From: Vampirovibrionales bacterium
GTDB lineage: Bacteria; Cyanobacteriota; Vampirovibrionia; Vampirovibrionales; JAJTHC01
Length of the DNA stretch: 64,000 bases
Reading direction: 5' to 3'
Assembly: GCA_044346175.1 (NCBI GenBank)
Contig: JBIIZQ010000005.1
Location: 20,818-84,817 of the forward strand
The position numbers and the translations under genes were made by a program. The notes beneath the pieces are model-generated. The model was not told where the DNA came from, did no database searches, and was given only the letters and a program-made list of their open reading frames with translations. This document shows positions 1 to 64,000 of the stretch, piece by piece (the first letter of the stretch is position 1; each line of letters opens with the position of its first letter).

Positions 1-1
1 A

Positions 2-529
2 TTTTGGAAATCAAACGTTTGTGCGACCTATTTTGACCGCCAAGCTTTTTCAAAAGCTGTCGCCGACCAACGAGAAACCACACGTATGGTTTTTGACCAA
101 CAAGGAAGACAGGCTCGCCAAGACCTTTGGCAACAAACTGGGCTGACCCCTCAAAGTCCCCAAGCCCTCCGAGCCACACTTTTGGCGGGTGTGACCCTGC
201 CTGGACTCCCTCAAGCGTCTCCTGTGCCAGTGTGGCTGAGTCGTTTTACAGCTGGACGTTTTTTCACTTTTGAGTTCTTTCGGAATGCTCCTCAAGCCCC
301 TTCTCATCCCTCTGAGTCACGTCAGGGTTTTCTGCATCGTTTACTCCAGCAGGCACAACTGATAGGGCAAGTGGTTCAGCAACAGTTTGGACGAGATAAA
401 TCGCTCAACCAAGCTTTGCGAGAAGAAGAAGCCGAACTGATGGAACAGTCAGAAATGATGCAAGAAGTTTCAGAAGATAAGCTCGTTAAAGAGCAGTTTA
501 AGAATGTAAAGCAAGCCAAGCAGGGCTGA
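2..529 (+). CDS. Hypothetical protein, C-terminal fragment; the gene starts upstream of the window
   Basis: The reading frame is open from nt 2 with no stop before the first Met at 86. The ORF-track entry 86..529 is therefore probably the tail of a longer gene. The product is Q-rich with no recognisable domain. Confidence 0.35.
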   Translation, partial: FWKSNVCATYFDRQAFSKAVADQRETTRMVFDQQGRQARQDLWQQTGLTPQSPQALRATLLAGVTLPGLPQASPVPVWLSRFTAGRFFTFEFFRNAPQAPSHPSESRQGFLHRLLQQAQLIGQVVQQQFGRDKSLNQALREEEAELMEQSEMMQEVSEDKLVKEQFKNVKQAKQG

Positions 530-655
530 TGCGATTATCTTAAGCGTGTATATGCCCTCTTTTTATCAATATCACGGCGCATTCTGATAACCTGTTGAAA
601 TATATGCAAGTTTGATTCATAATCATTGCATCTGTTTTGTGGTCGTCTTTAAAAG

Positions 656-1591
656 TTGGGCTTTGTGATGAAAAAACTCGGTATTGCTTATAATGTGTTT
701 GAGGTGGATGACCTTCTTGAAGCGTCATTGCGTTGTATGCGTCCTCTTGCGGCATACATTGTGGTGGTGTATCAGGTGCGTCATTACACGGGGCAGCCGA
801 TAGCCTCTGAGCATTTAAAACGATTGAAAGCCTTGAAAGCCTGCCAGCTTGTCGATGAGCTTGTGCTTTTTAAGGGTAGCCCGAAGCAGTCTTGGATACG
901 TCAGGAACGTACAAAACGGAATATGGGTCTATTTGCCGTGGCACGGGCGGCGTGTTCTCATTATTTGGCAATGGATGCCGCTGAGTTTTATCTTCCTGAG
1001 GCGTTTGAAAAGGCAAAAGTGCTATTGAGTTCTGAAAATTATGATAGTTCTGTGTGTGTAATACGAGAGTATTTTAAATACCCTACGGTACAACTTTGCT
1101 TGCCAGTGCAAGCCGAAGGGTCATCCACCGCTTTAAGTACTTTACGCTATGTGCCTTTCATTAGTAAATTACCCGTGAAAGAGAGTGTTACAAGGCAAAC
1201 GCTTGAAGCAGGCTTTTTCATGTGGGGGATGTATGGTCATGGGAAGCAAAAGCGTTATCCAGTCCCGAGCAACCCTATCCGACAGTTACCTTTCAAGCGT
1301 GTGAAGGTTTTTCAACCTGACACCCTTGAGATGCACTGTATGGCGTGGGTGCATCCTTCACGCAATCATTGGCATCCTCATGTGAGTGCCTCACCCCATG
1401 TTCAGGCTTACCAGAAGTATTATGAGGCTTGGGAACCCCCACAGCCGATTATTACTTGGGAACAGTTTAAGGTTGTATCTGATGAGGTACCCATGCACGA
1501 TACGCTCTCATTACCCATGACAGGGTTTGAGACGTATCCTTATGTGATTATGCCACATGACCCTTTTGGTATCACGCTTCCACACGCATGA
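656..1591 (+). CDS. Putative GT-A-fold glycosyltransferase-like protein, paralog A
   Basis: It is clearly homologous along its whole length to ORF 34742..35608. Shared blocks include MxKLGIxYxVF..LLEASLxCMRP..IVVVYQ, RxERxKRNxGL, MDxxEFYLPEAFxxAKV, YDxSVC, GHGKQKxYPV and PxDPFGI. The DxD-like motif is MDAAEF here and MDTDEF in paralog B, so it may be degenerate in this copy. Confidence 0.5.
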   Translation: MGFVMKKLGIAYNVFEVDDLLEASLRCMRPLAAYIVVVYQVRHYTGQPIASEHLKRLKALKACQLVDELVLFKGSPKQSWIRQERTKRNMGLFAVARAACSHYLAMDAAEFYLPEAFEKAKVLLSSENYDSSVCVIREYFKYPTVQLCLPVQAEGSSTALSTLRYVPFISKLPVKESVTRQTLEAGFFMWGMYGHGKQKRYPVPSNPIRQLPFKRVKVFQPDTLEMHCMAWVHPSRNHWHPHVSASPHVQAYQKYYEAWEPPQPIITWEQFKVVSDEVPMHDTLSLPMTGFETYPYVIMPHDPFGITLPHA

Positions 1592-1648
1592 CAAACACGC
1601 CTACCTTTGTAGAGGGCGGATAAATCTTTCCCTACACTTTTCAATTTG

Positions 1649-1670
1649 TATCTATCTATCTATCTATCTA
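1649..1670. repeat. (TATC/TCTA)n tetranucleotide microsatellite, about 5.5 units
   Basis: tatctatctatctatctatcta is read directly in the intergenic sequence downstream of paralog A. Confidence 0.8.
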
Positions 1671-2172
1671 GGACTCAAGCAAATATCCACACACGCTAGG
1701 TATTTAAACCCCTAAAACAACGTTTCCCCTCACACCTAAGCATCAGAGGAAACGTATGAAACGTAGTGTGTCAGCAAGCCTTAGCCAACAAAATTGACGT
1801 TACTTCCCGTATTGGGCGGTAGTGTGGGGTCTGCGGGCATGGTGGGCATGGCACCCATCGTATTCATATCACTTGGAGGCTGTGCTGGTACCTGTGGTGC
1901 AGGTGCTGTGACTGTTTCACCCTCGCCAAACTTTGGTTTGGGCTTAAACTGAGCAACATGAGTGCTAATGCCTGAAATCATAGTAGTCAATATCCTTTAA
2001 CCATCTCACCATCGTGGATTGCAACAAAAGACTGATACGAAACACAAAGGGTAAGTCCGCCTGAGGAGACCTGCCTGCCATGGCGGGTTATCTTACACGT
2101 ATTTAAACCCCTGTGAAGGTATAAAAAGGCTTATCTTGTGGATTTGTGCTAATCGTCGAGATACGACAGAGG

Positions 2173-3309
2173 TCATATAGGCATTTGTAGGTCAGTAAAC
2201 GCCATGCAGGAAGTCGGGCAGCTTTGTTCAGAAGAGGGCTTGTTACATGGACATTGTTTGGATAATCGACACGGTACCTGATAAGGGCGTTGCGTCGTGA
2301 GGACACGATGCTCGGTAAGATAAGCGGGGGTTTGAGGTGTAACGGTTTTGGTGTGCCAAGCCCACGGATGCCACTGTGTTTCATCACTGGGGCCAAACAA
2401 TGCCACGCAGGGTACCCCCACCGAGGCCGCCATGTGTAAGCCTACGGAGTCAGCCCCAATAAAACAGGCACTTTGTTGTATCATATGCCATGTGTCCTCA
2501 AAAGAAAGCTTGCCCGCCAGTAGCACCACACGTTCCTTTTGAGAAGCCTCCAGTGGAAGCGCTTTAAAAAGGGCTTCAAGCCTCACGCCATCTTGATGGC
2601 TACCTATGAATGCGAACGTGATATTTGGGTGTGCCACCATACTTCTTTGTAACCAAGTGAGGAGTGCGTCAGGGTGCCAATCTTTTCGAGGGTTGGATGT
2701 AAACGGCTGAATACACCACCATGGTGCTTGTGTGATGGGGATAGTAACAGGAAGCGTCTTTGCTGCCACACTCAAAGGGTCGGGGGCGTAAAGACACAGC
2801 ACCTCATCCGACAGATAAGGTTTTTCAGAAGGCGTTCGAGGTAATGAATCAGATGGGTGAAAGAGTCGTAATAACTGTATCAAGCGTTCTATTTCATGGC
2901 CTGTGGTGGGGTAAGGCATGTGGCGATGCAGAAACCCCGCACGTCCTTGACCCGAAAACCCAACACGATACTTTGCAGGAATGAGTCGTGCCAATAACGC
3001 ACTGGATAAACTTTTTTTGAGTACCAGTATGGCATCATACGCCTTGGTGTGTTTGGCTATGGTTTGTGCCAGATGCCACACCCCGAAAAGCCCTTTGGGT
3101 TTAGGGTAGGGTAGTAGTGTAAGCTTCAATGAAGTGGCATAGCATGCCCACACAGAAGCTACTTGAGGCTCTACGAGAACATGAAACGGCACTTGAGGAT
3201 ACATCCTACGCAACGCCACTACCAAGGGGATACTCAAAATGGTATCTCCAAGGTAACGCGACGGTAGTATCAGCAAAGGTGCCTTGAGGGTGATAGCTTC
3301 CGTTGTCAT
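2173..3309 (-). CDS. Glycosyltransferase family 9 (LPS heptosyltransferase-like)
   Basis: The C-terminal motif GADSVGLHMAASVGVPCVALFGP is typical of GT9 (RfaF/WaaC/WaaQ-type). The N-terminal LILPSRYLGDTI matches the GT9 family. Confidence 0.7.
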   Translation of the reverse strand: MTTEAITLKAPLLILPSRYLGDTILSIPLVVALRRMYPQVPFHVLVEPQVASVWACYATSLKLTLLPYPKPKGLFGVWHLAQTIAKHTKAYDAILVLKKSLSSALLARLIPAKYRVGFSGQGRAGFLHRHMPYPTTGHEIERLIQLLRLFHPSDSLPRTPSEKPYLSDEVLCLYAPDPLSVAAKTLPVTIPITQAPWWCIQPFTSNPRKDWHPDALLTWLQRSMVAHPNITFAFIGSHQDGVRLEALFKALPLEASQKERVVLLAGKLSFEDTWHMIQQSACFIGADSVGLHMAASVGVPCVALFGPSDETQWHPWAWHTKTVTPQTPAYLTEHRVLTTQRPYQVPCRLSKQCPCNKPSSEQSCPTSCMAFTDLQMPI

Positions 3310-3345
3310 GTTAAATCGTCGTTACAAGGAAGAGAACAACCATGG

Positions 3346-4641
3346 CTATACTTTGGCTTCAAGGTAAGCAGCAAGGGCTTGGTAGGTCGCGGGTAAAGTC
3401 ACAATCTCTGTTTGAGATTTACCCACAGCCACAGCATTATCGGGGTCTTTCAAGCCATTACCTGTTAAAATACATACCGTATTGAATGTTTCACCTTGAG
3501 GTAACTTACCAAGACGGGCATGCTTTAATAAACCAGCAACGCCTGCTGCACTGGCAGGTTCACAGAAAATACCTTCTTGACGAGCCAGTAAAAAGTAAGC
3601 TTCAAGGATTTCTTCATCTGTGACACTGTCAATAAGTCCATGAGAATCCGTTTTAGCCGCCATGGCTTTATCCCAGCTTGCAGGGTTGCCAATCCGAATG
3701 GCGGTTGCCACCGTTTCAGGATGTGCAACAGGGTGTCCTAGTACCAAGGGGGCTGCACCCGCTGCTTGGAAGCCGAACATACGAGGAAGCCCCTCGGAGC
3801 GTCCCGCAGCTTGATAATCCTTAAACCCTTGCCAATAGGCACTAATATTACCCGCATTCCCTACGGGAATGGCTAAAATATCAGGTGCGGTGCCACCCAG
3901 TTGGTCGCAGATTTCAAAGGCACCTGTACGTTGTCCTTCAAGACGGTAAGGGTTGACGGAGTTCACGACGGCAATTTCAGGAGAGGTTTCTCCTAAGTGA
4001 CGTACAATGGTGAGGGCTTCATCAAAGTTACCTTGAATTTGCACAATCAATGAACCGTAAAGCATCGCTTGAGAAAGCTTCCCAAGGGCGATTTTACCTT
4101 CAGGGATTAAAATAATCGTTTCCAATTTGGCACGGCTGGCGTGTGCCGCCGCTGAGGCACTGGTATTCCCTGTACTGGCACACACAATGGCTTTGGCACC
4201 ATGATGTTTTGCCATCGTGACGGCGTAGGTCATACCACGGTCTTTAAAGCTCCCTGTGGGGTTCAAACCCTCATATTTAAGCCATACCTCAAAGGTGCTT
4301 CCTGAAAGTTTACTCAGTTCCTCGGACAGCCAAGGGGCGGGAATCAGGGGGGTATTGCCTTCATTGAGGGTAATGATTTCAACCCCTTCACTTTCAGGGA
4401 AGAATTCTCTGTAACGTGCTACCGCGCCTACACATGCCCGTTGATTCGGTTTTTTAGGGCAAGTTGTTGCCTGGCAATGAGGCGTTTTAACCTGAGTGGA
4501 AGACGTATCGCAAACGGATGACCCTGAAGCACAAGATGAAAGCATAAACAAACCCTGCCAAAGCCCATATATTAAAGTATATAAAGAAGCATCATAAAGA
4601 AAAGCGTAGCATACACGCATAACCCCCTCATTGTAGCACAA
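3346..4641 (-). CDS. thrC: Threonine synthase
   Basis: PLP-lysine motif SFKDRGMT, GNTSASAAAH, and the full-length TS fold signature. The first ~60-70 aa are Cys-rich and atypical, so the true start is probably an internal Met. Confidence 0.85.
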   Translation of the reverse strand: MCYNEGVMRVCYAFLYDASLYTLIYGLWQGLFMLSSCASGSSVCDTSSTQVKTPHCQATTCPKKPNQRACVGAVARYREFFPESEGVEIITLNEGNTPLIPAPWLSEELSKLSGSTFEVWLKYEGLNPTGSFKDRGMTYAVTMAKHHGAKAIVCASTGNTSASAAAHASRAKLETIILIPEGKIALGKLSQAMLYGSLIVQIQGNFDEALTIVRHLGETSPEIAVVNSVNPYRLEGQRTGAFEICDQLGGTAPDILAIPVGNAGNISAYWQGFKDYQAAGRSEGLPRMFGFQAAGAAPLVLGHPVAHPETVATAIRIGNPASWDKAMAAKTDSHGLIDSVTDEEILEAYFLLARQEGIFCEPASAAGVAGLLKHARLGKLPQGETFNTVCILTGNGLKDPDNAVAVGKSQTEIVTLPATYQALAAYLEAKV

Positions 4642-4770
4642 GGGATAACCCTAGGGCTATGAGGGTCTGTCTTTGAGAGTGCCAATGTCATCCTGCCCTC
4701 TATAACAAGACACATGACAACTTGATACGCATTCGTTTACACTGGAGCCATATCGTTTAAATGATAGCCC

Positions 4771-6000
4771 ATGTTCCAAGTATTCCATACGACTCGAAAC
4801 CCAAAGGTGTTGTTCTCAAACATGTTGAAACTCAAAGCTCTCTTTCTTGCCCTAACACTTATGATAGCTCACCCTTGTTGGAGCTGGGCAAACCCATCAG
4901 ACCCTCAACCCATTGAAAAACCCATCTCTCAAGTCTCAGAATCGGGTGCCAAGGAAGCCTCCGCACAAAAAGCTATTGACGATTACACCAAAGCCATTGC
5001 ACAAGACCCTACCAATCCTCAATATTACATCCAAAGAGGCTTAGCAAAAACATCATTAAAAAATGAGCAAGGCGGTATTGAGGACTTCACCAAAGCCATC
5101 CAGTTGGATAACTCGCTCGCCTTAGCGTACATTTTAAGAGCCATCTCGAAACAACAACTTGAAGACTTTACGGGTGCCATAGAAGACTGTAACCAAGCCA
5201 TTGCCTTACAACCTCATAAGGATTTTTATATCCTCCGAGGCAATGTTTTACTTCAAAATCACCAATACACTTTAGCCATTGAAGATTACAACAAAGTCCT
5301 CAAGCTAGATAAAGACAATGCAGACGCTTACGCTTTTAGAGGGTATGCAAAAAAAGGACTAAAACAGTACCCTGAAGCACTCAAAGACTTGAATAAAGCC
5401 ATTACACTTAACCACCAGTGTGTGGAAGCTTACTTTCAAAGAGGCCTGATAAGAAGCCTATTCAATGACCACACCAAGGCTCTTGAGGATTTTAACAAAG
5501 TCATTGCCTTAGACCCAAGCCATGCAAATGCCTATTACAACCGAGGCAACCAAAAGGTAAAGCTGGAAAACAGAACGGGTGCCATTGCAGATTACACCAA
5601 AGCCATCAAACTAAAACCCAATCATTTCCGTGCTTACCACAATAGAGGCTGTGCGAAAAGCGAGTTAGGGAACTACCTAGGTGCCATTAAGGATTTTAGC
5701 AAAGCCATTCAGCTGGAACCCAGTAGTGCTGAGGCTTATCGCTACAGGGGTGGCTCAAAGTATGGCTTGAACCGCTATACGGAAGCACTTGAAGACCTTA
5801 ACAAAGCGATTGAGATTAACCCTTTATATGCTGATGCTTATCGTTGTAGAGGTATCGTAAAAGCCTACTTGAAAGACAAAAAGGGTTCTTTTTCTGATAT
5901 GGAAAAAGCCAAGGCACTCTTTCAAGCAGAAAACAATGTCGAGGAGTATCATAAAACAGTTGAAGACCTCAAGAGAGTCAACGAACTGCTTAGAAATTGA
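4771..6000 (+). CDS. Secreted TPR-repeat protein
   Basis: About 10 consecutive 34-aa TPR units (AYxxRGxxKxxLxxYxxAIxDxxKAIxLxP). The signal-peptide-like MLKLKALFLALTLMIAHPCWSWA begins at the internal Met (~nt 4822), which is the likely true start. Confidence 0.75.
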   Translation: MFQVFHTTRNPKVLFSNMLKLKALFLALTLMIAHPCWSWANPSDPQPIEKPISQVSESGAKEASAQKAIDDYTKAIAQDPTNPQYYIQRGLAKTSLKNEQGGIEDFTKAIQLDNSLALAYILRAISKQQLEDFTGAIEDCNQAIALQPHKDFYILRGNVLLQNHQYTLAIEDYNKVLKLDKDNADAYAFRGYAKKGLKQYPEALKDLNKAITLNHQCVEAYFQRGLIRSLFNDHTKALEDFNKVIALDPSHANAYYNRGNQKVKLENRTGAIADYTKAIKLKPNHFRAYHNRGCAKSELGNYLGAIKDFSKAIQLEPSSAEAYRYRGGSKYGLNRYTEALEDLNKAIEINPLYADAYRCRGIVKAYLKDKKGSFSDMEKAKALFQAENNVEEYHKTVEDLKRVNELLRN

Positions 6001-6012
6001 TAAACGTCTATC

Positions 6013-6960
6013 ATGCTTGCCTCCCATAGTCGTGAACTTAAAACTGAAGCCCTTGTCCTGAAAGCCTGTGACTGGAAAGAAACTGATAGGCTCCTATGGG
6101 TGTTGCTTCCTTCCGAAGGGCTGAGTAAAGTCATCGTAAAGCGAGCCAGAAAACACGGGGCTTCCATGGCAGGTGCCGCCCAAGCCATGGCATGGCATAC
6201 CCTTCACTTAAAACGCATGGGGAGCCAAACCCTTAGTAATCCCCTACGTTCAGGGAGTGGCACCCAACCCTACTCGCAAATCACAGGTACGCTGGGGAGC
6301 GAACCTAGCTGGTGGGTACTTGCACAATACGTCCCTCAGCAGATGTTTCCTAAGCTAAAAGCCCATATGCCGAATCATACTTTGGCGATGTTAGCCTGTG
6401 AAATGACGCTTGGTGTTTTAGAAGCAGGGGGCGGTGTTCTTGAAACAACCTCTCAAGAAACCTCACAACCCTACCAAGCCTTATGGACGCATGTACTGGC
6501 ACTGCTTAACGTGTTAGAAACCTCTCCTACCGAAGTGACGCACACCCAAGAAGTGACACCTTGGCACTATGTGGTGCTACTGCGTTGGTTGAGGAAACTT
6601 TTGCATTTGGAAGGTTGGTTAGCTGAGGAGTCGTTGTGCTTACGTTGTGGCATCACGTTGATAGACTATCCACACGCCATTTACTGGGATGCGGAAGCCC
6701 TCGGAGGGGTTTGTCATGACTGTGCTACCACGCACACCGCATCACAGACGGACACCTCAAGATACTCTCAATCCTCCATGCTTACCCTACTAGGCACTGA
6801 AGAAGCCCAAGCATGGTGCCATCAGTTTGCCCCTTTTTGGCATATGCCCGCAGAGGTTAGGTTACAGTATGGGGCTTTGTTACAACAATGGCAAAACCGA
6901 CTGCTTGATGCTTGGGAAAGGCAATACGGGCGAAAGCTTCATACCCGTTGCTTACTTTAA
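6013..6960 (+). CDS. recO: DNA repair protein RecO
   Basis: RecO-like N-terminus (EALVLKACDWKETDRLLWVL) and a C-terminal Cys cluster CLRCG...CHDC typical of the RecO zinc-binding domain. Confidence 0.55.
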   Translation: MLASHSRELKTEALVLKACDWKETDRLLWVLLPSEGLSKVIVKRARKHGASMAGAAQAMAWHTLHLKRMGSQTLSNPLRSGSGTQPYSQITGTLGSEPSWWVLAQYVPQQMFPKLKAHMPNHTLAMLACEMTLGVLEAGGGVLETTSQETSQPYQALWTHVLALLNVLETSPTEVTHTQEVTPWHYVVLLRWLRKLLHLEGWLAEESLCLRCGITLIDYPHAIYWDAEALGGVCHDCATTHTASQTDTSRYSQSSMLTLLGTEEAQAWCHQFAPFWHMPAEVRLQYGALLQQWQNRLLDAWERQYGRKLHTRCLL

Positions 6961-6979
6961 CGCTTTTAAAAAGTCCTTG

Positions 6980-8014
6980 TTAAGAGTGACTCTCTAAACG
7001 AGGGTTACTTGCCCAGCCCAGTTTTTTACGGAGCAGGTCGTAAAATTCAGAAGCCTGACCTGAAAACCGCACTAACGATAAACTTGTACTTGCCGTTGTC
7101 ACATGAATCGCTTCATTGGGTTGAATACTAAAGAGTTCCATACCGTCCATGGTGACAACTAAAGGCGTTTGGTGCCGAGGTTCACACACGACGGTCAATA
7201 CAACACTGGCGGGAATAACAATAGGCTTGGCGGAAAGGGAATGCGGACAAATAGGGGTGAGTACTACCGCTGAAAGTTCAGGGCTTAATACGGGACCTCC
7301 TGCCGCAAGGCTATACGCCGTAGAGCCACTGGGCGTAGAAATAATCAATCCATCCGCATCGTAAGTTGCAAGGGGTTTATTATCAAGAAGTACGGATAAC
7401 CGAGAAAGCTGAGAGGCTGTACCACTTTTAACCACAACATCGTTAATCGCAAAATGATTCCCAAGCTGGAGCATCATACGAGACTCTAGCTCGTACTCGC
7501 CTCGGCAAAGTCGTCGGATAGCCTCGGGGATACGTTCTTTTTCAATACGAGTTAAAAAGCCTAAATGCCCTGTGTTAATGCCTACCATGGGTACTTGTAA
7601 ATAAGCAAGACGTTGGGCTGCACGTAAAAAAGTACCATCGCCCCCTAGGACAATGATGAGGTCAAAGCGAATGTCTGGTAGACCCTCTTGAGACCATGCC
7701 ACTAACGCAGAGGTGCTATGATGTACGGCTTTGAGAGGCTGGCTGCGGTCAAGGCGCTGATGGGTCACTTGTGTTGACACAACCTCAATGCCTTCTCGTG
7801 TGAGCAAGTGGGTTACAAGAGAGGCTAAACGAGCTTGTTCGGCTTCATCGGCAATGGTTTGACTCGCTGCCCCCTGATGCGTTACAAGTAAGACGTGCTT
7901 TATTAAGCCCTGAGGCACCGATAAACCAGACTCAGAACGTATCTCCGAGGTATCCATTGCTTCAAAATCCATCGCACAAACCTGACAATGCCTTACGCTA
8001 ACCCAAAGGCACAA
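6980..8014 (-). CDS. nadK: NAD+ kinase
   Basis: GGDGTFL motif and DGLIISTPSGSTAYSLAAGGP motif. It overlaps panC by 17 nt at its 5' end. Confidence 0.85.
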   Translation of the reverse strand: MCLWVSVRHCQVCAMDFEAMDTSEIRSESGLSVPQGLIKHVLLVTHQGAASQTIADEAEQARLASLVTHLLTREGIEVVSTQVTHQRLDRSQPLKAVHHSTSALVAWSQEGLPDIRFDLIIVLGGDGTFLRAAQRLAYLQVPMVGINTGHLGFLTRIEKERIPEAIRRLCRGEYELESRMMLQLGNHFAINDVVVKSGTASQLSRLSVLLDNKPLATYDADGLIISTPSGSTAYSLAAGGPVLSPELSAVVLTPICPHSLSAKPIVIPASVVLTVVCEPRHQTPLVVTMDGMELFSIQPNEAIHVTTASTSLSLVRFSGQASEFYDLLRKKLGWASNPRLESHS

Positions 8015-9095
8015 GAAGATGATTATCCAATAAACGTACTCTGGGGACTTCTTCAGAAGACCGTTTGATTTGAGAAACGCCCGCTAGCAGTAACGTAGCC
8101 TTCTCTTGCTGATACGCCTGCCAACATGCGTCTAGTGTATCTAAGGTCGTCCAAGTATGCCACTGTTTTACTAAAAGATACTCCTTATGGCTCCAAGGTG
8201 CAACGTCTTGAGGGGCTTCCTGATGACAACGTTTCCAGTGGGCATCCATCCACGCTTCAAGTGAAAGTGTCTCTTGAGGAGGTGTATCGGACTGACAGAC
8301 ACGTAAAAGAGATTCCCGTATGACCTGCAATGTGCAGGCAAACAATTCACCAGCTTGATACATCGCTTCTGTTTCGAGGTAGCGGTTTCTGGAGCTTTTC
8401 GCAAGCCCTTGGGGTATTGAGCATGCTTGTGCGAAAGAAGAGCATGGCTCTCGTACAATCGGGTGTGAAACAATCTCAACGGAAAGCATCAACTCGGCAA
8501 CCATATGTTGGATGACTCGGAGCTGTTGGGCATCTTTTTGTCCAAAAACGGCCACATGCGGTTTTACACACTGCATGAGCTTAAACACCACCGTGGCAAC
8601 CCCTGTAAAGTGTCCTGGTCGGGTTTTTCCGCACATATCATCGGTCAACCAATGAGGCGGCGTAATCACAGTGCGTTCGGTATGGTCTGCCTGTGCGAAT
8701 GTATCAGGATACAGCGTTGTGACAGAAGGTGTCCACACGGCATCAACCCCCACACGTTCACACAAGGTAAGGTCTTCAGTAAGCGTCCGAGGATACTTTG
8801 AAAAATCTTCATTCACACCAAACTGAAGCGGGTTGACAAAGATACTTACGACGACTTTTTGTCCTTTCAGTTTAGCAAGCTTCATCAGTTGAAGATGCCC
8901 TTCGTGTAAGGCACCCATGGTGGGTACCAGTACGACACGTTGGCTGAGGTCTTCTTGTTCGTTTCGCCAAGTTTGAAGGGATTCCAAAGTCGTGAGATGT
9001 TGCATCAGGTAGGGTCTCCTTGAGGGGCTGAAACCTCTGAAGGGAGTCCTAAAAGCATTTTTACGCCCATGGTCAAGGTATAACGGGCTTGCCAA
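7998..9095 (-). CDS. panC: Pantoate--beta-alanine ligase with a ~80-aa C-terminal extension
   Basis: VPTMGALHEGH (HxGH), KLKGQKVVVSIFVNPLQFG, and GQKDAQQL motifs. The ORF track uses a TTG start; an internal ATG (MQHLTTLESL) about 30 codons in would abut the upstream epimerase stop. Confidence 0.8.
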   Translation of the reverse strand: MASPLYLDHGRKNAFRTPFRGFSPSRRPYLMQHLTTLESLQTWRNEQEDLSQRVVLVPTMGALHEGHLQLMKLAKLKGQKVVVSIFVNPLQFGVNEDFSKYPRTLTEDLTLCERVGVDAVWTPSVTTLYPDTFAQADHTERTVITPPHWLTDDMCGKTRPGHFTGVATVVFKLMQCVKPHVAVFGQKDAQQLRVIQHMVAELMLSVEIVSHPIVREPCSSFAQACSIPQGLAKSSRNRYLETEAMYQAGELFACTLQVIRESLLRVCQSDTPPQETLSLEAWMDAHWKRCHQEAPQDVAPWSHKEYLLVKQWHTWTTLDTLDACWQAYQQEKATLLLAGVSQIKRSSEEVPRVRLLDNHLLVPLG

Positions 9096-10072
9096 TCAGG
9101 GAGGGGGGTAACGGCATGCTGGGGCGGGGTGAACATCTCTCGGGTACGGTAGGGGTATGCTCCCCACTGTGGTTGAAGTGCCGTTTCAGGAGGCAAATGG
9201 GCGTTAAAACAAGCCACTACTTCTTGGAGCGTTACAGTATTCGGGGACGGTAAAGCGTACTGTGCCGAGAGGGTGGTCATATTGGGAAGTGTTTTAGTCA
9301 CGGCATGCGTGAGTGCGTCGCAGAGGTCGGTCTCGTAAAGAAAATGGAAGGACTGGCGTATGCCATCAGTCAATTGGATGGGTTGTCTTTCAGTGAGAGG
9401 CGTTAATGCCGCTTGACGCAGTATCGGTAATACCTTACGACGTGTGTCACTTACGCCATAGGTGTCGTAAAGTTTCAGGGTTAAAGTTGGTAGGGTGTAT
9501 ACCTCGGTATAGTATTGTAGTAGGGCTTCAAAAGCCTGTTTGGTAGCGGCGTAAAGATTCACAGGTGCATAAGGGGCATCTTCAAAATGTTGCCATACTG
9601 TTCCCATGTTGAGTACCCACCCAAACCTATCTGTTGTGGTATGTGCTTGCTGATGGGTACGTTGCTGATGTACATAACGTCCCCAAGCCTCTAAGCACAC
9701 GGTACCAAACAGGATATTGCTTTCTATCAGGGTTGCCAACTGATGAGGTTGATGTTCGCCTAAAAAGCAAGTGGCAAGATGTAGGAATCCTTCAGGGCGA
9801 TATTGATTGAGGTTCTCAAGTAAAATTTCAAACCACATGGCATTATCCACAGGTAAGGATACTAAAGTAGCACCCTGTGTTTGAAGGGCTTGTGCTTGAC
9901 TAGTACTTACATCACGCACCACACATACCACATGCCACCCTAAATTTAACCAGTGTGGTACCACACACTGCCCCACAAACCCCGTTGCTCCCGTGACCCA
10001 CACCGTGGGTTTGGGATGAGGTGTATTGAGGGCTTTTTCTGAAGAAGGGTTTGTCAGCTTAGAGAACATCAT
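9005..10072 (-). CDS. NAD-dependent epimerase/dehydratase (SDR family)
   Basis: N-terminal Rossmann motif VWVTGATGFVGQ, and Y(ATK) in YAATKQAFE consistent with the SDR catalytic YxxxK. Confidence 0.7.
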   Translation of the reverse strand: MMFSKLTNPSSEKALNTPHPKPTVWVTGATGFVGQCVVPHWLNLGWHVVCVVRDVSTSQAQALQTQGATLVSLPVDNAMWFEILLENLNQYRPEGFLHLATCFLGEHQPHQLATLIESNILFGTVCLEAWGRYVHQQRTHQQAHTTTDRFGWVLNMGTVWQHFEDAPYAPVNLYAATKQAFEALLQYYTEVYTLPTLTLKLYDTYGVSDTRRKVLPILRQAALTPLTERQPIQLTDGIRQSFHFLYETDLCDALTHAVTKTLPNMTTLSAQYALPSPNTVTLQEVVACFNAHLPPETALQPQWGAYPYRTREMFTPPQHAVTPLPDWQARYTLTMGVKMLLGLPSEVSAPQGDPT

Positions 10073-10485
10073 AAGTGTAAGGCATGATTAAGGAGAGAGT
10101 GAGGTTTGGGTAGAGGGCTTAGGTGTTGAGCCATGTTACAGGAAAGGTTGCAGGCGATGTGACAGGCAATGACATGGGCAGAGGGTTTAGGCTAATGGAG
10201 GTTAAAGCCTTCCTCCATAGTGTACCCTAAAGCCCTTAGAGAATATAGTGCTATCTGGATGGAAAGCCCGTATAGCGTATCTTATTCTACCGATATTTTT
10301 AGTAGGAGGCGATTTGTAATCATCCCGTTTTTTAAGTATCCCCATGGGTTAGGGGTGACAGACACTTACGCTTTGTATATAAAACAAACAGTTACTAGGG
10401 TGGATGAATCTTTTTATGGTATTTTTGTAAAAATATTGTAATAAGTATAAATCTTACGCTCCCAAAAATGCGACCTATTTGACAC

Positions 10486-12468
10486 ATGTCCTACGGTTTT
10501 TTCTCATTGTTACTTAAAATAGTATTCGTGGCTTTGTTAGTAATCCCCTTGGTGGGCATCATCGCAATGATGCTTGTTTGTATAGAATTACTCGTTTTAG
10601 GGTATCTAACAGTTACACTGATTAGAATATGCTCTTGGATTAAGCGCGCAGGGGGAAAACTGGTTTCCGACATTTGGTCACTTTGGGTAGATATTCATCC
10701 TTTCAAGAAAGAATTTTGGAATGGGCATTCCTTTAGCTTGCTATTCCATACATGCCATGATGTCCTGATGAAAAACTGGCTTTCGGATAACGCCCTAGTA
10801 GACATACTGGAAATGTTGGCTGACCGTTTTGCCTCTTTCTTTATGCGTATTATGACTATCGTATGGGATATGCTGAAAGTTGGTTTACTCGTACTGATGC
10901 CTTCTATCATTCTAGTTCTTACAGTGCCAAGCTTTAGAAACAAACCCCAGATAGAGTCGGTTCTTCAAGCGTGTAGCAATAACGCTCTAATACAGGATTT
11001 GTTTTACAAAGCCAAAAAAAACGAAAACGATTCTTCCAAATCCCAAATTGATTTCCAGAAGCTTGCCGAATTTATTAGAAACAAACCCCAGATAGAGTCG
11101 GTTCTTCAAGCGTGTAGCAATAACGCTCTAATACAGGATTTGTTTTACGAAGACAAAAAAAACGAAAACGATTCTTCCAAATCCCAAATTGATTTCCAGA
11201 AGCTTGCCGAATTTATTGGAAAACTTACCGTTCTTTTTGCAGCCTTAACCTTGATATTTAACTACTACAAGCACCGTAATGATGAAGCCAAAAACCTTAT
11301 TAAAGACTGGCTTCATACCTCTGAAGGAAAGCTCATTTGTGATGTGCTTGAAAATGAACTTTCAGTGATTGAACACCCTTTTCATAAACAAGACAAAGAT
11401 AAAACTGACTTCTTAGTAGATTGGAGCTATACAGGGCCTGCAACACTCATTATTCAAAGTAAAACCGATCCAAAGTTTAAGGATTTATCTTTAACGTTTG
11501 CACAGTGGTGGCTAAATGCTTACAACCTGATTGAAAAAGATGACTCCAAAGACCGCTCCTATGCTGATGTTTTAAGCAAAGCCATAAGACCATTTAGCCT
11601 ATGTCTGACACAAAACGAAGCATGCAAGGAACGCAAGGAATGCCAAGAATGCAAAAGCATCACAACATTAAAAGACTTACTAGAGGTTTGTAAAACCATT
11701 GCGGAACAAAAGGGAAACGGCATTTTTATACGTACGATGCAGGGCTATCCCGAACTATTAAAAGGTTTAGAACATGAGGTAAGGGAGCAACATTTCTTTA
11801 ACGACATTCTTTCGCCAGACCTTTTAAATAAAACGCCTGAGCAATTGCTGGTGTCTCCTACGACCCTTATCACCTATACTTATTACTTCTTATCAAGACG
11901 ATATCTATCAGTTATCAATGCTTTTTACAATGCTATTGCGGATAAAAAAGTAAACTTGAGTTATGCAGAAAAGCAACTCATTTTCGCTTTTGATACCTTT
12001 TTTCAAAGCTTACGTAAGGTGGCACTGAGCATCAAACAACGCAACGTGACGTATGACGATGTAGAACCCACCGTATGGTATTGGCTTGACCGTATTGAGT
12101 ATCTCATTGTAGAAGGTAGACTTAAAGACCCTAAATACGAATACTACTCTTTCGTTGCCCATTATATTATAAGAGACTACCCTGAGATTTTTGAACTCCT
12201 TGCACGTCGACATCTTGATTGGCAAATCAGCTGGCGTAAGCCTCGGTATCGAACCTTAAAGCAACAAAAACATCGTGAAGCTTACAATGCTGTGATTAAA
12301 AAGATGATTTCAGACAATGAAAAAGCAATGAAAAAAGCTACAGAAACCCCCTACGAACCTTTAAAATTCTATGAAGACCTCGCCATTGAGCTTTCTGAAC
12401 TCAAACGAATCCAACTCCTCAAAAAGAGTCTTTACGTGAGGATGAAATGCGAAAGCTTAAAGGAGTAG
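10486..12468 (+). CDS. Hypothetical membrane protein with a bilobed N-terminal hydrophobic domain, an internal 47-aa tandem duplication and a K/E/N-rich C-terminus (effector-like)
   Basis: The gene is distinctly AT-rich compared with its flanks. There is an N-terminal ~45-aa bilobed hydrophobic segment and a second TM segment. No recognisable catalytic domain. Confidence 0.5.
   Translation: MSYGFFSLLLKIVFVALLVIPLVGIIAMMLVCIELLVLGYLTVTLIRICSWIKRAGGKLVSDIWSLWVDIHPFKKEFWNGHSFSLLFHTCHDVLMKNWLSDNALVDILEMLADRFASFFMRIMTIVWDMLKVGLLVLMPSIILVLTVPSFRNKPQIESVLQACSNNALIQDLFYKAKKNENDSSKSQIDFQKLAEFIRNKPQIESVLQACSNNALIQDLFYEDKKNENDSSKSQIDFQKLAEFIGKLTVLFAALTLIFNYYKHRNDEAKNLIKDWLHTSEGKLICDVLENELSVIEHPFHKQDKDKTDFLVDWSYTGPATLIIQSKTDPKFKDLSLTFAQWWLNAYNLIEKDDSKDRSYADVLSKAIRPFSLCLTQNEACKERKECQECKSITTLKDLLEVCKTIAEQKGNGIFIRTMQGYPELLKGLEHEVREQHFFNDILSPDLLNKTPEQLLVSPTTLITYTYYFLSRRYLSVINAFYNAIADKKVNLSYAEKQLIFAFDTFFQSLRKVALSIKQRNVTYDDVEPTVWYWLDRIEYLIVEGRLKDPKYEYYSFVAHYIIRDYPEIFELLARRHLDWQISWRKPRYRTLKQQKHREAYNAVIKKMISDNEKAMKKATETPYEPLKFYEDLAIELSELKRIQLLKKSLYVRMKCESLKE
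10936..11217 (+). repeat. Intragenic near-perfect tandem duplication (2 x 141 bp, 47 aa each)
   Basis: agaaacaaaccccagatagagtcggttcttcaagcgtgtagcaataacgctctaatacaggatttgtttta... is repeated head-to-tail with only 3-4 substitutions (K->E, A->D). Confidence 0.9.
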
Positions 12469-12603
12469 GATAGTCGAGGGGCTTGCGTCTGTGGTAGCAT
12501 AGGGCGTAAGTGTTCCGTCATGCGTTATAACTTAAGGCATGAACCCCAAAATGTTTCACCTGCTGTGTAGCCCCTACCATAGTTTTTAAAGTGTCGACCC
12601 CCT

Positions 12604-14478
12604 ATGATGATGACTCTGTCTCTTTCTTCGATTAAGCGATTCTTGATTGGTGAACCCCTCCGTACCAAGTTTGCCAAACATCAAAAAGTCAATGTCCCCA
12701 TGGGGCTGGCCATTTTTGCTGCCGATGCACTGTCATCCTCGGCATACGCTACGGATGAAGTTCTCATTGCCTTAAACGTGATGTTGCCTGGCGTGGCTGC
12801 TTCAGCCGTGATTCAGCAACTTGCCATGCCTGTGGCGGTTGCGATTGTATGGCTTATTTTATTAGTCGTTATTTCGTATCAGCAGGTCATTCGTGCGTAC
12901 CCTTCAGGTGGGGGGTCTTATATTGTTTCAAGAAGCAATTTAGGCGAAGGACTGAGCCTGGTAGCGGGTTCTGCACTACTCATTGATTATGTTCTGACCG
13001 TATCGGTGAGTATTTGTGCTGGTGTTGGTGCGATGGTCTCTGCGGGATGGATACCCCATGAACTCCAAGTCCCTGTTGCGGTTGGGGCGGATGTTCTCAT
13101 TTTAGGGATGAACCTCCGAGGGCTTAAAGAATCTGCTTCTGTGTTTTTGCTACCCTCTTTTTTGTTTATCGGTGCCATGGCGTTCCTGCTCATTTCTGCA
13201 CTGTATCAAATGTTCACAGGCTCTTTGCATATTTTGCATCCTGAACCCGTTGCCCAACAAGTGGCAGGGTCGGGGCTTGGATTGTTCCTCGCTTGTAAGC
13301 TGTTTTTTAATGGCTTCTCACACGGTTGTGCAGGCTTAACAGGGATTGAGGCTGTTTCAAATGGTGTGAATGCCTTCAAAGAACCCGCCTCTAAAAACGC
13401 TAACGTAACGATGATGTGGATGGGTACCATTCTGGCGGCTATCTTTATTGGCATGACGTATTTTGCAGTCAAAATTGGCGTAGTACCTATAGAAGGTAAA
13501 AACGTGGTTTCCCAGTTGGCAACCGCTGTGTTTGTAGGACAGCCCATCTTGTTCAACATTGTGATGTTTGCAGTCATGCTGATTCTGATTCTAGCGGCTA
13601 ACACTGCGTACTCTGACTTCCCAAGGGTGTCTTCATTCTTGGCAGACGATGGCTTTTTACCGCGCCAACTCATGAGTATCGGCGACCGCCTAGTGTTTAG
13701 TAATGGGATTATTATGCTGGGCATCATTTCGATGCTCCTCATTATTTTCTTCAAAGGCGACACCCATGCCTTGATACCCCTTTACTCGGTGGGTGTATTT
13801 ATTTGTTTTACCCTCACACAATTGGGCTTAGTGCGGCACCACCTGCGGGAAAGAGAAAAAGGATGGCAGCTGGGGATGTTAATCAATGGCATGGGGGCTG
13901 TGATTACAGGGATGGTGCTTGTTGTGTTGGCGGTTGAAAAGTTCCTTGAGGGTGCTTGGCTTGTATTTATCGCCATACCGTTGCTTATTTATATGTTTAA
14001 GTGTATTAAAAATCATTACAAATCAGTGGGGAGACAGCTTGCACTCCCTGAGGCAACCCATTGTCCTGTGAAGGTTGAACACACCGTCTTGGTGCTAGTG
14101 GCTTCTTTGAACCGTGGAACGATTGCCGCCTTGGAATATGCAAAGTCTATCAGTGAAAGAGTTGAAGCGGTTCACGTTGAGCTTAAACCTGAAGCCACAC
14201 AACGTTTACGCCATATCTGGGATGATTGGGGATGCGGACTCCCTTTAACCATTCTTAAATCGCCTTACCGTACTCTGGTGAATCCTTTGATGGATTATAT
14301 CGATGAGGTAGAAGGACGATATGACCATGACCTTGTAACGATTGTGATTCCTGAGTTTGTCACCAAAAAAATGTGGCATAACATTCTTCATAACCAGACC
14401 GCTTTTTACTTGAAGGCTATCCTATCCCGTAAAAAAGGGAAAGTGGTTACGACCGTAAGGTATCATCTTGAAGAGTAA
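12604..14478 (+). CDS. kimA: KimA-family (APC superfamily) K+ transporter with a C-terminal regulatory domain
   Basis: The N-terminus (IKRFLIGEPLRT...ADALSSSAYATDEVL...AYPSGGGSYIVSRSNLGEGLSLVAGSALLIDYVLTVSVSICAG) closely follows the B. subtilis KimA/YdaO N-terminal pattern. 12 TM segments are followed by a ~150-aa cytoplasmic domain. Confidence 0.65.
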   Translation: MMMTLSLSSIKRFLIGEPLRTKFAKHQKVNVPMGLAIFAADALSSSAYATDEVLIALNVMLPGVAASAVIQQLAMPVAVAIVWLILLVVISYQQVIRAYPSGGGSYIVSRSNLGEGLSLVAGSALLIDYVLTVSVSICAGVGAMVSAGWIPHELQVPVAVGADVLILGMNLRGLKESASVFLLPSFLFIGAMAFLLISALYQMFTGSLHILHPEPVAQQVAGSGLGLFLACKLFFNGFSHGCAGLTGIEAVSNGVNAFKEPASKNANVTMMWMGTILAAIFIGMTYFAVKIGVVPIEGKNVVSQLATAVFVGQPILFNIVMFAVMLILILAANTAYSDFPRVSSFLADDGFLPRQLMSIGDRLVFSNGIIMLGIISMLLIIFFKGDTHALIPLYSVGVFICFTLTQLGLVRHHLREREKGWQLGMLINGMGAVITGMVLVVLAVEKFLEGAWLVFIAIPLLIYMFKCIKNHYKSVGRQLALPEATHCPVKVEHTVLVLVASLNRGTIAALEYAKSISERVEAVHVELKPEATQRLRHIWDDWGCGLPLTILKSPYRTLVNPLMDYIDEVEGRYDHDLVTIVIPEFVTKKMWHNILHNQTAFYLKAILSRKKGKVVTTVRYHLEE

Positions 14479-14515
14479 GTCTTCTGAAAGTCAGTGCCAT
14501 TTTTTATCTCATACG

Positions 14516-14585
14516 GTCATACCGACGAAAGTCGGTATCCAGCTCCTTATGCCTCTTGGATTCCGACCTGCGTCGGAATGACGAC
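14516..14585. repeat. MITE/REP-like palindromic element, copy 1 (two hairpins)
   Basis: Hairpin 1 is gtcATACCGACgaaaGTCGGTATcc. Hairpin 2 is ggATTCCGACctgcGTCGGAATgacgac. The same termini occur in inverted orientation at 41965..42085. Confidence 0.8.
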
Positions 14586-14696
14586 TTAGGTTGTAGTGAA
14601 TATCTCCTACTTTAAGGCATGTACCCTATTGGAGCATTGCTTTCAAAAAGTCTCATCAAAAATTAAGCATCCAAGTAGTATCTATTGTTTGGACAT

Positions 14697-14706
14697 ATGG
14701 TATAAT
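14697..14706 (+). promoter_or_regulatory. Candidate extended -10 promoter (TGgTATAAT) upstream of ORF 14839
   Basis: atatggtataatac is read directly in the AT-rich intergenic region, ~130 nt upstream of the 14839 start. Confidence 0.3.
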
Positions 14707-14838
14707 ACATGAAGATGTTCAAATGATTTAATCGTTTTAAAGTGTGTTTTGTTAAAAACGTCTTCCCTAAACTATCTTCTTGACTACCTTCATAAAAGTC
14801 CTTAAGAAGATACATACTCAACAGACCTTTTAAACCTC

Positions 14839-15717
14839 GTGTTTTCTAATACGCTCCTGTCTTCAGCCTGCATACCTTGCCAAACACCTAAGGTGACGGT
14901 ACCTCGTACGGTAAGCCCTACGGCTTTACAGCGAGGTAAGAGTCTTAATCGAGCAGATACCTTTAGCCAAGTATTGGCACAGCACTTGCCCCAGATGCGT
15001 CCTCAGGAGGTACGCCCTTCCGCCTTGACCTTGCCATGGCAAGAGGTTTCTCAAGAAACCCCTAAACAATCGCAACATCATGCCTTTAAAGGTTCATTGC
15101 ATCCCGCTTCTCATTTGCAATCTATTGAGAGTGAAAAAAATCAGTTTGCATTACAAACCACACGAGGGGATGTCTTTCAACGACGTTTTGGACAAAATCA
15201 AGAAACCCTCACAACACAAGTTCCCACGGCAATTAAACCCAACTTTATAGCGGGGCTGACCCATCAAAGTGGCTATGCACAACCACAGCCCCTTGCACTT
15301 AAAGAGACGGCTAAAGTGGGTTCAGATGTTTTAAAACAACAATGGACGCAGCAGGGTAAGCAGGTGATGGGTCGGTTACGGATGTTAGGAGGACAGCTCA
15401 AAGAGCAAACGCTTAATACCGTTGTGCAGTCTTGGCAAACGGTGACTTCTTCGACAGCTGGCAAAGCCCTTTTACTTCCCTTGCAGCCTAGTATTGCGGC
15501 ACTTTCAGTGGGCGGTACCGATATGAAGACCTCTTTAAAATCGACAAGTCTTACCACCACCCTAACGCCTTCAACCTTAGCGTATCAACCCAGTGCTGAT
15601 AATATGGGCGTTCATCTACAGCCTGGGCATCACCTCATTCAGCCTGAAACCGTTCATTACGCACAATCTTACGGACAATACCACGCCGTTGGGCATAAGC
15701 TCAATATTGTAGGGTAA
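14839..15717 (+). CDS. Hypothetical Q/T/S-rich protein
   Basis: An ORF with no recognisable motifs, located between the kimA-like gene and cdaA. Confidence 0.35.
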   Translation: MFSNTLLSSACIPCQTPKVTVPRTVSPTALQRGKSLNRADTFSQVLAQHLPQMRPQEVRPSALTLPWQEVSQETPKQSQHHAFKGSLHPASHLQSIESEKNQFALQTTRGDVFQRRFGQNQETLTTQVPTAIKPNFIAGLTHQSGYAQPQPLALKETAKVGSDVLKQQWTQQGKQVMGRLRMLGGQLKEQTLNTVVQSWQTVTSSTAGKALLLPLQPSIAALSVGGTDMKTSLKSTSLTTTLTPSTLAYQPSADNMGVHLQPGHHLIQPETVHYAQSYGQYHAVGHKLNIVG

Positions 15718-15792
15718 ATAAAAAGGTCACATACTTTACCGAGAGCGTAAGGTGTGTACTACAAAAATAAAACAAAGATGTGATATGATAAG

Positions 15793-16767
15793 GTGCCTTG
15801 CTCCTTATCATGTTCTCTTGATGCTTTAAGTCCTAAAGAGTCCTTTATGCCTTTTGATGCCATGCTTGACCAGCCCCCAAGTCCTCACCTGCCAGGGGTT
15901 CATCTCTCTGAAACATGGATTGACCAGCTCATCCATGTCGTACTGAGTTATGTTGAGATTGGCTCCCTTGTACTTGTGTTTTTGTGGGTTTATTGGCGAT
16001 TCATTCGAGGCAACCAAGCCGAACCTCTACTGAGGGGGCTTTTACTCATTTTATTGGGGGTTATGGGGATATGGCTCCTTGCTAGGGCATTCCATTTTAC
16101 CCTTTGGGAGAGTCTTATCAGCTTAGGTACCCAACTTTTTTTAGTGGGTCTGATGATGATTTTTCAACCCGAGTTGAGGCGTATTCTGCTTTATATTGGG
16201 CGAACCTCTTGGCTACAAAAAGTGTTACAAAGTTTAGGTCTCGGGCTGGAGCAGGACCGAGAAATCGCCACGCTCAACGCTGAAGAAATGACACGTTTTT
16301 TACAACGTATGGGCGAAACGGTAAGGTATTTAAGTAAACGACAAATGGGTGCTTTAATGGTGATTGAGCCTATGAGCTTGAACCGTCATGAACTGGCCTA
16401 TCAAGATGAATTTTTAGAACAGGGGGTACTCCTCCATGCACGTCTTTCGGCTGAACTGCTCATTACCTTGTTTCACCCCAATACGCCTTTGCACGATGGT
16501 GCATGCCTCATTCGGGCAAGAGGTTCTAAAGTTGTGGTGGCAGGGGCATTACTCCCATTAACAGAAGACCCCCATTTAAGCTGGCAATACGGAACCCGAC
16601 ACCGTGCCGCTATAGGTCTTAGTGAAACCTCACCCTGTGCTTGTGTTGTTGTGAGTGAAGAAACAGGGATGGTTAGTTTTGTGCATGAAGGTAAAATCCA
16701 GCGCACCAAAACGATTGAAGAACTCAAACAGTACCTCAAACAATACCTTACCTCTTCAGGGACTTAG
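15793..16767 (+). CDS. cdaA: Diadenylate cyclase CdaA (c-di-AMP synthase), membrane-anchored
   Basis: Three N-terminal TM helices followed by a DAC domain with HDGACLI (DGA motif) and GTRHRAAIGLSETSPCACVVVSEETGMVS (RHR motif). The true start is probably the internal Met MPFDAML. Confidence 0.8.
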   Translation: MPCSLSCSLDALSPKESFMPFDAMLDQPPSPHLPGVHLSETWIDQLIHVVLSYVEIGSLVLVFLWVYWRFIRGNQAEPLLRGLLLILLGVMGIWLLARAFHFTLWESLISLGTQLFLVGLMMIFQPELRRILLYIGRTSWLQKVLQSLGLGLEQDREIATLNAEEMTRFLQRMGETVRYLSKRQMGALMVIEPMSLNRHELAYQDEFLEQGVLLHARLSAELLITLFHPNTPLHDGACLIRARGSKVVVAGALLPLTEDPHLSWQYGTRHRAAIGLSETSPCACVVVSEETGMVSFVHEGKIQRTKTIEELKQYLKQYLTSSGT

Positions 16768-16768
16768 C

Positions 16769-18820
16769 CTAAGCCGTGACACGCTGAGGTGCTGAAGGGG
16801 TCATGCTCGGTAAATGGCTCGAAAAATGGGGTGGCTCTACCGTTAATACGCCCAGTTTTTCTCGTTGGCGACGTTTTTCTAACGAATTCGTCACCCAAAT
16901 ACCTAATTGTGGTTCAAGGAAAGCAAGTAAGGCGACAGAAATGGCAGCACTCGTTAGGGTGACACGATTTTGTGTATGTTTTACACGGGCGACTAAGTCG
17001 GGCAAGTGCTTGATTTGAGACTCACTTAACCGTAAGGCATGTTGCATCATGGGGCGTGTAATTTCTTGGGCATCTCGGCGTACACTGTAATCAGCCGTTT
17101 TAAACAGGAGTTGATGGCCTACTTGCTTGCTTTGCTCAAAAGTCATTAAGCCATCCCGTACCAAGGTGTGCATAAGCTGTTTGTTTGCAAGACGGCTCAA
17201 ACCCTGGCGTAGCCACTGGGTTCCCCAAGTGAGGGTAGGGAATCCTAATATATTGTCACGCAGTAACGTTTCTCTAAAGTCGGCATCGTTTCTACTTTCC
17301 ATGAGACGAATGCCACATAAAGCCCCATACGTGAACTCCATTTGACGTAAGGTTGTAAAAGGAAAAGTACGCTCAAAGGACAGAAACTCTTTCATGCCCT
17401 TGGCAAAATCTAAACCCAAACGTCCCGCTTTCTGAGTCACAAAGTGTCGACCCGCTACAGCACCCAAAAAGCCGAAAAAGCCTGCACTTACAAGAGCAGG
17501 TGTCAAGTTGCCTTGTTTCAAACTTTCACGGATGTAGGGAAACCATTTCACGTGAGTTTTAGGGGTTGGCGTATTAGATGCTTGGACTGGTGCTTCTTTG
17601 CTTGCTTGGGGTGTCTGTCCAAAACGAGTTTGAAAGGTAGGCACTTGAGAAGAAGCGTAAGAGGCGTTGGTCTTTTGTGTTGACACTGCAAAAGGTTGGG
17701 TTGCACCCATAAAGGGGGTTGCCACGACCATGGCGGGTACTTTACTCAGCAGTCCAGAGGACGTATTGGAGATGGGGTGAGTACTAGCGGGGGTTGGATG
17801 ACTTAGGGGGGTATTTTTACCAAGGGATTTTGCTAATTTATCGTAGTGTTCCGAGATGGCACGGGTAGCAGGGTTGGTATCAGCCTGTGGCCCATAGCGT
17901 TTTACCATCATTTGACGTATCCAGTGAGGAATCATCAAAGAAATGCTAAAAGCAGCCAATGTACCAAGCCCCTGCCAAGGCTGATGTTTGAGTGTGGTTT
18001 CCGCCATATGTGCCAGTTTACTATCCCACGCATGCCCCTCATGGCGTGCCATGCGGGTAAGGTCATGCAAAATATTGGGTAGCGTGGTTTCAACAGGGTG
18101 TCCCGTGTGTGGGTGTTTTAAATGAATATCCAAACTAGGGAGGCGTAAAGCAGCCGCAAGGTTTTGTGCTTCATGCGTGTAGGGGTCTTGAGTTTTGCCT
18201 AAAAGGCTATCAAAGGCATGCCGAAAATGTCCGCCTGTTTGTTGTGCAGTGGTGGTTTCCCACTTGACCAGTTTATCCACAGCTTTTTGCAATGATGTTT
18301 GACCTAAAAGCCTTTCCTGTGAGGTCTCTTGGGTGATGGTGGAGGCTTGCGGGGACTGCACAAGCTTTTGTAATGTATTGAAAAAATCTTGTTGATGACG
18401 ACTTTTCTCGGCAATGGTTCTATACACCTCAAGACTATCAGCATCAATATTGTGTTGTATTAAGCCACCATGACGTTTGTCCAGATGTTTTCCTACAACG
18501 TAAGTTGCAAGTAGACCAGGTAAAAAGGTATCAGTAAAATCTGCCGCTGTATCTCGGATGAACATTTCCTCGCCAGCTTGTTTGTTTTTCTCACCCGTGA
18601 TGTCAAAGGTACGGTATTGTTGCTGTACAAACCTTGGTACGGTGTAACCAAAGGTCTGTTCCACAGCGTAACGTACGCCTTCTCCTCGGTTATATAAGCT
18701 ATCGGCAACCCCGTTCATCAGTTGCGTTGCAACAGAAGCACCCCCTGAAAAGCGTGCTGTTTGGGGTACACGATGCTTTGTTGGCGTAGGCAATGACAAG
18801 GCAGAAGAGGAAACGAGCAT
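16769..18820 (-). CDS. Large hypothetical protein (683 aa)
   Basis: A long ORF with a central S/T/P/Q-rich low-complexity region. No recognised motifs. Confidence 0.4.
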   Translation of the reverse strand: MLVSSSALSLPTPTKHRVPQTARFSGGASVATQLMNGVADSLYNRGEGVRYAVEQTFGYTVPRFVQQQYRTFDITGEKNKQAGEEMFIRDTAADFTDTFLPGLLATYVVGKHLDKRHGGLIQHNIDADSLEVYRTIAEKSRHQQDFFNTLQKLVQSPQASTITQETSQERLLGQTSLQKAVDKLVKWETTTAQQTGGHFRHAFDSLLGKTQDPYTHEAQNLAAALRLPSLDIHLKHPHTGHPVETTLPNILHDLTRMARHEGHAWDSKLAHMAETTLKHQPWQGLGTLAAFSISLMIPHWIRQMMVKRYGPQADTNPATRAISEHYDKLAKSLGKNTPLSHPTPASTHPISNTSSGLLSKVPAMVVATPFMGATQPFAVSTQKTNASYASSQVPTFQTRFGQTPQASKEAPVQASNTPTPKTHVKWFPYIRESLKQGNLTPALVSAGFFGFLGAVAGRHFVTQKAGRLGLDFAKGMKEFLSFERTFPFTTLRQMEFTYGALCGIRLMESRNDADFRETLLRDNILGFPTLTWGTQWLRQGLSRLANKQLMHTLVRDGLMTFEQSKQVGHQLLFKTADYSVRRDAQEITRPMMQHALRLSESQIKHLPDLVARVKHTQNRVTLTSAAISVALLAFLEPQLGIWVTNSLEKRRQREKLGVLTVEPPHFSSHLPSMTPSAPQRVTA

Positions 18821-19974
18821 AAAGCGTAAGGCAACTTCAATAACAGGGAAAACAAGGAGGAAACGGTGACCTAAGTAAGCCTTAAAGACTCAAGGACCAA
18901 TGGAGTCTCCCATGTAGAAGCAGCCATGCAATAATGCGTATGTTTTAAAACCTGTGTTGTGACAATCAAGAGAGTCGTAAGGGGATGGTGTTTTAATGAA
19001 ACCACCATACATAAACCCACTGTTAAACATTTTACTTTCATGGAGAACCAGTGTTTGCATTAAAACTTAAAGCTGAATGGGGTTTAAGGTTAAAGATTTC
19101 GTGCAGTAACGAGAGATTGATGCACGTCGTGATACGATAAAACACCCTCAACAAAAAGCAGTGCGTCCAAAACCCAAAACACATGCTAGGGTTCAGGGCA
19201 GCATGTGAGTTGAAAGACTCACATTGACTGCGATACACTTATTCAAAAATCCAAAAAAGCAACATGACACAATCTTGTAGCACTCCACGGAGGTTATGAG
19301 GGTCTTGAAACCTCAACATACCACTTCCATGACAGTTGTTGGGTATTAACCTCAACAACCAAGTATCTCTGTGCCTTAAGCAGGATACTTTCGGCATCAC
19401 TTCCCTTTTTGTGAAGTTACTTTAGAGATGGCACTCTAAGAAGAAACCAGGCAGTTTCAAAGGCAACCGCACATACTTTTGAAGGATGCACCTCTACAGG
19501 GCAATGTTATTATGCGTGAAATAAACCCACGATACAAGCCCTTATCTCTCATAAAGAAAGCATGTAACGCAAAGATGTAACATCCTGTGAATGTCGGTCT
19601 GGTGTCGTCCTGTAACGAAATGTTACAATCGGGCTTTTTTGTCAAAAGCAATCTTATTTCAAAGGGTAAGTTTGATGAAACTTTGTTAAAATAACAGGAT
19701 GCTCTTCTACAGTGTTAATAATGTAATAATGTTGCATTAAATGTATCTTTTTCATATACTCTATTTGTATAGAGTACTTGAGATAGATATTTTAAGCTCT
19801 GTTTTAGGCTGATACGTTCTGGTTTCGGTAACTGCCTGAGTGATGATATTCGTTTTAAATGATGTGTGTGTGCTACCCATTTGCTTCATCACAATGTTGA
19901 AACCTAGCCATTCTTTTTTATTCTCTAGATTGTTCACGTATTTTAAAATTGTTTCATAAGGTCTTACAAAGGAT

Positions 19975-21171
19975 ATGATGATGCGTCTCTCTTCTTTAGC
20001 TTCACCTATGGCGTTTAGTGCCACAAACCGCTTAAGTCGTTCTCAGCAAACACCTAACACGCAAGTACAAAGCCGATTTGGCGATGCAGGATGCCCTGTC
20101 TGTATTTCTCGTGCTGCACTGAGTGATACGGTCGAAAAGCTTGTTAAAGGCGATGTTGTGATGCCCTCATCCGTCATGGCGAATGTATTGAAAAACGTAG
20201 ACCCCAGCATCCAACGTCCTGAGCAAGTACAGGCACGTATTCCGCACTTTAAAGCAACACGCTTAGCCCCCATTCGTTCAAGTGATGTACCTGCACTGAT
20301 GCTTACCACCTTAGGGCTTCCTGACCCTTTGAAAAAGGATGTCATTAGAGGCATGAAGCACTATGAAAATGTCACTCAGTATCCTGATGTCCCTGTACAG
20401 GCTGTCGCAGTGCCTCAAGATGAAGCGGTTGCTGCCTTTACAAATCGTAAAGCAGGTACCGATGATGCACACCAGGCTCAAATGTTGGCAAAATGGCTTA
20501 ACCCTGACACTCAAAAAGCCAATACCCACCGGTTTTTTGTAGACCTTGTGCCTGTGCCTTTAAAGCAAACGCTTGAAGCCAAGCAACATGCCGATTTGCC
20601 TCAAACGCTTACCGTGGTTCATCATACCGTGAGTGGTGAGGGTCGTATCAATGGCGAGGTTAAAAAGATTCCCGGTGGTTTGACGACCCTTGGTGTACTT
20701 TCCATGAAAAAAACAGGTCATGACCACAGCCAGTTGTACATATTCCATAACAAAGAACTCCCTGGTATGGAAGGGTTTGGACAGCCTGCCGCAGGGTTGA
20801 TGAATGTGATTGCCATGGTTGCAAACCGTGAAGAAGGCTTCAAACAGGTACAATCTTTATCGGTTCGTGTGCCTAAAGACCAACCTGACCTTAAACACTA
20901 CATCCACAAACTTGCACAAAAAGTAGATACGCCTTTAAAAAAAGAAGTGAAGGATGGCGGAGAAGTCCTAACATTTGAGCATGTTTCAGGGTTTAAAGGA
21001 CACATGGACAAGCTTGAAGAAGCCTACAATGAAATCTATAAGCACCATCAAAAAGACCTTGGTACGAATACGCTTGCGCCTGCTACCTTCCAGTTTTTAC
21101 ATGCCATTCGTCCCTCTCAGTTTCTTTCTAAGGATGCTGCAAATGCCAATGCTTTTGCATTAAAGCCTTAA
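19975..21171 (+). CDS. Hypothetical protein (398 aa)
   Basis: A long ORF following a 1.15-kb AT-rich non-coding gap. No recognised motifs. Confidence 0.4.
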   Translation: MMMRLSSLASPMAFSATNRLSRSQQTPNTQVQSRFGDAGCPVCISRAALSDTVEKLVKGDVVMPSSVMANVLKNVDPSIQRPEQVQARIPHFKATRLAPIRSSDVPALMLTTLGLPDPLKKDVIRGMKHYENVTQYPDVPVQAVAVPQDEAVAAFTNRKAGTDDAHQAQMLAKWLNPDTQKANTHRFFVDLVPVPLKQTLEAKQHADLPQTLTVVHHTVSGEGRINGEVKKIPGGLTTLGVLSMKKTGHDHSQLYIFHNKELPGMEGFGQPAAGLMNVIAMVANREEGFKQVQSLSVRVPKDQPDLKHYIHKLAQKVDTPLKKEVKDGGEVLTFEHVSGFKGHMDKLEEAYNEIYKHHQKDLGTNTLAPATFQFLHAIRPSQFLSKDAANANAFALKP

Positions 21172-21252
21172 GGTAACGCTTGGGGTTTCGTCACGAGTAT
21201 TTCAAAATCGTGGCGAAACCTCAAGCCCTCTGTATGTCCCCTGTTTTCATTT

Positions 21253-22803
21253 GTGCCATTGATTCTCTGTCTGCCTGTCTGTGGGAAAGCTTTTATGACA
21301 CTTGCTGTCACCTCTCATATGCCCTCCTATGCCACAGTACAAGCCCCACGAGGTGCATTTCCTCAGCGGGTTGATAATCTTAATAGCACACCCCTTGCCC
21401 TTGATAGTTTCTTTTCACGTACCGACTCTGCCCTTTACGCCTACCCTAAACAAAATAATCCTATCGCTCCTCACTCTGATGTATTTACCTCTGTCACGTC
21501 AATAACAAGCGATGTAACCAAAGTGCCTGTTTGGTCGCAGACACTTTACGGAAGTGGTGGTATCAATGCAGCAGGACGTACTATGTCTGAAGCCTCTCGG
21601 AGAGATGCCACACGTCATAATCCCTTCAGGCTAGAGTCCCATCCACCACAAAAGCCTTCACCGTCTTCTTCTCCAGATACCCTAGAAGAACAAAAAAATT
21701 ACGTACCCGTTACCGCACTTCAAGTTTCGGCACCCCTCTTGGAACTGCGTACTCAAAGTGAGCATGCCACCTCCAAGCGAGAGAATACAAAAACGCTTTT
21801 CCATTTTGATTTACCTGTGAGTGGCATTCTGGTTGCTTACCTAACACGTTATTATCATTTGAATCATCATCCAACACTCAACACGTGTCGCCAAGTGGGT
21901 CAATTGCTTGCAAAAGGACAGAAGCTCCAAAAACTTGTCCCGAAAACATTACAAGAAGCGGATGCATCTCTCAGTTCTCCCATACGCTACGACCTCCTTG
22001 CTTCTCCTGAAGCACTCTATGATAAAAACAAAAGTATCAGGCGTACACTCCTTCACCAAGCAGATACCTTATTCAAGGACCGTCCTGCACTGCTCCAAGC
22101 GTATAAAGAACTCATTGCTAGCCATGCAAACCAAATTGCAGCTTCGAGTAAAGAGGAACAACAAAGACAAGCACGCAAGGGGATTCATCAGTTACCTGGT
22201 AAACTTTTAACGCATGAGCTTCCCCAAACGTGGGAACCCAATAAAAGCCTTAAGCTAGCCTATACGCAAGCGGCTGAAAGTTTAGAACATAACCGAAAAG
22301 CAACTTGGCAAACACTCCATGAAGCCTTAGAAAAAACCCTTCAAGTACAAGCGGAACATACTCACTATGCAAAGGCATGGCATGCTTTAAATAAAGAGCG
22401 GCAAGGGATGCTTAACCTCATGGAGAGCGATGCTCCCCAAGCACAGGGCTTTAAACTAGGGTTCAGTCCAAAGCTTTACCCTTTTAAGCAGTATGCTAAA
22501 GAGCTTGGTTTATCACCTGATACTTACAGTAAACAAGCTGCTTGGCGACCGATGGTAGCCCTTCATCAGTTTTTAGCAGATAGCCATAAGAGTATGGCGC
22601 AAAAGCTGCATCAAGCAGGGCAAATTCAACACTTGGGTACTCGTTGGGCAGGCTTTGCCGAGACGTTTCGTCTTTCACAGAAGCGTGCCGTTCAGTTTGC
22701 GAATGTGGAGTCTTGGATTATGGGCGTTGCTACAGTGGGCATGATTACCCTAGAAAGACGGGTTCATCAGGCGAGTGAACGTCGTGACCAAGCACAAGCC
22801 TAA
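21253..22803 (+). CDS. Hypothetical protein (516 aa)
   Basis: A long ORF with no recognised motifs, co-directional with 19975..21171. Confidence 0.4.
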   Translation: MPLILCLPVCGKAFMTLAVTSHMPSYATVQAPRGAFPQRVDNLNSTPLALDSFFSRTDSALYAYPKQNNPIAPHSDVFTSVTSITSDVTKVPVWSQTLYGSGGINAAGRTMSEASRRDATRHNPFRLESHPPQKPSPSSSPDTLEEQKNYVPVTALQVSAPLLELRTQSEHATSKRENTKTLFHFDLPVSGILVAYLTRYYHLNHHPTLNTCRQVGQLLAKGQKLQKLVPKTLQEADASLSSPIRYDLLASPEALYDKNKSIRRTLLHQADTLFKDRPALLQAYKELIASHANQIAASSKEEQQRQARKGIHQLPGKLLTHELPQTWEPNKSLKLAYTQAAESLEHNRKATWQTLHEALEKTLQVQAEHTHYAKAWHALNKERQGMLNLMESDAPQAQGFKLGFSPKLYPFKQYAKELGLSPDTYSKQAAWRPMVALHQFLADSHKSMAQKLHQAGQIQHLGTRWAGFAETFRLSQKRAVQFANVESWIMGVATVGMITLERRVHQASERRDQAQA

Positions 22804-24374
22804 AAAGCCATGACAGGTGCCATAATGGCATCCTTCATGCCATGGATGATTTTTTTGTCCTTCGGGCATCCCGTTGCTAACACACCCGCTAGGGTTGTTT
22901 TTTCTTCAACAGGATGGACAATATAATAGGGGCAGAGTCTTACTCGTGCTTCAAATGGATAAGCTTGTAGTGTGTCTGTATTCAGGGCATGCCAAGGTAC
23001 AACCTGCGTGTTGTGATAAGGCTGTAAAATATGAGGGGTTTGGTGAAAATCATCCAGAGCCTTCTGAAGGGCTTCAGCCCAACCCTGACTTGCGTGGTCA
23101 TGACCTATCACAACGCCTCTTGAACCCCAAGCTTGAGGCGAAAATCCAGAGGGTTTTATTACCCATTGCCGTGCTTTTTGACTTGCCGTTTTAAGCAAGT
23201 GCCAAGAGGCTAAGGGTTTACCCTGATAGACGAGTGTAGGCGTATACGCTGCAGAGGGTGGTAAAGGCGTGGGGTCAAGCACCCAAGTGGGTGGGATGAT
23301 AGCATCTAAAAGCGTGATAGCACAAGACGATTGTAGTAAGGGGTACTTGGTACGCATTTTTTGCCAAGAAAGCTCCCAAAAAGGCCGTAGTGCTGGATGA
23401 TGCCACAAAGCCGCCATCATTTTTTCCTCTAGGTGAGGTTTAATAGGTGGGCTACACACCAGCCATTGCTTTTTAATCGCATGAACGATTAACTCGGCGT
23501 TAGGTAACGAGGTGACATCAAAGCATTCAAAAAAACGATACAGGACATCTACACGGTGTACTTTGCCCTGAAAATCAAAATATAGCCCATCAGCAAGGGG
23601 AAAGAGGTCTTTAGGGTGCAGGGCTATTACGCCTGATTGCTCAAACCCGCCTAGGGCTTGCGTAATGAAGTACTCCCATTCTGGTGCATAATCCTTCGCT
23701 TCATCAGAAATGCACACCACAATATGAGGAAAAGGCTGTCCAAACGTTGTAATAGCTTGGCGACGTTTTTCGGAAAGCCCTGTTTGAACCAAAGCTCGAA
23801 AAGCCTGAAGCCATGTGGTGGCTAAATCCTTAGAGGCCGGTGGTAGATAGGGGTTACCATCCATGTCATGGTAATAGGACTGAAGTGCCTGCGTAAAACC
23901 CAACCCGCCAGGAATGGCATCCACTTCACAAAGGGTTAAGGTGTCCCCCTCACCCCAAAGTAAATCAGGACGAATGACCAAGGGGATGTGGCTTTTTTGT
24001 CGTTTGTGGCGTGCAAGGTCAATCACCATTTGTGGTTTTCCTTGGTCAAGCCACTGAGAAACCCAAAGTGGTACCTGCTCAGGGTGGGTTTGTTTCCAGC
24101 TTTGTTCGTAAAGGGTATCCAATGCGGTCAGCCACCAATGTAGTGCGTCTCCTATGGCTGCTAGCTTTGAAGTAATGGCTTCAGGGAGTGGTAAAGGATA
24201 GGCTGCTAACTTCCAAGAGGGTGTATGGGCTACGACCTCTTGGAAGTTAGCCTGCCCCTGATACAACCCCTCCCAAGTAGGGAGTGCTGTCGGTAAGGGG
24301 ACGGGTCGTATGATTGGCTCATCACTAAGCGTATGACTCAAAGCGGTGCTGTAAGAAGCAGAGGAAAGTGTCAT
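22800..24374 (-). CDS. Hypothetical protein (524 aa), possibly an ATP-grasp-like or circularly permuted ligase fold (speculative)
   Basis: A long ORF. The C-terminal half has weak resemblance to ATP-grasp-like families. No firm motif. Confidence 0.35.
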   Translation of the reverse strand: MTLSSASYSTALSHTLSDEPIIRPVPLPTALPTWEGLYQGQANFQEVVAHTPSWKLAAYPLPLPEAITSKLAAIGDALHWWLTALDTLYEQSWKQTHPEQVPLWVSQWLDQGKPQMVIDLARHKRQKSHIPLVIRPDLLWGEGDTLTLCEVDAIPGGLGFTQALQSYYHDMDGNPYLPPASKDLATTWLQAFRALVQTGLSEKRRQAITTFGQPFPHIVVCISDEAKDYAPEWEYFITQALGGFEQSGVIALHPKDLFPLADGLYFDFQGKVHRVDVLYRFFECFDVTSLPNAELIVHAIKKQWLVCSPPIKPHLEEKMMAALWHHPALRPFWELSWQKMRTKYPLLQSSCAITLLDAIIPPTWVLDPTPLPPSAAYTPTLVYQGKPLASWHLLKTASQKARQWVIKPSGFSPQAWGSRGVVIGHDHASQGWAEALQKALDDFHQTPHILQPYHNTQVVPWHALNTDTLQAYPFEARVRLCPYYIVHPVEEKTTLAGVLATGCPKDKKIIHGMKDAIMAPVMAF

Positions 24375-24400
24375 GGGTAAAATGCACCGTGTTACGCAGC

Positions 24401-25621
24401 TTAGGAAGATACGAGGCTGGCATCTTGAGCAACAGCAAGTGCCGCCGTAACGTAGGCCTCTAATTTCGGTAACACGTTTGCCATGACTTCAGCACGAGTC
24501 CCTTTTACGCTACAACCAGCTGCCATGGTGTGTCCACCACCTTGGTAGTAATGTTCTGCAAAGTGTGAAACATCGATGCGTGGTGTGAGGCTTCTAAAGC
24601 TTATTTTGGTAAGGTTAGGCGTATTCTCTTTAAAAAAGGCACACGCTTGCACCCCTTTTAATTGACGAAGCACATCAATCCCACCTTCAGTATGTTCTTC
24701 ACACGCATTTAAACTTTCTAAATCTTCGGGTGAAACCCAGCTATGGGCAATCGCCCCTTGGCATATCAATTCAGTACGCTCAATGACCCGCCCCATGAGT
24801 TTAAGTTGGCACAAAGGGGTTTCTTCGTAAATATCACGATACAATAAATGCCCCTCGGCACCCGCTTCGGTTAAACGCTTTGCTAATTCAAACACCTCAG
24901 GGGTACTATTGGGGTATTTAAAATTGCCTGTGTCGGTCATTAAGGCGGCGTAAAGATTCACTGCAATTTCTCGAGTAAAGGGTACCTTCATGGCATCAAT
25001 TAAATGTGCCACGACCTGCCCAGTGGCACTGAGTTCAACATCTACCAGATTCAGCGTTCCAAAACGCTCGTTACTTACATGATGGTCTAAGTTGACTCGA
25101 ATAGGTGCTTTGTCAAAAATCTGTCCATTAAACCCTAAACGTGCTTTGGAGCCACAATCAAAGCTTAAGCTCATGTCATAAGTATTCAAGTAGTGTGATT
25201 GATGCAACTCAGATTGCAATACGACATCAATCCCAGGTAGTCTGTGGTATATATCGGGCTTTTTGCCTTCCATTGCCACATGCAATACCTCAATATGAGG
25301 GTAATGCGTGATTAACGCACTTCTTAATGCCAGCATAGACCCCAGCGTATCCCCATCAGGATTGACATGCACCGTCATGAATACTGTACGTGCCTTTCCA
25401 AGCAAGTCAGCCACCTGCTGATAATCTGCCAAAGTAGGTGTAGGGTGCAAGGAATGGGAAGATGAATGGGAGTGGGGGTGCGTTATCATGCGAGTGAGTG
25501 AGAGAGAAGGATGCGAGCGTAAAAGAACATTCGCACAGTGTGACAAAAAAGAATGGACCCTAATGGTTAAGCCTATACACGAATAAAAACAGGGTGCCAA
25601 GATAAAGTGTGAGTTCGACAC
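24401..25621 (-). CDS. DHH/DHHA1 phosphoesterase (NrnA-like nanoRNase/pAp phosphatase; candidate c-di-AMP/pApA phosphodiesterase)
   Basis: DHH motifs HVNPDGDTLGS and NLDHHVSN, and the DHHA1 GGGH motif (YYQGGGHTMAAG). The N-terminal ~60 aa (His/Ser-rich) is probably not translated. Confidence 0.75.
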   Translation of the reverse strand: MSNSHFILAPCFYSCIGLTIRVHSFLSHCANVLLRSHPSLSLTRMITHPHSHSSSHSLHPTPTLADYQQVADLLGKARTVFMTVHVNPDGDTLGSMLALRSALITHYPHIEVLHVAMEGKKPDIYHRLPGIDVVLQSELHQSHYLNTYDMSLSFDCGSKARLGFNGQIFDKAPIRVNLDHHVSNERFGTLNLVDVELSATGQVVAHLIDAMKVPFTREIAVNLYAALMTDTGNFKYPNSTPEVFELAKRLTEAGAEGHLLYRDIYEETPLCQLKLMGRVIERTELICQGAIAHSWVSPEDLESLNACEEHTEGGIDVLRQLKGVQACAFFKENTPNLTKISFRSLTPRIDVSHFAEHYYQGGGHTMAAGCSVKGTRAEVMANVLPKLEAYVTAALAVAQDASLVSS

Positions 25622-25763
25622 TATATAATATCAATATAGTATCAAGCCATGCCCTCAAACCACACTTTGTGAATATTTTGTATCATAAAGCATTCACAGG
25701 CTTTAGTGTACTGTAAACATAGCCTAGAATATAGCCTTTTACAGGAGGAGTGTTAGGACTTAA

Positions 25764-27854
25764 TCACTCAATACTACCTACGGCATTGACCTGAATATCT
25801 GGAATTAACTCCGAGTAAGACAGCACGGAAATCATGGGTAAGTGGCGGTCAAGGAGCTGATAGAGAGGAAGTCGAATGCGAGGGGAACACAGAATGACAG
25901 GAACACGGTCATACTGCTGTTGCACGGCTTGAAGCGTTTGGGCAGTGACTTCAACCAGTTGTTGGACTTGTGCTGGATTAAGTAAAAACATGGTACCTAG
26001 TTCAGTACGCTGACAGGAATCATCCAGTGTGCGTTCCCAATCGTTGGAGAGTGTAATGGCGGTAATACTCTTGTTTTGGTCTGCTTGCATGACACAAATT
26101 TGTCGTCCCAAAGCCGAGCGGATGCGTTCGGAGAGGACATCAGGTTCTTTGCTGAAACGTGCATAGTCGCTCAGACGCTCAAAGATAAACTGCACATCCT
26201 TGATAGAGACCCGCTCACGGATAAGATTGACAAAGATTTTACGTAAATCGTTGGGTGTAAGCATTTGAGGTACAAGCTCTTGGACGAGAGAAGCGTCATG
26301 CTGGCGTACAAGCTCCATCAGCTTGAGTACATCCATTTTGGTCATGACTTCATCGACGTACTTAATGGTGATTTCCTGCAAGTGGGTAATCACAACATCG
26401 GTGGCTTCCACAGCGTGGGCTTGAATTTCAGGCGGAATCTGTTCAGGTTCCAGCCAAAAAGCAGGGGCATTAAATGAGGGGTCAATGTCTTGAACCACGT
26501 CTGCTGGAGGCTCCTGTCCCGTAGACTGGTAAATAGGTGCCAGAATCATATAACGCCCAGGATACACATTCCCAGAACCTACAGGGTTTCCTCGAATTGA
26601 AATAAGATATTCAAACTGTCCTATGGACATACTATCCAAAATACGCACATTGGGCAGAATAAAACCAAGTTCATCCGTAAGGCGGTTACGTAGCCCCGCA
26701 ATTTTACCTAAAAGTTGGCCATTCTGTTCGGGGTCAGCGATTTGGAGCAAGTTCATACCCACTTGAACACTCACAGGGTCAACACCAAGCTTTTGATACA
26801 TACGGTTGGGGTCAACCATTTGGTTCATTTCTTCTTTTACGCCCTCCAGTTGTGCCATTTGTTCGGTCATGTCTTTATTCAGAAACACACTAACCCCAAG
26901 CACAATAAGCCCTATTGCCAAAGGGAGGAAAACATACCAAGGTAATCCTGTAATGGGTGCACTGAGTGCAATAAGAAGCATGAACAAGCCTGAGAAAATC
27001 AAGCTAAAGGGTTTTAATTGAAGGGTTTGTAAAAGGTCTTTTGCCAAACTATCTGTTTGGGCGGTGGAACGTGTCATGGTAATACCAGCGGACACCGACA
27101 TCATTAAGGCAGATACTTGTTGGGTTAAACCATCCCCGATGGTCAAAATGGAGTATTTATTGATAGCCTCTTCAAAGGGCATTTGCTTAATGGCAATCCC
27201 AATGGCTAATCCTCCAATTAAGTTAATCAGGGTAATAAGAATCCCAGCAATGGCATCCCCTTTTACGAACTTCATGGCACCATCCATGGCACCATAAAGG
27301 GCGGATTCTCGTTGTAATTCTTCACGACGACGCTGGGCTTCATCAGGACTGATGAGACCTGCGTTAAAGTCGCCGTCAATCACCATCTGTTTTCCAGGCA
27401 TAGCGTCCAATGCAAAACGAGCCCCGACTTCTGCCACACGCTCTGACCCTTTTGTGATGACCATGAAGTTAACAATAATGATGATGATGAAAATAATCAT
27501 CCCCACCAATAAATCGCCCCCTGTGACAAACTTCCCGAAGGCGATAATCATTTCTCCTGCTTCCCCGTGGGCAAGAATGGCTCGGGTGGTTGCAATCCCA
27601 AGGGCAAGACGAATCATTGTACCCACCAAAATGACAGAAGGGAAAGTCGCCATTTCAACTGGGTTTTTGACGAAAAGCGACATCATCAATAAGAGAATCC
27701 CAAGGGCGATGTTGATACAAATAACCACGTCAATCAGCCACTCGGGTAACGGCATGAGGATGATAAGAATCAAGCCCAAAATACCGAAAACCAGTGCAAA
27801 TTCACTGGGTTGCGGGAGGGTAAACCCCATGGGATTATCAGAAGCCATCATCAT
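25764..27854 (-). CDS. flhA: Flagellar/T3SS export apparatus protein FlhA (SctV family)
   Basis: Full-length alignment to FlhA, including FGKFVTGGDLLVGMIIFIIIIIVNFMVITKGSERVAEVGARFALDAMPGKQMVIDGDFNAGLI and GAMDGAMKFVKGDAIAG. Confidence 0.85.
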   Translation of the reverse strand: MMMASDNPMGFTLPQPSEFALVFGILGLILIILMPLPEWLIDVVICINIALGILLLMMSLFVKNPVEMATFPSVILVGTMIRLALGIATTRAILAHGEAGEMIIAFGKFVTGGDLLVGMIIFIIIIIVNFMVITKGSERVAEVGARFALDAMPGKQMVIDGDFNAGLISPDEAQRRREELQRESALYGAMDGAMKFVKGDAIAGILITLINLIGGLAIGIAIKQMPFEEAINKYSILTIGDGLTQQVSALMMSVSAGITMTRSTAQTDSLAKDLLQTLQLKPFSLIFSGLFMLLIALSAPITGLPWYVFLPLAIGLIVLGVSVFLNKDMTEQMAQLEGVKEEMNQMVDPNRMYQKLGVDPVSVQVGMNLLQIADPEQNGQLLGKIAGLRNRLTDELGFILPNVRILDSMSIGQFEYLISIRGNPVGSGNVYPGRYMILAPIYQSTGQEPPADVVQDIDPSFNAPAFWLEPEQIPPEIQAHAVEATDVVITHLQEITIKYVDEVMTKMDVLKLMELVRQHDASLVQELVPQMLTPNDLRKIFVNLIRERVSIKDVQFIFERLSDYARFSKEPDVLSERIRSALGRQICVMQADQNKSITAITLSNDWERTLDDSCQRTELGTMFLLNPAQVQQLVEVTAQTLQAVQQQYDRVPVILCSPRIRLPLYQLLDRHLPMISVLSYSELIPDIQVNAVGSIE

Positions 27855-27949
27855 GTTTCAGTAGTTTCTAGGACATAAGTCTCAAAAAGTATCAAGGGTA
27901 TGTAAAAAGATAAACGTTCGTCTCAACCTAATGAATGCTCACGCTCACT

Positions 27950-28930
27950 TTAGGAGGGGTTATCAGAAGCTTGGATAGGTGCACCAACCACCGTCTGATT
28001 TAAGCCCAACAAACTCTTTAGCGATTCTAACTGAGTACTAAACCTAGCATCAAGCATACCATTTTTTGTTTCTATCATACAGCTACCCAATTCAACATTA
28101 AGGTTTTCCTCTACGCTAATTTTACCTTCTAAACGAAATGGATTCGGGTGTTCCGCAAGCCATTGCTCAACCACGACGATATTTTCAGGATGGACATGCA
28201 CAATAAGCTGCTTGGCGTTACGGTCACTTTGACGAAGGCTGTCTTTTAACAAATGTAAAACAAGCTCCGGGTCGCAGGTTGCTTCAGTTTTAATAATTTT
28301 TTCTACTAACTGGTAAACCAATGGTAAGAGTTCGTCTTTGACGGACTCAAAAGCTTTTTCTTTGGCAGACAAAATACTCTCAATACCATCATGTAGGGTC
28401 AAAAGCTGCTCCTCTAAGCGTCGTTCGGCTTCTTCATACCCTTGTTTAAGCCCCGCTTCGTAACCATCTTGATACCCTTGTTGACTCGCTTCCTGATAAG
28501 CGGACTCTCTAAGCACTTGCAGGTCTTCTTGAAGTGTATCGGCAAGAGGCAAAGCACGAGGCGATTGAGGACTATCTTCTGCTAAACCGTACTCGGTATG
28601 CACTGCGACTGTATGGTTTGAAAGTGTCTCATGAGTTTCATGAGGCAAACTATCGGCACTAAAAATGTCAGAAATAGGGGGTGTTTGAAAGGAGGCTGTT
28701 TCCTCTATGATAGATGCCGCATGAGGATACTCAGCTGTAGGATGAAACCCTTGGGTAGGCATTGACGCAGAGGGCATGGGATACTGTGCATAGAGTGGTT
28801 GGGTGCCTAAGGTTTCTTCTTCATCGAGGTAAGAGGGTGCTTGTAAAGCAGCATCTATAACCCCTCCCCCTAGAGGAGGCGTGCTACTGTGCATGAGCTG
28901 GGCAAGTTGTTCTTTTGTTAATTTAGCCAT
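27950..28930 (-). CDS. FliH/SctL-like export ATPase regulator (putative)
   Basis: The central E/Q-rich segment QQGYQDGYEAGLKQGYEEAERRLEEQ has the Gx3G-type repeats typical of FliH/YscL/ATP-synthase b-like proteins. It lies immediately upstream of flhA. Confidence 0.45.
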   Translation of the reverse strand: MAKLTKEQLAQLMHSSTPPLGGGVIDAALQAPSYLDEEETLGTQPLYAQYPMPSASMPTQGFHPTAEYPHAASIIEETASFQTPPISDIFSADSLPHETHETLSNHTVAVHTEYGLAEDSPQSPRALPLADTLQEDLQVLRESAYQEASQQGYQDGYEAGLKQGYEEAERRLEEQLLTLHDGIESILSAKEKAFESVKDELLPLVYQLVEKIIKTEATCDPELVLHLLKDSLRQSDRNAKQLIVHVHPENIVVVEQWLAEHPNPFRLEGKISVEENLNVELGSCMIETKNGMLDARFSTQLESLKSLLGLNQTVVGAPIQASDNPS

Positions 28931-29075
28931 GGGTATCTATGCACCAAGTTTAACACCATACATGTATGAGAAGCCTACTTTTTACTGTACCACAATGAAG
29001 CTCCTTCAAATGCCCTATATTGAAACCACCTCCACTGAATAGAGGACTAACCCTCAAGAACGCTAGCTCAAACAC

Positions 29076-29110
29076 AAAAGAGGTCTTTCCTTAAGGGAAA
29101 GACCTCTTTT
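29076..29110. terminator. Bidirectional rho-independent terminator (13-nt stem with T/A runs on both sides)
   Basis: aaaaGAGGTCTTTCCttaaGGGAAAGACCTCtttt lies just 3' of the minus-strand bc operon (29166) and 5' of the FliH/FlhA operon. Confidence 0.7.
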
Positions 29111-29165
29111 AACACGTAAAAGGAAATGACAGAACCAGTAACACGATTCAGCCTAGCATACCTCG

Positions 29166-30533
29166 TTAAACTTGAGGTGGTGCCATGGTGGTATTGGCTG
29201 ACTGTGCTGTTTCTGGGTGCTTAATACTGTAAAGGTATTTAGATAGGGCTTCAAGCTCACTCTTTTTACCAATCACAGGAGGCATAATCGTGGTGTAAGG
29301 ATTTTGCTTGGGGTCAAGGTTTTGCATGGTTTGCAGTAAAGCCAGAATGGCTTTTTCATCGCGCTCACCCAAGAGTTGCTTCATACTACGATACCCATCC
29401 ACTGTATGACAGCTTGCACACTGATTACGGAACATATTCTGCCCTAACTCAGCGGGGTTTTGTGTTGCCCATTTGAAAGAGGCAACATACCCTTTTTCAA
29501 TGAGTTTAGGTACTTCCGACTTTAATACACCGTTGGAATACATATAGTTGTAAACCACATAAGGTTTACGCAACATTTCTCGAGACCACTCTGTGGTACT
29601 TGTAACCAGCAACCCACATACCAAAAAGAGGAAGGAAGCCACTGTGGTAAAGCCTCGTGCGTTGAGATAAGGGCCCACAAGTACAAATCCCATAACCGTT
29701 GCTGCCGCAACGACAGCCATATAGATAGCACGGGTTAAAACTGAGAAGTTTCCAGCCGCAGCCGTTTGAAAACCGTGTGTTGCGTTTTGAAGCACATCAG
29801 GAGGAAGGCTCAAGAAGTACCAAGCTAACCCGATAGGCGCCGTGATGGCGGCAGGGATAAACCACTTGGACGCATAACGCATCATTTTCGCACGGAATTC
29901 GGGGTCTTTGAGCTGAGACGTTGTTAAGAAAGCGTACATACCCGCCATGGCAAAGGTCATACCCACACGAATGACGATAGCAGGTCCATACCCTTCATTA
30001 AGCCAACCATCAAACCAGTAGTGTGAAGTGGCCCACTTACCAGGGGTTAACATGAAAGTTAAAATCCCGTTAATGGTAAAGAGTGTGAGGTAGGAAATAA
30101 TCGCATACCAAATGGCAACCGTTACGTGTTGCTTGCGAGGCATGTGGTTCCAAGTGTAGTGATACACCGCAAAGGTCGCAATTTCGGTTAAGAAGAACAA
30201 GTACTCAATCGCCCAAGCGAGGGAGAAGTTCTGAATCAGCGTTGCAGTACCATTGGGGCTTGCTAAACTGATAGACCACCAAATGCCCACCCCTGTTACA
30301 GCACCAAAAACGGTGGTAACAAGTAAGAAGAACAAGGAGTGCTTCTTAAGGAAGTCGTACATTTTTTCATCGTTGTTTTTGTAAGCGAGCCACTCTGTTA
30401 AAGCAAAGAAGGCACCGCCACCCACTGCAAAGTGTGAGACAAACACGTGAAGAATAGAAATAATCCCAATAATCCATGTACCGCCCAACGTCGGCACGTC
30501 CCATAAAGGATAGTTCACGATAAGTACCCCCAA
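29166..30533 (-). CDS. Polytopic membrane protein with a C-terminal monoheme cytochrome c domain (bc-complex-associated)
   Basis: About 10-12 TM helices, then a soluble C-terminal domain with the CASCH heme-binding motif. The N-terminal region is paralogous to ORF 32230..33348. Confidence 0.6.
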   Translation of the reverse strand: MGVLIVNYPLWDVPTLGGTWIIGIISILHVFVSHFAVGGGAFFALTEWLAYKNNDEKMYDFLKKHSLFFLLVTTVFGAVTGVGIWWSISLASPNGTATLIQNFSLAWAIEYLFFLTEIATFAVYHYTWNHMPRKQHVTVAIWYAIISYLTLFTINGILTFMLTPGKWATSHYWFDGWLNEGYGPAIVIRVGMTFAMAGMYAFLTTSQLKDPEFRAKMMRYASKWFIPAAITAPIGLAWYFLSLPPDVLQNATHGFQTAAAGNFSVLTRAIYMAVVAAATVMGFVLVGPYLNARGFTTVASFLFLVCGLLVTSTTEWSREMLRKPYVVYNYMYSNGVLKSEVPKLIEKGYVASFKWATQNPAELGQNMFRNQCASCHTVDGYRSMKQLLGERDEKAILALLQTMQNLDPKQNPYTTIMPPVIGKKSELEALSKYLYSIKHPETAQSANTTMAPPQV

Positions 30534-31606
30534 ATTGTGAATACAATCATACCAACCAACACAGCGACACCATAGGCAGTCATGATGGCAGAACGGGTTT
30601 TACATTGACCATTATCAATGAAGGGTGCAAGACCAAGTCCACCAGCAATCGCACCAAAAAACATCATGCCCACTTGTTCCCCTTCAATGAATCCAATCAT
30701 AGGAGGTAACAACTTTAGGAACTGGAACATCGACAAGAAGTACCACTCGGGCTTAATCCCTTTAGGGGCAGCTGCAAAGGGGTCTGCTTCAGGTCCTAAT
30801 CCCCAAGGGCTTAAGCACACAATCGCAACAACAAAGTTCACTACAACAAGCCACACCATTAAATCCTTGAGCATAAAGTCAGGGAAAAACTTCTCTTCTT
30901 TTTGTTCGGCAGGAGGCAGTGCAACATAAGATTCTGGTTTGGAAATCCCGTGAAGTTGTACCATTAAAAGGTGAAGTCCCATTAACCCCATCAATGCCAA
31001 GGGAAGCAAAATGACGTGAATCACAAAGAAGCGTGAAATCGTAGCTTGTCCCACTTCAGCCCCGCCACGGAGCATACTACCCATAATTTCACCTACGAGA
31101 GGACTCTTTGAAGTGATATCAAGACCAATCTTTGAGGCAAAGAAGGCGACTTCGTCCCAAGGGAGCAAGTACCCCGTAAATCCAAAACCCATCAGTAACA
31201 CCAACATGATAAGCCCTGAAAACCAAGTGAACTCACGAGGGCTACGATAGGCTTTCATGAAGTAAGCACTAAACATGTGGATGAACGCAAAAAGAATGGC
31301 AAGGTTTGCTCCCCAACTGTGCATGGAACGTACCAACCATCCAAAATCAACTTTGGTGTTAATTGCATTGACAGAAGCATGAGCCGACTCTATCTCAGGG
31401 ATGTAATGCACCATCAATAAGCCACCAGAAACAAACTGAATGATGATTAACACCATCAAAATACCACCCATGTAGTACCACACGGAGTGTTTATGGACAG
31501 GGACTGTTTTTTTACCTGCAAGCTTCATAAATTCTGCAATGGGTAAACGGGCATTGACCCAGTTAAATGCTGCCATTTTTAAGGCATCAGTATCAAGTGC
31601 CATCAT
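30515..31606 (-). CDS. Cytochrome b6-type cytochrome b fused to subunit IV (PetB/PetD- or QcrB-like)
   Basis: VDFGWLVRSMHSWGANLAILFAFIHMFSAYF and PREFTWFSGLIMLVLLMGFGFTGYLLPWDEVAFFASKI align with b6/PetB. The C-terminal PEWYFL is the subunit IV/PetD motif. Confidence 0.85.
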   Translation of the reverse strand: MMALDTDALKMAAFNWVNARLPIAEFMKLAGKKTVPVHKHSVWYYMGGILMVLIIIQFVSGGLLMVHYIPEIESAHASVNAINTKVDFGWLVRSMHSWGANLAILFAFIHMFSAYFMKAYRSPREFTWFSGLIMLVLLMGFGFTGYLLPWDEVAFFASKIGLDITSKSPLVGEIMGSMLRGGAEVGQATISRFFVIHVILLPLALMGLMGLHLLMVQLHGISKPESYVALPPAEQKEEKFFPDFMLKDLMVWLVVVNFVVAIVCLSPWGLGPEADPFAAAPKGIKPEWYFLSMFQFLKLLPPMIGFIEGEQVGMMFFGAIAGGLGLAPFIDNGQCKTRSAIMTAYGVAVLVGMIVFTIWGYLS

Positions 31607-31611
31607 AGGGG

Positions 31612-32142
31612 TTACGCCTCCTTGCCTGCACGAGGTAACTTAGATACAACAACATCCCCATTGACCACCTCTGCTTTGAAAGCAACCAGGGGTTGAGGTG
31701 GAGGACCTGAAATATTTTTGCCTGAATTGGGGTCATATTTACCACCGTGACAAGCACAGAAAATGACACCCTCAGGTTTATCGTATTGAACCGTACATCC
31801 TAAGTGGGAGCATATGGCACTAAAGGCATGGAACGTACCAGCATCATCACGGATAATGACACCAGGTTTTTTACCAAACTGGAAGTTCTTTCCTGTGCCT
31901 TTAGGAATGGTATCGACTTTACCAAGGTTAACGCTTGTGACCTCAGGGCCAGCTTCTTCTTCACGAGGTAATAAATACTTGATGATAGGGAAAGCCGCAG
32001 CACCACCCCAAACAACAGCGACCCCAGCAAGAGCGACGGTTGTAAGAAACTGACGACGTGCCTTTTCGGCAACCCCAGGGCACATTTCACAGGAGGTTGT
32101 TGTGTTGACCTCAGGTGCTTCGGGCGTTACATGAGAAACCAT
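31612..32142 (-). CDS. Rieske [2Fe-2S] iron-sulfur protein
   Basis: Box I CSHLGC and box II CACHGGKYD, plus an N-terminal TM anchor. Confidence 0.85.
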   Translation of the reverse strand: MVSHVTPEAPEVNTTTSCEMCPGVAEKARRQFLTTVALAGVAVVWGGAAAFPIIKYLLPREEEAGPEVTSVNLGKVDTIPKGTGKNFQFGKKPGVIIRDDAGTFHAFSAICSHLGCTVQYDKPEGVIFCACHGGKYDPNSGKNISGPPPQPLVAFKAEVVNGDVVVSKLPRAGKEA

Positions 32143-32229
32143 AAAAAGAAAACCTCAAATTGTTTCACTTAAAACAGAACATTCAAAAAGTAAAAAAGAG
32201 GAATGAACCACGATACTACTTGGACTCAT

Positions 32230-33348
32230 TTAAACGGGGTTTGAAGGCTTATCGAATGACTTGATGGTAATTTTGCCAAGCCATACAAGATACACAATGG
32301 TGCCTACTGCCAGTACCCCAAAGGCAATCAGTAAATCCCACTGAGGGTTTACTGCAGCCTTTTCAGGTGAAAAGAACGAGGACACTGTGTAATCACGTAA
32401 CAAATGGCGCATCCATGTCATGCTAAAGACCACACCCAAGGCTGTGAACAACCCAGTACGGAACCATGCGAATGACTGACGAGACCAAGCCAAAGCCATT
32501 GAAATAACAGACACTACACCCAACACGTTGGAGAAGTTAAAGAGATGTGTTCCCATTTTATCGCCACCCAAAAAGTTTTGGCGAATTGGTTCAGGAAGGG
32601 CAAATAAGAACCAAAACCCAACCACGATTTGTAAAAGGGTTACGCCCAAGTACCAAGCAGAACCTTGACGAATCAACCAGCCTGCATACTCAGCTTGACG
32701 CTTCTCCCAGTAAAGCCCCATGGTGCCAATGCCAAGACCCGTCACGGCAAATGCGGCTAAGGCAAAGTGCAGGTAACGAGACCACAGCGTAGGCTCTAAC
32801 AAGTTTAAGGCTAACCCTGTTTTACCTTCTACAATAAAGTCTTGCCAAGTGTCAGGCTTTAACATAAGGGTCATGTTATTGGTGAAGAAGAAGCCAATAA
32901 CTGCAAAAATAGCAAACACACCCATCAACACATAAGGCACCCAAGCACCCAAGGCTTTTTCTTTAAACTTCGCAATATAGGTAGCGTAGTAAGCCACCAG
33001 TAGCATGGGGATGATGGCAATCCAAGGGACACCCATCAAAATAGAAGAGGTGTAGTACAAAGGACCATACACCAATTGCAAAAAGAGCAGGGGAACAATC
33101 CCTTGAGTAATCGCCAAAGAAATCGCAAAGGGTAATGAAAATACCATGCTATGTCCTAAACGACTGGCATGAGCATTCTCTTGGTGTTTCCCAGCAAGCA
33201 GGTATAAGGCGGATACTAAAGCACCACCAAGTGCAAGGTTCATAGGTACCACGTGGGTAAAAAATCCTACAACCAGTAAGGTTTTTAACAGACCCACAGG
33301 GGCTGGAAATGGAATAGGTTGCAGGTCAGGAAGAATCATGTTTGGCAC
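32230..33348 (-). CDS. Polytopic membrane protein, paralog of the N-terminal part of 29166..30533 (bc-complex-associated)
   Basis: The shared block FTHVVPMNLALGGALVSALYL corresponds to ILHVFVSHFAVGGGAFFALTEW in ORF 29166..30533. About 10 TM helices. It is the first gene of the apparent operon. Confidence 0.5.
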   Translation of the reverse strand: MPNMILPDLQPIPFPAPVGLLKTLLVVGFFTHVVPMNLALGGALVSALYLLAGKHQENAHASRLGHSMVFSLPFAISLAITQGIVPLLFLQLVYGPLYYTSSILMGVPWIAIIPMLLVAYYATYIAKFKEKALGAWVPYVLMGVFAIFAVIGFFFTNNMTLMLKPDTWQDFIVEGKTGLALNLLEPTLWSRYLHFALAAFAVTGLGIGTMGLYWEKRQAEYAGWLIRQGSAWYLGVTLLQIVVGFWFLFALPEPIRQNFLGGDKMGTHLFNFSNVLGVVSVISMALAWSRQSFAWFRTGLFTALGVVFSMTWMRHLLRDYTVSSFFSPEKAAVNPQWDLLIAFGVLAVGTIVYLVWLGKITIKSFDKPSNPV

Positions 33349-33852
33349 GATGGCACACTCCTCTTTACGAAAGCAGACATCAAACAGGCGGATATCACAA
33401 AAACTTGGTTACTCTGTGAATGGGCGTTTCAGATAAGGTCGTTAAAACAACCTCTCATTAAAGAGACACTTCTATCAATAGACTACCCTGCAATAAGTGA
33501 GGCATCAGTAAAAAAGTAAGCCCCAAAGAGTTTAAGATAAGTTATGCTAGAAGGCACATATAAAAGTAAGATAAAGCATTTACCTTACCATTCACCACGT
33601 TTATATTTCACCACATTTGTGCCAAAACAACAACCACCCCAAAGACGATTTGATGTGAAGGCTTTATAAAGACACAGGATGCGAGAGGCTGTATTGGGCT
33701 GAAAATAACCAAAAAAAAACAGCGTTTGTGGAAAAAACAACGCTGCAACCAGGGGGAATATAAAATTGTAAAAGCGTGACCCAAAAGGTCGTATCAAAAG
33801 TGTTTGAGAGTAGAGGGAGGTTTTATTTTGAATCAAAGAATGATGGTGGCTT

Positions 33853-34500
33853 CTATTGCCATAAACCGCTTGAAATGGGGTTGCCAACAGAGCCTGTCCA
33901 AGGTTGCCCAAGGAATGCTGGTGGTAAACCACGTGTTGGGTTATCGGGTCCGTAATTTAAAGGTAAGCCTAAGCCTGCCGCATAGCCTAGCAAAGCGGGG
34001 AGGTCACGGGAAGCCGCAGCGGGTGCAAAATAAAATTTAGGGTCAATTCCCCTTTGAGGAAAGCTACTTGAGAGGGTTCCAGGTTTACCAAAATCGGCAT
34101 AACTATAGCCCGCTGGGTTGGAGGTGGGTCCAAAGCCTGTATTGAGCATATAGGGGGAAGTGCTTTGTTGCCAAGCGGGTTGTTGATAGGCGGCTATTTG
34201 CTGATTCAGGCTATTACGGTCAAGTTGTAGGCCAGGAATGGCATTCTGAAAATTACCAGGGGGTGAAAAACCAGGTAATCTTGAAGATAAGGTACTGTTT
34301 TGATTTCCATTAGGCGACCCTACGAGAAAGCTTTGAGGACTTGTCCAAGTAGGACTTGCGGAGGGCTGTTGGGCTTGTCCACCAAGTTGGACACTACCAC
34401 CAGAGATATTTACAAGTGATTGACCATTCTGAGTGATATTGACCCCTTGAGGCGTAATATCAATATGGATGGGGCCTGCGACGGAAATACTTGTCATCAT
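33853..34500 (-). CDS. Low-complexity G/P/Q/N/S-rich protein (probable secreted or surface protein)
   Basis: The ORF track gives 33853..34701. The likely real start is the internal MMTSISVAGP at 34498-34500, which is preceded by an AT-rich promoter region. There are no catalytic motifs. Confidence 0.4.
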   Translation of the reverse strand: MMTSISVAGPIHIDITPQGVNITQNGQSLVNISGGSVQLGGQAQQPSASPTWTSPQSFLVGSPNGNQNSTLSSRLPGFSPPGNFQNAIPGLQLDRNSLNQQIAAYQQPAWQQSTSPYMLNTGFGPTSNPAGYSYADFGKPGTLSSSFPQRGIDPKFYFAPAAASRDLPALLGYAAGLGLPLNYGPDNPTRGLPPAFLGQPWTGSVGNPISSGLWQ

Positions 34501-34741
34501 CACAAAAGGTACTTTCTGGAAGGGACTTAGAGTGTTTTGGTGGATTATGTTTGTTTCTTGATTTAATAAAAACAATTTATATGAGATAATTGCCTCCACC
34601 CCCTTTGATGCACACCTGTATATCTCGTGTATAGTTAAATATGGGCATGTTATGGGCATGTCATTGAAGTGGTTAAAAGCTTTAGGAAACAGCCCAATCA
34701 CCCGCTAAATCATGACCCCTCAGTAAAACGAAACAATCCTA

Positions 34742-35608
34742 GTGATGAAACTTGGTATAAGCTATAGCGTTTTTGATGGAGAAGAACTCCTTGAAGCTTC
34801 TTTAAAGTGTATGCGACCCCACGCATACCATATCGTTGTGGTATATCAAACCGTGAGCTATACAGGAAATCCTGCATCTCAAACCCTTCTACCCCTGTTG
34901 CATGATTTAAAAGAACGTCAATGGATAGACACCCTTCTTTATTATCCTACACATCCCAACCGAAGCCCTAGTGGCGAAGAACGACGGAAACGTAATGTGG
35001 GGTTGCGTCATATCGCTGGGGTGCATCACCAAGCTTGTACACACTACATGACGATGGACACCGATGAGTTTTATTTGCCTGAAGCTTTTGATGCTGCCAA
35101 GGTAGCCTTTTTGGAAGGGGGGTATGATGCCTCCGTATGTCCGATGGTGGATTATTTTAAGTCCCCCCGTGTACAATTGGCTCCTTTTGAGCAACATCAA
35201 GATTATTATGTGCCGTGCATCAGTGCTTTGCCTGTCAAAAATACACTTGCTCGAAGCCTTGTTGGATACCCTTTCTGGGGAACCCATCGACACGGAAAAC
35301 AAAAACATTACCCTGTCCTTAGTGACACCACCCGTCAAGTGCCTTATCAACGTATGAAAATCTTCAAAAGAGAAGAGCTTGTGATGCACCACATGAGCCT
35401 TGTACGTAAAGACATTAAAAGTAAGTTTCTCAACAGTAGTGCCCAAACGATATTAAAAACCTTGCCCGCTTCGCATCTTGAACGTTATGAAGCCTATTAC
35501 CAAGCATGGCAACCTCCGCAAACGATTCATACCCCCTATGACACAGCCTTTGCCGTGGGGTATCCTTACACGGTTTTGCCTGATGACCCTTTTGGTATTG
35601 CGTTTTAA
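34742..35608 (+). CDS. Putative GT-A-fold glycosyltransferase-like protein, paralog B (intact DxD: MDTDEF)
   Basis: Full-length homology to ORF 656..1591 (see paralog A). Confidence 0.5.
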   Translation: MMKLGISYSVFDGEELLEASLKCMRPHAYHIVVVYQTVSYTGNPASQTLLPLLHDLKERQWIDTLLYYPTHPNRSPSGEERRKRNVGLRHIAGVHHQACTHYMTMDTDEFYLPEAFDAAKVAFLEGGYDASVCPMVDYFKSPRVQLAPFEQHQDYYVPCISALPVKNTLARSLVGYPFWGTHRHGKQKHYPVLSDTTRQVPYQRMKIFKREELVMHHMSLVRKDIKSKFLNSSAQTILKTLPASHLERYEAYYQAWQPPQTIHTPYDTAFAVGYPYTVLPDDPFGIAF

Positions 35609-35684
35609 TACTAGGGAGCTCAGAAGGGTCATGGGTCTCAGTGTATCCTGTATTTAAGGGACATCCCTGCCCTAAAGATACACT

Positions 35685-37850
35685 GTGACTGTCCGTGTTA
35701 CGAAAAAATGTAGTATACTTTTAAAAACGATTTTAAAATACTTTGCTATACGTATCCTTCATCTTTTAAAAGCCTATCTTTTGAAAGCACCCTTTTCACG
35801 CATGCAACCCGACGCTACCATGATGAACTTAAATCAGTCACAAAGCCATCCAAAACGCTGGCACCATTTATGTGGATTAAGTCAGGCTCCTTTTTTACGG
35901 GGTATGACTTGGGGTCTCGTGTTTTTAATGCTCGCCGTGAGTGTGAGTCTTTCAGGGTGTAAGCCGATGACCCCTGATGAAATTGAAAAAGCGGTGCAAG
36001 CAGAACAAGCACGCTTACAGGGTGTGACGCAAGTAACCCAACCTAAACATAAACCCTCACCCTATAAAACCCAAACCATTGACGGTGTCGATAGGCTCGT
36101 GTCTCCTTATGCGGTAGGGCAGTTTGGAGGGATTTTAAGAACGTCTCAAATGGGGAATGGACCCCAAACGTTTAACCCTTGGGCGGCTTATGATGCCACC
36201 TCTTCAGGGTTAGGGGGGATGTTCTTTCCTGGGTTGACAACCACCAATGCCTTTACAGGGGAAGAAATACCGTATCTTGCTAAACATATTGAGATTAAGC
36301 CAAACCACACGGAGTACATTGTCACGTTGCGTAAGGGCTTGAAGTGGTCTGACGGACACCCTCTCACGGTGGAGGATGTTCTCTTTACATGGCAGGTCAT
36401 TATGGCAAAAGGGCTTGGTAATCCTTCTACACGGGATGGTCTTTTGGTAGATGGCGAGTTCCCTCAAGTGACTAAGCTAGACGCAGACCGTGTTAAGTTT
36501 ACAACCAAAAAACCTTTTGTACCTTTCAAGGCCGCCTTGGCAAGTAGTATTGCCCCTAAGCATATTATTGAACCCTTGTTGAAATCTCAAGGTGCTAGAG
36601 GTTTTACGACTTTATGGAATCCTGAGAGCATTGCAAAACATCCTGAAAGTATGGTGAGTGCTGGGCTTTGGAAACTGAGCAATTATAAACATGGACGAGA
36701 ACTGATTCTTGTAAGAAATCCTTACAGTTTTGTGGTTGACCGTGAGTTTCAAACCCTCCCTTATCTTGACCAGTATTTGATTAAGTTCGTAAAAGACCAA
36801 AATGCCGAGGCACTCCTTTTTGAGCAAGGTCAACTTGACACCCTTGATGTACGAGCAAGTAGCCTGAGTCGTGTCCGCCAAATCAAAAGTTTTCCTCTCA
36901 AAATCTACGACCTTGGTCCTACCTCGGCTTCTTCCTTTATCACGCTAAACCAAACTCAAAAAGTAGACCCCACCACGCATAAACCCTTGGTTGACCCCAT
37001 CAAGCAACGTTGGTTTCAATCTCGGGCGTTTCGGCAAGCCCTTGACTGGGGTATTGACCGACAAAAACTTGTACGCAATGTTCTCCGAGGCATGGGGGCA
37101 CCTCTCTTTACGCCTGAGCCTATCAATGGCGTATTTGTACACCCCCAACTTGTAAAGGGGCATCCGTATCATCCCCAAAAAGCCAAAGCCATATTACAAA
37201 CGGCGGGTTTTACTTGGCGTGCCGATGGACAATGCCTTGACCCTGACAAGCACCCCGTACGCTTTACCTTGATGACCAACAGCGGTAACGAGGAGCGAGA
37301 ATCCACACTTGTCTCGATTCAGCAAGACCTCAAAAAACTAGGTATCCTTGTGGATTTACGCCCTATGGACTTTAATATGTTGGTGGGTCGTATCAACACT
37401 GCCAACTGGGAGGCTATTATGTTAAGCCTTACAGGGAGTCCATTAGAACCTAATGGTGCCAAAAATGTGATGCGTAGTGATGGTGCTTTACACATTTTTC
37501 ATCAACGCTTTCCTGCCAAATTCCCTAATGACCCTGAAGCCTACAACCCACCGCCTACCCCATGGGAACGGGGTCTCAATACCGCCTTTGATGACGGTGC
37601 CAAGACGTTTCATTTGGCACAACGTAAAGCTATTTACTACCGCTATCAGGAAATTGTGGCTCAGGAGCAACCCTTTGTGTATCTTTACAGCCCTCGGAGC
37701 TTTTTGGCGGTACGTCGTCGTATTCGTAACTTTATGCCTACCCCCCTTGCCACATTCCATAATATGGAATCCTTATGGCTACAGGAACGCATTACGCTAC
37801 CAGAGGGGGTGCAAGTAGAAGGCTTTGACCCCAACGCTGACGACGTATAG
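35685..37850 (+). CDS. ABC transporter substrate-binding protein, family 5 (OppA/DppA/NikA-like), lipoprotein
   Basis: Its length and composition are typical of SBP family 5. The lipobox-like LSGC after a hydrophobic stretch follows the internal Met MMNLNQ (~35820), which is the probable true start. Confidence 0.6.
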   Translation: MTVRVTKKCSILLKTILKYFAIRILHLLKAYLLKAPFSRMQPDATMMNLNQSQSHPKRWHHLCGLSQAPFLRGMTWGLVFLMLAVSVSLSGCKPMTPDEIEKAVQAEQARLQGVTQVTQPKHKPSPYKTQTIDGVDRLVSPYAVGQFGGILRTSQMGNGPQTFNPWAAYDATSSGLGGMFFPGLTTTNAFTGEEIPYLAKHIEIKPNHTEYIVTLRKGLKWSDGHPLTVEDVLFTWQVIMAKGLGNPSTRDGLLVDGEFPQVTKLDADRVKFTTKKPFVPFKAALASSIAPKHIIEPLLKSQGARGFTTLWNPESIAKHPESMVSAGLWKLSNYKHGRELILVRNPYSFVVDREFQTLPYLDQYLIKFVKDQNAEALLFEQGQLDTLDVRASSLSRVRQIKSFPLKIYDLGPTSASSFITLNQTQKVDPTTHKPLVDPIKQRWFQSRAFRQALDWGIDRQKLVRNVLRGMGAPLFTPEPINGVFVHPQLVKGHPYHPQKAKAILQTAGFTWRADGQCLDPDKHPVRFTLMTNSGNEERESTLVSIQQDLKKLGILVDLRPMDFNMLVGRINTANWEAIMLSLTGSPLEPNGAKNVMRSDGALHIFHQRFPAKFPNDPEAYNPPPTPWERGLNTAFDDGAKTFHLAQRKAIYYRYQEIVAQEQPFVYLYSPRSFLAVRRRIRNFMPTPLATFHNMESLWLQERITLPEGVQVEGFDPNADDV

Positions 37851-37901
37851 TAGCCATACTGTTGTGACGTAACCCTACCCCTAGAGGCTCCAATATAGTT
37901 T

Positions 37902-38414
37902 CTAGTTGATAGGGCTTTTCATGAGTAAGGTCATGACGGTACTTAGAATTTTGTTTTTGGGTAAGCCCTTGGTTTTAAGGGTTTGCTGGATGGCAAGGTT
38001 TTGCCAGTTCAGGTTATTCATAATCCACTGAGGTGTATTCATGACTTTCTGAAATAGATTGGCACTGTCATCCAACTTAGCGAGTGCCACTTTAGCACCA
38101 AGCACTTTACTTCGATTTAAAAAAGCACGGCGTGTTAGGGGTTTTTGTAAGGCGGATTCAACCCCTGTTTTAAGCACTTCGTTACGGACTTGCCCCGCTC
38201 CGAAAGATTCAATGCTTGCCACTAGAGGAGCTTTTACTGCTTCTTTGATGGTTTGTTGACCTTGAGCCACTATTTTGGGGGTTCCCACAGACAAGGCCTT
38301 TAAAAAATTACGACGAGATACAGTCACGGCAGGAGGTGCAATCGGACGAGACATGAGAGACAAAACCCCTATAGCGATATAAGCCAATAGTGCAAGATAA
38401 TACGTTTTATTCAA
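37902..38414 (-). CDS. Hypothetical membrane-anchored protein (170 aa)
   Basis: An ORF with an N-terminal TM helix and no recognised motifs. Confidence 0.35.
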   Translation of the reverse strand: MNKTYYLALLAYIAIGVLSLMSRPIAPPAVTVSRRNFLKALSVGTPKIVAQGQQTIKEAVKAPLVASIESFGAGQVRNEVLKTGVESALQKPLTRRAFLNRSKVLGAKVALAKLDDSANLFQKVMNTPQWIMNNLNWQNLAIQQTLKTKGLPKNKILSTVMTLLMKSPIN

Positions 38415-38638
38415 AAATAGAACCTGATGAAAAAACCATGCTTTACATTTTAGTGTGATATGCCTTTGAAAGCAAGTGCATGGTTTTGAAGTGCGTGTGA
38501 TAACTGTATGATGGATAACTCCTTAGAGTTGGTATGACGAGGAGGAAGACTATATGAAAAAAGCCCTGCTGATGAAGGGTTTCCCCTATGCAAGAGCAAG
38601 GCTATTTTAATAAACGAGTCGCCAATAAAAAGCGAAGC

Positions 38639-40828
38639 TTAGAGTAACATATCCGACATACGGAAATACCCTCTCAAGCCTCTAGGCTGATGTGTCGCCT
38701 GATAGCCTTGAGGTGGGGGTTGCACTTGTTCAGAAGAACCTGTAGAGGGTTCTTCTGTTGAAGCAGACTGCACTGACATATCTGTGTCTTCACTGCTACT
38801 TGAAGGAGGCGTTGCATCATTGCCAGTGGGACGAGCCTCTGCAATAGCTTGGAGCTTTTCAGCGTCTTTCGCTTGAGGAACACCGATGATACGTTCTAGG
38901 TCTGCATCATCAAGGGTTTCTTTTTCAAGGAGTTCTTTGACAATGGCATCCATGGCATCACGCTTACTGGCAAGCAGTTCTCGGACGTAGGTCACACGCT
39001 CAAACACTAAGGTTTTAACCTCTTCATCAATCTGCTGAGCAATTTGCTCGCTGTAGTTACGCTCCGAGCCAAAGTCACGGCCCATGAAGACATGCTCTTG
39101 TCGGTCGCCATAAGTAATGGGCCCTAACAACTCACTCATCCCATAGGCTGTGACGATACTACGTGCAATCTTCGAGACACGTTGCAGGTCGTTAGAAGCG
39201 CCTACCGTGACATCACCATACACTTGCTCCTCAGCGATACGGCCACCAAGTAATACACTAATTTCAGCCAACAAGTGTTTGCGGCTTGCATTGGTTGTGT
39301 CATCGGGCATGGTCCAAGTAATCCCAAGTGCCATCCCACGAGGTACAATGGTGACTTTGCGAACAGGGTCAGCTTCCTCTGTAAACCATGCTACAAGCGT
39401 ATGTCCCACTTCATGATAAGCCGTAATTTCTTTGTCTTTGCGGTTCATGAGTTTAGACTTGCGTTCAACGCCTGCCACAACACGGTCAATAGAGGCCTCA
39501 ATGTCAGACTGTTCGATTTTGGTTTTATCTTTACGGGCAGCAAGCAAGGCTCCTTCGTTTAAAAGGTTTTGCAAATCAGCACCTGTAAACCCTGGGGTTG
39601 CCTTGGCAAGACGATTGAGGTCGACCTCCGTATCTAATGCCTTATCTTTGGCATGGACACGTAAAATCTCCTCACGTCCTTTTACATCAGGGTGGTCAAG
39701 AACGACTTGACGGTCAAAACGACCAGGGCGTAACAAGGCTTTATCCAAAATATCAGGACGGTTTGTTGCTGCAATCATGATAATGCCCAAGGTTGCTTCA
39801 AAGCCGTCCATTTCAACAAGCAATTGGTTTAAGGTTTGTTCACGCTCATCGTGTCCACCACCCATACCAGCCCCACGTTGACGACCCACGGCATCAATCT
39901 CATCAATGAAAATGATACAAGGGGCGTTTTTCTTGGCTTGTTCAAAGAGGTCTCGTACACGAGAAGCCCCTACCCCGACAAACATTTCCACAAAGTCAGA
40001 ACCACTAATACTAAAGAACGGCACCCCAGCTTCACCCGCAACGGCTTTAGCGAGGAGGGTTTTCCCTGTCCCTGGCGGTCCCACAAGTAAAACCCCTTTG
40101 GGGATTTTGGCACCCAATTTTTGGTATTTTTCGCTATTTTTAAGGAAGTCTACAATTTCTTCAAGTTCTTGCTTGGGCTCATCTACGCCCGCCACATCTT
40201 GGAAACGTACCTTGATTTTATTCTCCATGACCATTTTGGCACGGCTCTTCCCAAAGGAGAGGGCTTGCCCACCGCCAGACTGTAAATTACGCAAAAGCAT
40301 AATAAAGAAGAAAAGAATAATCCCAGGTACAAGTAAGCTCCATAACACAGCCGTCCATTGGTTAGGTTGTGCGGGTGCCTCAAACGTATACTTGACGTGA
40401 TTTTTTTCTAGCTCGGGTAGGAGGGTTGAAGGAACCCCCGAAGTAGGTAACGTGACCTTATAATGTTGCGTAGGCTGAATGGGTTTTAAAGACAAATTCT
40501 GAAACACAGGTAAGTTACCGGTTGCATGACTTTGAGAGGCTTCAGGCTTTGTAACAGGCTTAGAAGAGGGTGGTTTAGCGGGGTTTGTTTTTTCTGTAGA
40601 GACCCCTTTGTTTGCCAGTGCTTTATCCTGACTAGAGGGCAAGGCAATAAGCTCTTGGGGTTTAATCACCACTTCAGCAATCTGATGATGTGAGACTTTG
40701 TCAATAAATTGTGAATACGGAATGGGCGTGACAATCTTGGGGCTACGTGGCACCAAGTAACTGGTTGCAAGTAAAAGGGCAATCAAGAGAAATACGGTTA
40801 CAAATAAACCGTTTTGGCGTTCTTTCAT
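38639..40828 (-). CDS. ftsH: ATP-dependent zinc metalloprotease FtsH
   Basis: Walker A GPPGTGKT, second region of homology, the HEVGH zinc motif, and N-terminal TM plus periplasmic domain. It has an unusually long acidic, S/T-rich C-terminal tail. Confidence 0.9.
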
Positions 40829-41064
40829 AAGGTGAATACCCTAATCTTTCCCGTGAAAATCAACGGGCATCTTTATGGATAAAGTAACACGACATTGTAT
40901 ACACAACAGAAAAGCATAGAAACTTCCATCAGCAGTACCCATACAGACACAGTAACAGAATCCAACGCTTTAGAGAGGAAGGTACACACACTATGTTAAA
41001 AATTGTAACAATTTTAAGAAACTTTGCAAGCTATTTTTTGAAAACTCCCCTTAGTATGCCTCAT

Positions 41065-41874
41065 TTATGCTTCCAGTTCATAGCCTGAGTAAAGCCAAGG
41101 GTTCGGTAAAGAACGGGTAATGAGATACAGGGCATTCCTTGGGAGGAAAGGATTTTGGGATGGTGTATCTGCAAAGTCAGGATGAATGGGTGAAGTGGCA
41201 GAGGAGCTAGAGAGGGAGGAGGGTGCCACTGGAGCGACATTTTGCTTAGGTGTGTCTTGAGGTGATGATTGAGAACTATCGGGTATGGGTTTTGCCTTTA
41301 AGGACGTAGGCGCATAGGTGGCGGGGTTTAAATAGGCAGAGGTCATGAAATGATTCACCTGCTTGACGCTGGGGCGTACAATGAGGGGTTTAAGGATATT
41401 GTCATAGTAGAGATTTTCGGCAATCACAGCAGCATGGGTCACGATAAGTGCCTCGGCAGTGGTGACAAGCCAATGGACGGGTTTGGGGATTCTGTCTCGG
41501 TACCAATGCCGTCCCTGTTGGATGGTATGCAACGCTTTTTGCCCCCAAGAGCCAGCCATGGCTTTAAGACCTGTTAATGTGAGTTGCTTTACAGGCGTAA
41601 CTACAGGAGAGAGTATCTCATGATAGGTGCTTAAAAGCGGTGCATTACCAAAACGGGGCTGTTGGCTTTTTGTGAGGGATGTTGACCCTCTTGAAAAGCG
41701 ATGCACCCTTTGAAGTCCAGTTGAATGAGACCCTTGAGCCACTAAACCCAAGTAAGAACCAGCACACATCATACGCATCATTGAACCACCAAGACCTAGG
41801 AACATGTTCCCTGTAGAAAAGGAATACAAACGATAAGAGAAACATTCAAATGTAAACAGTATTGAAAGCCGCAT
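41065..41874 (-). CDS. Hypothetical protein (269 aa)
   Basis: An ORF with no recognised motifs. Confidence 0.3.
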   Translation of the reverse strand: MRLSILFTFECFSYRLYSFSTGNMFLGLGGSMMRMMCAGSYLGLVAQGSHSTGLQRVHRFSRGSTSLTKSQQPRFGNAPLLSTYHEILSPVVTPVKQLTLTGLKAMAGSWGQKALHTIQQGRHWYRDRIPKPVHWLVTTAEALIVTHAAVIAENLYYDNILKPLIVRPSVKQVNHFMTSAYLNPATYAPTSLKAKPIPDSSQSSPQDTPKQNVAPVAPSSLSSSSATSPIHPDFADTPSQNPFLPRNALYLITRSLPNPWLYSGYELEA

Positions 41875-41964
41875 GTCACTGTAGCATAAAGAAGCCTCAA
41901 AGATAGGGCGTGCTATGAGGTCACTCGGGACACTCGTATGAAAACGACTACCATCCTTATATGT

Positions 41965-42085
41965 CTCGTCATGCCGACGCAGCTCGGAATCCAGAAGAAG
42001 CGAGGTAAGAGGTTTAAAAGCCTGAATGCCTTTTTTCAGTGGCCTCAGTAGCTACTGTGGATACCGACTTTCGTCGGTATGACGC
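41965..42085. repeat. MITE/REP-like palindromic element, copy 2 (inverted relative to copy 1, with a longer internal segment)
   Basis: The left end tcgtcATGCCGACgcagcTCGGAATcc and the right end ggATACCGACtttcGTCGGTATgacgc are reverse complements of the two hairpins at 14516..14585. Confidence 0.8.
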
Positions 42086-42191
42086 TTTCACATATTCACA
42101 TATACAACATCCAACCTTACGGGATGTTGGCTTTTAAGTACACGCCTAGACTACCTACAATAAGTCCATTCCCTCAATTGTGCCAAAAAGG

Positions 42192-43547
42192 TTACGGGGC
42201 TTGCATCGCTTGTGGAAACTGGGTTTGAAGGGTCTCAAGAGCCGTCACAATAAAGGGGTCGTATTGGTCGGGGGCTCGTTCTAATAAATCAGGCGAACGC
42301 TTCAATGCTTGTAAAAGAGGTCGCCAACGTGCTTGGGTTAAATCAACCTTCACATGAGGTGCAATCCCCTTGTGATGAATATCTGTACCATTAGGGGTAA
42401 GATATTGAGCCACTGTAATATTCACACCCGTTTCGCTGGGAAGGGTTTCAATCCGTTGTACAATGCCCTTGCCAAAGGTGGTTTGACCTACCAAAATAGC
42501 ACGTTGATTATCTTTTAAGGCACCAGCAAAAATCTCACTGGAGCTAGCACTGCTTTCATTGGTGAGGAGAACGATAGGTTTATCGGTAAAGATGGGGGGA
42601 GAGGCATCTAAATCACGAGAGTTCATAGGGTTACGCTCGTTCACTTTGAGGATGAGTCCTTTTGCTAAAAACATGTCTGCAATGTTGACAGCCTCTGAGA
42701 GTAACCCGCCATAGTTTTCGCGCAGGTCAATGATATAAGCTTGTTTAGGTCCTAGTTTTTCAAGGGCTTTGAGGGTCTCTTCCGCCGTGTTTTCTGCAAT
42801 AAAGCTTGTGATTTGGATATAACCGATTTGAGGGTGTTTGGGGAGAGTATGTGTGTAAATACTCTGAACCGAGATTTTGTCTCTAATGAGTGTAAACACC
42901 TTTTTCATAGTTTTCTCGGGAGCCTGTGCTTGTCCTGCACTTGGCTCTAAATGACGTAACACTGTTATGCTGACCTTGGTACCCTTAGCACCTCGAATTC
43001 GGCTTACGGTCTCTTCCACAGAGAGGTTATCAGTAGGTTGATTATCCACTTTTAAAACAATATCGCCTGCCATAAGTCCTGCCCGTTTGGCTGGAGACCC
43101 CTCAATGGGTGTGACCACTACCACACGTCCCTGACGTTTACTCACTTGAATGCCTACACCAAAGAGTTCTGCAGCAATGGATTGGCTTTGCTCCGTCACT
43201 TGCTTGGGGGTAAGAAAACGTGTGTAGGGGTCGCCTAAAGAAGCAATCATGGTATCAATGGCAACATAGGCATCCTCTTGGGTCATCACAAAAGCATCGT
43301 AGCGGTGTCGCCAACGTTCCCAGTCTTGATGATTCATATCAGGGTGTAAGTAATCTTGTTTGAGGCGTTGCCAAACTGTGTCATACAAGCGTATTGCCTG
43401 TTGAGCCTCGGGGGGTCTGTTTGCACCTTCTTGCATACAGCCTGATAATCCTACTGTGAGCAACATGCCCACCATAAACACGAGTGTTTGCAGGGACTTT
43501 AATAAGGGCGTACACGCACGGTGAGGGGTGTTCATAAGACGTTCCAA
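42192..43547 (-). CDS. C-terminal processing (tail-specific) peptidase, S41 family, with PDZ domain
   Basis: PDZ segment GDIVLKVDNQPT and the S41 catalytic region LTNESSASSSEIFAGALKDNQRAILVGQTTFGKG (Ser/Lys dyad context). Confidence 0.8.
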   Translation of the reverse strand: MERLMNTPHRACTPLLKSLQTLVFMVGMLLTVGLSGCMQEGANRPPEAQQAIRLYDTVWQRLKQDYLHPDMNHQDWERWRHRYDAFVMTQEDAYVAIDTMIASLGDPYTRFLTPKQVTEQSQSIAAELFGVGIQVSKRQGRVVVVTPIEGSPAKRAGLMAGDIVLKVDNQPTDNLSVEETVSRIRGAKGTKVSITVLRHLEPSAGQAQAPEKTMKKVFTLIRDKISVQSIYTHTLPKHPQIGYIQITSFIAENTAEETLKALEKLGPKQAYIIDLRENYGGLLSEAVNIADMFLAKGLILKVNERNPMNSRDLDASPPIFTDKPIVLLTNESSASSSEIFAGALKDNQRAILVGQTTFGKGIVQRIETLPSETGVNITVAQYLTPNGTDIHHKGIAPHVKVDLTQARWRPLLQALKRSPDLLERAPDQYDPFIVTALETLQTQFPQAMQAP

Positions 43548-43674
43548 AGTGATTTATACCTAAACAAGCAATCAAAAAGGGTGAAACCTATCCTAGCTAT
43601 TAAACATTAAAAAGTTGCTTTTCTTCTATCACAAAGACAGAGACTCCTCTATTATGAGGGTAATCACTTGGACA

Positions 43675-44565
43675 CTAAGTGGTTTCTGCTTGTGTCCACG
43701 CAGATTGAATTTGGGTCGCAAGGGTGTCTAGTGTGGCATGTTCCTCATGGGGAATCGGTGGGCAAATCGTCACCGTATATTGAGGGCGAGAGGCCCTAGG
43801 GTGATACTGTAACACCACAGGTAAAACGGGGGCTTTATTTTTAAGTGCAAAAAAAGCAGCACCTTGTTTAATACTTGCTGTATCGGCTGTTTCAACAGGT
43901 GTTTGGGCTTCATCAGTCATAGAGACTTTTTTACGGGTACCTTCAGGAAAAATCCCTAAATGCCAGCAATCCTGCGTCATGGCTTGAGGTTTTAACACAC
44001 GTTTAACGCTTTTGACAGTAGAAAGCTCTACCTTGGTACGGTTCACGGCAATAGTACAAAACCGAGAAAGAAGCCAACGAATCCACGCTTTTTCATACAG
44101 CTCTTGCTTAGCAAGGTATGCAATTGGCATGGGCCATAAAGCGACTGACAGGGCAGGGGGGTCCCAGTTGGATTGATGTGTTGCAGCAATGACGTAGGGT
44201 GTCATAAAACGTTCAAGGGGTAAATGCTCTTTCCCTTTTACTTGAATACCCTTCCAAAAGACAATCGGAAGATGCAAAAAAAATACGGCTACATAGTAGG
44301 CACCTCTGAAAAAAGGGTTTTGAAGCGTCTCTTCTGACACTGCATTAGGGGTCTCTGTGTTCTTGCAAAAGGCTTGCCATTGTTGCCATAAAGTCATCAT
44401 GACGTTAGAAACTTCCCGTAAAGCATGGACTACGATAGTAAGAGTAACATTTAAGGGTCTATATTGTCCAAAGTATAGCTGAAATGCTCCCGCAAAACAA
44501 AAGTAAAAAGAGAATGCCCAAACAGAAGTGCTAAAATACCCTTGCTCTTTTGCAAAAAATAACAA
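43675..44565 (-). CDS. 1-acyl-sn-glycerol-3-phosphate acyltransferase (PlsC family)
   Basis: HxxxxD motif (ATHQSNWDPP) and FPEGTR motif. An N-terminal TM helix is present. Confidence 0.75.
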   Translation of the reverse strand: MLFFAKEQGYFSTSVWAFSFYFCFAGAFQLYFGQYRPLNVTLTIVVHALREVSNVMMTLWQQWQAFCKNTETPNAVSEETLQNPFFRGAYYVAVFFLHLPIVFWKGIQVKGKEHLPLERFMTPYVIAATHQSNWDPPALSVALWPMPIAYLAKQELYEKAWIRWLLSRFCTIAVNRTKVELSTVKSVKRVLKPQAMTQDCWHLGIFPEGTRKKVSMTDEAQTPVETADTASIKQGAAFFALKNKAPVLPVVLQYHPRASRPQYTVTICPPIPHEEHATLDTLATQIQSAWTQAETT

Positions 44566-44680
44566 AAACTAAACATCGCCTTAAACAGGACTCAATAAAA
44601 TCAAGGAAAGACTCGATGATAATAGTATCCTTTAAAAATAGTGTAATATCGTTTGTATCTGTAAGAAAGCTATCCCTACA

Positions 44681-45226
44681 ATGACAGACTGGCAAAACCT
44701 TGAAACCCCTATTAGAAATCTGAATGCTTCAGGCAAGAAGTATTATGTTATTGGTGACTACAAGAAGCATGGTCAAAGACGGCTGTATGCTACCAAGATA
44801 GATTATAATCAAGTCAAACAAGGTGATCTTGTGTTTCCAGCAGGAGCAGGAGGGATAAACTTTAAGAACTTACCAGCGAGTAATCATGTTCGTGGTTTCA
44901 AAACACCAACAACCTTTGGTCTAGGCGAACTACGAGTCTATGATTTGTCAAAAGGGTTTGGTCGTGGTTTAAACTATGAAAGCACGCAAATGCAGTATGA
45001 CCCTTTGGGTAATCCGATTGGTCAAGCTGATATGACCAGTATTCCCGCCACGGTACTCTATGGTGTCATAAGAAAGACTACTCCTGATGATGCAGGAAGT
45101 GTAAATTTTGAAGAAGGTATGGAAAAGATGAATGGGGGATGCCCGATAGATATTGATGTAGACGAAAATAATGATGGCAAAACGGATTATACGGTGCGAC
45201 ATCAAGGTAACAGGATTTGTAAGTAA
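44681..45226 (+). CDS. Hypothetical small protein (181 aa) in an AT-richer patch
   Basis: An ORF with no recognised motifs. It is followed by ~400 bp of non-coding DNA. Confidence 0.35.
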   Translation: MTDWQNLETPIRNLNASGKKYYVIGDYKKHGQRRLYATKIDYNQVKQGDLVFPAGAGGINFKNLPASNHVRGFKTPTTFGLGELRVYDLSKGFGRGLNYESTQMQYDPLGNPIGQADMTSIPATVLYGVIRKTTPDDAGSVNFEEGMEKMNGGCPIDIDVDENNDGKTDYTVRHQGNRICK

Positions 45227-45644
45227 TATACCTTAGATACGGTGAACATTTGCCTAGAGGGTGTAGCGTCGATAGCATCTCACTCTAGGGGGAGGGGCGT
45301 TTGTCATGTCGATACTTGTCACGTCATAGCTGGCTGTAAAGAGGTATGGCAAAAGAGGATACAGTATAACTTCTTGTCAACAGCCATGCCGATATAGGTT
45401 CAAAATCCAGAGGATTGTGAAGTGTGGCAAGGGAAGGAGAGAGCTTCTTGATTGTTTCACATACAAGTAAAGGGTGCTGGGGAGGCTTTATGATCCCAAC
45501 ACGAGTACGTATATCTCCTATGGTTAAACGAGATATGCACCCTTCACACACCATAAATACCCTTCCAACTCGATACTAGTAGTACTATAAAGCTTTTTTA
45601 TCGCTTGTTTTACTGATGTACACTGTTGGAAATGACCCGTTTTT

Positions 45645-48600
45645 ATGATGAACTCAACGAACTTTTCCTCCCAAGGTGACTTTTCTCAAGATACCCCTAC
45701 CCAAGAAGCTGGGGGAGGACAAAGCACCTCGTTTTCAAAAAAAGAAGTACGTCGTACCCCTCTTGTCCCGCCTATTGCTTGGCTCTGTATGGGCGTTGTA
45801 CTCATTGGAGTTGTGTTTTTTGCGTTTCAGTCAAACCCAACGCTTCATGCCTTTTTGAGTGGGGTGACTGGGGAATCAAGTACCAGCGTTGGGAGTGTTG
45901 CCGAAAACTATTTCGGGCAGCTTTCTCGTCCGCTCATTCCTGAAAGCTCACTGTATTTACCCCTAGGGGTTCAGGCAATTATCTCTTTGGGGATTATTGT
46001 GGCCATGCTCACCATTGGTTGGGCAAAACCGCAAGCCCGCCGTATGATTATGCTGCTGACAGTATTCAGTGTGACACGTCAACTTATTTGGCGTGCTGTG
46101 GATACGATGGACTTTCAGACACAATCTCCCGTGGTACTTGCCGTAGGTTATGGGATTTTTGTGGCTGAAGTGCTTTCGTTTATTCATCTTATTTTTGGCT
46201 ACTTTCAGCTCTGGAGTCCGACGCATCGAGAAGCCCCAAAAATCAATACGTCTGACCCGTCTCGTTTGCCCTTTGTGGATGTATTTGTCCCGAGTTATAA
46301 CGAGCCTGTGAGTGTGGTTTACCGAACCTTGGTAGGGTGTATCGGTATGGATTACCCTAATAAGACGGTTTATTTGTGCGATGACAAGGCACGTCCTGAA
46401 ATGGCACAATTGGCTGAGAAACTAGGGGTACGTTATTTGTCTCGTGTGGATAACGTCCATGCAAAAGCAGGCAACTTAAACAACGCTTTGCGTCACTCTC
46501 GTGGGGAGTATTGCGTTATTTTTGATGCCGACCATGTGCCTTGCAAAAAGTTTATCAATGAGATTATCGGGTATTTTCAAGACCCCGAAATTGGCTTTGT
46601 CCAAACGCCTCAGCACTTTTTCACTCTTGACCCATTTCAACGTAACTTGTTAGCCGAGCAAATCGCTAATAACGAGCAAGACTTATTTTATCACGTGATT
46701 CAACCAGGGAATGACCACTGGGGAGCGGCGTTCTTTGCTGGGAGTGGTGCGATGTTCCGTCGTCAAGCTCTCAATGATGTTGGTGGGTTTGCCACTGAAA
46801 CCATTACCGAGGACTTCCATACCAGTATTCGTGTGCAAGCCTTGGGTTGGAAGTCTGCCTACCATCCTAAAGACCTTGCCGCAGGGCTGGCTCAAGACTC
46901 CTATGCCGACTTTGTCAAGCAACGTCTACGTTGGGCAAGAGGGATGACCCAGGTTCTCTTTTATGATAACCCTCTCTTTAAGCGCGGCTTAAATTTGGCA
47001 CAGCGCATGTGTTACTTCACCAGTATTTTATACTTCTTCAATGCGATTCATCGTGTGGTATTCCTTACGGCACCTCTTTTCTTCCTTGTGTTTGGTTTAA
47101 TGACCATTAACGCAGGCTTCCTTGAGGTTGTGGTGTACTATTTACCTTCCTTTGTGTGCTTGTTTTTTGGCTACAGTGTGCTTACGTATGGTTTCAGACA
47201 CACGTTCTGGTCAGAAGTGTATGAATCTGCAACGTGTATTGACCTTTTATGTGCCACGGTAGGTACGATTCTTAGCCCTAAGGGTAAAATCTTTAACGTG
47301 ACCCCCAAGGGTGGTACCAACGCACAAACGGTGTTTCATTGGCAGTCTGTGTGGGTACAGATTTTTCTTACCGTGGTAAGTGTCTTTGGGATTTTTATGG
47401 GGGTTTTCCGAGCCTTAACCACTCCCAGTTATGTAGGCGGTATTTTTACGAACCTCTTCTGGACAGTGTATAACATTACCTTGCTTGTTGGGGCTTTCTT
47501 TGTGGCTCAAGAGCGTCCACAACTACGTTTAAACCCTCGTATTGACCGTCGTATCCGTTGTGACCTTCGTCTTTTGGATGGGTCTATCGCTGTAGGGTAC
47601 ACCACCAATATTTCCGAGAATGGGCTTGCCATGGAGTTTGAAGAACCCGTGCCTGTTTCAGGGACGATGGCACTCAAAGTACTGGATTGGGAAACCAACG
47701 AAATTAGCTTCTTGAGCGTCCAGGCGGTTCGTAGCGTGATGGATGAACAAGGCAAGCATTATGTCGGGTTCCGAGTCGTCAACCGTACCGAGGAGCAACA
47801 CCGCAAGCTTATTTATCATATGTTTGGGTCTGCCGAAGCGTGGCACCACGACCAAACGGCACTTACACCGCTGAGTGCCTATAAATCCTTCATTGAAAGT
47901 CCGATGCGTCTTTCCACCATTGAGCAGATGACCTTCCGCCGTCGTAGTCCCCGTTTCCGTGCCAGCTTACAAGTGCGTCTTTTCAGTGGTACGCAGGATT
48001 ACTCCGCTACAACGATTGATGTTTCTGAAAGTGGCTTGCTCCTAATGATGTATCATCCTAAGGAAAACCTATTACAATCACGGGTTGATATTCAAATCCA
48101 GTGGAGTAATGGCTCCGTAGGTACTTTACAAGGGATTGTAAAACGGGTTGACCCCATGCTAGGTACCCCTGGTGCTTTCAAACTTGCCCTTAACTTTGTT
48201 GACCTCAGTCGTGAGCAGCGTCAAGCACTGATTAGTCAATTATTTGGTCCTCGTCCTGGGGTTGTACGTGTGGCACCGCCTTCACACCTCATGATTGGCT
48301 GTAAAGTACAAAACGCCCAAGGACAAACCGTAGCCGGTGTGACGCAAGAGGTGAGCGAAATGGGTATCAGGCTTCTTCTGAATCAATCGCTTCCTGTTGA
48401 GATGCACGAGGAAGTTTCCATTATGCTCCACTGGGAGCAAACACCCCATGTTAAAGCGGGAGGGTATCCTCCGCAAGAGATGGAACAAGTCCCTCAGTCT
48501 AAAGTGTATAAGACCATTGTGGTGGGGTATCAGCACCCCAGTGCAGGTAATCCTCGAGCGGAGTTATTGCTATACTTTAAGGACATTAACTTGCAAAGTC

Positions 48601-48665
48601 TGGATGAAATCTCACAGTACTTGCATCAAAGTAACACCTTACTTGAAGCCGCTCAACGAGGTTAA
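45645..48665 (+). CDS. Processive family-2 glycosyltransferase (cellulose-synthase/BcsA-like) fused to tandem C-terminal PilZ domains
   Basis: GT2 motifs are LCDDKARP (DD), FDADHVP (DxD), ITEDFHT (TED), and KQRLRWARG (QxxRW), with multiple TM helices flanking the catalytic domain. At least two PilZ units are present: (RIDRRIR...NISENG) and (RRRSPRFR...DVSESG). A third degenerate one may also be present. Confidence 0.75.
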   Translation: MMNSTNFSSQGDFSQDTPTQEAGGGQSTSFSKKEVRRTPLVPPIAWLCMGVVLIGVVFFAFQSNPTLHAFLSGVTGESSTSVGSVAENYFGQLSRPLIPESSLYLPLGVQAIISLGIIVAMLTIGWAKPQARRMIMLLTVFSVTRQLIWRAVDTMDFQTQSPVVLAVGYGIFVAEVLSFIHLIFGYFQLWSPTHREAPKINTSDPSRLPFVDVFVPSYNEPVSVVYRTLVGCIGMDYPNKTVYLCDDKARPEMAQLAEKLGVRYLSRVDNVHAKAGNLNNALRHSRGEYCVIFDADHVPCKKFINEIIGYFQDPEIGFVQTPQHFFTLDPFQRNLLAEQIANNEQDLFYHVIQPGNDHWGAAFFAGSGAMFRRQALNDVGGFATETITEDFHTSIRVQALGWKSAYHPKDLAAGLAQDSYADFVKQRLRWARGMTQVLFYDNPLFKRGLNLAQRMCYFTSILYFFNAIHRVVFLTAPLFFLVFGLMTINAGFLEVVVYYLPSFVCLFFGYSVLTYGFRHTFWSEVYESATCIDLLCATVGTILSPKGKIFNVTPKGGTNAQTVFHWQSVWVQIFLTVVSVFGIFMGVFRALTTPSYVGGIFTNLFWTVYNITLLVGAFFVAQERPQLRLNPRIDRRIRCDLRLLDGSIAVGYTTNISENGLAMEFEEPVPVSGTMALKVLDWETNEISFLSVQAVRSVMDEQGKHYVGFRVVNRTEEQHRKLIYHMFGSAEAWHHDQTALTPLSAYKSFIESPMRLSTIEQMTFRRRSPRFRASLQVRLFSGTQDYSATTIDVSESGLLLMMYHPKENLLQSRVDIQIQWSNGSVGTLQGIVKRVDPMLGTPGAFKLALNFVDLSREQRQALISQLFGPRPGVVRVAPPSHLMIGCKVQNAQGQTVAGVTQEVSEMGIRLLLNQSLPVEMHEEVSIMLHWEQTPHVKAGGYPPQEMEQVPQSKVYKTIVVGYQHPSAGNPRAELLLYFKDINLQSLDEISQYLHQSNTLLEAAQRG

Positions 48666-48789
48666 TCTAAACGTTTCAACACCAACCCCAACCCTACGCC
48701 TTCTCTTGGTTGATTCAAGAGGAGGCGTAGGGGGTTTTTAGCTTTGGCTTAGGCAAATAAAGGGAGGATGCTCCCTCTTAAGGGCTTGA

Positions 48790-49551
48790 CTATGCTAATT
48801 TGTAAGCGGGGAGTTGGAACAAGGGTAAACGAATACAGTCTGCGGGTGTGAGTTCAGTGGGGTCGTAACGAGCATCTAAGAGTCCGACGTGTTGATAGGC
48901 AGCACTTACAAGCTCAGAACAGAAAAAACGTGACGCATCCTCCTGGGTATAATCGTGGTGTGGATTTTTATTTTCTCGAGGGGTACCGAGTGGGTCAATG
49001 GCCGAGAGTGCTGCTTGAAACATATCGTAAGGTTTACCCAACTGGGTCTCAAGATACCGCTCAAAGGCTGGCATGACCGCAAAAAATCTCGGACGTATTT
49101 TCTGAGGTTCAAGGGGTAACCACCATATATCGCCTACATACCCACGGCATTTTTCCTCAAGGTCAATGGTTTGTACGCCATTAAACGTACCGCCTTGGTT
49201 GGCTTCAATCAGAGTCACGCATCCGTCCTCTTCACGACGTGCAACAACCGCAACGTGTGAAACCTCCGAGCGTGTCACCCACTGAATGATGCGACTAAAC
49301 GGTGCCACACCTCCAAAAGCAATCATATCCCCTATTTGCACTTGGGCGACTAAACGTTGTAACGGGGTCTGTGTGACGGCTTGCCATCTCGGTAAGGGTT
49401 GGGCATCCCAGAGAGGGTCTTGTAAAAGTCCAGCAAGCCAACGTTTGGGCTGTTGTAGTACCGCTTCACGAGCGGCTTTTTTTGCTTGGCATGTCTTTCG
49501 ATTCACATAACGTTGGAAGAGTTTCGGTGTGTGTGGATGGTGCATGACCAT
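48790..49551 (-). CDS. Permuted papain-fold (YiiX/YaeF-like, C92-type) putative amidase/peptidase
   Basis: GDMIAFGG...SRIIQWVTRSEVSHVAVV (His region) followed by C-terminal FCSELVSAAY (Cys region) matches the circularly permuted NlpC/P60-like arrangement. Confidence 0.45.
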   Translation of the reverse strand: MVMHHPHTPKLFQRYVNRKTCQAKKAAREAVLQQPKRWLAGLLQDPLWDAQPLPRWQAVTQTPLQRLVAQVQIGDMIAFGGVAPFSRIIQWVTRSEVSHVAVVARREEDGCVTLIEANQGGTFNGVQTIDLEEKCRGYVGDIWWLPLEPQKIRPRFFAVMPAFERYLETQLGKPYDMFQAALSAIDPLGTPRENKNPHHDYTQEDASRFFCSELVSAAYQHVGLLDARYDPTELTPADCIRLPLFQLPAYKLA

Positions 49552-49723
49552 AGCATATCCCTTTCAGCATTCGTGAAGTAGTGGCAAGTAATCTCTATCA
49601 AATCATCCGTGATAAATACTGCGACATCAAGTATTGATAGCACAGTACAGTCACTGACTTTCTTTAGCGTACCACTGGGATTAAATCCTTTTTGAACCGA
49701 ACCAGCCGCCCCTACACCATACC

Positions 49724-49769
49724 CTAGATTCCGTCCTGCATCGGAATGACTCGGCAGGGCGGAATCTAG
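49724..49769. repeat. MITE/REP-like element, copy 3 (single-hairpin variant with an outer inverted repeat)
   Basis: ctagATTCCGtcctgcatCGGAATGACtcggcagggCGGAATctag is related to the ATTCCGACctgcGTCGGAATGAC arm of copy 1 (19 of 23 identical). Confidence 0.6.
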
Positions 49770-49879
49770 GGACTACGATAAGTAATAAAGTCGGTCGCTA
49801 CGCTACAGGTCGCAATAAAAAGTCCTCCCAAGCTAAGGTGCTAGGAGGACTTTTTGAAGGGTTATCAAAGTGTGTAGGG

Positions 49880-50452
49880 TTAAACACCCGCCAAAATAAC
49901 AGGCACTACTCTAGGGGCTTGAGGTGTTTCTGAAGTATCTTCAGAAGGAGAGGTTGCCTGATGAAGAAGGTCAGCAATTGGTTGAAAAAGTTGCATGGTT
50001 TTTTTCACGTGGGTAAGATACGCTTGCTCATACTCTAATAACTCAGGGTGAGGATGGAGGGTCTGCGTTTCAGTCTCACTGCAAAGAAGGTCTCGTTGAA
50101 GCTTAGGGGCAGTCAGCGGAGCCAGTTTAAGCGTAACCGCTGTAACACGAGCCGTGGTACCTAAAGGTTTTTTGCTATGAGAGGAAGACATATCTTGTAA
50201 ACGTTCCAAGACACATTGATGGAGTTTATCGCAAAGTCTGGAACCAAGCACCACAAGATAGTTACCTTCCAAACCCAAATCCCCTATCACACGTGCTTGA
50301 TTTGCCAGTTGATGAAACTGTTGAATACGGAGTAAAATGCTACCCGCTTCACTGAGTGTCATGGTATGTGCTTTTTGATACAAGGCAAAACTTGCTTCAA
50401 AAGCTACAAGAGCATCTTTGAGTTGTGGTACAATGGTATTCATAGTAAACAT
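49880..50452 (-). CDS. Hypothetical protein (190 aa)
   Basis: An ORF with no recognised motifs. Confidence 0.3.
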   Translation of the reverse strand: MFTMNTIVPQLKDALVAFEASFALYQKAHTMTLSEAGSILLRIQQFHQLANQARVIGDLGLEGNYLVVLGSRLCDKLHQCVLERLQDMSSSHSKKPLGTTARVTAVTLKLAPLTAPKLQRDLLCSETETQTLHPHPELLEYEQAYLTHVKKTMQLFQPIADLLHQATSPSEDTSETPQAPRVVPVILAGV

Positions 50453-51278
50453 TACCCTTCTATTAAAAAAGCAAAAAAAGGTTTGAACACTTCAAAGAGA
50501 GTTAATAGACGTGTAGAGAAAAACAAACCCCGTAACCATACCAAAGAGCCTTGGCAGGGCATAGGTTTGAAGGTTCAGAAGAGGGCAATCACACCGAGAT
50601 AGAAGAGAGCGGTTGTATAAAGCGTTTGGACAATAACAGCGGAAAGACATCCCGAATAAAGCAAACGGTTCGTCTTTTGGAGGCGTAGACATGTAAAACC
50701 GCAGACCCGTCCTGATGAGAAGTCATAAAAAGGATTGACAAAGCTTCAGAAGCACTTCAAAAAGTAAACATGCTCACATGACTGAAACGTTTGTTAAAAC
50801 TTTGCGACACCATTCTTTAGACCATTCAGGGACGATACTGAAGCGATACAAACAGAACTCACCTCTTGGTAGGAGCAATCAAGATAAACTTCAAACAACA
50901 TACCAAGTAACCAAGCAATCAAGCCCAAAAAGTCAAAAGTCAATTTTAAGTTTAAGAATTTAAACTTAAAATTCAAAATAACTTCGCTACATACGAACAC
51001 ACTATCCTTTTTTATGTTACATAAACATTCATCTAACGAGGGGGAAGGTTTCATTTTAAGAGTTACCAGCTTGCCCCAAAATGCTTACATGATTATGCAA
51101 CACGACTTTTTACATTGAAAAAATGTCTATGCGATAACAACGTTTATAAGTAAAGTATACGCTATTTTTTAATGGACGTGAAGCATTTTTAAGATTTTTA
51201 TGGCAAACATGTCATAAAATACGTCATACAGTGTAGATTGTAACACTATTGTTACAATCTTACTTTTTATCTGTGGGT

Positions 51279-52211
51279 TTAAGCCGTCGTTTTGTTTCGT
51301 AGAAGATACATGAGTGCCATTAAAACACTCGTGATAATAAGAAAGGGATAGATGGTAAGCAACACGAGTTGCCAAGCATCATGGGCTAAAACCCCTAGGG
51401 TACTCATTGGTGGTTGTAAGCCAATCCCCACAAAACTCAAAGTAGATTCGGCAAGTATGCTGCGCATTAAAAGCAGACGACTATATACCATCAATCTTGG
51501 CACAACGTGAGGTAGGCTGTAACGTAAACCAAAACGTAGTGCATTGCCCCCAAAAGTCTCATAAGCCTCGGAAGCCGTCGTATGTTTTAATTCCAAAACA
51601 CCTTGTGCGACCAAACGTGCAACATCGCTTGCATGGAGGAGTCCGATGGTGGTACCCATAAGACACGCCTTCACATAAGTTTCACTTACAGCGGTGTCAA
51701 GCCCCAAAGAGAACCAATGACTCATCGTGTGATTCTGGGCTGCCGAGGGGAGTTGTGTCCATAGCATGGAGGCAAGCAATAGCCAAAGTAAACTAGGTAC
51801 GGTATCCCACAATTGCAAAGCTTCTTTTAACCACTGACCCCACCAACGATGGTACCCCTCTCCCCATAATAGCCCTACAGGCACGCCTACCAGCCAACCT
51901 ACTAGGATACTCCACACCCCTAATCCTACTGAGACCCAAACGCCCAACCCTACCCTAGCCCACATGCTTCGCCCTAAGTCATCCGTCCCCAACCAAGCAA
52001 ATAAAGCCCCCCTCTCCCATAAGGCTTCTCCTGGTGCCTGAAGTAAATGATCATGATGCAAAGCGTTGGCATCAAAGCATAAAGCACCTATCCCCCAAAG
52101 TAACACATACCCTAGTAGACTCATATCATGCCATGATAAGCCCTTTTTGAGGGATAACAATGCTTGGAATGTAGGATGCAACAAGGGGCGTGCTTTAGAA
52201 ACTGGTGGCAT
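51279..52211 (-). CDS. ABC transporter permease, OppC/DppC-type (binding-protein-dependent)
   Basis: WLGTDDLGRS motif and the EAA-like loop ASEAYETFGGNALRFGLRYSLPHVVP...LSFVGIGLQPP. No cognate ATPase or second permease lies adjacent. Confidence 0.65.
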   Translation of the reverse strand: MPPVSKARPLLHPTFQALLSLKKGLSWHDMSLLGYVLLWGIGALCFDANALHHDHLLQAPGEALWERGALFAWLGTDDLGRSMWARVGLGVWVSVGLGVWSILVGWLVGVPVGLLWGEGYHRWWGQWLKEALQLWDTVPSLLWLLLASMLWTQLPSAAQNHTMSHWFSLGLDTAVSETYVKACLMGTTIGLLHASDVARLVAQGVLELKHTTASEAYETFGGNALRFGLRYSLPHVVPRLMVYSRLLLMRSILAESTLSFVGIGLQPPMSTLGVLAHDAWQLVLLTIYPFLIITSVLMALMYLLRNKTTA

Positions 52212-52324
52212 GGGATACGGGAGATTCTATTTGGAAAGCATGAAATACGATGGATTGAGGATAGCATGGCAATCCGAAACGACTTAATGTTTTTATAATA
52301 ATATAAATAAAAAAGATACAGTCG

Positions 52325-52353
52325 TTGATAGTTGCATTTATCTTTGTTTTAAT
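52325..52353 (+). promoter_or_regulatory. Candidate sigma70-like promoter (TTGATA, 17 nt spacer, TTTAAT) for gene 52432
   Basis: Read directly in the AT-rich divergent intergenic region. A strong RBS (AGGAG) lies 9-10 nt before the ATG at 52432. Confidence 0.35.
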
Positions 52354-52431
52354 TTTTGTTTTTTGTATTTTATGATTCATGATAAGTTAATCCGTTCGTT
52401 AGAAAAAAGATTACAGGAGTAAACGTAAGCC

Positions 52432-52815
52432 ATGACAAGCCTCGGATTTTGCCAACCTACTGCCAACTATTGCCGTCCTCAATTTGGTGGATTTCATAGA
52501 GGCTACGCCCAAGGGTATTATCAAGGAGCTGCGAATATGAATCATCAGTGGCATAACTGGTACAACAATGCTTTTTGTCAGCCTCAAACATGGCAGTCTT
52601 CCTATTGTTTACCTAGTACTTACACCAATAGCTGGGCGAATGCCAGTGCTTATGCCAATGCGGGTAGTTGGGGTGGTAACGCCTATGCGAATGCGTATGC
52701 TTATGCAGGGGCAGGCTCTGGAGCCAATGCGTATGCCTATGCCAATGCGAGTGCAGGAAGCTGGGGCGGTAATGCCTATGCGAATGCGTACGCTTATGCA
52801 GGAGCTTGGAGCTAA
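52432..52815 (+). CDS. Small Cys-containing Tyr/Asn/Ala/Gly-rich repeat protein (127 aa; ~31-aa repeat ...SWGGNAYANAYAYAGA...)
   Basis: It has a good RBS, a candidate promoter and a strong terminator immediately downstream. The DNA carries ~93-bp tandem repeats. Overlapping ORFs in other frames (including a His-rich reverse frame) are by-products of the repeats. Confidence 0.5.
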   Translation: MTSLGFCQPTANYCRPQFGGFHRGYAQGYYQGAANMNHQWHNWYNNAFCQPQTWQSSYCLPSTYTNSWANASAYANAGSWGGNAYANAYAYAGAGSGANAYAYANASAGSWGGNAYANAYAYAGAWS

Positions 52816-52862
52816 CCATACGCTGGTGCTTGAACCTTCAGGCTTCAACGATGCTCACAAAC

Positions 52863-52894
52863 CCCCGATACCGTACTTGGTATCGGGGATTTTG
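52863..52894. terminator. Rho-independent terminator (10-bp GC-rich stem followed by ATTTTG), possibly bidirectional
   Basis: CCCCGATACCgtacttGGTATCGGGGattttg lies between the stop of 52432..52815 and the convergent alaS stop (52901). Confidence 0.7.
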
Positions 52895-52900
52895 CGTGTA

Positions 52901-55732
52901 CTACAGTTTTTGAGCCAAGCTAAACTTTAAGTTTGCCAAAGCCTCTGCGGCGTTTTCACCCTGTTTACCCCCTGCCATGGCAAGTGTGGGTTTACCCCCG
53001 CCGCCACCACCGCAGGCCGTGGCAAGTTCCTTTACGAGTTGCCCCGCCTGGAAGCCAGCTTGTACTAACAAAGGCGATACAGCACACACAAACTGTGCCG
53101 CTTGGGTGTCGGTATTCAGGCTACCCAAAAGCAAAACACTCCGTGTATGTTGGGTTTTAGAAGCAAAGGTTTCAGCAAGCTTTCGTAAAATGTCGCTGGG
53201 TGTATCGTGGAGTAATGTCCCGACAACATGAGGTGCTTCAGGCTTAGCAAGAATGGTTTCTAACCAGCTTTGAAGGGTACCTTCGTGTAGCTTTACTTGG
53301 AGTTGTAGCACTTGCTTCTCAAGCACTTTTTGTTGCTCTATAAGGCTTACAATACGAGTATCAAGCTCTTTGACAGGGACGTTAAGCACCTCGGAACAAC
53401 GTTGAAGCAAGGTTTGTTCCTGCTTGAGCAGTTTATAGGCAAGTTCCCCTACGACGAATTCAATACGACGCACCCCTGCCGCAATGCTTGCTTCGCTTAG
53501 AAGTTTGATAGAACCAATACGACCAAGCTCGGTGATATGTGTACCCCCGCACAGTTCAAGAGAGGCATCGCCATAGCGAACCACACGAACCGTTTCGCCA
53601 TATTTTTCGTCAAAGGCTGCCACTGCTCCTGAAGCTTTGGCTTCTTCAAGCGGTAGGTTCATGACTTCACGAGGATGGTTTTCTCTTACCCATTTGTTGA
53701 CAAGAAACTCGACACGATTGAGTTCGGCTTGGGTAAGTCCTCGTTCAAAAGTGAAGTCAAACCTTGCCCCTGTTGGACTAACGTACGACCCTGCCTGCTG
53801 TACTAAACCCTCTTGCTTGGGGTCAAGAATTTTACGTAAAGCGGCATTCACTAAATGGGTGGCTGTATGGTGAGCGGCACTACGAATACGGTACACGGGT
53901 TCCACGATAGCGGTCATGGTAGTGCCAACCTGTAGAGGGTACTCTCCTTGGTCAAACTTGCATCGATGGACAATTAGTTCCCCTCTTCGGTACGTATCCA
54001 ACACCAATGCTGTCGTACCCTGAGGACCTTCCTCAAGAACAAGGGTACCTTGGTCGCCTACTTGACCGCCACCCTCAGGGTAAAATGGGGTGTTATCGAG
54101 AATACACTCAAACACCGTGTTCGTCCCGTGGATACTCCCAACCGATTCACCTTCCACGATGAGGGCTTGAATGGTCACGGTGGTGTTTAGGGTATCGTAG
54201 CCTACAAACGTACTGCTACCCACTTCACGTAAAAGGTCACTGTAGAGGGTGTCTGAAACAATCATCGCATTTTTACGATTGGCACGAGACAGTGCTTTTG
54301 CCTGCTGAAGTGCTTCTTCATACCCCTGTGTATCCACGGTGTACCCCTGAGCCTCAAGGACATCTAGGGTTAAATCGAGAGGGAATCCGTAAGTATCATA
54401 GAGTTTAAAAGCCGCTTGTCCCTGTAAACATTGTGCCGTAAAGTACGCTTCAGGCTGTGCAAGCCATTCTTGTAGTAACCCCATACCTCTTTCAAGGGTT
54501 TCAAGAAAACGATGCTCTTCCTTGGTGAGCATTTGTACGATACGGGACTGGCTTTTTACAAGTTCAGGGTAGGCTGTGCCGTAGGCTTCTACCAGTGTAG
54601 CCACTAATTGACCTAAAAAGGGCGTTTTAAGTCCAAGCCATTGATAGGCTTGGAGGAAGGCACGACGAATCATCATCCGTAAGATATAGCCACGCCCTTC
54701 ATTGCTGGGGACTACCCCATCGGCTATGGCAAAGCTCATGAAGCGAATATGGTCTGCTACAATACGGCATGCCACGGCAGGATTTTCATTGGAAGAGGTA
54801 CTTGCTCTGAACTGTGCAAGGTCCGCCACTTTGGCGACCAAGCCTGATAGTAAATCGGTCTCAAAGGTATTGTCTTTATCTTGCACCACCATCGTGATAC
54901 GTTCAAGCCCCATACCTGTATCGACGTTTTTATGTTCCAAGGGTGTTAGCGTACCAGCCTCATCCTTGAAAAACTCCATAAAGACCAAGTTCCAAATTTC
55001 CATGTAACGGCGACAGTCAACCGTTTCACATTGGTCAGGGTGACATCCTGTTGTGGGTGTGGGCTTTTGGCAAGCAACGTCTCCCGATTGGCACCCTGGG
55101 CATACACGGTCAGGGCGGAGGGTGTCGAAATAAATCTCAGTACAGGGCCCGCAGGGACCCGTAGGGCCAGGAGGCCCCCAGAAGTTGTCCTTATCGCCAC
55201 GGCGTAAGATACGTTCAGGGGCAATCCCCACTTTGGTTTCCCAAATAAGAGCGGCTTCATCATCGCTATGATGCACCGTTACCCAAAGCCGTTCCTTGGG
55301 GAGTTGTAATACCTCTGTGATAAACATCCATGCCCAAGGAATCACTTCTTCTTTGAAGTAATCGCCAAAGCTAAAGTTTCCCAGCATCTCAAAAAACGTA
55401 TGATGGCAAGGGGTTCGTCCTACGGCACGCAGGTCAGAAGCCTTACCACTAACTCTTGCACATTTTTGACTACTCGTAGCCCGAGGCGGGTTAGGGGCGG
55501 GTTCTAAACCCATAAAAATAGGGACAAAGGGTAACATCCCAGCGGGTGTGAGTAACACGGTAGGGTTTTTTTGTGGTACTAAGCTGGCACTTGCCATCCG
55601 ACGATGTCCGAGCTTTTCTTCAAAAAAGCTAAGAAACGCTTCTCGAACCTCATGCCCTGTTTTGAAGGGTATGTTGGGGCAAACCTCTGCAAGGGTGTGA
55701 CAGGTAGAATCGAGCGTGTGCATAGCCAGCAA
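52901..55732 (-). CDS. alaS: Alanine--tRNA ligase
   Basis: Full-length class II AlaRS: the catalytic core, the editing-domain zinc motif HHTATHLVNAALR, and a C-terminal DHHA1-like domain with GGGGG. The first ~20 aa of the ORF call are probably upstream of the true start. Confidence 0.9.
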   Translation of the reverse strand: MLAMHTLDSTCHTLAEVCPNIPFKTGHEVREAFLSFFEEKLGHRRMASASLVPQKNPTVLLTPAGMLPFVPIFMGLEPAPNPPRATSSQKCARVSGKASDLRAVGRTPCHHTFFEMLGNFSFGDYFKEEVIPWAWMFITEVLQLPKERLWVTVHHSDDEAALIWETKVGIAPERILRRGDKDNFWGPPGPTGPCGPCTEIYFDTLRPDRVCPGCQSGDVACQKPTPTTGCHPDQCETVDCRRYMEIWNLVFMEFFKDEAGTLTPLEHKNVDTGMGLERITMVVQDKDNTFETDLLSGLVAKVADLAQFRASTSSNENPAVACRIVADHIRFMSFAIADGVVPSNEGRGYILRMMIRRAFLQAYQWLGLKTPFLGQLVATLVEAYGTAYPELVKSQSRIVQMLTKEEHRFLETLERGMGLLQEWLAQPEAYFTAQCLQGQAAFKLYDTYGFPLDLTLDVLEAQGYTVDTQGYEEALQQAKALSRANRKNAMIVSDTLYSDLLREVGSSTFVGYDTLNTTVTIQALIVEGESVGSIHGTNTVFECILDNTPFYPEGGGQVGDQGTLVLEEGPQGTTALVLDTYRRGELIVHRCKFDQGEYPLQVGTTMTAIVEPVYRIRSAAHHTATHLVNAALRKILDPKQEGLVQQAGSYVSPTGARFDFTFERGLTQAELNRVEFLVNKWVRENHPREVMNLPLEEAKASGAVAAFDEKYGETVRVVRYGDASLELCGGTHITELGRIGSIKLLSEASIAAGVRRIEFVVGELAYKLLKQEQTLLQRCSEVLNVPVKELDTRIVSLIEQQKVLEKQVLQLQVKLHEGTLQSWLETILAKPEAPHVVGTLLHDTPSDILRKLAETFASKTQHTRSVLLLGSLNTDTQAAQFVCAVSPLLVQAGFQAGQLVKELATACGGGGGGKPTLAMAGGKQGENAAEALANLKFSLAQKL

Positions 55733-56180
55733 GTCGCCTTATGGTAGTTCGGTAAAATGAGTAAAAAATCTAAGTGTATTTATAAAAAAACTAACGCTAT
55801 TCTAGCATGAAAGAAATGTTACAGACCTTTTTAAGGTTTTACTTTTATACTTTCATATCGTCATTTCGCACGGCGTTGCGGAATCCAGAGGGCTTACAGT
55901 ATCACCGAGGGCTGGAGATGAATTTTCAACCGATGTGCATTTGGTATCACGTGAGAAAACAGGCATTATTCCTATTGCCTCATGTTAAAGATTGTAACGT
56001 TTTATGCTGACAAGAGGGTTTTAAGAGCTTCCAAAGGTAGCAGTCTTGTTTGAGCATCGTTTATACTCATGAATCATTGGGGTAATATCCCGCAATTAGG
56101 TTTAGAGATACCCGTACGCCTTAAGTACAAGCATACGAAATACCAGGGTGTGTTGAGAGCCAATAGATGTTCCAAAAAAC

Positions 56181-57239
56181 TTGCAAATTGATAAAGAAAG
56201 TTTGTGTTACCTCATGACCAATACGCAAGGTGTACTGCCTTCCTCTACGATGATGCGTCCAGTGCCTATGGCACCCAATATGTCCATGATACCCCCTGTG
56301 TCTGTGAGTGCGTCAGCATTGGTGAGTTCAGCAACGGCTTCTATTTCTGGTGTGGCAAAAGATACTTTAGTCACATCGTCCAAAGTAGTGAATCTTGTTG
56401 ACCCAAAATCGAAAAACCCTTTTACGGATACCCTTGCACGTTATACAGGGTATTTTAATGAAATGACTGCCGCCGCCAATACTATTTTGCAGGACACTGT
56501 GAATCAACTCACCAAGTTTTCACCCAAATACCATGGCGTTGCCGACACCCTTGATGCCTTAGCAGACCAAGTGGTACTTGCCTATTGTGGTATGGATGCG
56601 GGATATGCTGGTGCTAAAGCGTATTATGGTACTAAAGAACGCTTGAAAGATAAACCAAAACAGAAGGAAATTGCCACTGCAAGAGGTATCCAAGCGGCAA
56701 CCAAGCAATTTATTTTCCAGTTTTTTGCCAGTTTTTACTTGCCTGCTCTGGTCATCCGTAAAGTGATTCGTCCTACAGGGGAAACTTTGGGTGGTAAACT
56801 GATGCATCAGGTGTTGCAGCAATCGCCACAGCATGCCCAGAAAGTACTCCCTCGTATGACGCTAGAAGTGATGAAACCCATGACGGAGGAAGCCTTTGCA
56901 CAGTTAAAATCTCAGGCTTTGCCAGGGCAGATTTTTAAACCCTTACGTGAAGTGTTGCACCCCGGAGAGGTCGCCAAAGTGGTCGGGTATCAAACCCGCT
57001 TTACGAAGTACTCCAAGGAGGCACTTCAACAAGCCCAAGCACTGCTACAAAAGACGCATACATTGCCTCGTTCTTCCATGGCAGGTTTCTTGGCAGGGAT
57101 GGCTTCCATTCCTATTTTGGTGAAGCTCATTGACCCCGTGGTGCATCATGCCGTAAAATGGCTTATTGAAGCACCTAGCAACGCCCTGATTGAAAAGCGT
57201 TGGGGAGATACCCCACCACCAGTAGCACCTCATCACTAA
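56181..57239 (+). CDS. Hypothetical protein (352 aa)
   Basis: An ORF following ~450 bp of AT-rich non-coding DNA. No recognised motifs. Confidence 0.35.
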   Translation: MQIDKESLCYLMTNTQGVLPSSTMMRPVPMAPNMSMIPPVSVSASALVSSATASISGVAKDTLVTSSKVVNLVDPKSKNPFTDTLARYTGYFNEMTAAANTILQDTVNQLTKFSPKYHGVADTLDALADQVVLAYCGMDAGYAGAKAYYGTKERLKDKPKQKEIATARGIQAATKQFIFQFFASFYLPALVIRKVIRPTGETLGGKLMHQVLQQSPQHAQKVLPRMTLEVMKPMTEEAFAQLKSQALPGQIFKPLREVLHPGEVAKVVGYQTRFTKYSKEALQQAQALLQKTHTLPRSSMAGFLAGMASIPILVKLIDPVVHHAVKWLIEAPSNALIEKRWGDTPPPVAPHH

Positions 57240-57306
57240 TGGCTTATGGCGAGTGGTTTGATAAAGCGTCTGTTTTTGTGTTGATACGTTTGAAAGCCCT
57301 TTCCCT

Positions 57307-58323
57307 ATGTTTGCGATGAAGCCTGTATTCTCGCCTGAATACTGTGCCACAGTCTTACTTGAAAAACGCCTTTTACCTGTGATTGTTGGTTCAACAGCGA
57401 CGGGTAAAACAGCCTTGGGCATTGCCTTTGCGCAATGGTTGGAGCGTTCAGGGGTGAAGGTGGTTGTGCTATCGGCGGATTCTCGTTTAGTGTATCAGGG
57501 GCTTAACGTGGGGACGGCAAAACCGACCGTGCTTGAGTGTGCGGGGATTGCTCATGAGGGGATGAACCTTGTGCCACCCACGCAACCCTTTACGGCACAA
57601 GACTATGCAACTTGGGCAGAGGCATGCCTTGCTGAAGTCCATCAACAGGGGGCTATTCCTCTTTTTGTGGGAGGGACAGGCTTTTACTTACAAAGTGCGT
57701 TGTGTGAAACCTTGATTCCTGCCGTTGTGCCTGATGAGTCCTTGCGTCATGCGTTGCATCAAGAAGCGAGTACGCCTGAAGGTCGGTTGTTACAATGGCA
57801 GCGTCTGGAGTGCCTTGACCCCAACCGTGCCATGCACCTCCATCCTAATGATACCCTGAGAGTGGTACGTGCCTTGGAGGTGATTCAACTCACGGGGAAG
57901 CCAGTCCCCCAAGTAAAGCCTTTGAATCAAACGTACCGATACCCCACCCATTGGTTTAATCTGTATGCTTCCGATAAGCTTTGGTTGTGGCAACGGATTG
58001 CTCATCGTACACAGCAGATGCTCAAGCAGGGCTGGCTAGACGAGGTGGAAGCACTCGTGGCACAGTATGGTGAGCAAGCCCATGCCCTTGGTGTGACGCA
58101 CGGGTATCCAGAATTGATTAAGGTGTTAAAAGGCGAGATGACACCTGCGGAGGCAGAAGACTCTATTAACATCCAAGTAAGGCAATATGCCAAAAGACAA
58201 CAAACGTGGTTTCGTCGTTTAACGTCGATTGATACCTTGGATATTACACACGTTGAGCCTTCGCACCATCTAAAGGTTTATTTGGAAGCACTAGCCTCTT
58301 TCATGGCACTCCCCACCGTTTAA
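57307..58323 (+). CDS. miaA: tRNA dimethylallyltransferase
   Basis: P-loop VGSTATGKTALGIAFAQ, the DSRLVYQGLNVGTAKP region, and a RVVRALEV-like helix. Typical MiaA length. Confidence 0.8.
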   Translation: MFAMKPVFSPEYCATVLLEKRLLPVIVGSTATGKTALGIAFAQWLERSGVKVVVLSADSRLVYQGLNVGTAKPTVLECAGIAHEGMNLVPPTQPFTAQDYATWAEACLAEVHQQGAIPLFVGGTGFYLQSALCETLIPAVVPDESLRHALHQEASTPEGRLLQWQRLECLDPNRAMHLHPNDTLRVVRALEVIQLTGKPVPQVKPLNQTYRYPTHWFNLYASDKLWLWQRIAHRTQQMLKQGWLDEVEALVAQYGEQAHALGVTHGYPELIKVLKGEMTPAEAEDSINIQVRQYAKRQQTWFRRLTSIDTLDITHVEPSHHLKVYLEALASFMALPTV

Positions 58324-58351
58324 GGGCTAATACCCCTTTGTAATACCTGCA

Positions 58352-59413
58352 TTACTGATTGCGATGTGCAACAAACGTGGTGAGTTCATGTAGGGTATCC
58401 AGCGTGTCAAGGGCGTGTTGATGATTCAAAGTATATAAACAGGCCTGTGCCTCTTCAAGAAGGAGGGTTTGTTGAGCCCGAGCTTCATGAAGACCAAGTG
58501 CAGTGACATACGTCCATTTATGCTGTGAGGCATCTTTGCCAGCTGTTTTCCCAAGCGTATGGGTATCGTGTGTTGCATCAAGAATATCATCGCTTAATTG
58601 AAAAAGCAGACCAATACACCGTCCCCATTGATGAAGAAGTTTTGCAGTGGGATGAGTCTCAATATCCTTAGGCCACAACCCAGCAGCTACGCCCAACATG
58701 ACAGAAGCTTCAATCATGGCACCTGTTTTCATACGATGAATCCACGCCAAGCTCTGTAATGACTTGGGTAAAGGTTCACGCTCATGATGAGAAAACCACA
58801 TATCGGCGTATTGCCCCTCAATTAAGCCTGGTCCGAGTATCGCTTGGGTGAGACACTGACTCGCCCAAAGCCTTAGCCCGAGAGGTATTTTTTCATCATG
58901 TAGCACGTGGTGTAGTGCAAAGGTTTGTAAAGTATCACCGATGAGAAGGGCTTCCCACTCAGAAAATTGCTTATGGAGTGTTGGTAAACCACGTCGTAGT
59001 TCGTCATTATCCATACAGGGGAGGTCATCATGAGCTAAGCTAAACGCATGAATGCTCTCTAAAGCCACACCAAAGGACAATGCCCATTGAAGATTTTCTT
59101 GATTGGCTCTTAATGCCTGTGCCACGCTGTAGGCAATAAACGGACGAAAGCGTTTGCCTGGTGATAAAAGTGCGTAGCGTAGTCCTTCGTGATAACGGGT
59201 GAATACGGGTGGTAAACAAGCCTCAGAGGCTGGCAAACTATGCTGGTGTTTTTCTTGAAGCGGATGGAGTGCTTCTTTGAGGGTTCTCTCGAAAAGCGTT
59301 TGAAAAGATTGCAACAGTACGGTACACGATAAGCTTTCAGCTTCATGTTCTACTTGCAAAGAGGATGCTTGAGCCTCTTTTTGACTTGGATTTTGGCAAC
59401 TATCAGATGACAA
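58352..59413 (-). CDS. Polyprenyl diphosphate synthase (FPP/GGPP synthase family)
   Basis: First Asp-rich motif LAHDDLPCMDND, second FQLSDDILD, and conserved K/R residues. TTG start in the ORF call. Confidence 0.75.
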   Translation of the reverse strand: MSSDSCQNPSQKEAQASSLQVEHEAESLSCTVLLQSFQTLFERTLKEALHPLQEKHQHSLPASEACLPPVFTRYHEGLRYALLSPGKRFRPFIAYSVAQALRANQENLQWALSFGVALESIHAFSLAHDDLPCMDNDELRRGLPTLHKQFSEWEALLIGDTLQTFALHHVLHDEKIPLGLRLWASQCLTQAILGPGLIEGQYADMWFSHHEREPLPKSLQSLAWIHRMKTGAMIEASVMLGVAAGLWPKDIETHPTAKLLHQWGRCIGLLFQLSDDILDATHDTHTLGKTAGKDASQHKWTYVTALGLHEARAQQTLLLEEAQACLYTLNHQHALDTLDTLHELTTFVAHRNQ

Positions 59414-59474
59414 AATAGAAAGCTCCTTGAAGTCGTTTATGTAAGTAACCTGTCACAAGGAAGATGCATCCATG

Positions 59475-59517
59475 AAAAAATCCCTCTTTCTTTATGTTTG
59501 ATATAAGGAAAGAGGGA
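59475..59517 (-). terminator. Rho-independent terminator immediately 3' of tRNA-Lys
   Basis: On the minus strand: AAATCCCTCTTTC, a 17-nt loop, GAAAGAGGGATTT, then TTTTTT (the plus strand reads catgAAAAAAtccctctttc...gaaagaggga). Confidence 0.6.
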
Positions 59518-59519
59518 TT

Positions 59520-59591
59520 TGCGATTCCTGGGATTCGAACCCAGGACCTATCCCTTAAAAGGGGAGTGCTCTACCGCTGAGCTAGAATCGC
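59520..59591 (-). tRNA. tRNA-Lys (anticodon UUU)
   Basis: The reverse complement folds as a canonical cloverleaf: acceptor GCGATTC/GAATCGC with discriminator A, D-arm GCTC-AGCGGTA-GAGC, anticodon loop CTTTTAA (U33, UUU, A37), and T-arm CTGGG-TTCGAAT-CCCAG. No encoded CCA. Confidence 0.85.
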
Positions 59592-59854
59592 ATAAGTTTA
59601 ATGATACGCATATAAGCTATAAAACTTAGTGATGCACGCAACGTGTCATCCACATAATAAAAGGTAACAAGGACATGCCACGGTGTCAACAACCTCTCTC
59701 TGTTGCACGTACAAGGTAGGGTAGGGACGGAGGTTAGCATCGTCAGGATGCTTTCATGCTATGCTAAAGAGGCATATATTGAAGTGACTGTGCTTTTTGT
59801 GGCTTGTGCTTGTCTCTTGCGTATACAGGGTTTGAAGGTTAGGAATCGTTTTTT

Positions 59855-60919
59855 ATGACACTTGCTGTATCGTCTTCAAATACCATGAAACATGTCAAAC
59901 CCTTTGAGTCGACACAAAGAGGTGCGATGCCCAAGGTGGCACTGGTAGGGTGTGGGTATTGGGGGCGTAACCTAGCACGTAATTTTTATCAGCTGGGTGC
60001 ATTAGCCGCCGTGTGTGACCCTTTCCCTGCTGCAAAAGCTTGGGTTGAAGAGACTTTCCCAAACCCTGTGCCTGTTGAAACCTCCTTGGAGGTGCTTCTT
60101 GAGCATAGCCATATTGATGCCCTCGTGATTGCCACCCCGAGTGAGACCCATCATGAGATGGTAGCTCGTGCTATTCAGGCTGGGAAGCACGTTTATGTTG
60201 AAAAGCCATTTACGGTGAGTGGTGTCATGGGGCGAGACCTGATTACGCAAGCCCGTGAGCGAGGGCTTATTCTGATGGTGGGGCATTTGCTCATGTACCA
60301 TCCTGCCGTATTTCGTCTGAGAGAGTTTATTGCGTTGGGGCATTTGGGACGTGTCACCATGATTGAAAGTACCCGACTTAACTGGAATGCGAAGCGTGCC
60401 GATGCGAATGTGCTATGGGACCTTGCACCTCATGACCTCTCCCTCATCAGTTACATTGCCAATGCCAAAGCGGGTAAGGTCATATCGGCAATGGGACTAA
60501 ACTCTCAGGGGCATCCTGATGGTAAAATCGATATGGCTGATATGTGGGTGACGCTTGAGAAAAACACCACCTTTGACCCCCAGCATCCTTTACAAACGCA
60601 AGATGCCACGCCTATATTGAGCCGTGTTCAGGTTTCTTGGGCTTACCCTGTTAAACAGGTACGTTTATTGGTGCGTGGTACCAAGGGTTCTATGTTACTG
60701 GATGATACCCAAACGCAAGATAAAAAACTCATGTGGTTTCCAGCAGAAACGCCTCAACAAGGGCAACCGCTAGATGTACTAGGTGTGGAACCCCTCAAGG
60801 TAGAGTGCCAACACTTCTTGAATGCGATTCAAGCAGGCACACTTCCTAAGAGTGATGGTGAAAATGGGGTCTATATTGTGGATATTATTGAGTCAGCACT
60901 CACCATGATGGGAGCCTAA
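59855..60919 (+). CDS. Gfo/Idh/MocA-family NAD(P)-dependent oxidoreductase
   Basis: N-terminal Rossmann VALVGCGYWGRNLARNF and the EKP motif (VYVEKPFT). Confidence 0.75.
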   Translation: MTLAVSSSNTMKHVKPFESTQRGAMPKVALVGCGYWGRNLARNFYQLGALAAVCDPFPAAKAWVEETFPNPVPVETSLEVLLEHSHIDALVIATPSETHHEMVARAIQAGKHVYVEKPFTVSGVMGRDLITQARERGLILMVGHLLMYHPAVFRLREFIALGHLGRVTMIESTRLNWNAKRADANVLWDLAPHDLSLISYIANAKAGKVISAMGLNSQGHPDGKIDMADMWVTLEKNTTFDPQHPLQTQDATPILSRVQVSWAYPVKQVRLLVRGTKGSMLLDDTQTQDKKLMWFPAETPQQGQPLDVLGVEPLKVECQHFLNAIQAGTLPKSDGENGVYIVDIIESALTMMGA

Positions 60920-60928
60920 TGTTTCATT

Positions 60929-61414
60929 ATGAAAATAACCATTCAAAAAAAAGTGTTTTTTGCGGCTCCTCTGGATTTAGTCTTCAAAACAGTTTCGGCT
61001 GAAGATATTTTACCTAAAGTACTTTTAGGCTCTTTGGGCTTACCAAGCGTAGTGAGAACTTCCGATGTTGTGGGGCATTGGGAAGCTATAGGAAGTACAA
61101 GACGGGTTCATCTAGCCGATGGCAATGAAGTGAAAGAAAGGCTTATAGTTTATGAGCCTCTTACAAAATTTGCCTATGAGGTTTATGAAGGCACGCATCC
61201 AGCTTTTCATTTTTTGGTCTCTAGGGCTGAAGGTACTTGGCATTTTATCCCTCAGGATGACGGGGTTGAGGTTATTTGGAGATATACTTTTTTTGTGAAA
61301 CATGTATTTTTTATTGGGCTTTTATGGATTTTTGTTCACGTTTTTTGGTCGAGATATATGGATGTTTGTTTAAATCAACTTAAACGATTAGTTTCTTCCA
61401 GTAAGGTGATATGA
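60929..61414 (+). CDS. Small SRPBCC-like (START/Bet v1/polyketide-cyclase-type) protein, putative
   Basis: About 160 aa. The predicted alpha/beta pattern and sequence (VFKTVSAEDILPKVL...WHFIPQDDGVEVIWRYTF) are reminiscent of Polyketide_cyc2-type domains. Weak call. Confidence 0.35.
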   Translation: MKITIQKKVFFAAPLDLVFKTVSAEDILPKVLLGSLGLPSVVRTSDVVGHWEAIGSTRRVHLADGNEVKERLIVYEPLTKFAYEVYEGTHPAFHFLVSRAEGTWHFIPQDDGVEVIWRYTFFVKHVFFIGLLWIFVHVFWSRYMDVCLNQLKRLVSSSKVI

Positions 61415-61484
61415 CGCAGCTTTCCCTCATGCCTTTGGTGCGTGATTTATGAATTTTTAGAAAACAGAATCCTCAGCCAGATTT

Positions 61485-62405
61485 ATGAATTCCTCTTTTC
61501 AAACTCTCCCTAACGCTACTGTTAAGCCTGACTGGCTCAAGGTGAAGCTGCGTACACACGAGCCTTGGCTACAGGATATGAAAAACCACGTCAAGCAACA
61601 GGGGCTTAGTACGGTGTGCCAAGAAGCCCAGTGTCCTAACCTCAGTGAGTGTTGGGCTGGGGGTACCGTCACACTGATGCTCATGGGGGATACCTGCACC
61701 CGAGGGTGTCGTTTTTGTAACGTTAAAACAGGAAATCCCCATGGCTGGTTGGATGAGGAAGAACCTCAAAAAGTAGCCCAAATGGTGGCACAAGGGGCTT
61801 GGCAGTATGTTGTTTTAACCGTTGTAAACCGAGACGACCTTCCTGATGCTGGGGCGGGGCATATTGTTCGGGTATTGGAAGCCATTCGTGAAGCCTCGCC
61901 GAGTACGGTGATAGAAACGCTCCTTCCTGATTTTAATGGCCAGGTTACTCAATTTCAGCAAATCCAAGCCACAAGTCCCACACCCCCTGAAGTGATTGCC
62001 CATAATATGGAAACGGTCGAGCGGTTAACCCCCCTTGTAAGAGATAGACGTGCGACGTATGCTCAAAGCCTTGCACTTTTACAATGGTTTAGTGACCACC
62101 GTATAGGCAAACAACTTGTTAAGACCTCTTTGATGGTAGGTTTAGGTGAAACCGATATAGAGCTTGACCAAACCCTTGAAGCCCTTCGTGTTGCTGGGGT
62201 GGATATTGTGACGTTTGGGCAGTATTTACAGCCTACGCCTAAACATTTACCTGTGGTGACTTACCAGCCACCCGAGTGGTTTGCACATTGGGAGACCCGT
62301 GCAAAAGAGGTTTTTGGATTTAAAGGGGTTTTTGCGGGTAGCTTTGTCCGAAGCTCCTACAAAGCGGGTGCTTTATACCAAGAGGTTTTCGCTCGTAGGG
62401 GATAA
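61485..62405 (+). CDS. lipA: Lipoyl synthase
   Basis: N-terminal auxiliary cluster CQEAQCPNLSECW and radical-SAM CTRGCRFC, with a conserved C-terminal region. Confidence 0.9.
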   Translation: MNSSFQTLPNATVKPDWLKVKLRTHEPWLQDMKNHVKQQGLSTVCQEAQCPNLSECWAGGTVTLMLMGDTCTRGCRFCNVKTGNPHGWLDEEEPQKVAQMVAQGAWQYVVLTVVNRDDLPDAGAGHIVRVLEAIREASPSTVIETLLPDFNGQVTQFQQIQATSPTPPEVIAHNMETVERLTPLVRDRRATYAQSLALLQWFSDHRIGKQLVKTSLMVGLGETDIELDQTLEALRVAGVDIVTFGQYLQPTPKHLPVVTYQPPEWFAHWETRAKEVFGFKGVFAGSFVRSSYKAGALYQEVFARRG

Positions 62406-62448
62406 TCTGTCTGAGGTAATCATAACCTCTCTAGAACCGCTGGATGCC

Positions 62449-62866
62449 GTAGGGGACGGTTTATAACCGTCCCGCAAAAACCCACCGTAAAAACGACAAA
62501 TGTCATACACAAACAACCCTAACGGGAGGGTTACAAACCCTCCCCTACGTTACGTTTCAATTATCTTACACCGTCTCTGATGCGGGTCGACATCCAGCAT
62601 GTGTTCTGTAGGGGACGGTTTATAACCGTCTCGCAAAACCCCCACCGTAAACACGACAAACGGCATACACAAACAACCCTAACGGGAGGGTTATAAACCC
62701 TCCCCTACGTTACGTTTCAATTATCTTACACCGCCTCCGATGCGGGTCGACATCCAGCATGTGTTCTGTAGGGGACGGTTTATAACCGTCCCGCAAAAAC
62801 CCACGGTAAAAACGACAAACGGCATACACAAACAACCCTAACGGGAGGGTTATAAACCCTCCCCTA
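62449..62866. repeat. Tandem array (2.6 copies) of a 159-160-bp composite unit carrying two GC-rich 9-bp-stem hairpins with TAT/ATA loops
   Basis: Each unit holds GGGACGGTTtatAACCGTCCC, about 45 nt of A/C-rich spacer, and GGGAGGGTTataAACCCTCCC. Copies differ by only a few SNPs. It sits in the convergent gap between lipA and ORF 63053. Confidence 0.9.
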
Positions 62867-63052
62867 CAATAGGGATAGCATGGGGATGATGTAAGATACG
62901 TGAAAACGGTTTTTAGGTGCAAGCCTTCATGCGATTGACCTGTGCCAGCTTTTTGTTTTGCCTATCGGCTAGGGTGTGCGAGTTGGCATAAGCATTCAGG
63001 GAATCCTTCTTGATTCAGAAAGACTCCCTGAAGCCTCGTTGCGATGAAAGGA

Positions 63053-63925
63053 TTAAGTGGAGGGTTGGTATCTCAGAATGTCACCTAAAGTGGTATTCCC
63101 TAAGTTACCATTTGCACCCGCTGTGGCATCAGCAGCGGCGGTGGCTACTTTCTCAACAAAGGTTGTATCAAAATAACCTGTTTGGCAACCGTTAGGGGTT
63201 CGTACGTTCATGTGGATTTTGTACTCACCGTTTTCAACGACAATCCGCTTTGCCATGGCATTGTTAGCCCCGTCAATTTCTTGACCTGTCGATACCGTTA
63301 AGCCGTTGGCATTGATGGGTGCAAAGTTACCGCCGAAGAGGTTGCCTGCACGCATGTAACTATTCCCTTGTTTCACAAGAATGTCGCCACGTTGTCCTTT
63401 GCTACCATCGGCAAGTACAAAACTATCATCGTTGTTGGCAAGGGTAATCACGCCACCCCCATTAAACTCATAGCGTCCGACCCCAGGCCCGTTTAGGTCG
63501 CCTTTCACCCCTACGCCTGCAATTTGTAAACCACTGGAAGGGTCAACCAGCAATTCTTTACGTTCCCCATGATTGATGGGGAAGGTTCCCATTTCACCTT
63601 TGGTGTAGTTCCACCATTCGGGGTCGCCACAAATGCCCGCTGAGTTTAAAGGGTTATTGGGTGCAGGTGGCGGAGGTGGCGGCGGTGGTGTAGGTGGTAA
63701 AGGTGGTGGTGGTGTAGGTGGTAAAGGAGTAGGTGGTAAAGGAGGAGGCGGAGGTGGACACGGTGGGGGTGGACATGCCGCTTGTTGTTGATAGAACCAG
63801 TTTCCTTGCTCATACCAGCTGCCTGTAAATTGTTGTGCCATGGCAAGGGCTTGTTGCTGATAAGCCAGTGCAAAAGCCATTTCTTGGCTGTTATCTCGTG
63901 CCATGTAGTTGGATAGGCTTCCCAT
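63053..63925 (-). CDS. Hypothetical protein with a Q-rich N-terminus, a ~40-residue polyproline linker (PPPPCPPPPPPLPPTPLPPTPPPPLPPTPPPPPPPPAP) and a Gly/Asn-rich C-terminal domain
   Basis: No domain was recognised in the long ORF. The proline run is encoded by GC-rich ggtgg/aggtgg repeats on the plus strand. The N-terminus may extend upstream of the ORF-track start, possibly to the window edge. Confidence 0.45.
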   Translation of the reverse strand: MGSLSNYMARDNSQEMAFALAYQQQALAMAQQFTGSWYEQGNWFYQQQAACPPPPCPPPPPPLPPTPLPPTPPPPLPPTPPPPPPPPAPNNPLNSAGICGDPEWWNYTKGEMGTFPINHGERKELLVDPSSGLQIAGVGVKGDLNGPGVGRYEFNGGGVITLANNDDSFVLADGSKGQRGDILVKQGNSYMRAGNLFGGNFAPINANGLTVSTGQEIDGANNAMAKRIVVENGEYKIHMNVRTPNGCQTGYFDTTFVEKVATAAADATAGANGNLGNTTLGDILRYQPST

Positions 63926-64000
63926 TGTGTTTTGTACAAAGGCGTTGTATTGTGCAACGTCTATGCCATCATTACACTGAGAAAGTACACTACCAGCCCC

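Follow-up and report, generated by a model that had tools for sequence, protein, structure and literature searches.

What does a four-gene locus encode that sets a Rieske protein and a cytochrome b between two large membrane proteins, one of them carrying a cytochrome c domain? The question is raised by a 64,000-nucleotide stretch of DNA from a Vampirovibrionales bacterium (hereafter the window), for which a sequence-only reading had proposed a variant bc-type complex with additional integral subunits. An integrated, supercomplex-type assembly is still the best reading, but the extra subunits are best read as a bd-like terminal reductase module, and the four genes together probably specify a complete respiratory machine running from quinol to oxygen.

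Four co-oriented genes run along the minus strand from 33348 to 29166, bracketed by two terminator-like hairpins. They lie where the sequence-only reading had placed them, in its order: a membrane protein, hereafter the B subunit (32230..33348, 372 aa, GTG start), a Rieske [2Fe-2S] protein (31612..32142, 176 aa), a cytochrome b in which a b6-like N-terminal half is fused to a subunit IV-like C-terminal half (30515..31606, 363 aa) and a second membrane protein, the A subunit (29166..30518). The four genes form one operon, as had been supposed: they share a strand and are tightly linked, 5 nt separate the Rieske gene from that of cytochrome b, and the likely start of A (GTG 30518) overlaps the stop codon of cytochrome b by 4 nt, GTGA. 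The longest open reading frame for A, from TTG 30533 to 29166, gives the 455 aa originally reported, but the start is most likely GTG 30518, giving 450 aa, a start that agrees with database protein P0001, fits the family consensus MNYP and produces the 4-nt overlap. The 87-nt gap between B and the Rieske gene contains no promoter or terminator match; because it exceeds the gap in most other loci, an internal promoter there is possible.

The operon closes with an intrinsic terminator (29069..29111, minus strand), whose 16-bp stem (29111..29075, with a 5-nt loop) has a dG of -23.2 kcal/mol and a z-score of -5.68 and is followed on its 3′ side by a U-rich tract. None of 200 shuffled sequences was equally stable, in keeping with the strong terminator first noticed. 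At the other end, a hairpin followed by U9 at about 33746..33711 (-11.3 kcal/mol, z -2.1) is probably the terminator of the preceding gene. Downstream of this hairpin, the non-coding region 33349..33720, on the same strand, presumably holds the promoter and 5′ UTR; it has no sigma-70 consensus match and no Rfam match at E<=1.

For the two central genes, Pfam and NCBIfam agree with the initial description of a Rieske protein and a fused cytochrome b6-subunit IV with a PEWY motif. The Rieske protein (PF00355, E 6e-16) has a TAT signal (RRQFL; TIGR01409 match) and one TM anchor, and the residues of its cluster motifs, CSHLGC and CACHGG, are 93–100% conserved among 70 cassette homologs. Its closest solved relative is 8hn2_A (E 1e-22), a 110-residue fragment deposited as ‘cytochrome b6-f complex iron-sulfur subunit’, which we take to be the soluble domain of a green-sulfur-bacterial Rieske protein; cyanobacterial b6f Rieske proteins come next. 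The Ser/Gly position of the CxCHG[SG] motif bears on the redox potential of Rieske clusters. Here it is Gly, the one residue from which we tentatively read both the Rieske potential and the quinone type, probably menaquinol.

The cytochrome b matches PF00033 (E 6e-47), PF13631 and PF00032, and its best PDB match is cytochrome b6, 1vf5_A (E 1.7e-51). The haem-ligating histidines H96, H110, H197 and H212 are 100% conserved, and P286, E287, W288 and Y289 of the PEWY motif 99–100%. The CxGG cysteine for haem cn is absent, with YMGG in its place. The NCBIfam cytochrome b6 model scores 228.8 bits, under its cutoff of 325, and the PetC model gives the Rieske protein 69 against a cutoff of 250. As had been pointed out, no gene in the operon encodes a dedicated c-type subunit, be it cytochrome c1, cytochrome f or a dihaem QcrC.

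The only c-type haem of the operon sits on a polytopic protein, the A subunit, as was recognized at the outset. Its C-terminal monohaem domain (residues about 338–455, 29169..29522, minus strand) is matched by PF00034 over residues 361–437, with CASCH at 29420..29406 and the axial Met417 within a motif MPP; across 83 sequences, C372, C375 and H376 are 100% conserved and M417 99%. This is the sole CxxCH in a real gene within the window. Another CxxCH lies in a 68-codon stop-to-stop stretch at 2336–2542 that we take to be non-coding.

The membrane part of A belongs to a common family, counter to the view that neither flanking protein does. It matches PF01654 (Cyt_bd_oxida_I) with 33.4 bits, above the gathering score of 26.2, and 5doq_A by phmmer at E 1e-7. 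The AlphaFold2 model of A shows 8 TM helices followed by the cytochrome c domain, not the 10–12 helices initially counted for each flanking protein, in the CydA/CydB fold of two four-helix bundles and a further helix. With eight helices, and with odd-numbered loops rich in K and R, the c domain falls on the periplasmic side, together with the Rieske head. Aligned with Escherichia coli CydA, A has H29 at H19, E110 at E99, E117 at E107, H136 at H126 and T150 at S140. Each of the first four is 99–100% conserved among the 83 sequences, which come from many phyla, and at position 150, 68 sequences have T and the other 15 have S. The spacing of these signature residues, 81, 7, 19 and 14, is also found in the published reference row for OR-C1a (H24/E105/E112/H131/S145). 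Further on, E319-x-x-R-K-P aligns with E. coli E445-x-x-R-Q-P, a sub-alignment that is weak when taken alone (P 0.39).

The quinol site of CydA has no counterpart in A. A Q-loop is absent, as is a conserved His at the position of H186; TM5–7 contain no conserved His or Met, positions 188–193 being aliphatic or Cys, and the TM6–TM7 connection is short in the AlphaFold2 model. Without the haem b558 ligands H186 and M393 and without a Q-loop quinol site, A is not a member of the qOR group. Since it keeps the catalytic and proton-channel residues of bd oxidases, it would be a bd-like terminal reductase of the OR-C type, fed by cytochrome c.

The B subunit, predicted by AlphaFold2 to have 9 TM helices in the bd-oxidase fold, has no Pfam or NCBIfam match, so that for this protein the early impression of a sequence outside common families holds. 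It has no direct CydA-family match either and is tied to that family via A. In a profile–profile comparison (hhalign), A and B align over 284 columns with a probability of 95.9% and E 6.4e-9, which indicates paralogy well beyond chance. The proposed paralogy thus stands, and both motifs on which it was based superpose, T-[LF]-M-L-x-P-x-x-W as written and the other as H-V-x5-A-x-G-G, with five intervening residues, not four. Both channel glutamates are absent from B, and the H19 position is occupied by an invariant His32, which could bind a further haem. The flanking proteins make up a pair of subunits like those of cytochrome bd oxidase, to one of which a cytochrome c is fused. The family assigned is functionally related and the genes are tightly linked, the reverse of the unrelated, separately transcribed proteins that the sequence-only reading had named as evidence against an integrated complex.

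The arrangement, at first thought unusual, is not peculiar to this genome. Relatives of A occur in at least 595 species genomes, and we compared gene order in the best 80 species-level loci. The order B–Rieske–cytochrome b–A is found in 62 of these 80, across at least 10 named phyla or candidate phyla, with A and B split by the two central genes. They are adjacent in two Bacteroidota loci of order Rieske–cytochrome b–A–B and in seven loci where A and B stand without Rieske or cytochrome b genes inside 7 kb; contig ends cut a further seven. Pairwise identities of the four proteins are correlated (r 0.78–0.94), outside Melainabacteria too. A is about 40% identical overall across phyla, and the genes flanking the cassette vary between orders. 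Hosts include aerobic or microaerophilic groups (Vampirovibrionales, Obscuribacter, Acidobacteriota, Chthonomonas). The seven loci with A and B alone suggest that the bd-like pair works as an independent catalytic unit and does not serve as an accessory of the bc module.

These features suggest a path for electrons. The Rieske/cytochrome b module would oxidize membrane quinol, probably menaquinol, via a Q-cycle, and the Rieske cluster would pass electrons to the cytochrome c domain at the periplasmic C terminus of A. From haem c they would enter a haem site inside the TM1–4/TM8 bundle of A, predicted to keep the cytochrome bd ligands and cytoplasmic proton channel, for a proton-consuming reduction, most likely of O2 to water. 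B would stand in for CydB, possibly with the further haem on His32. In a fused III+IV operon, the A/B pair is best read as supplying the ‘complex IV’ half, and the whole would be a quinol:O2 oxidoreductase in which complex III and a bd-like complex IV are obligately joined, with an expected yield of about 2 charges for each electron where a canonical quinol bd oxidase moves 1. Gene structure, folds, homology, conserved residues and the recurrence of the cassette across phyla are observed here; from them we infer how the modules associate, the route of the electrons, which haems are present, the role of O2 as acceptor and the energetics. Weighing against this reading, the literature searched contains no purified OR-C or OR-N enzyme and no biochemical data on any member of either group, and a 2024 paper describes OR-N as still awaiting experimental confirmation. 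That the operon encodes a composite quinol:O2 complex of Rieske/cytochrome b and an OR-C-type A/B pair we hold to be likely by a modest measure. The fuller proposal is more tentative, somewhat short of an even call: an obligate supercomplex of a previously undescribed class, in which the fused c domain replaces both cytochrome c1 and haem b558, B has its own His-ligated haem, and quinol is oxidized by O2 with high affinity at about twice the charge yield.

One alternative keeps the wiring of the bd-like pair to Rieske/cytochrome b and changes the substrate to H2O2, NO or another small oxidant, for detoxification or anaerobic respiration. The haem complement is unlike that of true bd oxidases, with no b558 ligands and a possible haem on His32 of B; Murali et al. 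2021 record relatives in Desulfobacterota and other anaerobes; and peroxide and NO are substrates of canonical bd oxidases too, according to work cited in the 2024 paper. Against another oxidant, the proton-channel glutamates and the H19/E445-type ligands, the O2-reduction residues of bd oxidases, are invariant, and many hosts come from aerobic or microaerophilic groups. We regard a substrate other than O2 as unlikely.

About equally doubtful is that A merely presents a c1-like haem on a non-catalytic membrane anchor and B is structural, with electrons leaving a variant bc complex for a soluble carrier or another oxidase. A Rieske/cytochrome b complex requires a c-type acceptor and that of A is the only one in the operon, the haem b558 site is absent, and B has no sequence-level match to any family. 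A mere anchor, however, would not hold H19, E99, E107, H126 and E-x-x-R-[KQ]-P invariant at about 40% identity, and the A–B pair is also found without Rieske/cytochrome b. Two independent co-transcribed enzymes, a bc-type complex and a bd-type cytochrome c oxidase joined by a diffusible cytochrome c encoded elsewhere, would fit the stand-alone A–B pairs and the changed order in Bacteroidota but are the least probable, as the bc module would be left without a c-type subunit, the genes are interleaved, those of cytochrome b and A have overlapping frames, the four proteins co-vary, and no second CxxCH protein is encoded within the window.

The B–Rieske–cytochrome b–A cassette is known in many phyla, with no biochemical study in the literature searched. 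If the fuller proposal is right, this class of supercomplex is present in hundreds of species from at least 10 named phyla or candidate phyla, among them the non-photosynthetic sisters of Cyanobacteria. That would make four ways of coupling complex III to an oxidase, and it would inform the account of how the cyanobacterial lineage came to assemble aerobic respiration.

Compared with known systems, the quinol-oxidizing half is closest to cytochrome b6f and the green-sulfur-bacterial complexes: the best PDB matches of the Rieske protein and the N-terminal half of cytochrome b are chains deposited as b6f subunits. Here, b6 and subunit IV are fused, haem cn CxGG, cytochrome f and PetG/L/M/N are lacking, and scores fall far below the NCBIfam b6 and PetC equivalog cutoffs. 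The obligate actinobacterial bcc-aa3 supercomplex (7q21, 6adq) likewise wires Rieske/cytochrome b to an oxidase through a membrane-bound c-type haem, without soluble cytochrome c, a likeness read here from genes; and the fused complex III/IV operons of Melainabacteria, with a C-type haem-copper oxidase (PMC6349859), also have both halves in one operon or in adjacent genes. In those III–IV supercomplexes the oxidase is of the haem-copper superfamily and the bridging haem c sits on a QcrC-type subunit, whereas here the oxidase is of the bd superfamily and itself carries the haem. Matheus Carnevali et al. mention in passing a second cydA directly beside cytochrome b6 genes in one MAG.

Canonical CydAB(X) (E. 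coli 6rko, Geobacillus 5ir6, Mycobacterium 7d5i and 9r2g) has a Q-loop and an H186/M393 b558 site and oxidizes quinol directly, all absent here. Canonical CydA has 9 TM helices, against 8 plus a fused cytochrome c in A; B is as similar to CydA as to CydB and has an invariant His where CydA has H19; and a small CydX-like ORF is missing. A precedent in gene content is given by OR-N1 and OR-N5a/b (Nitrospirota, Chloroflexota, Rubrobacter), CydA/CydA′ pairs without a quinol site whose genes, according to Murali et al., typically lie beside petA/petB/petD, with quinol the inferred donor. Their subunits have 10–14 TM helices with no fused haem c domain noted, OR-N5a differs in residue spacing and retains a His at position H186, and OR-N cytochrome b is encoded by separate petB and petD genes, against one fused gene here.

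The nearest relatives of the A/B pair are probably in OR-C. The accessible text and supplement of Murali et al. make no mention of a Rieske/cytochrome b link for OR-C; its a and b genes are described there as adjacent, with cytochrome c as donor, whereas here B and A are split by the Rieske and cytochrome b genes. OR-C b has 8 TM helices, against 9 predicted for B, and E445 and W441 are listed there as absent from OR-C1a, which counts against equating E319 with E445, although A appears to retain an E445-like Glu. As in A, subunit I of OR-C has about 8 TM helices, no quinol or haem b558 site and a CxxCH on a C-terminal periplasmic extension; OR-C1a has H19, E99, E107, H126 and S/T140 with the same spacing; and the paralogous b partner lacks E99 and E107, as B lacks the channel glutamates. 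From the OR-C1a residue spacing, and from the occurrence of OR-C in the same phyla (p__Cyanobacteria, Armatimonadota, Acidobacteriota, Planctomycetota and Verrucomicrobiota), the A/B pair is best read as part of the OR-C branch of the cytochrome bd superfamily.

The operon comprises four genes encoded head to tail on the minus strand, at exactly the coordinates proposed in a sequence-only reading of the window. The first gene, B, encodes a membrane protein of 372 aa with a GTG start (33348..32230), followed after 87 nt by a Rieske protein of 176 aa (32142..31612) and after a further 5 nt by a cytochrome b of 363 aa (31606..30515). The last gene, A (30533..29166), encodes a CydA-like membrane protein with a C-terminal cytochrome c domain, 455 aa long when counted from a TTG codon. 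The family consensus MNYP..., a 100% identical database entry of 450 aa (P0001) and the sequence tcGTGAac agree on GTG 30518 as the likely start, which overlaps the cytochrome b stop codon by 4 nt. The strong terminator proposed after A is borne out by folding, which gives a 16-bp hairpin with a U-rich tail (29111..29075, -23.2 kcal/mol, z -5.7), and the preceding gene is closed by a weaker hairpin plus U9 at approximately 33746..33711; a sigma-70/terminator scanner had missed both hairpins. With hairpins on either side and a head-to-tail order, the four genes look like one self-contained transcription unit. The scanner found no convincing sigma-70 consensus match in the 370-nt leader, and an Rfam scan of 28800-34000 gave zero matches at E<=1.

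Upstream of the operon lie unknown proteins and a solute-binding protein, and downstream FliH and FlhA. These named neighbours, together with a DHH phosphoesterase, FtsH, AlaRS and a cellulose synthase-like protein, have no role in respiration, so we limit the functional unit to the four genes. Database proteins most similar to those of the window come from Vampirovibrionales (B, 87% identical), which fits the flagellar neighbours. Directly past the operon terminator, the region 25764-28930 (minus strand) encodes FlhA (FHIPEP, 696 aa) and a FliH-like protein (326 aa) whose N-terminal half is long and of low complexity, with no further flagellar genes alongside. This pair agrees with a flagellated host in Vampirovibrionales; the chlamydial alternative, a type III secretion context, was rejected, as all homologues are from Vampirovibrionales or Melainabacteria. 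Elsewhere in the window, 45645-48665 (plus strand) encodes a 1006-aa cellulose synthase-like family 2 glycosyltransferase with PilZ domain(s), for which Pfam matches two stretches; its BcsA-type architecture suggests exopolysaccharide synthesis under c-di-GMP control. Large reading frames of 660, 683, 398, 516 and 524 aa at 10486-12468 (plus), 16769-18820 (minus) and 19975-24374 had zero Pfam matches at thresholds of E<=1e-5 or 1e-3.

The TAT signal of the Rieske protein reads RRQFL and the two cluster motifs read CSHLGC and CACHGG. Among solved structures the protein matches 8hn2_A best (E 1e-22), a chain of 110 residues that was deposited as 'cytochrome b6-f complex iron-sulfur subunit', and cyanobacterial b6f Rieske proteins come next. 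The fused cytochrome b joins a b6-like N-terminal half with a subunit IV-like C-terminal half; PEWY is present and the four haem histidines are conserved. In the PDB, its N-terminal half is closest to cyanobacterial cytochrome b6 chains (E 1.7e-51). Whereas cytochrome b6 has its haem cn cysteine in a CxGG motif, the cytochrome b here has YMGG at the same place. Given these b6 and b6f relatives, and NCBIfam scores of both proteins far under the b6f equivalog cutoffs, we classify the module as b6 type, yet not a b6f complex. As anticipated in the sequence-only reading, the usual third subunit is missing: the operon has no c1, f or QcrC-like gene, and across the 64-kb window the sole CxxCH found in a real gene is that of A.

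Protein A matches cytochrome bd oxidase subunit I above the Pfam gathering threshold over residues 22-165, and Pfam cytochrome c over residues 361-437. Alignments with Geobacillus CydA (A 26-167, E 1e-7, phmmer) and with residues 13-142 of Escherichia coli CydA (A 23-152, hhalign) equate H29, E110, E117 and H136 of A with H19, E99, E107 and H126 of CydA, and E110 and E117 are six residues apart, as in non-qOR1 enzymes. The structural model has 8 TM helices, with a helical cytochrome c domain after them. It is the odd-numbered loops that are rich in K/R (loops from the sequence, helix limits from the model), which fits an N-out/C-out topology with a periplasmic haem c domain, beside the Rieske head. 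In 83 A sequences from many phyla, H29, E110, E117, H136, C372, C375, H376 and M417 are each 99-100% conserved, as is each named residue of the motif E319-x-x-R322-K323-P324, and the haem b558 ligand positions have no conserved His or Met. The E319 motif aligns with E445-x-x-R448-Q449-P450 of the E. coli haem b595 ligand region, but this sub-alignment is weak alone (P 0.39), and E445 counts as absent in the scoring of Murali et al. (10.1101/2021.01.16.426971); we therefore only infer that E319 corresponds to E445. Some A homologues have two CxxCH motifs (loci L031, L061 and L068), several from Acidobacteriota and Kryptonia are 520-680 aa long, and representatives at 50% identity reach about 930 aa, so the cytochrome c extension of the family is variable in haem number. 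A variable haem number in this extension has been reported for Desulfovibrionia OR-C1a.

Neither Pfam nor NCBIfam matches protein B, and every one of its database relatives is named 'hypothetical protein'. The earlier proposal that neither flanking protein is obviously annotated by a common family thus holds for B and fails for A, whereas their proposed paralogy stands. Because direct BLASTP of B against A reached only E 0.002 over 116 residues, a profile comparison was needed to show this: 38 B and 37 A sequences align over 284 columns with 95.9% probability (E 6.4e-9), pairing His29 of A with His32 of B. The model of B has 9 TM helices. His32 is present in 75 of 76 sequences, the remaining one having a gap there, and B retains an invariant Q/Y/W/R set but not the channel glutamates. 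Against the individual CydA and CydB sequences of E. coli, hhalign found no match for the B family (probability 0.1-0.3); its link to the bd superfamily comes from a fold search and from the A family.

Murali, Gennis and Hemp divide the cytochrome bd superfamily into qOR (quinol-oxidising), OR-C and OR-N branches (bioRxiv 10.1101/2021.01.16.426971). In OR-C, subunit I is an 8-TM CydA without the quinol site and with C-terminal periplasmic haem c site(s), its partner 'b' is a paralogue without the channel glutamates, and the OR-C1a reference row has H24, E105, E112, H131 and S145, F occupying the H186 position (10.1101/2021.01.16.426971). H29, E110, E117, H136 and T150 of A are spaced identically, with an offset of five. 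From this spacing, the lack of b558 ligands, the conserved haem c site and the absence of the glutamates in B, we classify A and B, by these defining features, as an OR-C-type pair.

The A family comprises 1039 clusters (50% identity, E<=1e-3) among 1.8 billion representatives. At least 595 genomes contained an A relative in a pattern scan that took one genome per GTDB species and used a 16-sequence alignment, the 43-sequence diverse alignment (A3) being too divergent. Complete genomes with the cassette described below include that of Vampirovibrio sp. OL03a (CP050876.1). For the best 80 of these loci, reading frames were called, A and B were identified by family HMMs, and the Rieske protein and cytochrome b were found by phmmer with the window's sequences. 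The four-gene arrangement recurs widely: 62 of the 80 have the order B-Rieske-cytochrome b-A (hereafter the cassette), and in one more it is blurred by an overlapping ORF call. Two loci, both labelled 'uncultured Bacteroidota', have Rieske-cytochrome b-A-B, seven have only A-B, with Rieske and cytochrome b absent within 7 kb, one has A alone and seven are cut by a contig end. By deposited labels, the cassette occurs within Melainabacteria in Vampirovibrionales, Obscuribacterales and Caenarcaniphilales, and also in Armatimonadota, Acidobacteriota, Verrucomicrobiota, Planctomycetota, Chloroherpetonaceae (Bacteroidota), Lindowbacteria, Fibrobacterota, Hydrogenedentota and Omnitrophota; loci from Kryptonia and Methylomirabilota are A-B only. 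Obscuribacter and Vampirovibrionales have different flanking genes, and the pairwise identities of the four proteins are correlated (r 0.78-0.94), with or without Melainabacteria. The cassette is inherited as a unit and probably transferred as one, and the stand-alone A-B pairs mark the bd-like pair as a module by itself.

The cassette is also present in single MAGs whose labels read Actinomycetota, Proteobacteria, Gammaproteobacteria and 'archaeon'. Labels among loci L010, L012, L014 and L060 include 'Proteobacteria bacterium', 'Gammaproteobacteria bacterium' and 'Coleofasciculaceae cyanobacterium', and one cassette-bearing MAG is labelled 'uncultured archaeon'; the loci with the first three labels have the melainabacterial cassette, of the 'HHH' type described below, with proteins 51-53% identical to those of the window. 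The Proteobacteria, Gammaproteobacteria, Coleofasciculaceae and archaeon labels are probably taxonomic mislabels of MAGs, and the Actinomycetota one is possibly a mislabelled bin too. In the complete genome of Ca. Fervidibacter sacchari PD1 (L054, NZ_CP130454.1, 6980-9349), the A homologue has no Rieske protein, cytochrome b or detectable B within 7 kb. A 340-aa reading frame directly downstream was rejected as B (hhalign probability 0.08 against the B family), and the partner may be a different protein.

The B subunits fall into an 'HHH' type (His 32, 194 and 315), found in Melainabacteria and in 5 of the 7 stand-alone A-B pairs, and an 'HFD' type, found in cassettes of other phyla. Position 194 lies at the start of TM5, where CydA carries the b558 ligand H186, and position 315 aligns with E319 of A; an extra haem site (H194/H315) is possible in the melainabacterial subunits. 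The window's B is 34% identical to B of stand-alone pairs and only 25% to B of other-phyla cassettes, whereas its A stands equally far from the two groups (41-42%), which suggests that the cassette has two origins or that rates are very uneven.

Going beyond the parts, folds, conserved residues, topology and linkage shown above, we propose that the four proteins form a single electron-transfer unit. Quinol would be oxidised at the Qo site of Rieske/cytochrome b. It is probably menaquinol, since the Rieske cluster motif CxCHG[SG]xY has Gly where Ser is possible, and Gly, in established work on Rieske redox tuning, goes with lower-potential clusters. Of the two electrons from quinol, one would pass via the pair of b haems; the second would go to the Rieske cluster, whose head would reduce the His/Met haem c just after TM8 of A. 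This haem would fill the roles of cytochrome c1 and haem b558 together, passing the electron to the haem(s) on H29 and probably E319, where O2 would be reduced with cytoplasmic protons arriving via E117 and E110. B would stand in for CydB and may contribute a haem on His32. As the textbook Q-cycle yields 1 charge per electron and bd-type scalar chemistry another 1, the predicted yield is approximately 2 charges per electron, as opposed to 1 for a quinol bd oxidase.

The whole route from quinol through Rieske/cytochrome b and haem c to the bd-like site and O2 seems to us reasonably probable, and we are more confident of a four-protein unit than of O2 as its acceptor. The same wiring could end in another acceptor, for example H2O2 or NO, an option favoured by the changed haem set and the occurrence of relatives in anaerobes; with an invariant proton channel and aerobic or micro-aerophilic hosts, we regard this as unlikely. 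We give equally little credence to the variant bc-type complex of the sequence-only reading, in which the bd-like proteins would be merely a c1-like anchor and an accessory subunit, given that the catalytic residues are invariant and A-B pairs exist alone. Two separate enzymes that are merely co-transcribed are more doubtful still, as the bc part would have no c subunit, the gene order is interleaved, reading frames overlap and the four proteins co-vary.

To our knowledge, cytochrome bd oxidases have so far been understood solely as quinol oxidases with 1 charge per electron, and knowledge of the cytochrome c-dependent branches OR-C and OR-N is confined to sequence; the literature searched contains no experimentally characterised enzyme of either branch. 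A conserved operon wiring an OR-C pair to Rieske/cytochrome b offers a concrete, testable architecture for these branches, predicting the entry haem, the active-site residues and quinol oxidase function without a soluble cytochrome c. The cassette occurs widely in phyla of soil and fresh water (Acidobacteriota, Verrucomicrobiota, Planctomycetota, Armatimonadota and Melainabacteria). Its bd-like pair is currently annotated as 'cytochrome ubiquinol oxidase subunit I' and 'hypothetical protein', so the cassette is probably misread when terminal oxidases and complex III are inventoried from genomes.

The literature text searched has no description of an OR-C pair split around Rieske/cytochrome b (some published figure could show the operon), of the cassette's spread across phyla, or of the 372-aa 'hypothetical protein' as a second bd-like subunit. 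OR-C is on record in 41 phyla, p__Cyanobacteria among them, and coupling to petA/B/D has been stated for the bd-like genes of OR-N1 and OR-N5 (10.1101/2021.01.16.426971). According to one sentence in a supplementary note of Matheus Carnevali et al., the second cydA of a melainabacterial MAG directly adjoins cytochrome b6 genes. 'Complex III/IV fusions' with C-type haem-copper oxidases have been described in Melainabacteria (PMC6349859); in this group, the cassette represents a third complex III/IV combination, relevant to how the relatives of Cyanobacteria gained respiration.

Follow-up and report, generated by a model that had tools for sequence, protein, structure and literature searches.

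A Vampirovibrionales BcsA-type synthase carrying three PilZ-fold units

BcsA is the textbook example of an enzyme activated by c-di-GMP, acting through one PilZ domain. The Vampirovibrionales (Melainabacteria) are non-photosynthetic relatives of the cyanobacteria with predatory or epibiotic habits, and the window examined here, a 64-kb stretch of DNA from one such bacterium, encodes a BcsA-type synthase (45645..48665, plus strand) in which the PilZ domain is followed by a long C-terminal extension. The locus raises the question of what this extension consists of, how many c-di-GMP sites the synthase could carry, and whether the arrangement departs from known systems.

The synthase gene is a single, uninterrupted and complete open reading frame, 1006 codons plus stop in both the ORF list and the translation, in agreement with an earlier note made from the nucleotide sequence. 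The four processive-synthase motifs recorded there are all present (D246D247, D294xD296, T388E389D390 and Q426xxR429W430) and are invariant in 33 homologues, the set over which motif invariance is scored throughout, and the AlphaFold2 model places transmembrane (TM) helices on either side of the glycosyltransferase domain, as the same note had described. Pfam identifies GT2 families at aa 211-497, together with Cellulose_synt and three PilZ matches. The BcsA core (aa 107-622; 45963..47510, plus strand), delimited from alignments, motifs and the AlphaFold2 model, comprises N-terminal TM helices, the GT2 domain (Pfam aa 211-433), interface helices, a gating loop whose motif F550xV552T553xK555 is invariant in the 33 homologues, and C-terminal TM helices; its helices and strands are modelled with pLDDT values mostly of 85-95. 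It is preceded by ~100 poorly conserved residues (45645..45944, plus strand) that include a low-complexity stretch and a predicted helix at aa 41-63. In this N-terminal region pLDDT falls below 50 at aa 1-39 and 63-91, identity to the closest orthologue is 78% as against 96% for the core, and the homologues are 40-60 aa shorter.

The best solved relative is E. coli BcsA (7lby), which scores 414.9 bits and aligns to aa 133-736 only; R. sphaeroides BcsA aligns to aa 109-642. Foldseek searches with the AlphaFold2 model (pTM 0.75 at full length) return the BcsA structures 9b8v, 9fnn and 4p00 as best matches, with target-normalised TM-scores of up to 0.78, the value reached with 4p00_A (E 2.5e-42). 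The motifs QTPQHF, HAKAGNLN, TED and QRLRW agree with BcsA, and FFAGS stands in place of FFCGS. In the NCBIfam comparison the cellulose-synthase models outscore PgaC, NodC and others by more than 500 bits; TIGR03030 (CelA) matches aa 107-748 with 620.9 bits, below its curated cut-off of 699.1, and PRK11498 matches with 524.2 bits, below its curated cut-off of 992. Because these two scores are the best by far yet fall below the cut-offs, the synthase is assigned to a divergent subfamily. Judged from its motifs and predicted fold, the protein is an intact BcsA-type processive GT2 synthase.

The first PilZ unit, PilZ1 (aa 626-727; 47520..47825, plus strand), is the canonical BcsA PilZ domain by Pfam and by the E. 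coli BcsA alignment. It lies directly after the last TM helix, within the region aligned to the E. coli BcsA PilZ, and when scanned alone scores 37.7 bits with Pfam PilZ (PF07238), above the cut-off of 22.5. Its motifs are R628LNPR632 and N655ISENG660, and the motif residues are invariant in the 33 homologues. In the gating mechanism of R. sphaeroides BcsA, E371 pairs with the first arginine of RxxxR (PMC8892547); the equivalent residue here is D418, and each of the 33 homologues has an acidic residue (D or E) at this position.

Residues ~740-1006 (~270 aa) form an extension absent from BcsA, since the alignment with E. coli BcsA 7lby stops at residue 736. The extension begins with an extra canonical PilZ domain, PilZ2 (aa 765-867; 47937..48245, plus strand), which is identified by Pfam (48.7 bits when scanned alone, again above 22.5), by hhalign (98.9% probability against PilZ1), by the AlphaFold2 model, where aa 776-867 form a beta-barrel and helix with pLDDT of about 90, and by invariant motifs. 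These are R766RSPR770 and D792VSESG797, in which R766, R770, S794, E795 and G797 are invariant across the 33 homologues in a domain with a mean column identity of 52%. The five residues are among only 12 that are invariant in the 267-aa extension, and another five (R875, A877, E902, S904 and E905) lie in PilZ3. At the first position of the [D/N]xSxxG motif of PilZ2 the homologues have E (24), D (6) or Q (3).

PilZ3 (aa 874-994; 48264..48626, plus strand) has a degenerate PilZ fold. The Pfam profile search proposed in the earlier note is passed by the first two units and not by the third, which when scanned alone gives a partial match (profile positions 10-56) that reaches 16 bits (E 0.016) where 22.5 are required. 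Profile-profile comparison with hhalign nonetheless aligns PilZ2 with PilZ3 over 105 columns at 99.5% probability (E 3e-22), a score that hints at an origin of PilZ3 from PilZ2, and AlphaFold2 predicts a third beta-barrel with a C-terminal helix over aa 874-994 with pLDDT of about 88; an insertion in the query at aa ~930-950 has low pLDDT. Taken from the alignment and the model, PilZ3 is a genuine PilZ-type domain despite its sub-cut-off Pfam score. The protein can thus be credited, by Pfam, hhalign and AlphaFold2, with two complete units and one degenerate one, and the proposal that it has more PilZ units than the single-PilZ canonical BcsA is upheld. The accompanying statement that every unit has RxxxR and D/NxSxxG applies to the first two units and fails for the third, which is without the second arginine. 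Its arginines are wrongly spaced (R870xxxxR875), R875 is set in an invariant V-R875-V-A-P stretch with a further P following, and the second motif reads E902VSEMG907 (E902xS904E905xG907); in the profile alignment R875 occupies the first-arginine position, and the second-arginine position is S, T, P or N in 33 of 33 homologues. As the third unit is degenerate, and the c-di-GMP motifs are complete in only two units, three c-di-GMP sites are not supported. A model of the two C-terminal domains (pTM 0.49, the orientation of the domains being uncertain) matches MotI, PlzA, YcgR and MrkH in Foldseek over about 245-265 columns that span both halves.

The homologues indicate that the three-PilZ synthase is a member of a conserved family and no isolated oddity. 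Among the best 120 homologues, those of at least 700 aa have three units in 101 cases and two in 18; the three-unit proteins are mostly from Vampirovibrionales/Melainabacteria, and the layout is kept in about 100 sequence clusters belonging to this bacterial order. When 1.84 billion representatives were searched with a profile, PilZ3-containing proteins were found only among the 11 matches at E <= 1e-30. Synthases with two PilZ domains, widespread in other phyla that are uncultured, are common in Nitrospirota and Acidobacteriota metagenome-assembled genomes (MAGs). Comparison with the closest MAG (JBJTUH01, 94% amino acid identity) reveals no synteny beyond the synthase gene itself. The C-terminal extension is under purifying selection, with dN/dS values against the 94%-identical orthologue of 0.022 for PilZ2 and 0.069 for PilZ3, compared with 0.009 for the core. 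A pseudogene or truncated copy, an alternative that the earlier note had raised, is ruled out by the intact reading frame, the invariant motifs and this dN/dS range (0.009-0.069). No paper describing the three-PilZ architecture was found in a literature search, covering few subscription journals, on multi-PilZ cellulose synthases and on cellulose synthase, c-di-GMP or PilZ in Vampirovibrio or Melainabacteria.

As previously described for this locus, bcsB, bcsC and bcsZ are not adjacent to the synthase gene, and the surrounding ~7 kb contain no Bcs partner. Pfam searches of the window ORFs of at least 120 aa (64 kb) detect no Bcs-partner, BCSC_C, GGDEF or EAL family, and the window yielded no gene for a diguanylate cyclase or a phosphodiesterase. 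The BcsC-like protein of one relative, the small membrane protein encoded upstream in that relative and other neighbours likewise give no tblastn match in the 64-kb window. HlyD-family genes are missing from the 64-kb window and from ten family loci, and BcsB-like genes from the window and from the 8-10 kb around ten related synthase genes. An upstream ORF of 181 aa (44681-45226, plus strand) was considered as a partner and rejected; it matches no Pfam family and bears no relation to the small membrane protein whose gene precedes the synthase in relatives. No riboswitch was found in the 418-nt upstream gap, where the sole match is by chance (E 0.36). Downstream there is a minus-strand gene, as reported, although its designation as a permuted-papain amidase corresponds to a weak Peptidase_C92 match, which at 22.5 bits (E 1.3e-4) falls short of the cut-off of 27. 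The flagellar export proteins FlhA and FliH are also encoded in the window. A different picture emerges from the family, in which six of ten loci (P0029, P0037, P0004, P0010, P0055 and P0097) have a BcsC-like gene with TPR and BCSC_C domains (BCSC_C scores of 37-47 bits, cut-off 23.5) directly downstream of the synthase. The description of the synthase as stand-alone is therefore accurate for the present locus and not for the family, being a trait of the locus rather than of the system. One family locus has a pilMN-secretin neighbour.

We favour, with a little better than even confidence, the interpretation that the protein is a functional inner-membrane BcsA-type processive beta-glucan synthase, most likely making cellulose, whose extra PilZ units tune its response to c-di-GMP. 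PilZ1 would act as in R. sphaeroides BcsA, such that without c-di-GMP R628 would tether the gating loop, and binding of c-di-GMP to PilZ1 would free the loop and open the active site. PilZ2 is a putative c-di-GMP-binding domain because both of its binding motifs are invariant, and by binding additional c-di-GMP it would provide two receptor sites per enzyme. Having lost the second arginine, PilZ3 presumably cannot bind c-di-GMP in the canonical manner, and it may serve PilZ2 as a helper, for packing or for interactions, with a role like that of the degenerate partner domain of YcgR, MotI and PlzA, in reversed domain order. The expected effect would be an altered c-di-GMP dose-response (in threshold, cooperativity or local nucleotide capture), and cooperative c-di-GMP control is plausible; the extra PilZ units could then correspond, within the synthase itself, to accessory receptors such as BcsE. 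Outer-membrane export would probably proceed via a BcsC-like porin, which in the source genome must be either encoded away from this locus or absent, with no BcsB involved. Against control by c-di-GMP, neither a diguanylate cyclase nor a phosphodiesterase gene turned up in the 64-kb window.

The predominance of E at the first motif position of PilZ2, where D or N is canonical, also counts against this interpretation, as the affinity for c-di-GMP could differ or be lost. It suits an explanation in which the extra PilZ units are structural or oligomerisation modules, for synthase arrays or protein docking, and c-di-GMP control is exerted via PilZ1 only, and so does the lack of RxxxR in PilZ3 in 33 of 33 homologues. 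[quoted passage not shown] However, the invariance of R766, R770, S794 and G797 in PilZ2, amid ~30% pairwise identity, is hard to explain without nucleotide binding, and the two-PilZ synthases of other phyla keep RxxxR and [DNE]xSxxG in both units; we regard purely structural roles as unlikely, though deserving of some weight. We give very little credence to a third role for the PilZ2-PilZ3 pair, that of a c-di-GMP output module contacting the flagellar motor (as with YcgR and MotI) or type IV pili, and so coupling secretion to motility arrest. In structure the extension does match the motility regulators MotI, YcgR, PlzA and PlzD best, and FlhA and FliH are encoded in the same window, but TM-scores of 0.3-0.48 with rmsd >10 A reflect a likeness of two tandem barrels whose arrangement is not shared, the domain order is canonical-degenerate rather than the degenerate-canonical order of YcgR, and the family loci show no linkage to motility genes except for the one pilMN-secretin neighbour.

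The nature of the product is a separate matter. The substitution of FFAGS for FFCGS and the sub-cut-off scores with TIGR03030 (620.9 < 699.1 bits) and PRK11498 (524 < 992) speak against cellulose, and together with the failure to find BcsB or BcsZ at the locus or in the window they would fit a polymer other than plain cellulose (a mixed-linkage or a modified beta-glucan, for instance) and a distinct exopolysaccharide system to which the extra PilZ units would belong. BcsA-like enzymes that make mixed-linkage glucans are known (PMC5567048, PMC10374906). We nonetheless consider such a product quite improbable: the cellulose-synthase models are best by >500 bits over PgaC, NodC and others, the QTPQHF, HAKAGNLN, TED and QRLRW motifs are all as in BcsA, and the partner found in relatives is specifically BcsC-like.

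Returning to the favoured interpretation, in which the extra PilZ units tune a cellulose synthase, a more specific form of it is possible, if clearly short of likely: the order-wide fusion of PilZ2 and the half-motif PilZ3 to BcsA may turn the synthase itself into a c-di-GMP receptor with several sites, in which PilZ2 and R875 of PilZ3 might together clamp a c-di-GMP oligomer. Were this true, activation would be ultrasensitive or two-threshold, or the extension would be a nucleotide sink, and it would take over the role of separate proteins such as BcsE in proteobacteria. Such a mode of regulation would be undescribed among synthase-dependent exopolysaccharide systems and would extend to the many two-PilZ synthases of the Nitrospirota and Acidobacteriota. 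On the evidence of this architecture, exopolysaccharide synthases seem to vary more in the stoichiometry of their c-di-GMP sensing than is apparent from the proteobacterial models that have been studied, and adhesion polymers may matter in the cell-surface biology of the Vampirovibrionales.

This is no new kind of system, its domains being known throughout and its layout a plausible elaboration of an established architecture. With BcsA of R. sphaeroides (4HG6/4P00) and E. coli (7LBY/9FNN) the protein shares the TM, GT2, gating loop and PilZ core at about 30% identity over aa 109-736, and eight full-atom BcsA structures head the fold search with target-normalised TM-scores of 0.65-0.78. Unlike BcsA, it has about 270 more C-terminal residues forming two further PilZ-fold domains, no BcsB nearby at its own locus or the ten family loci, FFAGS for FFCGS, and scores under the curated NCBIfam cut-offs. 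A missing bcsB and scattered partners are already known from cyanobacterial cellulose synthases, where bcsA occurs without bcsB and the partner genes may be dispersed, as in T. vulcanus (PMC12430437, PMC8892547). The cyanobacterial 'type IV' bcs system (XcsA/Tll0007, HlyD-like XcsB and TolC) comes from the same broad lineage (Cyanobacteriota/Melainabacteria) and is likewise without BcsB; a single PilZ domain is reported for the XcsA proteins described (PMC12430437), and, unlike in Xcs, no HlyD-like gene adjoins the family members examined, which have a BcsC-like TPR/beta-barrel gene instead at six of ten loci.

GT2 synthases with two PilZ domains from MAGs of Nitrospirota, Acidobacteriota and Thermodesulfobacteriota (for example P0109, P0132 and P0150) have a BcsA-like core with 36-45% identity and a second PilZ domain directly behind the first, with RxxxR and [DNE]xSxxG in both, and bcsB is likewise absent from two of their loci that were examined. 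They differ from the query in being without the third, degenerate PilZ and in their neighbours, one having a BcsG-like gene downstream. PilZ domains are known to have evolved by tandem duplication (bioRxiv 10.1101/814665), and YcgR, MotI/DgrA, PlzA, PlzD, MrkH, tandem Bll4394 and SMc00999 have two PilZ-type barrels, one canonical and one degenerate, as does the extension, to which they bear a loose structural likeness (TM 0.3-0.48). These two-domain receptors are small and soluble and have the degenerate domain ahead of the canonical one, whereas in the query the PilZ pair is fused, canonical domain first, behind a complete BcsA with a PilZ domain of its own.

The synthase gene (45645-48665, plus strand) is a single unbroken reading frame encoding 1006 aa, in which Pfam finds GT2 families at residues 211-497, Cellulose_synt and three PilZ stretches. 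The top NCBIfam match is TIGR03030, the cellulose-synthase catalytic subunit (620.9 bits over residues 107-748, short of the curated cut-off of 699.1), followed by PRK11498 at 524 bits and then PgaC at merely 92 bits. Of the proteins with known structure, E. coli BcsA (7lby, 9fmv) matches residues 133-736 with 415 bits and R. sphaeroides BcsA matches residues 109-642 with 331 bits. Since these matches end by residue 736, residues ~740-1006 are extra relative to BcsA, and the protein indeed has more PilZ than the canonical enzyme, as the earlier note had stated.

When aligned with 32 homologues (33 sequences in all, 39-75% identity), the synthase motifs D246D247, D294xD296, T388E389D390 and Q426xxR429W430 are invariant, as are the gating-loop residues F550, V552, T553 and K555 and the stretches HAKAGNLN and QTPQHF; the BcsA motif FFCGS differs in the window synthase, where it reads FFAGS. 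An AlphaFold2 model based on this alignment (mean pLDDT 78.5, pTM 0.75) has the helix and strand layout of BcsA, and its best eight Foldseek matches in the PDB are all BcsA structures (4p00_A: E 2.5e-42, target-normalized TM-score 0.78). The BcsA core is thus complete in this protein and is followed by a canonical PilZ domain, consistent with its earlier description as a BcsA-like processive GT2 enzyme. Comparison with the 94%-identical orthologue from MAG JBJTUH01 gives dN/dS values of 0.009 for the core and likewise for PilZ1, 0.022 for PilZ2 and 0.069 for PilZ3, which are approximate because dS is saturated. With the reading frame intact, these values rule out a pseudogene, and all three PilZ units, which are conserved throughout an order, evolve under purifying selection.

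Each PilZ unit was scanned on its own against a Pfam cut-off of 22.5 bits. PilZ1 (residues ~626-727; 37.7 bits; R628LNPR632 and N655ISENG660) lies exactly at the position of the BcsA PilZ domain. In R. sphaeroides BcsA without c-di-GMP, E371 pairs with the first Arg of the PilZ motif (PMC8892547); its counterpart here is D418, and all 33 sequences have D or E at this position. PilZ2 (residues ~765-867; 48.7 bits; R766RSPR770 and D792VSESG797) is a second PilZ domain with invariant binding motifs, R766, R770, S794, E795 and G797 being present in 33/33 sequences, while the first position of [D/N]xSxxG is E in 24, D in six and Q in three.

PilZ3 (residues ~874-994) gives only a partial match below the cut-off (16 bits, E 0.016), so that two units pass the Pfam check and the third does not. 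It is nonetheless a true PilZ homologue: the PilZ2 and PilZ3 sub-alignments, compared profile to profile, match with 99.5% probability (E 3e-22, 105 columns), AlphaFold2 gives it a predicted beta-barrel, the third in the protein, and a C-terminal helix, and residues 740-1006 modeled separately (pLDDT 82) match the two-domain PilZ proteins MotI (5vx6), PlzA (7mie), YcgR (5y6f), MrkH (5kgo) and PlzD (2rde) over 241-277 columns, i.e. both halves. At least two and perhaps three units had been proposed, each with both motifs; the number is borne out, but both motifs are present only in PilZ1 and PilZ2. PilZ3 is a PilZ fold with half a motif: in the profile alignment invariant R875 matches the first Arg of RxxxR, none of the 33 sequences has the second Arg, which is replaced by S, T, P or N, and E902VSEMG907 has an invariant E902 in place of D/N, followed by S904, E905 and mostly G907. 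A V-R-V-A-P stretch is nearly invariant.

A first homologue search recovered ~100 clusters (90% identity) of 943-987 aa, with 84-96% query coverage and 43-75% identity, assigned where named to Vampirovibrionales, Vampirovibrio sp., Candidatus Melainabacteria and Cyanobacteriota MAGs, labeled merely 'glycosyltransferase', 'PilZ domain-containing protein' or 'cellulose synthase (UDP-forming)'. HMMs made from the three units and run on the top 120 matches of at least 700 aa show three units in 101 proteins, two in 18, and one in a single fragment. Searching 1.84 billion representative proteins with a profile built on the extension gave 957 matches at E <= 0.001 and 11 at E <= 1e-30; because only those 11 carry PilZ3, few lineages have the three-unit form. 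Proteins with two units are widespread: the GT2-PilZ-PilZ layout is shared by the 18 two-PilZ proteins, all with both motifs in both units, and, when 96 more homologues of one of these were counted strictly, by 63, the other 33 having a single unit; the sources are Nitrospirota, Acidobacteriota (Blastocatellia, Polarisedimenticolia) and Thermodesulfobacteriota MAGs. BcsB is absent at both of two such loci (L013 8001-11899, encoding P0150, and L014, encoding P0132). One synthase is stand-alone; the other has as neighbors a further GT2 gene and one resembling BcsG (CBP_BcsG), which hints that its product is a modified cellulose. Published PilZ-architecture surveys treat PilZ-PilZ only in small soluble proteins, and no paper on multi-PilZ cellulose synthases was found in the literature library that was searched. 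The earlier observation is real and mostly read correctly: the window synthase belongs to a conserved, undescribed Vampirovibrionales BcsA subfamily with a PilZ-PilZ-degenerate-PilZ tail, the parts of which are familiar and the members already labeled by automatic annotation.

The synthase lies among housekeeping genes, with FtsH, a 269-aa ORF, an S41 peptidase, a PlsC-type acyltransferase and a 181-aa soluble ORF upstream, and 190-aa and 86-aa ORFs, an ABC permease and AlaRS downstream (the four ORFs given by length have no family match). The permuted papain amidase reported immediately downstream is a minus-strand gene (48790-49551), as described, but its Peptidase_C92 match (22.5 bits, cut-off 27) makes that assignment tentative. 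Pfam finds no Bcs partner, HlyD, GGDEF or EAL family in window ORFs of at least 120 aa, no GGDEF, EAL or HD-GYP gene was seen across the 64 kb, and no riboswitch was found upstream of the synthase. Genes for c-di-AMP signaling are present, namely a CdaA-type diadenylate cyclase (DAC domain; 15793-16767, plus) and a DHH/DHHA1 protein (24401-25621, minus). Flagellar export genes FlhA and FliH adjoin cytochrome b and Rieske genes (25764-28930 and 30515-32142, both minus), which points to a member of the group that has flagella, respires and does not photosynthesize. A lysine riboswitch (Rfam RF00168, 74.7 bits; 19270-19504, minus) lies upstream of a 683-aa ORF lacking a Pfam match (16769-18820, minus), which may be an unrecognized lysine transporter or biosynthesis gene. 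ORFs of 660, 398, 516 and 524 aa (10486-12468, 19975-21171 and 21253-22803, plus; 22800-24374, minus) match no Pfam family at E <= 1e-5.

Stand-alone organization, as earlier described, holds for the window locus and a few others but not for the family. At six of ten loci (L003, L005, L009, L010, L011 and L012; synthases P0029, P0037, P0004, P0010, P0055 and P0097) a 1218-1360-aa protein is encoded 120-260 bp after the synthase, and its many TPR repeats and BCSC_C domain (37-47 bits, cut-off 23.5) identify it by sequence as a BcsC-type outer-membrane porin. In five of the six a conserved multi-pass membrane protein of 158-205 aa precedes the synthase; it resembles Tic20 only weakly (22.9 bits), has conserved 'RFH' and C-terminal 'GRTP..VT.NV.YWV' motifs, and could be an unrecognized partner. 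The conserved block at these loci, found in most Vampirovibrionales relatives, comprises RecA, GH57 enzymes, an SLT/TPR protein, the small membrane protein, synthase, porin, SfsA and UDP-glucose dehydrogenase. Both neighbors are absent at the window, P0001 (75% identity), JBJTUH01 and P0089 loci, and BcsB is absent from all ten, so the family norm is a bcsA-bcsC pair that lacks bcsB. Cyanobacterial cellulose synthases are already known to occur without bcsB and with scattered partner genes (PMC12430437, PMC8892547). Gene location is unusually fluid among close relatives: the JBJTUH01 orthologue (L001/L002) matches window 45602-48666 at 94% protein and 80% DNA identity and shares no flanking genes with it, having purL, purF and a pentapeptide protein upstream and EamA, FtsY and PyrF downstream. 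At L003 and L005 a Polyketide_cyc2 gene lies directly upstream of the synthase cluster; a window gene of this family (SRPBCC; 60929-61414, plus), 12 kb downstream of the synthase, may be a leftover of the ancestral neighborhood.

What several PilZ domains on one synthase would mean for its regulation can be checked directly. The 267-aa extension has 12 invariant residues, ten of which belong to the PilZ2 and PilZ3 motifs, a pattern that points to function rather than decay. The extra domains could be purely structural or drive oligomerization, which we regard as unlikely, if worth keeping in mind. It is more doubtful still that the synthase product is a non-cellulose glucan, a reading that fits either regulatory model, and we give very little credence to the extension being a YcgR-like output module working on another machine.

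We lean toward a scheme, as a whole somewhat probable, in which PilZ1 would gate the active site as in BcsA and PilZ2 would take up further c-di-GMP. PilZ3, presumably without canonical binding, may assist PilZ2 or serve in contacts, as the degenerate domains in YcgR-like proteins suggest by analogy. Overall, the dose-response would change, or the nucleotide would be captured locally in a manner comparable to BcsE in E. coli. Relative to YcgR-like proteins, the order of the degenerate and canonical domains in the synthase extension is reversed.

Follow-up and report, generated by a model that had tools for sequence, protein, structure and literature searches.

The crystalline repeats of silk fibroin have the form (Gly-Ala)n-Ser/Tyr, for example GAGAGS and GAGAGY in Bombyx mori. 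The locus described here, from an uncultured Vampirovibrionales (Melainabacteria) bacterium, contains an open reading frame (ORF) for a 127-residue protein that was compared with fibroin and with other low-complexity proteins. Like fibroin, the protein keeps to a strict period of two residues in which one position is always small, a pattern expected to give β-strands with one flat, small-residue face. Tyr and Ser are interspersed, the turns are short and contain Gly, and the repeats carry no charged residues. Unlike fibroin, the small protein has Ala as its invariant residue, with Tyr, Asn, Ser or Gly as the partner, and has only four short segments in its 127 residues. It has neither sequence homology to fibroin nor a secretion signal, and the likeness is by analogy only.

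The curli subunits CsgA and CsgB (PF07012, Curlin_rpt) and other functional amyloids secreted by bacteria, such as FapC, TasA and the chaplins, resemble the small protein as small repeat proteins rich in Asn, Gly, Ala, Tyr and Ser. Its G-G-N-x-A motif recalls the curlin G-x-G-N-x-A, and its predicted strand-turn-strand repeats could stack into a cross-β structure. The repeat is 31 residues long, however, against 19 to 23 in curlin, and it does not conserve the Gln/Asn ladder positions. No Sec signal peptide is present and no Pfam match to Curlin_rpt was obtained at E ≤ 10. Nucleator or secretion genes resembling csgB, csgE, csgF or csgG, and fap genes, were absent from the neighbourhood of the small gene. 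With no export signal, no adjacent secretion gene and no match to a curli or other family, the role as an adhesin, surface or biofilm matrix component suggested in a preliminary description of the locus was not borne out.

Prion-like, aromatic-rich low-complexity domains with much Gln, Asn, Tyr and Gly (Sup35 N of yeast, FUS LC and, from bacteria, Clostridium botulinum Rho) are also uncharged and dominated by Tyr, Asn, Gln, Gly, Ser and Ala, and the N-terminal 70 residues of the small protein are similarly predicted to be disordered. Whereas those domains are attached to a folded enzyme, the small protein is low-complexity throughout, and its Ala-alternating repeats and four Cys residues are atypical of the class. 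Class II microcins and other bacteriocins with a double-glycine leader share its small size, Gly/Ala/Ser/Asn/Tyr-rich and nearly uncharged composition, Cys residues and a GG near the N-terminus. Unlike them, the small protein has no leader consensus, no adjacent C39-peptidase ABC exporter or immunity gene and no family match.

Results

The 127-codon ORF occupies 52432..52815 on the + strand (stop codon included) of the window, the whole 64,000-nucleotide stretch of DNA that was analysed, exactly where it had been placed previously. It is flanked on one side by a divergent gene for an OppC-type permease and on the other by a convergent alanyl-tRNA synthetase gene (alaS; stop at 52901). Gene neighbours comprised the OppC-type permease, AlaRS, a C92-like amidase, unknown proteins, MiaA and a polyprenyl synthase. 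Without the small gene, a gap of 689 bp would separate the permease gene from alaS. ORFs of at least 127 codons were recovered in 17 of 2000 shuffles of 52212-52900 (0.85%). The G+C content steps from approximately 0.30 to 0.50 at the ORF: the 220 bp upstream are approximately 30% G+C, which agrees with the AT-rich leader noted earlier, and the ORF is 47 to 54%. A gene was called at this locus by independent pipelines (JGI, ENA, NCBI), with the 127-aa form called by JGI. The DNA of the locus was identical across at least three assemblies and is therefore not an assembly artefact.

The reading frame was assessed from an internal duplication. Repeat comparison identified two copies on the + strand, at 52636..52712 (encoding ANASAYANAGSWGGNAYANAYAYAG) and 52729..52805 (encoding AYAYANASAGSWGGNAYANAYAYAG), offset by 93 bp and sharing 82% identity over 77 nt. 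The tandem repeats of about 93 bp reported previously are thus present, but as one duplication and not as a longer array; TRF gave only short runs of period 6. Twelve of the 20 differences between the copies fall at codon position 3 of the 127-aa frame (binomial P = 0.013). At the codon level there were 11 synonymous and 5 non-synonymous changes, and in the 18 codons for AGSWGGNAYANAYAYAGA all of the differences (8/8) were synonymous. Such a concentration at synonymous third positions indicates that the peptide is under selection. The sole other frame with the same third positions is full of stop codons.

Coding scores were calculated with a 3-periodic Markov model trained on the long ORFs of the window. 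The 127-aa frame ranked first of six in both halves independently. Scores were +16.8 bits for the whole ORF against −18.8 for the next frame, +1.3 against −19.3 for the N-terminal half and +16.1 against +1.5 for the C-terminal half. Four of the six frames are open across the repeats, and overlapping ORFs of the kind mentioned in the preliminary description were found: one of 120 aa in the +2 frame (52568..52930, + strand), one of 79 aa (52609..52848, − strand) and a His-rich one of 68 aa (52613..52819, − strand). The rival overlapping ORFs scored +3.6, −29.1 and −12.5 bits. On the + strand, the non-repetitive N-terminal half is open in the 127-aa frame only. Codon-usage log-odds alone did not separate the frames (+4.1 versus +2.6). 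The earlier doubt about the coding frame is largely settled by the third-position bias and the Markov scores in favour of the 127-aa frame, and there is a strong likelihood that the ORF is a gene translated in this frame.

The 127-aa product contains no Asp, Glu, Lys, Ile or Val, and its only charged residues are two Arg. Gln and Asn together make up 18% and Tyr, Gly, Ser, Gln and Asn 52%, with 16 Tyr and 7 Trp; Ala accounts for 22% overall and 38% of the C-terminal half. Cys residues are at positions 7, 14, 49 and 59, all within the first 60 residues as originally noted. The N-terminal half (residues 1-66) is rich in Gln, Asn, Tyr, Gly, Trp and His and carries two copies of F-C-Q-P-xn-Y-C-x-P. 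Copy 1, read from the translation, is F-C-Q-P-x3-Y-C-R-P (residues 6-16; 52447..52479, + strand). Copy 2, read from sequence and translation, is F-C-Q-P-x6-Y-C-L-P (residues 48-61; 52573..52614, + strand). Between the two copies, the conserved codons show third-position changes only, all of them synonymous (TGC/TGT, CAA/CAG, TGC/TGT).

The C-terminal half (residues 67-127) is composed of Ala, Gly, Tyr, Asn, Ser and Trp only. It consists of four (Ala-X)n segments of 10 to 12 residues, linked by the turns SWGG, GSG and SWGG, with Ala at 23/23 alternate positions across the segments. A hydrophobic N-terminus is absent: no 19-residue stretch exceeds a Kyte-Doolittle mean of 0.13, and the mean over the first 25 residues is −0.46, in keeping with the earlier statement that there is no classical signal peptide. 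A longer N-terminus is excluded by an in-frame stop 3 nt upstream of ATG 52432. Single-sequence AlphaFold2 predicted β-strands at 71-80, 83-92, 99-111 and 114-126 and coil for 1-70, with low confidence (mean pLDDT 42.6). At this confidence the predicted strands are hardly independent of reading the pattern by eye, and the model was too uncertain for a fold search. A lipoprotein (Phe before Cys7, no signal peptide), a WXG100 protein (not helical or charged) and a pentapeptide repeat protein (no Leu/Phe core, no Pfam match) were ruled out.

A candidate promoter, TTGATA-17 nt-TTTAAT, was read from the sequence at 52325..52353 on the + strand (TTGATA 52325-52330, TTTAAT 52348-52353). A TG is found two bases ahead of the −10 hexamer. 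The consensus scan missed this site because position 2 of the candidate −10 is not the conserved A, and promoter-like sites in the scanned region were not in excess over shuffles (3 versus 2.4 expected). The hexamers and spacing previously described are therefore present, but the scan gives them no standing above chance. An AT-rich inverted repeat (52278..52326, no strand; 17-nt arms, 82% complementary, 15-nt gap) lies in the divergent promoter region and overlaps the candidate −35; it is possibly an operator.

A Shine-Dalgarno motif, AGGAG, is present at 52415..52419 (+ strand), with a spacer of 12 nt before ATG 52432 and not the 9 to 10 nt given earlier. AGGAG-type motifs were found upstream of the first start codon in only approximately 4/43 long ORFs of the window. 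Most genes of the genome lack a Shine-Dalgarno motif, and AGGAG ahead of the ORF counts toward a real gene. An intrinsic-terminator-like hairpin at 52863..52888 (+ strand; 11 bp, 7 G-C, loop of 4 nt) is followed on the + strand by the T-rich tail ATTTTGCGTG, and its stem was also recovered in an inverted-repeat search. The hairpin anticipated downstream of the gene thus exists, but it begins 47 nt past the stop codon and is common to alaS, directly behind whose convergent stop it also lies; it is accordingly not evidence for the small gene alone. High expression, also claimed for the gene, found no support: the promoter is not above chance, the Shine-Dalgarno spacing is longer than had been stated and Met36 has the better Shine-Dalgarno geometry. 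With its own Shine-Dalgarno sequence and terminator, the small gene is most likely real, as first proposed, and monocistronic.

The translation start is ambiguous between Met1 (52432) and, possibly, Met36 (52537). An internal AAGGAG (52523-52528) precedes the in-frame ATG 52537 by the ideal 8-nt spacer (whole feature 52523..52539, + strand), compared with 12 nt between AGGAG and ATG 52432. Public annotations differ: ENA and NCBI (GCA_041443045.1) call the 92-aa form that starts at Met36. The same gene and frame would then yield a 92-aa product, with 52432-52536 belonging to the 5′ leader. In the coding model, codons 1-35 score −0.9 bits, and the remainder of the ORF, beginning at Met36, scores +17.2. 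Against this, residues 6-16 repeat the Cys motif of residues 48-61, and the exclusively synonymous codon differences between the two suggest that the protein sequence is conserved ahead of Met36 as well. Upstream of Met36 the frame is open as far as the stop codon just ahead of ATG 52432, an ATG with an AGGAG of its own, and the internal AAGGAG may simply be codons for Q-G-A. A start at Met36 is considered possible but less likely than not.

No homolog was found in any frame by any search, covering proteins, families, PDB, metagenomes, viral contigs, plasmids and phages. A word-seeded HMMER search of 5.8 billion proteins gave no match, and the only matches of a full phmmer run against 1.84 billion representatives were two repeat proteins judged spurious. 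No family was matched in Pfam, NCBIfam, PADLOC or PHROGs: a Pfam-A hmmscan at E ≤ 10 returned zero families, and NCBIfam and Pfam, curated precursor families included, returned 0 for both the 127-aa and the 92-aa form. Hits to PDB sequences were noise (best E 0.03, an amidase). Two metagenome scans, a viral contig scan and tblastn against plasmids and phages gave no match. The protein collection did not contain the exact 127-aa or 92-aa sequences and the metagenome scans did not recover the source contigs either, so that these negatives are weaker than they look. A literature string search returned an irrelevant match only, and none was returned for Vampirovibrionales together with amyloid.

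The closest available relatives, with AlaRS 83% and 65% identical, came from the protein search; the genome collection offered AlaRS relatives of only approximately 42% identity. In the contigs fetched for these two closest relatives no similar ORF was present, and alaS was followed by dnaB or other genes. A relative with a 59% identical permease had a different gene context. Obscuribacterales MAGs encode, near alaS, a secreted protein rich in Gly and Tyr; its weak similarity (E = 0.05) was rejected as compositional. All recovered copies of the locus were 100% identical to the window, so neither a population Ka/Ks nor a repeat-number test was possible, and the lack of a homolog in any frame precluded a cross-species conservation test. 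The gene is very probably real but unique, a lineage-restricted orphan of this uncultured bacterium without detectable relatives.

Discussion

The ORF could be spurious, namely non-coding DNA in which a duplicated, hexamer-periodic (GCN-WAT)n tract lacks stops in several frames by chance. Openness of four of the six frames over the repeats would be expected of such a tract, and the absence of homologs in all searches, the lack of the ORF at alaS in the closest relatives, the failure of codon usage to discriminate frames, an N-terminal coding score near zero and a promoter not above chance all fit. The N-terminal half, however, is open on the + strand only in the 127-aa frame, which leads the six-frame ranking there by 20 bits, and the differences between repeat copies are biased to synonymous third positions. 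An ORF of this length would arise by chance in 0.85% of cases, Shine-Dalgarno motifs precede both candidate starts, G+C rises at the ORF and an empty gap of 689 bp would otherwise lie between the neighbours. A spurious ORF is on balance unlikely. A regulatory element (an Ala-rich sensor ORF, an antisense transcript modulating alaS or a small RNA) is extremely improbable, even though the ORF is 22% Ala (38% in the C-terminal half), is arranged tail-to-tail with alaS and has the hairpin in common with it. As it is downstream of and convergent with alaS and not in the alaS leader, classical attenuation of alaS is impossible, and an Ala-sensing attenuator was ruled out by its orientation. The hairpin would stop read-through, the RNA fold is not more stable than shuffles (z = −1.06), and Rfam 15 gave no match at the gathering score (best sraL, minus strand, 18 bits against 39, E = 0.27). 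Relatives with 83% and 65% identical AlaRS do without the ORF, and the synonymous-site bias indicates selection on the peptide.

A precursor peptide had also been suggested. The product might be a RiPP precursor in which Tyr/Trp/Asn cores recur, for example with radical-SAM cyclophane crosslinks on Y-A-N, or a Gly/Ala/Tyr-rich, microcin-like bacteriocin cut after Gly19-Gly20. It is a small protein containing Cys and a repeated aromatic-x-Asn, with charges near nil and GG at residues 19-20, and class II microcins and several RiPP precursors have similar compositions. Genes for modification or export were, however, looked for in approximately 10 kb on either side, and neither a maturase or protease nor an immunity gene or C39-peptidase ABC exporter turned up. 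The sole radical-SAM gene in that vicinity (61485..62405) encodes lipoyl synthase (342 bits to NF004019, PRK05481; 333 bits to TIGR00510, cut-off 310). No NCBIfam or Pfam precursor family matched. The double-glycine leader consensus calls for GG, GA or GS at −2/−1, Glu at −8 and a hydrophobic residue at each of −4, −7 and −12. By inspection, residues 1-20 (MTSLGFCQPTANYCRPQFGG) share only the GG with it; the Glu and all three hydrophobic residues are missing. Furthermore, the gene is monocistronic between divergent and convergent housekeeping genes. A precursor peptide is considered very improbable.

The overall best explanation is a real, monocistronic, lineage-restricted orphan gene in the 127-aa frame with a leaderless, essentially uncharged and self-associating product, to which a probability of approximately 0.5 was assigned. 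A self-assembling β-sheet mechanism is put forward more tentatively. To describe the protein as self-assembling or amyloid-like is reasonable from the pattern of its residues, from which its folding, self-assembly and location may be inferred as follows. Each (Ala-X)n segment would form a β-strand with one all-alanine face and one Tyr/Asn face. The strands would fold into a β-meander, which could stack with other copies via the alanine faces and Tyr/Asn ladders. Stacking of this kind would produce either a cross-β assembly resembling silk or amyloid or a condensate. Indirect evidence for a cross-β form comes from the unbroken Ala alternation of the four segments and from the low-confidence AlphaFold2 strands. 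Assembly would probably take place inside the cell, because no export signal is present. It is conceivable, at rather long odds, that the protein represents a new type of bacterial self-assembling protein, a leaderless cytoplasmic "mini-silk" in which (Ala-Tyr/Asn)n strands would form cross-β fibres or a gel independently of the known functional-amyloid secretion systems. The Cys-loop N-terminal domain might then control assembly, for example by redox or metal binding.

The practical result of the analysis is that the coding frame could be assigned from the internal duplication alone. If the protein does not assemble, the gene is one more orphan ORF of a kind common in the genomes of uncultured lineages. 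If cells make the protein and it self-assembles, it would be a natural β-sheet material of very compact design, with approximately 60 residues and six amino-acid types in perfect Ala alternation, and the host of the "mini-silk" would be a non-photosynthetic relative of the cyanobacteria. Such a protein, from a poorly studied lineage, would be of interest for functional amyloids, for biomaterials and for the question of how low-complexity repeats give rise to new genes.

Open reading frame, repeats and local signals

The small gene occupies 52432..52815 on the forward strand and specifies 127 aa (MTSLGFCQPTANYCRPQFGGFHRGYAQGYYQGAANMNHQWHNWYNNAFCQPQTWQSSYCLPSTYTNSWANASAYANAGSWGGNAYANAYAYAGAGSGANAYAYANASAGSWGGNAYANAYAYAGAWS), as the preliminary description had it, with the four Cys reported for the first 60 residues at positions 7, 14, 49 and 59. 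The gene is monocistronic and is flanked by a divergent OppC-type ABC permease (BPD_transp_1; 51279..52211, reverse strand) and the convergent alanyl-tRNA synthetase gene alaS (52901..55732, reverse strand). The tandem repetition of ~93 bp was reduced to a single duplication with no longer array, its two copies (52636-52712 and 52729-52805, forward strand) starting 93 bp apart and being 82% identical. TRF returned only short period-6 runs here, because GCN codons alternate with TAT/AAT codons. Three further ORFs opened by the repeats were found, as anticipated: 120 aa in the +2 frame (52568..52930) and, on the reverse strand, 79 aa (52609..52848) and a His-rich 68 aa (52613..52819).

The near-consensus ribosome binding site was present as AGGAG (52415-52419, forward strand), at a spacing of 12 nt from ATG 52432 and not 9-10 nt. 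The proposed terminator was recovered as a hairpin of 11 pairs (7 G-C; 52863-52888, forward strand), but it lies directly behind the convergent alaS stop (52901) and is therefore common to both genes. The proposed promoter has a -10 element (TTTAAT) without the conserved A at position 2 and was unreported by a consensus scan of the region, in which promoter-like sites did not exceed shuffles (3 against 2.4 expected). G+C content was ~30% in the 220 bp upstream compared with 47-54% in the ORF, which the surrounding genes resemble. The spacer between the permease and the small gene contains a possible operator, an AT-rich inverted repeat (52278-52326) whose 17-nt arms are 82% complementary and separated by 15 nt; it overlaps the candidate -35 element.

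Coding status and reading frame

Four independent lines of evidence were counted for the frame: chance, coding statistics, the duplication and signals. When 52212-52900 was shuffled 2000 times, an ORF of 127 codons or more arose only 17 times. For the coding statistics, a 3-periodic second-order Markov model was trained on 31 long ORFs of the window and chose the true frame for 99% of 198-nt gene pieces. This model ranked the 127-aa frame first in both the non-repetitive N-terminal half (+1.3, against -19.3 for the runner-up) and the repetitive C-terminal half (+16.1 against +1.5). Scored over its own extent, the 127-aa ORF reached +16.8 bits, and the competing ORFs +3.6, -29.1 and -12.5 bits. 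Simple codon-usage log-odds failed to separate the frames (+4.1 against +2.6), owing to a highly atypical amino-acid composition.

The internal duplication was used as a conservation test. Copy-to-copy nucleotide differences fell at codon position 3 of the 127-aa frame in 12 of 20 cases (P=0.013), giving 11 synonymous and 5 non-synonymous codon changes; all 8 differences in the 18 codons for AGSWGGNAYANAYAYAGA were synonymous. The same third-position sites are positions 2 and 1 in the His-rich and 79-aa antisense frames, and the sole other frame sharing them is full of stops. AGGAG-type motifs precede only ~4 of 43 long ORFs in the window, and most of these ORFs lack any Shine-Dalgarno motif within 25 nt of the first start codon, so it is notable that the small gene has one ahead of each of its candidate starts. 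The T-rich tail of the terminator is on the forward strand, the same as the gene. The frame, previously held uncertain, was thus assigned, with a probability of about 0.8 for a translated gene in the 127-aa frame; a spurious ORF in low-complexity DNA was considered unlikely.

Start codon

The JGI gene call gives the 127-aa product, and those of ENA and NCBI a 92-aa product from Met36 (ATG 52537). A longer N-terminus is excluded by an in-frame stop 3 nt before ATG 52432. Initiation at Met36 is a variant of the same explanation and no exclusive alternative; it was entertained tentatively, as AAGGAG precedes ATG 52537 at the ideal 8-nt spacing, and the Markov score from Met36 to the end was +17.2 bits, codons 1-35 contributing about zero. 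Against this, residues 6-16 (F-C-Q-P-TAN-Y-C-R-P) echo residues 48-61 (F-C-Q-P-QTWQSS-Y-C-L-P). The two F-C-Q-P...Y-C-x-P motifs share seven codons, among which the only differences are three synonymous third-position changes, and this argues that the N-terminal extension is translated. Met1 was modestly favoured over Met36.

Protein composition and predicted structure

D, E, K, I and V are absent from the product, which has two Arg and three His (GRAVY -0.54). No hydrophobic segment was found in its 127 residues, and hence no signal peptide, as had been stated, and no membrane anchor. Residues 67-127 comprise A, G, Y, N, S and W only, in the order ANASAYANAG - SWGG - NAYANAYAYAGA - GSG - ANAYAYANASAG - SWGG - NAYANAYAYAGA - WS, with Ala at 23 of 23 alternate positions of the four segments. 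In a β-strand, this alternation would place all Ala on one face and Tyr/Asn on the other. A single-sequence AlphaFold2 model of low confidence (mean pLDDT 42.6) predicted strands at 71-80, 83-92, 99-111 and 114-126, with residues 1-70 unstructured; these are consistent with the Ala pattern and add little independent weight.

Genomic setting and identical copies

Relatives of the AlaRS and permease place the genome in the Vampirovibrionales (Melainabacteria). The small-gene DNA was without any difference in JGI 3300034104 (L001) and ENA ERZ27272058 (L028), the two other contigs with readable DNA on which copy identity rests; population variation among the copies compared was nil. The gene index additionally places the gene in JGI 3300059473, on a contig of 139 kb, and in the NCBI MAG GCA_041443045.1.

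The permease (51279-52211, reverse strand) is solitary, its flanks carrying no gene for a partner permease, an ATPase or a binding protein; a 59%-identical relative (L027) has two permease genes in tandem. The JGI, ENA and NCBI pipelines each call an ORF of 61 aa (52195-52380, reverse strand) within the AT-rich promoter region, overlapping the permease start by 17 nt; with a coding score below zero (-6.8 bits), it is probably spurious. The ~830 bp between a 190-aa ORF and the permease (50453-51278) have very low G+C (0.30-0.32), no ORF of at least 100 aa and no Rfam match. A BcsA-like cellulose synthase of 1006 aa with PilZ domains (c-di-GMP-responsive type; 45645-48665, forward strand) lies ~4 kb from the small gene, and the two do not share an operon. 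A lysine riboswitch (Rfam RF00168, 74.7 bits) occupies 19270-19504 (reverse strand).

Search for relatives

No match was returned by a word-seeded HMMER search of 5.8 billion proteins, two metagenome scans, a viral contig scan, or tblastn against plasmids and phages. Two repeat-protein matches from phmmer against 1.84 billion representatives were spurious. No family was recognised in Pfam, NCBIfam, PADLOC or PHROGs, PDB sequences produced only noise, and literature string searches nothing relevant. Neither the 127-aa nor the 92-aa product is present as an exact sequence in the 15-billion-protein collection, and the metagenome scans likewise did not return the source contigs, so the homology negatives carry less weight than they seem to; both products are listed in the gene-position index, and the neighbouring permease is present in the collection.

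The nearest genomes available have AlaRS 83% (GCA_046080605.1; L029 and L030) and 65% (L031) identical. Their fetched contigs contained no compositionally similar ORF and carry other genes downstream of alaS; synteny was uninformative because both flanks of alaS have been rearranged in these genomes. In Obscuribacterales MAGs, the gene for a conserved protein of ~255 aa, rich in Gly, Tyr and Ser and equipped with a signal peptide, lies ~4.3 kb downstream of alaS (L002 12741-13514; L003 ~13706; L008 ~12976). This protein was rejected as a relative, the weak likeness being compositional (E=0.05) and kinship not demonstrable.

Possible function

Of the functions considered, a self-associating β-sheet mechanism has the best support and is possible, judged from the residue pattern. 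The (Ala-X)n strands of this putatively lineage-restricted protein would form a β-meander, whose Ala faces may mediate self-association of the kind found in silk β-crystallites and whose Tyr/Asn ladders may do so in the way of amyloid steric zippers. The site of action would probably be the cytoplasm, because neither an export signal nor export machinery could be recognised. The N-terminal half, with its Cys loops, His and many Trp, might modulate assembly by redox state or metal binding. That the product is specifically an intracellular 'mini-silk' or functional amyloid lacking a leader is doubtful. Its likeness to silk (Gly-Ala)n repeats, to curli and other functional amyloids, and to Q/N/Y-rich prion-like domains is limited to composition and a predicted strand-turn-strand architecture, and it was placed in none of these groups; for curli, a curlin profile, a signal peptide and csg-type neighbours were each sought and none was found.

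The earlier suggestion of a precursor peptide, as a RiPP or bacteriocin, was set aside as very unlikely: a bacteriocin leader, a bacteriocin exporter and a RiPP maturase were each sought and not found, neither maturase nor exporter lying nearby, where the sole radical-SAM gene is lipoyl synthase. A regulatory RNA or Ala-sensing element for alaS is more improbable still, given its wrong orientation, a fold z-score of -1.06, no Rfam match and the absence of the ORF from the fetched contigs of relatives.

Poorly sampled lineages often yield low-complexity ORFs of the orphan type. The product of the small gene appears from its sequence to be such an orphan, of strikingly regular low-complexity design and belonging to no family; if the self-association mechanism holds, its kind would be that of β-sheet repeat self-assembling proteins.

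Follow-up and report, generated by a model that had tools for sequence, protein, structure and literature searches.

What is the block of palindromic tandem repeats that separates lipA from the convergent gene beyond it in a Vampirovibrionales MAG? The window, meaning the whole 64,000-nucleotide stretch of DNA analysed here, carries this block in the 647-nt gap between lipA and a convergent minus-strand ORF with a proline-rich product (stop at 63053), and the block is extragenic within that gap. Our analysis identifies it, with a probability of roughly 0.8, as a cluster of GTAG-tagged REPs that are organized as REPIN-like doublets in a BIME-2-like order and are known here from one locus. The REP class itself is known, as selfish DNA moved by RayT transposases; what is notable is the occurrence at a single site, the host (a little-studied Vampirovibrionales MAG) and a hairpin that is near-identical across many phyla. 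For the window, the result is mainly one of annotation, concerning a 420-bp block which one might otherwise take for a CRISPR-like array, a locus of small RNAs or a stack of terminators.

Tandem Repeats Finder describes the array with a period of 160, 2.6 copies, 94% matches and a score of 766, and this call, together with the orientation of the adjacent ORFs, agrees with the original prediction of 2.6 copies of a 159–160-bp unit between convergent 3′ ends. The hairpin pattern GGGAsGGTTnnnAACCsTCCC has six matches in the 64-kb window, all of them in the array (shuffle expectation 0.10). Each hairpin combines a GC-rich 9-bp stem with a 3-nt loop and measures 25 nt with its tag: read on the tag-stem strand, GTAG adjoins the stem at 0 nt in six of six hairpins, a feature that the original prediction had missed. 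Pairing is perfect in five of the six stems, and the remaining one contains a single mismatch. Stems and loops are otherwise as first described, except that the hairpins had all been called perfect, whereas the mismatch (GTCTC) sits in the first one of unit 2, and that the loop of the second hairpin of unit 1 is ACA rather than ATA. Similarly, the copies had been said to differ by isolated SNPs only; isolated substitutions are indeed present, together with one 1-nt indel, an insertion in the unit 2 core that explains the spacing of 160 and 159.

Because GTAG precedes every hairpin, each hairpin pair constitutes terminal inverted repeats of 26–27 nt (GTAGGGGACGGTTTATAACCGTCCCG and CGGGAGGGTTATAAACCCTCCCCTAC), which are 89–93% complementary and lie 48 nt apart. 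The array is made up of three 100-nt head-to-head REP doublets (REPIN-like heterodimers) joined by two 59-nt linkers (Table 1). In each doublet, two REP variants, with the stems GGGACGG and GGGAGGG, point their tags outward across an A/C-rich core of 48–50 nt. Changes among the copies number 1 in the 44 positions of tag and stem versus 7 in the 50-nt core. Folded as single-stranded DNA, the doublet has as its minimum-energy structure one long hairpin (−21.4 kcal/mol, z = −5.0), and the alternative register H2–linker–H1 folds as well. For the whole array, the z values are −7.1 (plus strand) and −5.5 (minus strand). The original prediction had proposed folding as a check, and these values, about −5 for each doublet, speak for a REP cluster.

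Table 1. Features of the REP array and its surroundings, in window coordinates.
Feature	Position	Strand	Description
lipA	61485–62405	+	Radical_SAM protein; JGI name lipoic acid synthetase
Left flank	62406–62448	.	43 nt, lipA stop codon to array
Whole array	62449–62867		three doublets, two linkers
REP doublet 1	62449–62548	+	head-to-head, 100 nt: GTAG, H1 (GGGACGGTT-TAT-AACCGTCCC), A/C-rich core, H2 (GGGAGGGTT-ACA-AACCCTCCC), CTAC; direct-repeat family, inverted repeat with 27-nt arms 89% complementary, hairpins
REP H1, copy 1	62449–62473	+	GTAG 62449–62452; 9-bp stem and 3-nt loop 62453–62473
Core (doublet spacer), copy 1	62474–62523	+	50 nt, 82% A+C, private to the locus among the sequences searched
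REP H2, copy 1	62524–62548	-	hairpin 62524–62544, CTAC 62545–62548; GTAG and hairpin on the minus strand
Linker 1	62549–62607	+	59 nt, doublet 1 CTAC to doublet 2 GTAG
REP doublet 2	62608–62708	+	101 nt; one stem mismatch in H1 (GTCTC), 1-nt insertion in core
Linker 2	62709–62767	+	59 nt, 57/59 positions the same as in linker 1
REP doublet 3	62768–62867	+	100 nt, 96% identity to doublet 1; folds as one long hairpin
Right flank	62868–63052	.	185 nt, array to stop of the convergent ORF
Separate hairpin in right flank	62995–63032		16 bp, imperfect

Tandem repeats of this kind raise the question of whether the arrangement is a short-read assembly artefact of a single REP doublet. Parts of the array are present in two further, independent assemblies. 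One, Logan contig L118, stops within the first hairpin (at 62476); the other, ENA contig L177 from the same strain, carries the unit-2 variants in its last unit, unlike the window's arrangement, and both observations are of the sort that an artefact would leave behind. L177 nevertheless covers 62645–63300 at 99% identity, and thereby independently the core, H2, the linker, a full doublet and the right flank, which establishes that the array is real. Moreover, the units can be told apart at diagnostic positions, as can the linkers at 2 of 59, and lipA-carrying contigs of 139 kb and 153 kb are on record. We consider an artefact exceedingly improbable. The exact arrangement and copy number may, judging from L177, reflect a difference between samples or a partial collapse, and the identity of the block as a REP cluster accounts for short-read assembly breaks at the array.

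How does this anatomy compare with known repeats? Under the operational definition of Quentin et al. (PMC6006769), a REP has GTAG or GTGG 0–2 nt 5′ of a fully paired stem of 7–20 bp with a 2–5-nt loop; the total size that we applied was 20–40 bp. The account of Di Nocera, De Gregorio and Rocco (2013; PMC3733652) places the tag of GTAG REPs at one end of a 6–13-bp stem with a 2–3-nt loop, and describes frequent head-to-head dimers with conserved spacers of 20–100 bp, many of them heterodimers, a location mainly between convergent or unidirectional ORFs, and clusters in which there are "dimers reiterated in tandem with flanking DNA". Tag, stem, loop, size and location between convergent genes all place the array among REPs; it begins 44 nt past the lipA stop and finishes 186 nt short of that of the convergent ORF. 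With the GTAG REP superfamily, including the Stenotrophomonas SMAG repeats, it has in common the tag, the size of stem and loop, head-to-head dimers, often of two variants, with outward tags and conserved spacers, sites between convergent ORFs, tandem clusters of dimers with flanking DNA and an association with RayT, which in the present case comes from other genomes. The superfamily consists of dispersed families, whereas the window array is known from one locus, and the stem GGGAsGGTT..AACCsTCCC has no occurrence in the searchable text and supplements of PMC3733652.

The doublets also have the structure of REPINs, that is, inverted REPs across a short spacer that fold into one long hairpin. 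By definition, REPINs are dispersed as whole doublets, as a population in one genome (PMC3116915, Bertels and Rainey 2011; PMC5581495, Bertels et al. 2017). Those of Pseudomonas fluorescens share with the array the inverted REPs, the short spacer, the single long hairpin and the presumed mobilization in trans by a single-copy RayT, but they disperse as doublets, whereas the window doublet is known only from local tandem copies. At the next level of organization, the order H1–core–H2–linker, with two REP variants alternating in orientation, is repeated as in a BIME, and the likeness to BIME-like REP clusters that had been pointed out earlier is reinforced by the GTAG tags and head-to-head doublets. 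A close match in layout is E. coli BIME-2, the architecture of which is reportedly as described by Bachellier, Gilson, Hofnung and colleagues: two REP variants, alternating orientation and two alternating conserved motifs, in tandem and intergenic, are shared, with no sequence relation to the window array beyond GTAG. Inter-REP segments of BIME-2 are shorter than the 48–50 and 59 nt found here, and the IHF consensus between REPs that is a feature of E. coli BIME-1/RIP is lacking in the window array. A CRISPR array, which requires unique spacers, had already been rejected on the grounds that the inter-hairpin segments are themselves repeated, and rightly so: the linkers agree at 57 of 59 positions, and identity among the cores is 93–94%.

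Within the window, these REPs are confined to the array. Across the 63.5 kb outside it, neither the hairpin pattern nor a generic GTAG-hairpin detector turned up another copy, and the detector, which combines GTAG with a perfect hairpin, returned the six array sites and one AT-rich hit at chance level. The core and the linker occur nowhere else in the window, diverged copies included, nor among the ~170 loci that share the hairpin, and the whole doublet is seen only as three local tandem copies in the sequences searched. With core and linker found nowhere else, the 159-bp unit is not itself an element family, and the 25–29-nt tagged hairpin is the only part with a family. As for the ATTCCGAC-type MITE family from which the unit had been set apart, the window contains just two instances of its 8-mer, which form a single inverted pair at 14560–14579, and by itself the 8-mer demonstrates no such family.

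So local a distribution would suit a product of the site itself, namely a terminator-type hairpin that was duplicated in place, with no mobile-element ancestry and with a coincidental or convergent likeness to REPs. There is only one locus in 64 kb, core and linker are private, the linker may come from local intergenic DNA, and at this site a sister genome carries an unrelated 13-bp hairpin of its own. That hairpin, however, is unrelated in sequence to those of the array, the plus-strand hairpins are followed by no T-tract and the exact 25-nt sequence, GTAG included, recurs at more than 170 loci in many phyla where ~0.3 would be expected by chance, with matching loci linked to RayT genes. We therefore judge a purely local product to be improbable and favour a REP cluster.

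The wider distribution of the hairpin is as follows. The pattern GTAGGGGAsGGTTnnnAACCsTCCC (25 nt) is matched exactly in at least 117 stretches from species-representative genomes and, in a loop-restricted version, in 54 stretches of JGI metagenomes; simple arithmetic puts the chance expectation at ~0.3 matches in 596 Gb. Viral contigs yielded only two pattern matches, so that phages are no obvious vector. Among the matches listed, the genome hosts are all MAGs, and the hosts comprise Chloroflexota, Cyanobacteria, Melainabacteria, Omnitrophota, Firmicutes, Alphaproteobacteria, Bacteroidota, CPR lineages, Deinococcota and others. Common to the window and these loci are the tag and the hairpin only, without core or linker. 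At the free position of the stem (S...S), 216 of 218 distinct hairpins have complementary bases (G–C in 193, C–G in 23, non-complementary in 2), which identifies the stem as the conserved thing. The layout of the window array is typical of this hairpin: a census of the fetched loci recovered 29 head-to-head dimers with spacers of 12–140 nt, of which 23 are heterodimers, as well as 18 tail-to-tail dimers, and clusters of alternating orientation occur in a cyanobacterial MAG (L100) and at L170/L172. A literature search with the hairpin sequence or the encoded peptides gave no matches, and the searchable literature contained no papers joining REPs with Melainabacteria, Vampirovibrio, Omnitrophica or the Candidate Phyla Radiation.

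Which enzyme would mobilize such REPs? Among 171 loci fetched by the hairpin alone, 12 encode a single HUH/Y1 transposase family, found by seeding with the HUH-like ORF of L098 and later with a profile; all-against-all clustering of the ORFs neighbouring the hairpins detected no recurrent family, because the hairpins are dispersed. The family belongs to Pfam Y1_Tnp and carries the JGI name "REP element-mobilizing transposase RayT". The best PDB match of a 32-member profile is 4ER8, E. coli TnpA-REP (25 bits), and a single-sequence PDB search with one RayT returned no match. Aligned to 4ER8, the proteins display the HUH strand, the W-Q..(E/D)-H..R GTAG-contact residues and a YI.NP tyrosine motif, and thus share with the E. 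coli enzyme (Messing et al. 2012, PMC3479197) the HUH strand, W94, Q95, E/D100, H101, R104 and the catalytic-Tyr motif. The hairpin-associated clade differs from E. coli TnpA-REP in its low overall similarity and in ~24 extra residues, encoded by a REP copy, that follow the HUH motif. At L172, a RayT gene has these REPs on both sides, and at L178, where the RayT contains a different embedded palindrome, the flanking REP has the matching alternative stem. There is no RayT gene in the window and no Y1_Tnp in the annotated ~8–10 kb on each side of it; as the hairpin loci encode a RayT-like family, the window REP belongs to a class whose cognate enzyme elsewhere is a divergent RayT.

A different mobile origin has to be weighed at this point, in which each 100-nt element is a miniature IS200/IS605-type element, a palindrome-associated transposable element, with subterminal hairpins, moved by a classical TnpA-IS200 and not by RayT. 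Short non-coding elements with hairpins at both ends would look much the same, and the Pfam family of the associated proteins, Y1_Tnp, also covers IS200 transposases. The LE and RE hairpins of IS200/IS605 elements, however, lie on the same strand (IS608), unlike the two ends here, which are inverted repeats. The associated transposases have REP_Tyr_transpos as their best NCBIfam model, the REP-associated one, at 57–68 bits (below the equivalog cutoff of 80) versus 21–24 bits for the IS200 model (transpos_IS200), and they keep the GTAG-contact residues of TnpA-REP. Finally, each stem has a GTAG guide immediately on its 5′ side, the signature of REPs (PMC6006769). An IS200/IS605 derivation is accordingly unlikely, and we retain RayT as the probable partner of the window REPs.

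The RayT genes themselves hold a further feature. In the fetched loci, wherever the relevant part of the ORF is present, RayT homologs contain a REP copy inside the ORF, 6–15 residues after the HUH motif, which is translated as (V/R)(E/A/N/T)G(L/F/Y)KP(S/A/F/V)PT. Among 120 database RayT homologs, 69 have G.G..P.P, and ~20 more have the form REGYKPSPT. The residue pairs flanking the embedded REP (N-F in 45, T-V in 9, E-S in 6 and A-A in 3) correspond to complementary codons. The RayT of L178 is of the N-F type: GTAGGGAACGGTTTGAAACCGTTCCCTAC lies within its ORF, and a second REP with a matching stem overlaps its stop codon. In the profile alignment to 4ER8, the embedded segment falls in the ~24-residue insertion relative to the E. 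coli enzyme. A limited literature search found no earlier report of a REP inside a RayT ORF. The co-varying codon pairs of the embedded REP suggest that the RayT gene itself could be a substrate, a landing site or an autoregulatory target, and the embedding, if true, would account for recurrent metagenomic peptides such as VGEGLKPSPT and VGNGLKPFPT.

Taken at its widest, this pattern would amount to a REP–RayT system with a near-base-exact 25-nt tag-hairpin across MAGs of more than 15 phyla and with RayT genes carrying their own REP in frame, in a fixed loop close behind the HUH motif, with codon pairs that co-vary and preserve the stem; the window cluster would be a recent arrival of this system in Vampirovibrionales. 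We put this forward as a tentative proposal, possible but on present evidence doubtful. RAYTs are described as mostly vertically inherited and lineage-specific (PMC3116915, PMC5581495), whereas the REP sequence of the window is near-identical across many phyla, and near-identity over 25 nt in more than 15 phyla would argue for horizontal spread or extreme constraint and not for lineage-specific vertical pairs. Should the cross-phylum REP and its in-frame embedding hold up, they would offer a handle on the spread and self-regulation of REP–RayT systems, and these two aspects, conservation across phyla and embedding in the RayT frame, might be the parts worth more work.

A comparison of occupied and empty sites is provided by a sister Vampirovibrionales MAG (GCA_046080605.1), in which the ortholog of the downstream gene is 87% identical. 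There, the spacer between this gene and the C-terminal half of lipA measures 80 nt versus 647 nt here (contig L175 and, independently, Logan contig L176) and has the unrelated 13-bp hairpin, without a REP; no GC-rich GTAG hairpin was found in the ~22 kb of the sister MAG that were scanned. Being absent from the one sister genome compared, the cluster does not belong to lipA as a conserved feature. Outside the order, the nearest relative of lipA (L173, 61% identical) lacks both synteny and a REP. The case adds Vampirovibrionales, with an occupied-versus-empty site comparison, to REPs and RayTs that have been studied almost wholly in Proteobacteria.

Established REP–RayT systems (PMC3479197, PMC8266576, PMC3116915) provide the basis for a possible history of the locus. 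By analogy with them, a RayT recognising GTAG and the hairpin in single-stranded DNA would have delivered REPs to the convergent intergenic site, and the unit of doublet plus linker would then have multiplied locally, by slippage during replication or by unequal recombination. The one C/G difference in mid-stem between the partners of the heterodimer restricts the formation of a perfect long palindrome, as discussed in PMC3733652. Once transcribed, the stable hairpins at the 3′ ends of both converging transcripts could act against 3′ exonucleases and read-through; it is equally possible that the cluster is selfish DNA which the host tolerates and which has no role.

Another view would hold that the array is a tandem set of small structured RNAs, or a cis-regulatory 3′-UTR element under host selection, for the function of which any REP ancestry is irrelevant. 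It can draw on the very stable fold of both strands (z of −7.1 and −5.5), on the position at the 3′ ends of convergent genes and on stems that are conserved more than the core. Yet a promoter and terminator scan detected no promoter-like site in or beside the array, and Rfam 15 gave no match in the array at the gathering score, the best permissive hits, at ~22 bits, being to microRNA models with thresholds of 67–180 bits. The array is moreover absent from the sister genome site, and three copies offer too few substitutions for a covariation test. Host-selected RNA is thus a very improbable explanation, and the tandem small RNAs suggested in the original prediction lose their footing for want of a promoter-like site and an Rfam match. 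All terminator-like calls made use of a weak, alternative minus-strand stem of 8 pairs, in numbers not above the shuffle expectation, and no T-run follows the hairpins on the plus strand, so that the hairpins are not canonical intrinsic terminators. The terminator or insulator block of the original prediction is a conjectural role. An IHF-binding array, also contemplated earlier, is disfavoured as well: the consensus WATCAANNNNTTR has no match with at most one mismatch on either strand of 62406–63052.

For the REP cluster, two smaller matters concern the linkers and flanks. In reverse complement, the linker resembles both outer flanks of the array (both together in 2 of 5,000 shuffles) and the spacer of the sister genome, AGAACGCATGCTTG-TGTC (32 of 3,000 shuffles). 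This is suggestive only of the linker being an inverted copy of the empty site, and the similarity is a lead only, because it was picked after being seen; the likeness to the flanks agrees with the description of REPs as having "flanking DNA captured in clusters". Simple tandem duplication and inversion of a duplicated junction were both considered as sources of the linker, and neither gives the observed order of segments. A candidate for a decayed fourth REP over the lipA stop codon (GTAGGGGA at 62395) was likewise discarded: the match is limited to the 8-mer, and a score as good is reached by 76 of 969 tiles of the window.

At other loci, the same REP lies in frame inside the genes for ValRS, AspRS and class II ribonucleotide reductase. 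These in-frame REPs in the housekeeping genes of other genomes are what recalls the Rickettsia palindromic elements and other intragenic REPs, whereas the REPs of the window are extragenic; in-frame intragenic behaviour is known for other REP families, according to PMC3733652.

A copy of their own GTAG-tagged REP palindrome is embedded in the reading frame of RayT (HUH/Y1 transposase) genes belonging to the clade linked to this REP. Within these genes, the embedded copy occupies a fixed loop directly after the HUH motif, and the flanking codons co-vary (N-F, T-V, E-S and A-A), thereby preserving the stem. We found no published account of a REP embedded in a RayT reading frame in the searchable literature. 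In-frame REPs within genes are known for other REP families (PMC3733652), and the same REP also lies in frame within housekeeping genes of other loci, adding the peptide VGEGLKPSPT. More broadly, the 25-nt GTAG plus hairpin (fetched loci L001-L117, L119-L172 and L179-L180) is near-identical across metagenome-assembled genomes (MAGs) of many phyla. All its genome sources among the matches listed are MAGs, and among 2.9 million viral contigs just 2 contain it.

Features of the window and of fetched loci (L-numbers).
Feature	Location	Strand	Source
RayT gene with embedded REP	L098:1043-1624
RayT gene with embedded REP	L148:904-1449
RayT gene with embedded REP	L160:304-900
RayT gene with embedded REP	L136:6620-7102
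RayT gene with embedded REP	L164:1358-1789
RayT gene with embedded REP	L153:639-1235
RayT gene with embedded REP	L172:4776-5309
RayT gene with embedded REP	L178:10001-10555
ValRS with in-frame REP	L039:1854-4589
AspRS with in-frame REP	L094:1700-3586
Class II ribonucleotide reductase with in-frame REP	L084:2282-6202
Lysine riboswitch	window 19270-19504	-	Rfam, 74.7 bits
tRNA gene	window 59520-59591	-	Rfam

In reverse complement, the two linkers joining the REP doublets of the array (window 62549-62607 and 62709-62767) are similar to its outer flanks (62406-62448 and 62868-62950), as well as to the REP-free spacer at the lipA site of a sister Vampirovibrionales MAG (L175:11216-11295). The statistics of this sequence likeness are suggestive, and no mechanism accounts for the segment order. 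Contig L177 (ENA ERZ27272058), assembled independently from this strain, matches window 62645-63300, and its unit adjoining the right flank carries the unit-2 variants at 62791, 62799, 62805 and 62811, a pattern reflecting either array polymorphism or short-read collapse.

The adjacent lipA gene (61485-62405) is devoid of the N-terminal LIAS_N domain (PF16881) present in most homologs. Upstream of lipA, the window holds a Polyketide_cyc2 gene, whereas the sister MAG has a DNA methylase/HpaII-type restriction fusion gene (L174:8008-9981). An imperfect hairpin of 16 bp (TTCAGGGAATCCTTCT / AGAAAGACTCCCTGAA; 62995-63032) lies about 20 nt beyond the stop codon of the ORF that converges on lipA; it is separate from the REP array and may be that ORF's own 3' structure.

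Across the whole window, only the lysine riboswitch and the tRNA gene matched Rfam at gathering score. The original prediction also invoked a ATTCCGAC-type MITE family in the window, where this 8-mer occurs only twice, as one close inverted pair at 14560-14579; this count is at chance level, and the 8-mer alone therefore does not demonstrate such a family. Other repeats include a 141-bp unit present twice in tandem (10934-11222; 97% identity) in a low-GC region (0.39) and a 77-nt direct repeat (52636-52712 and 52729-52805; 82% identity) that lies within or next to a small predicted ORF.
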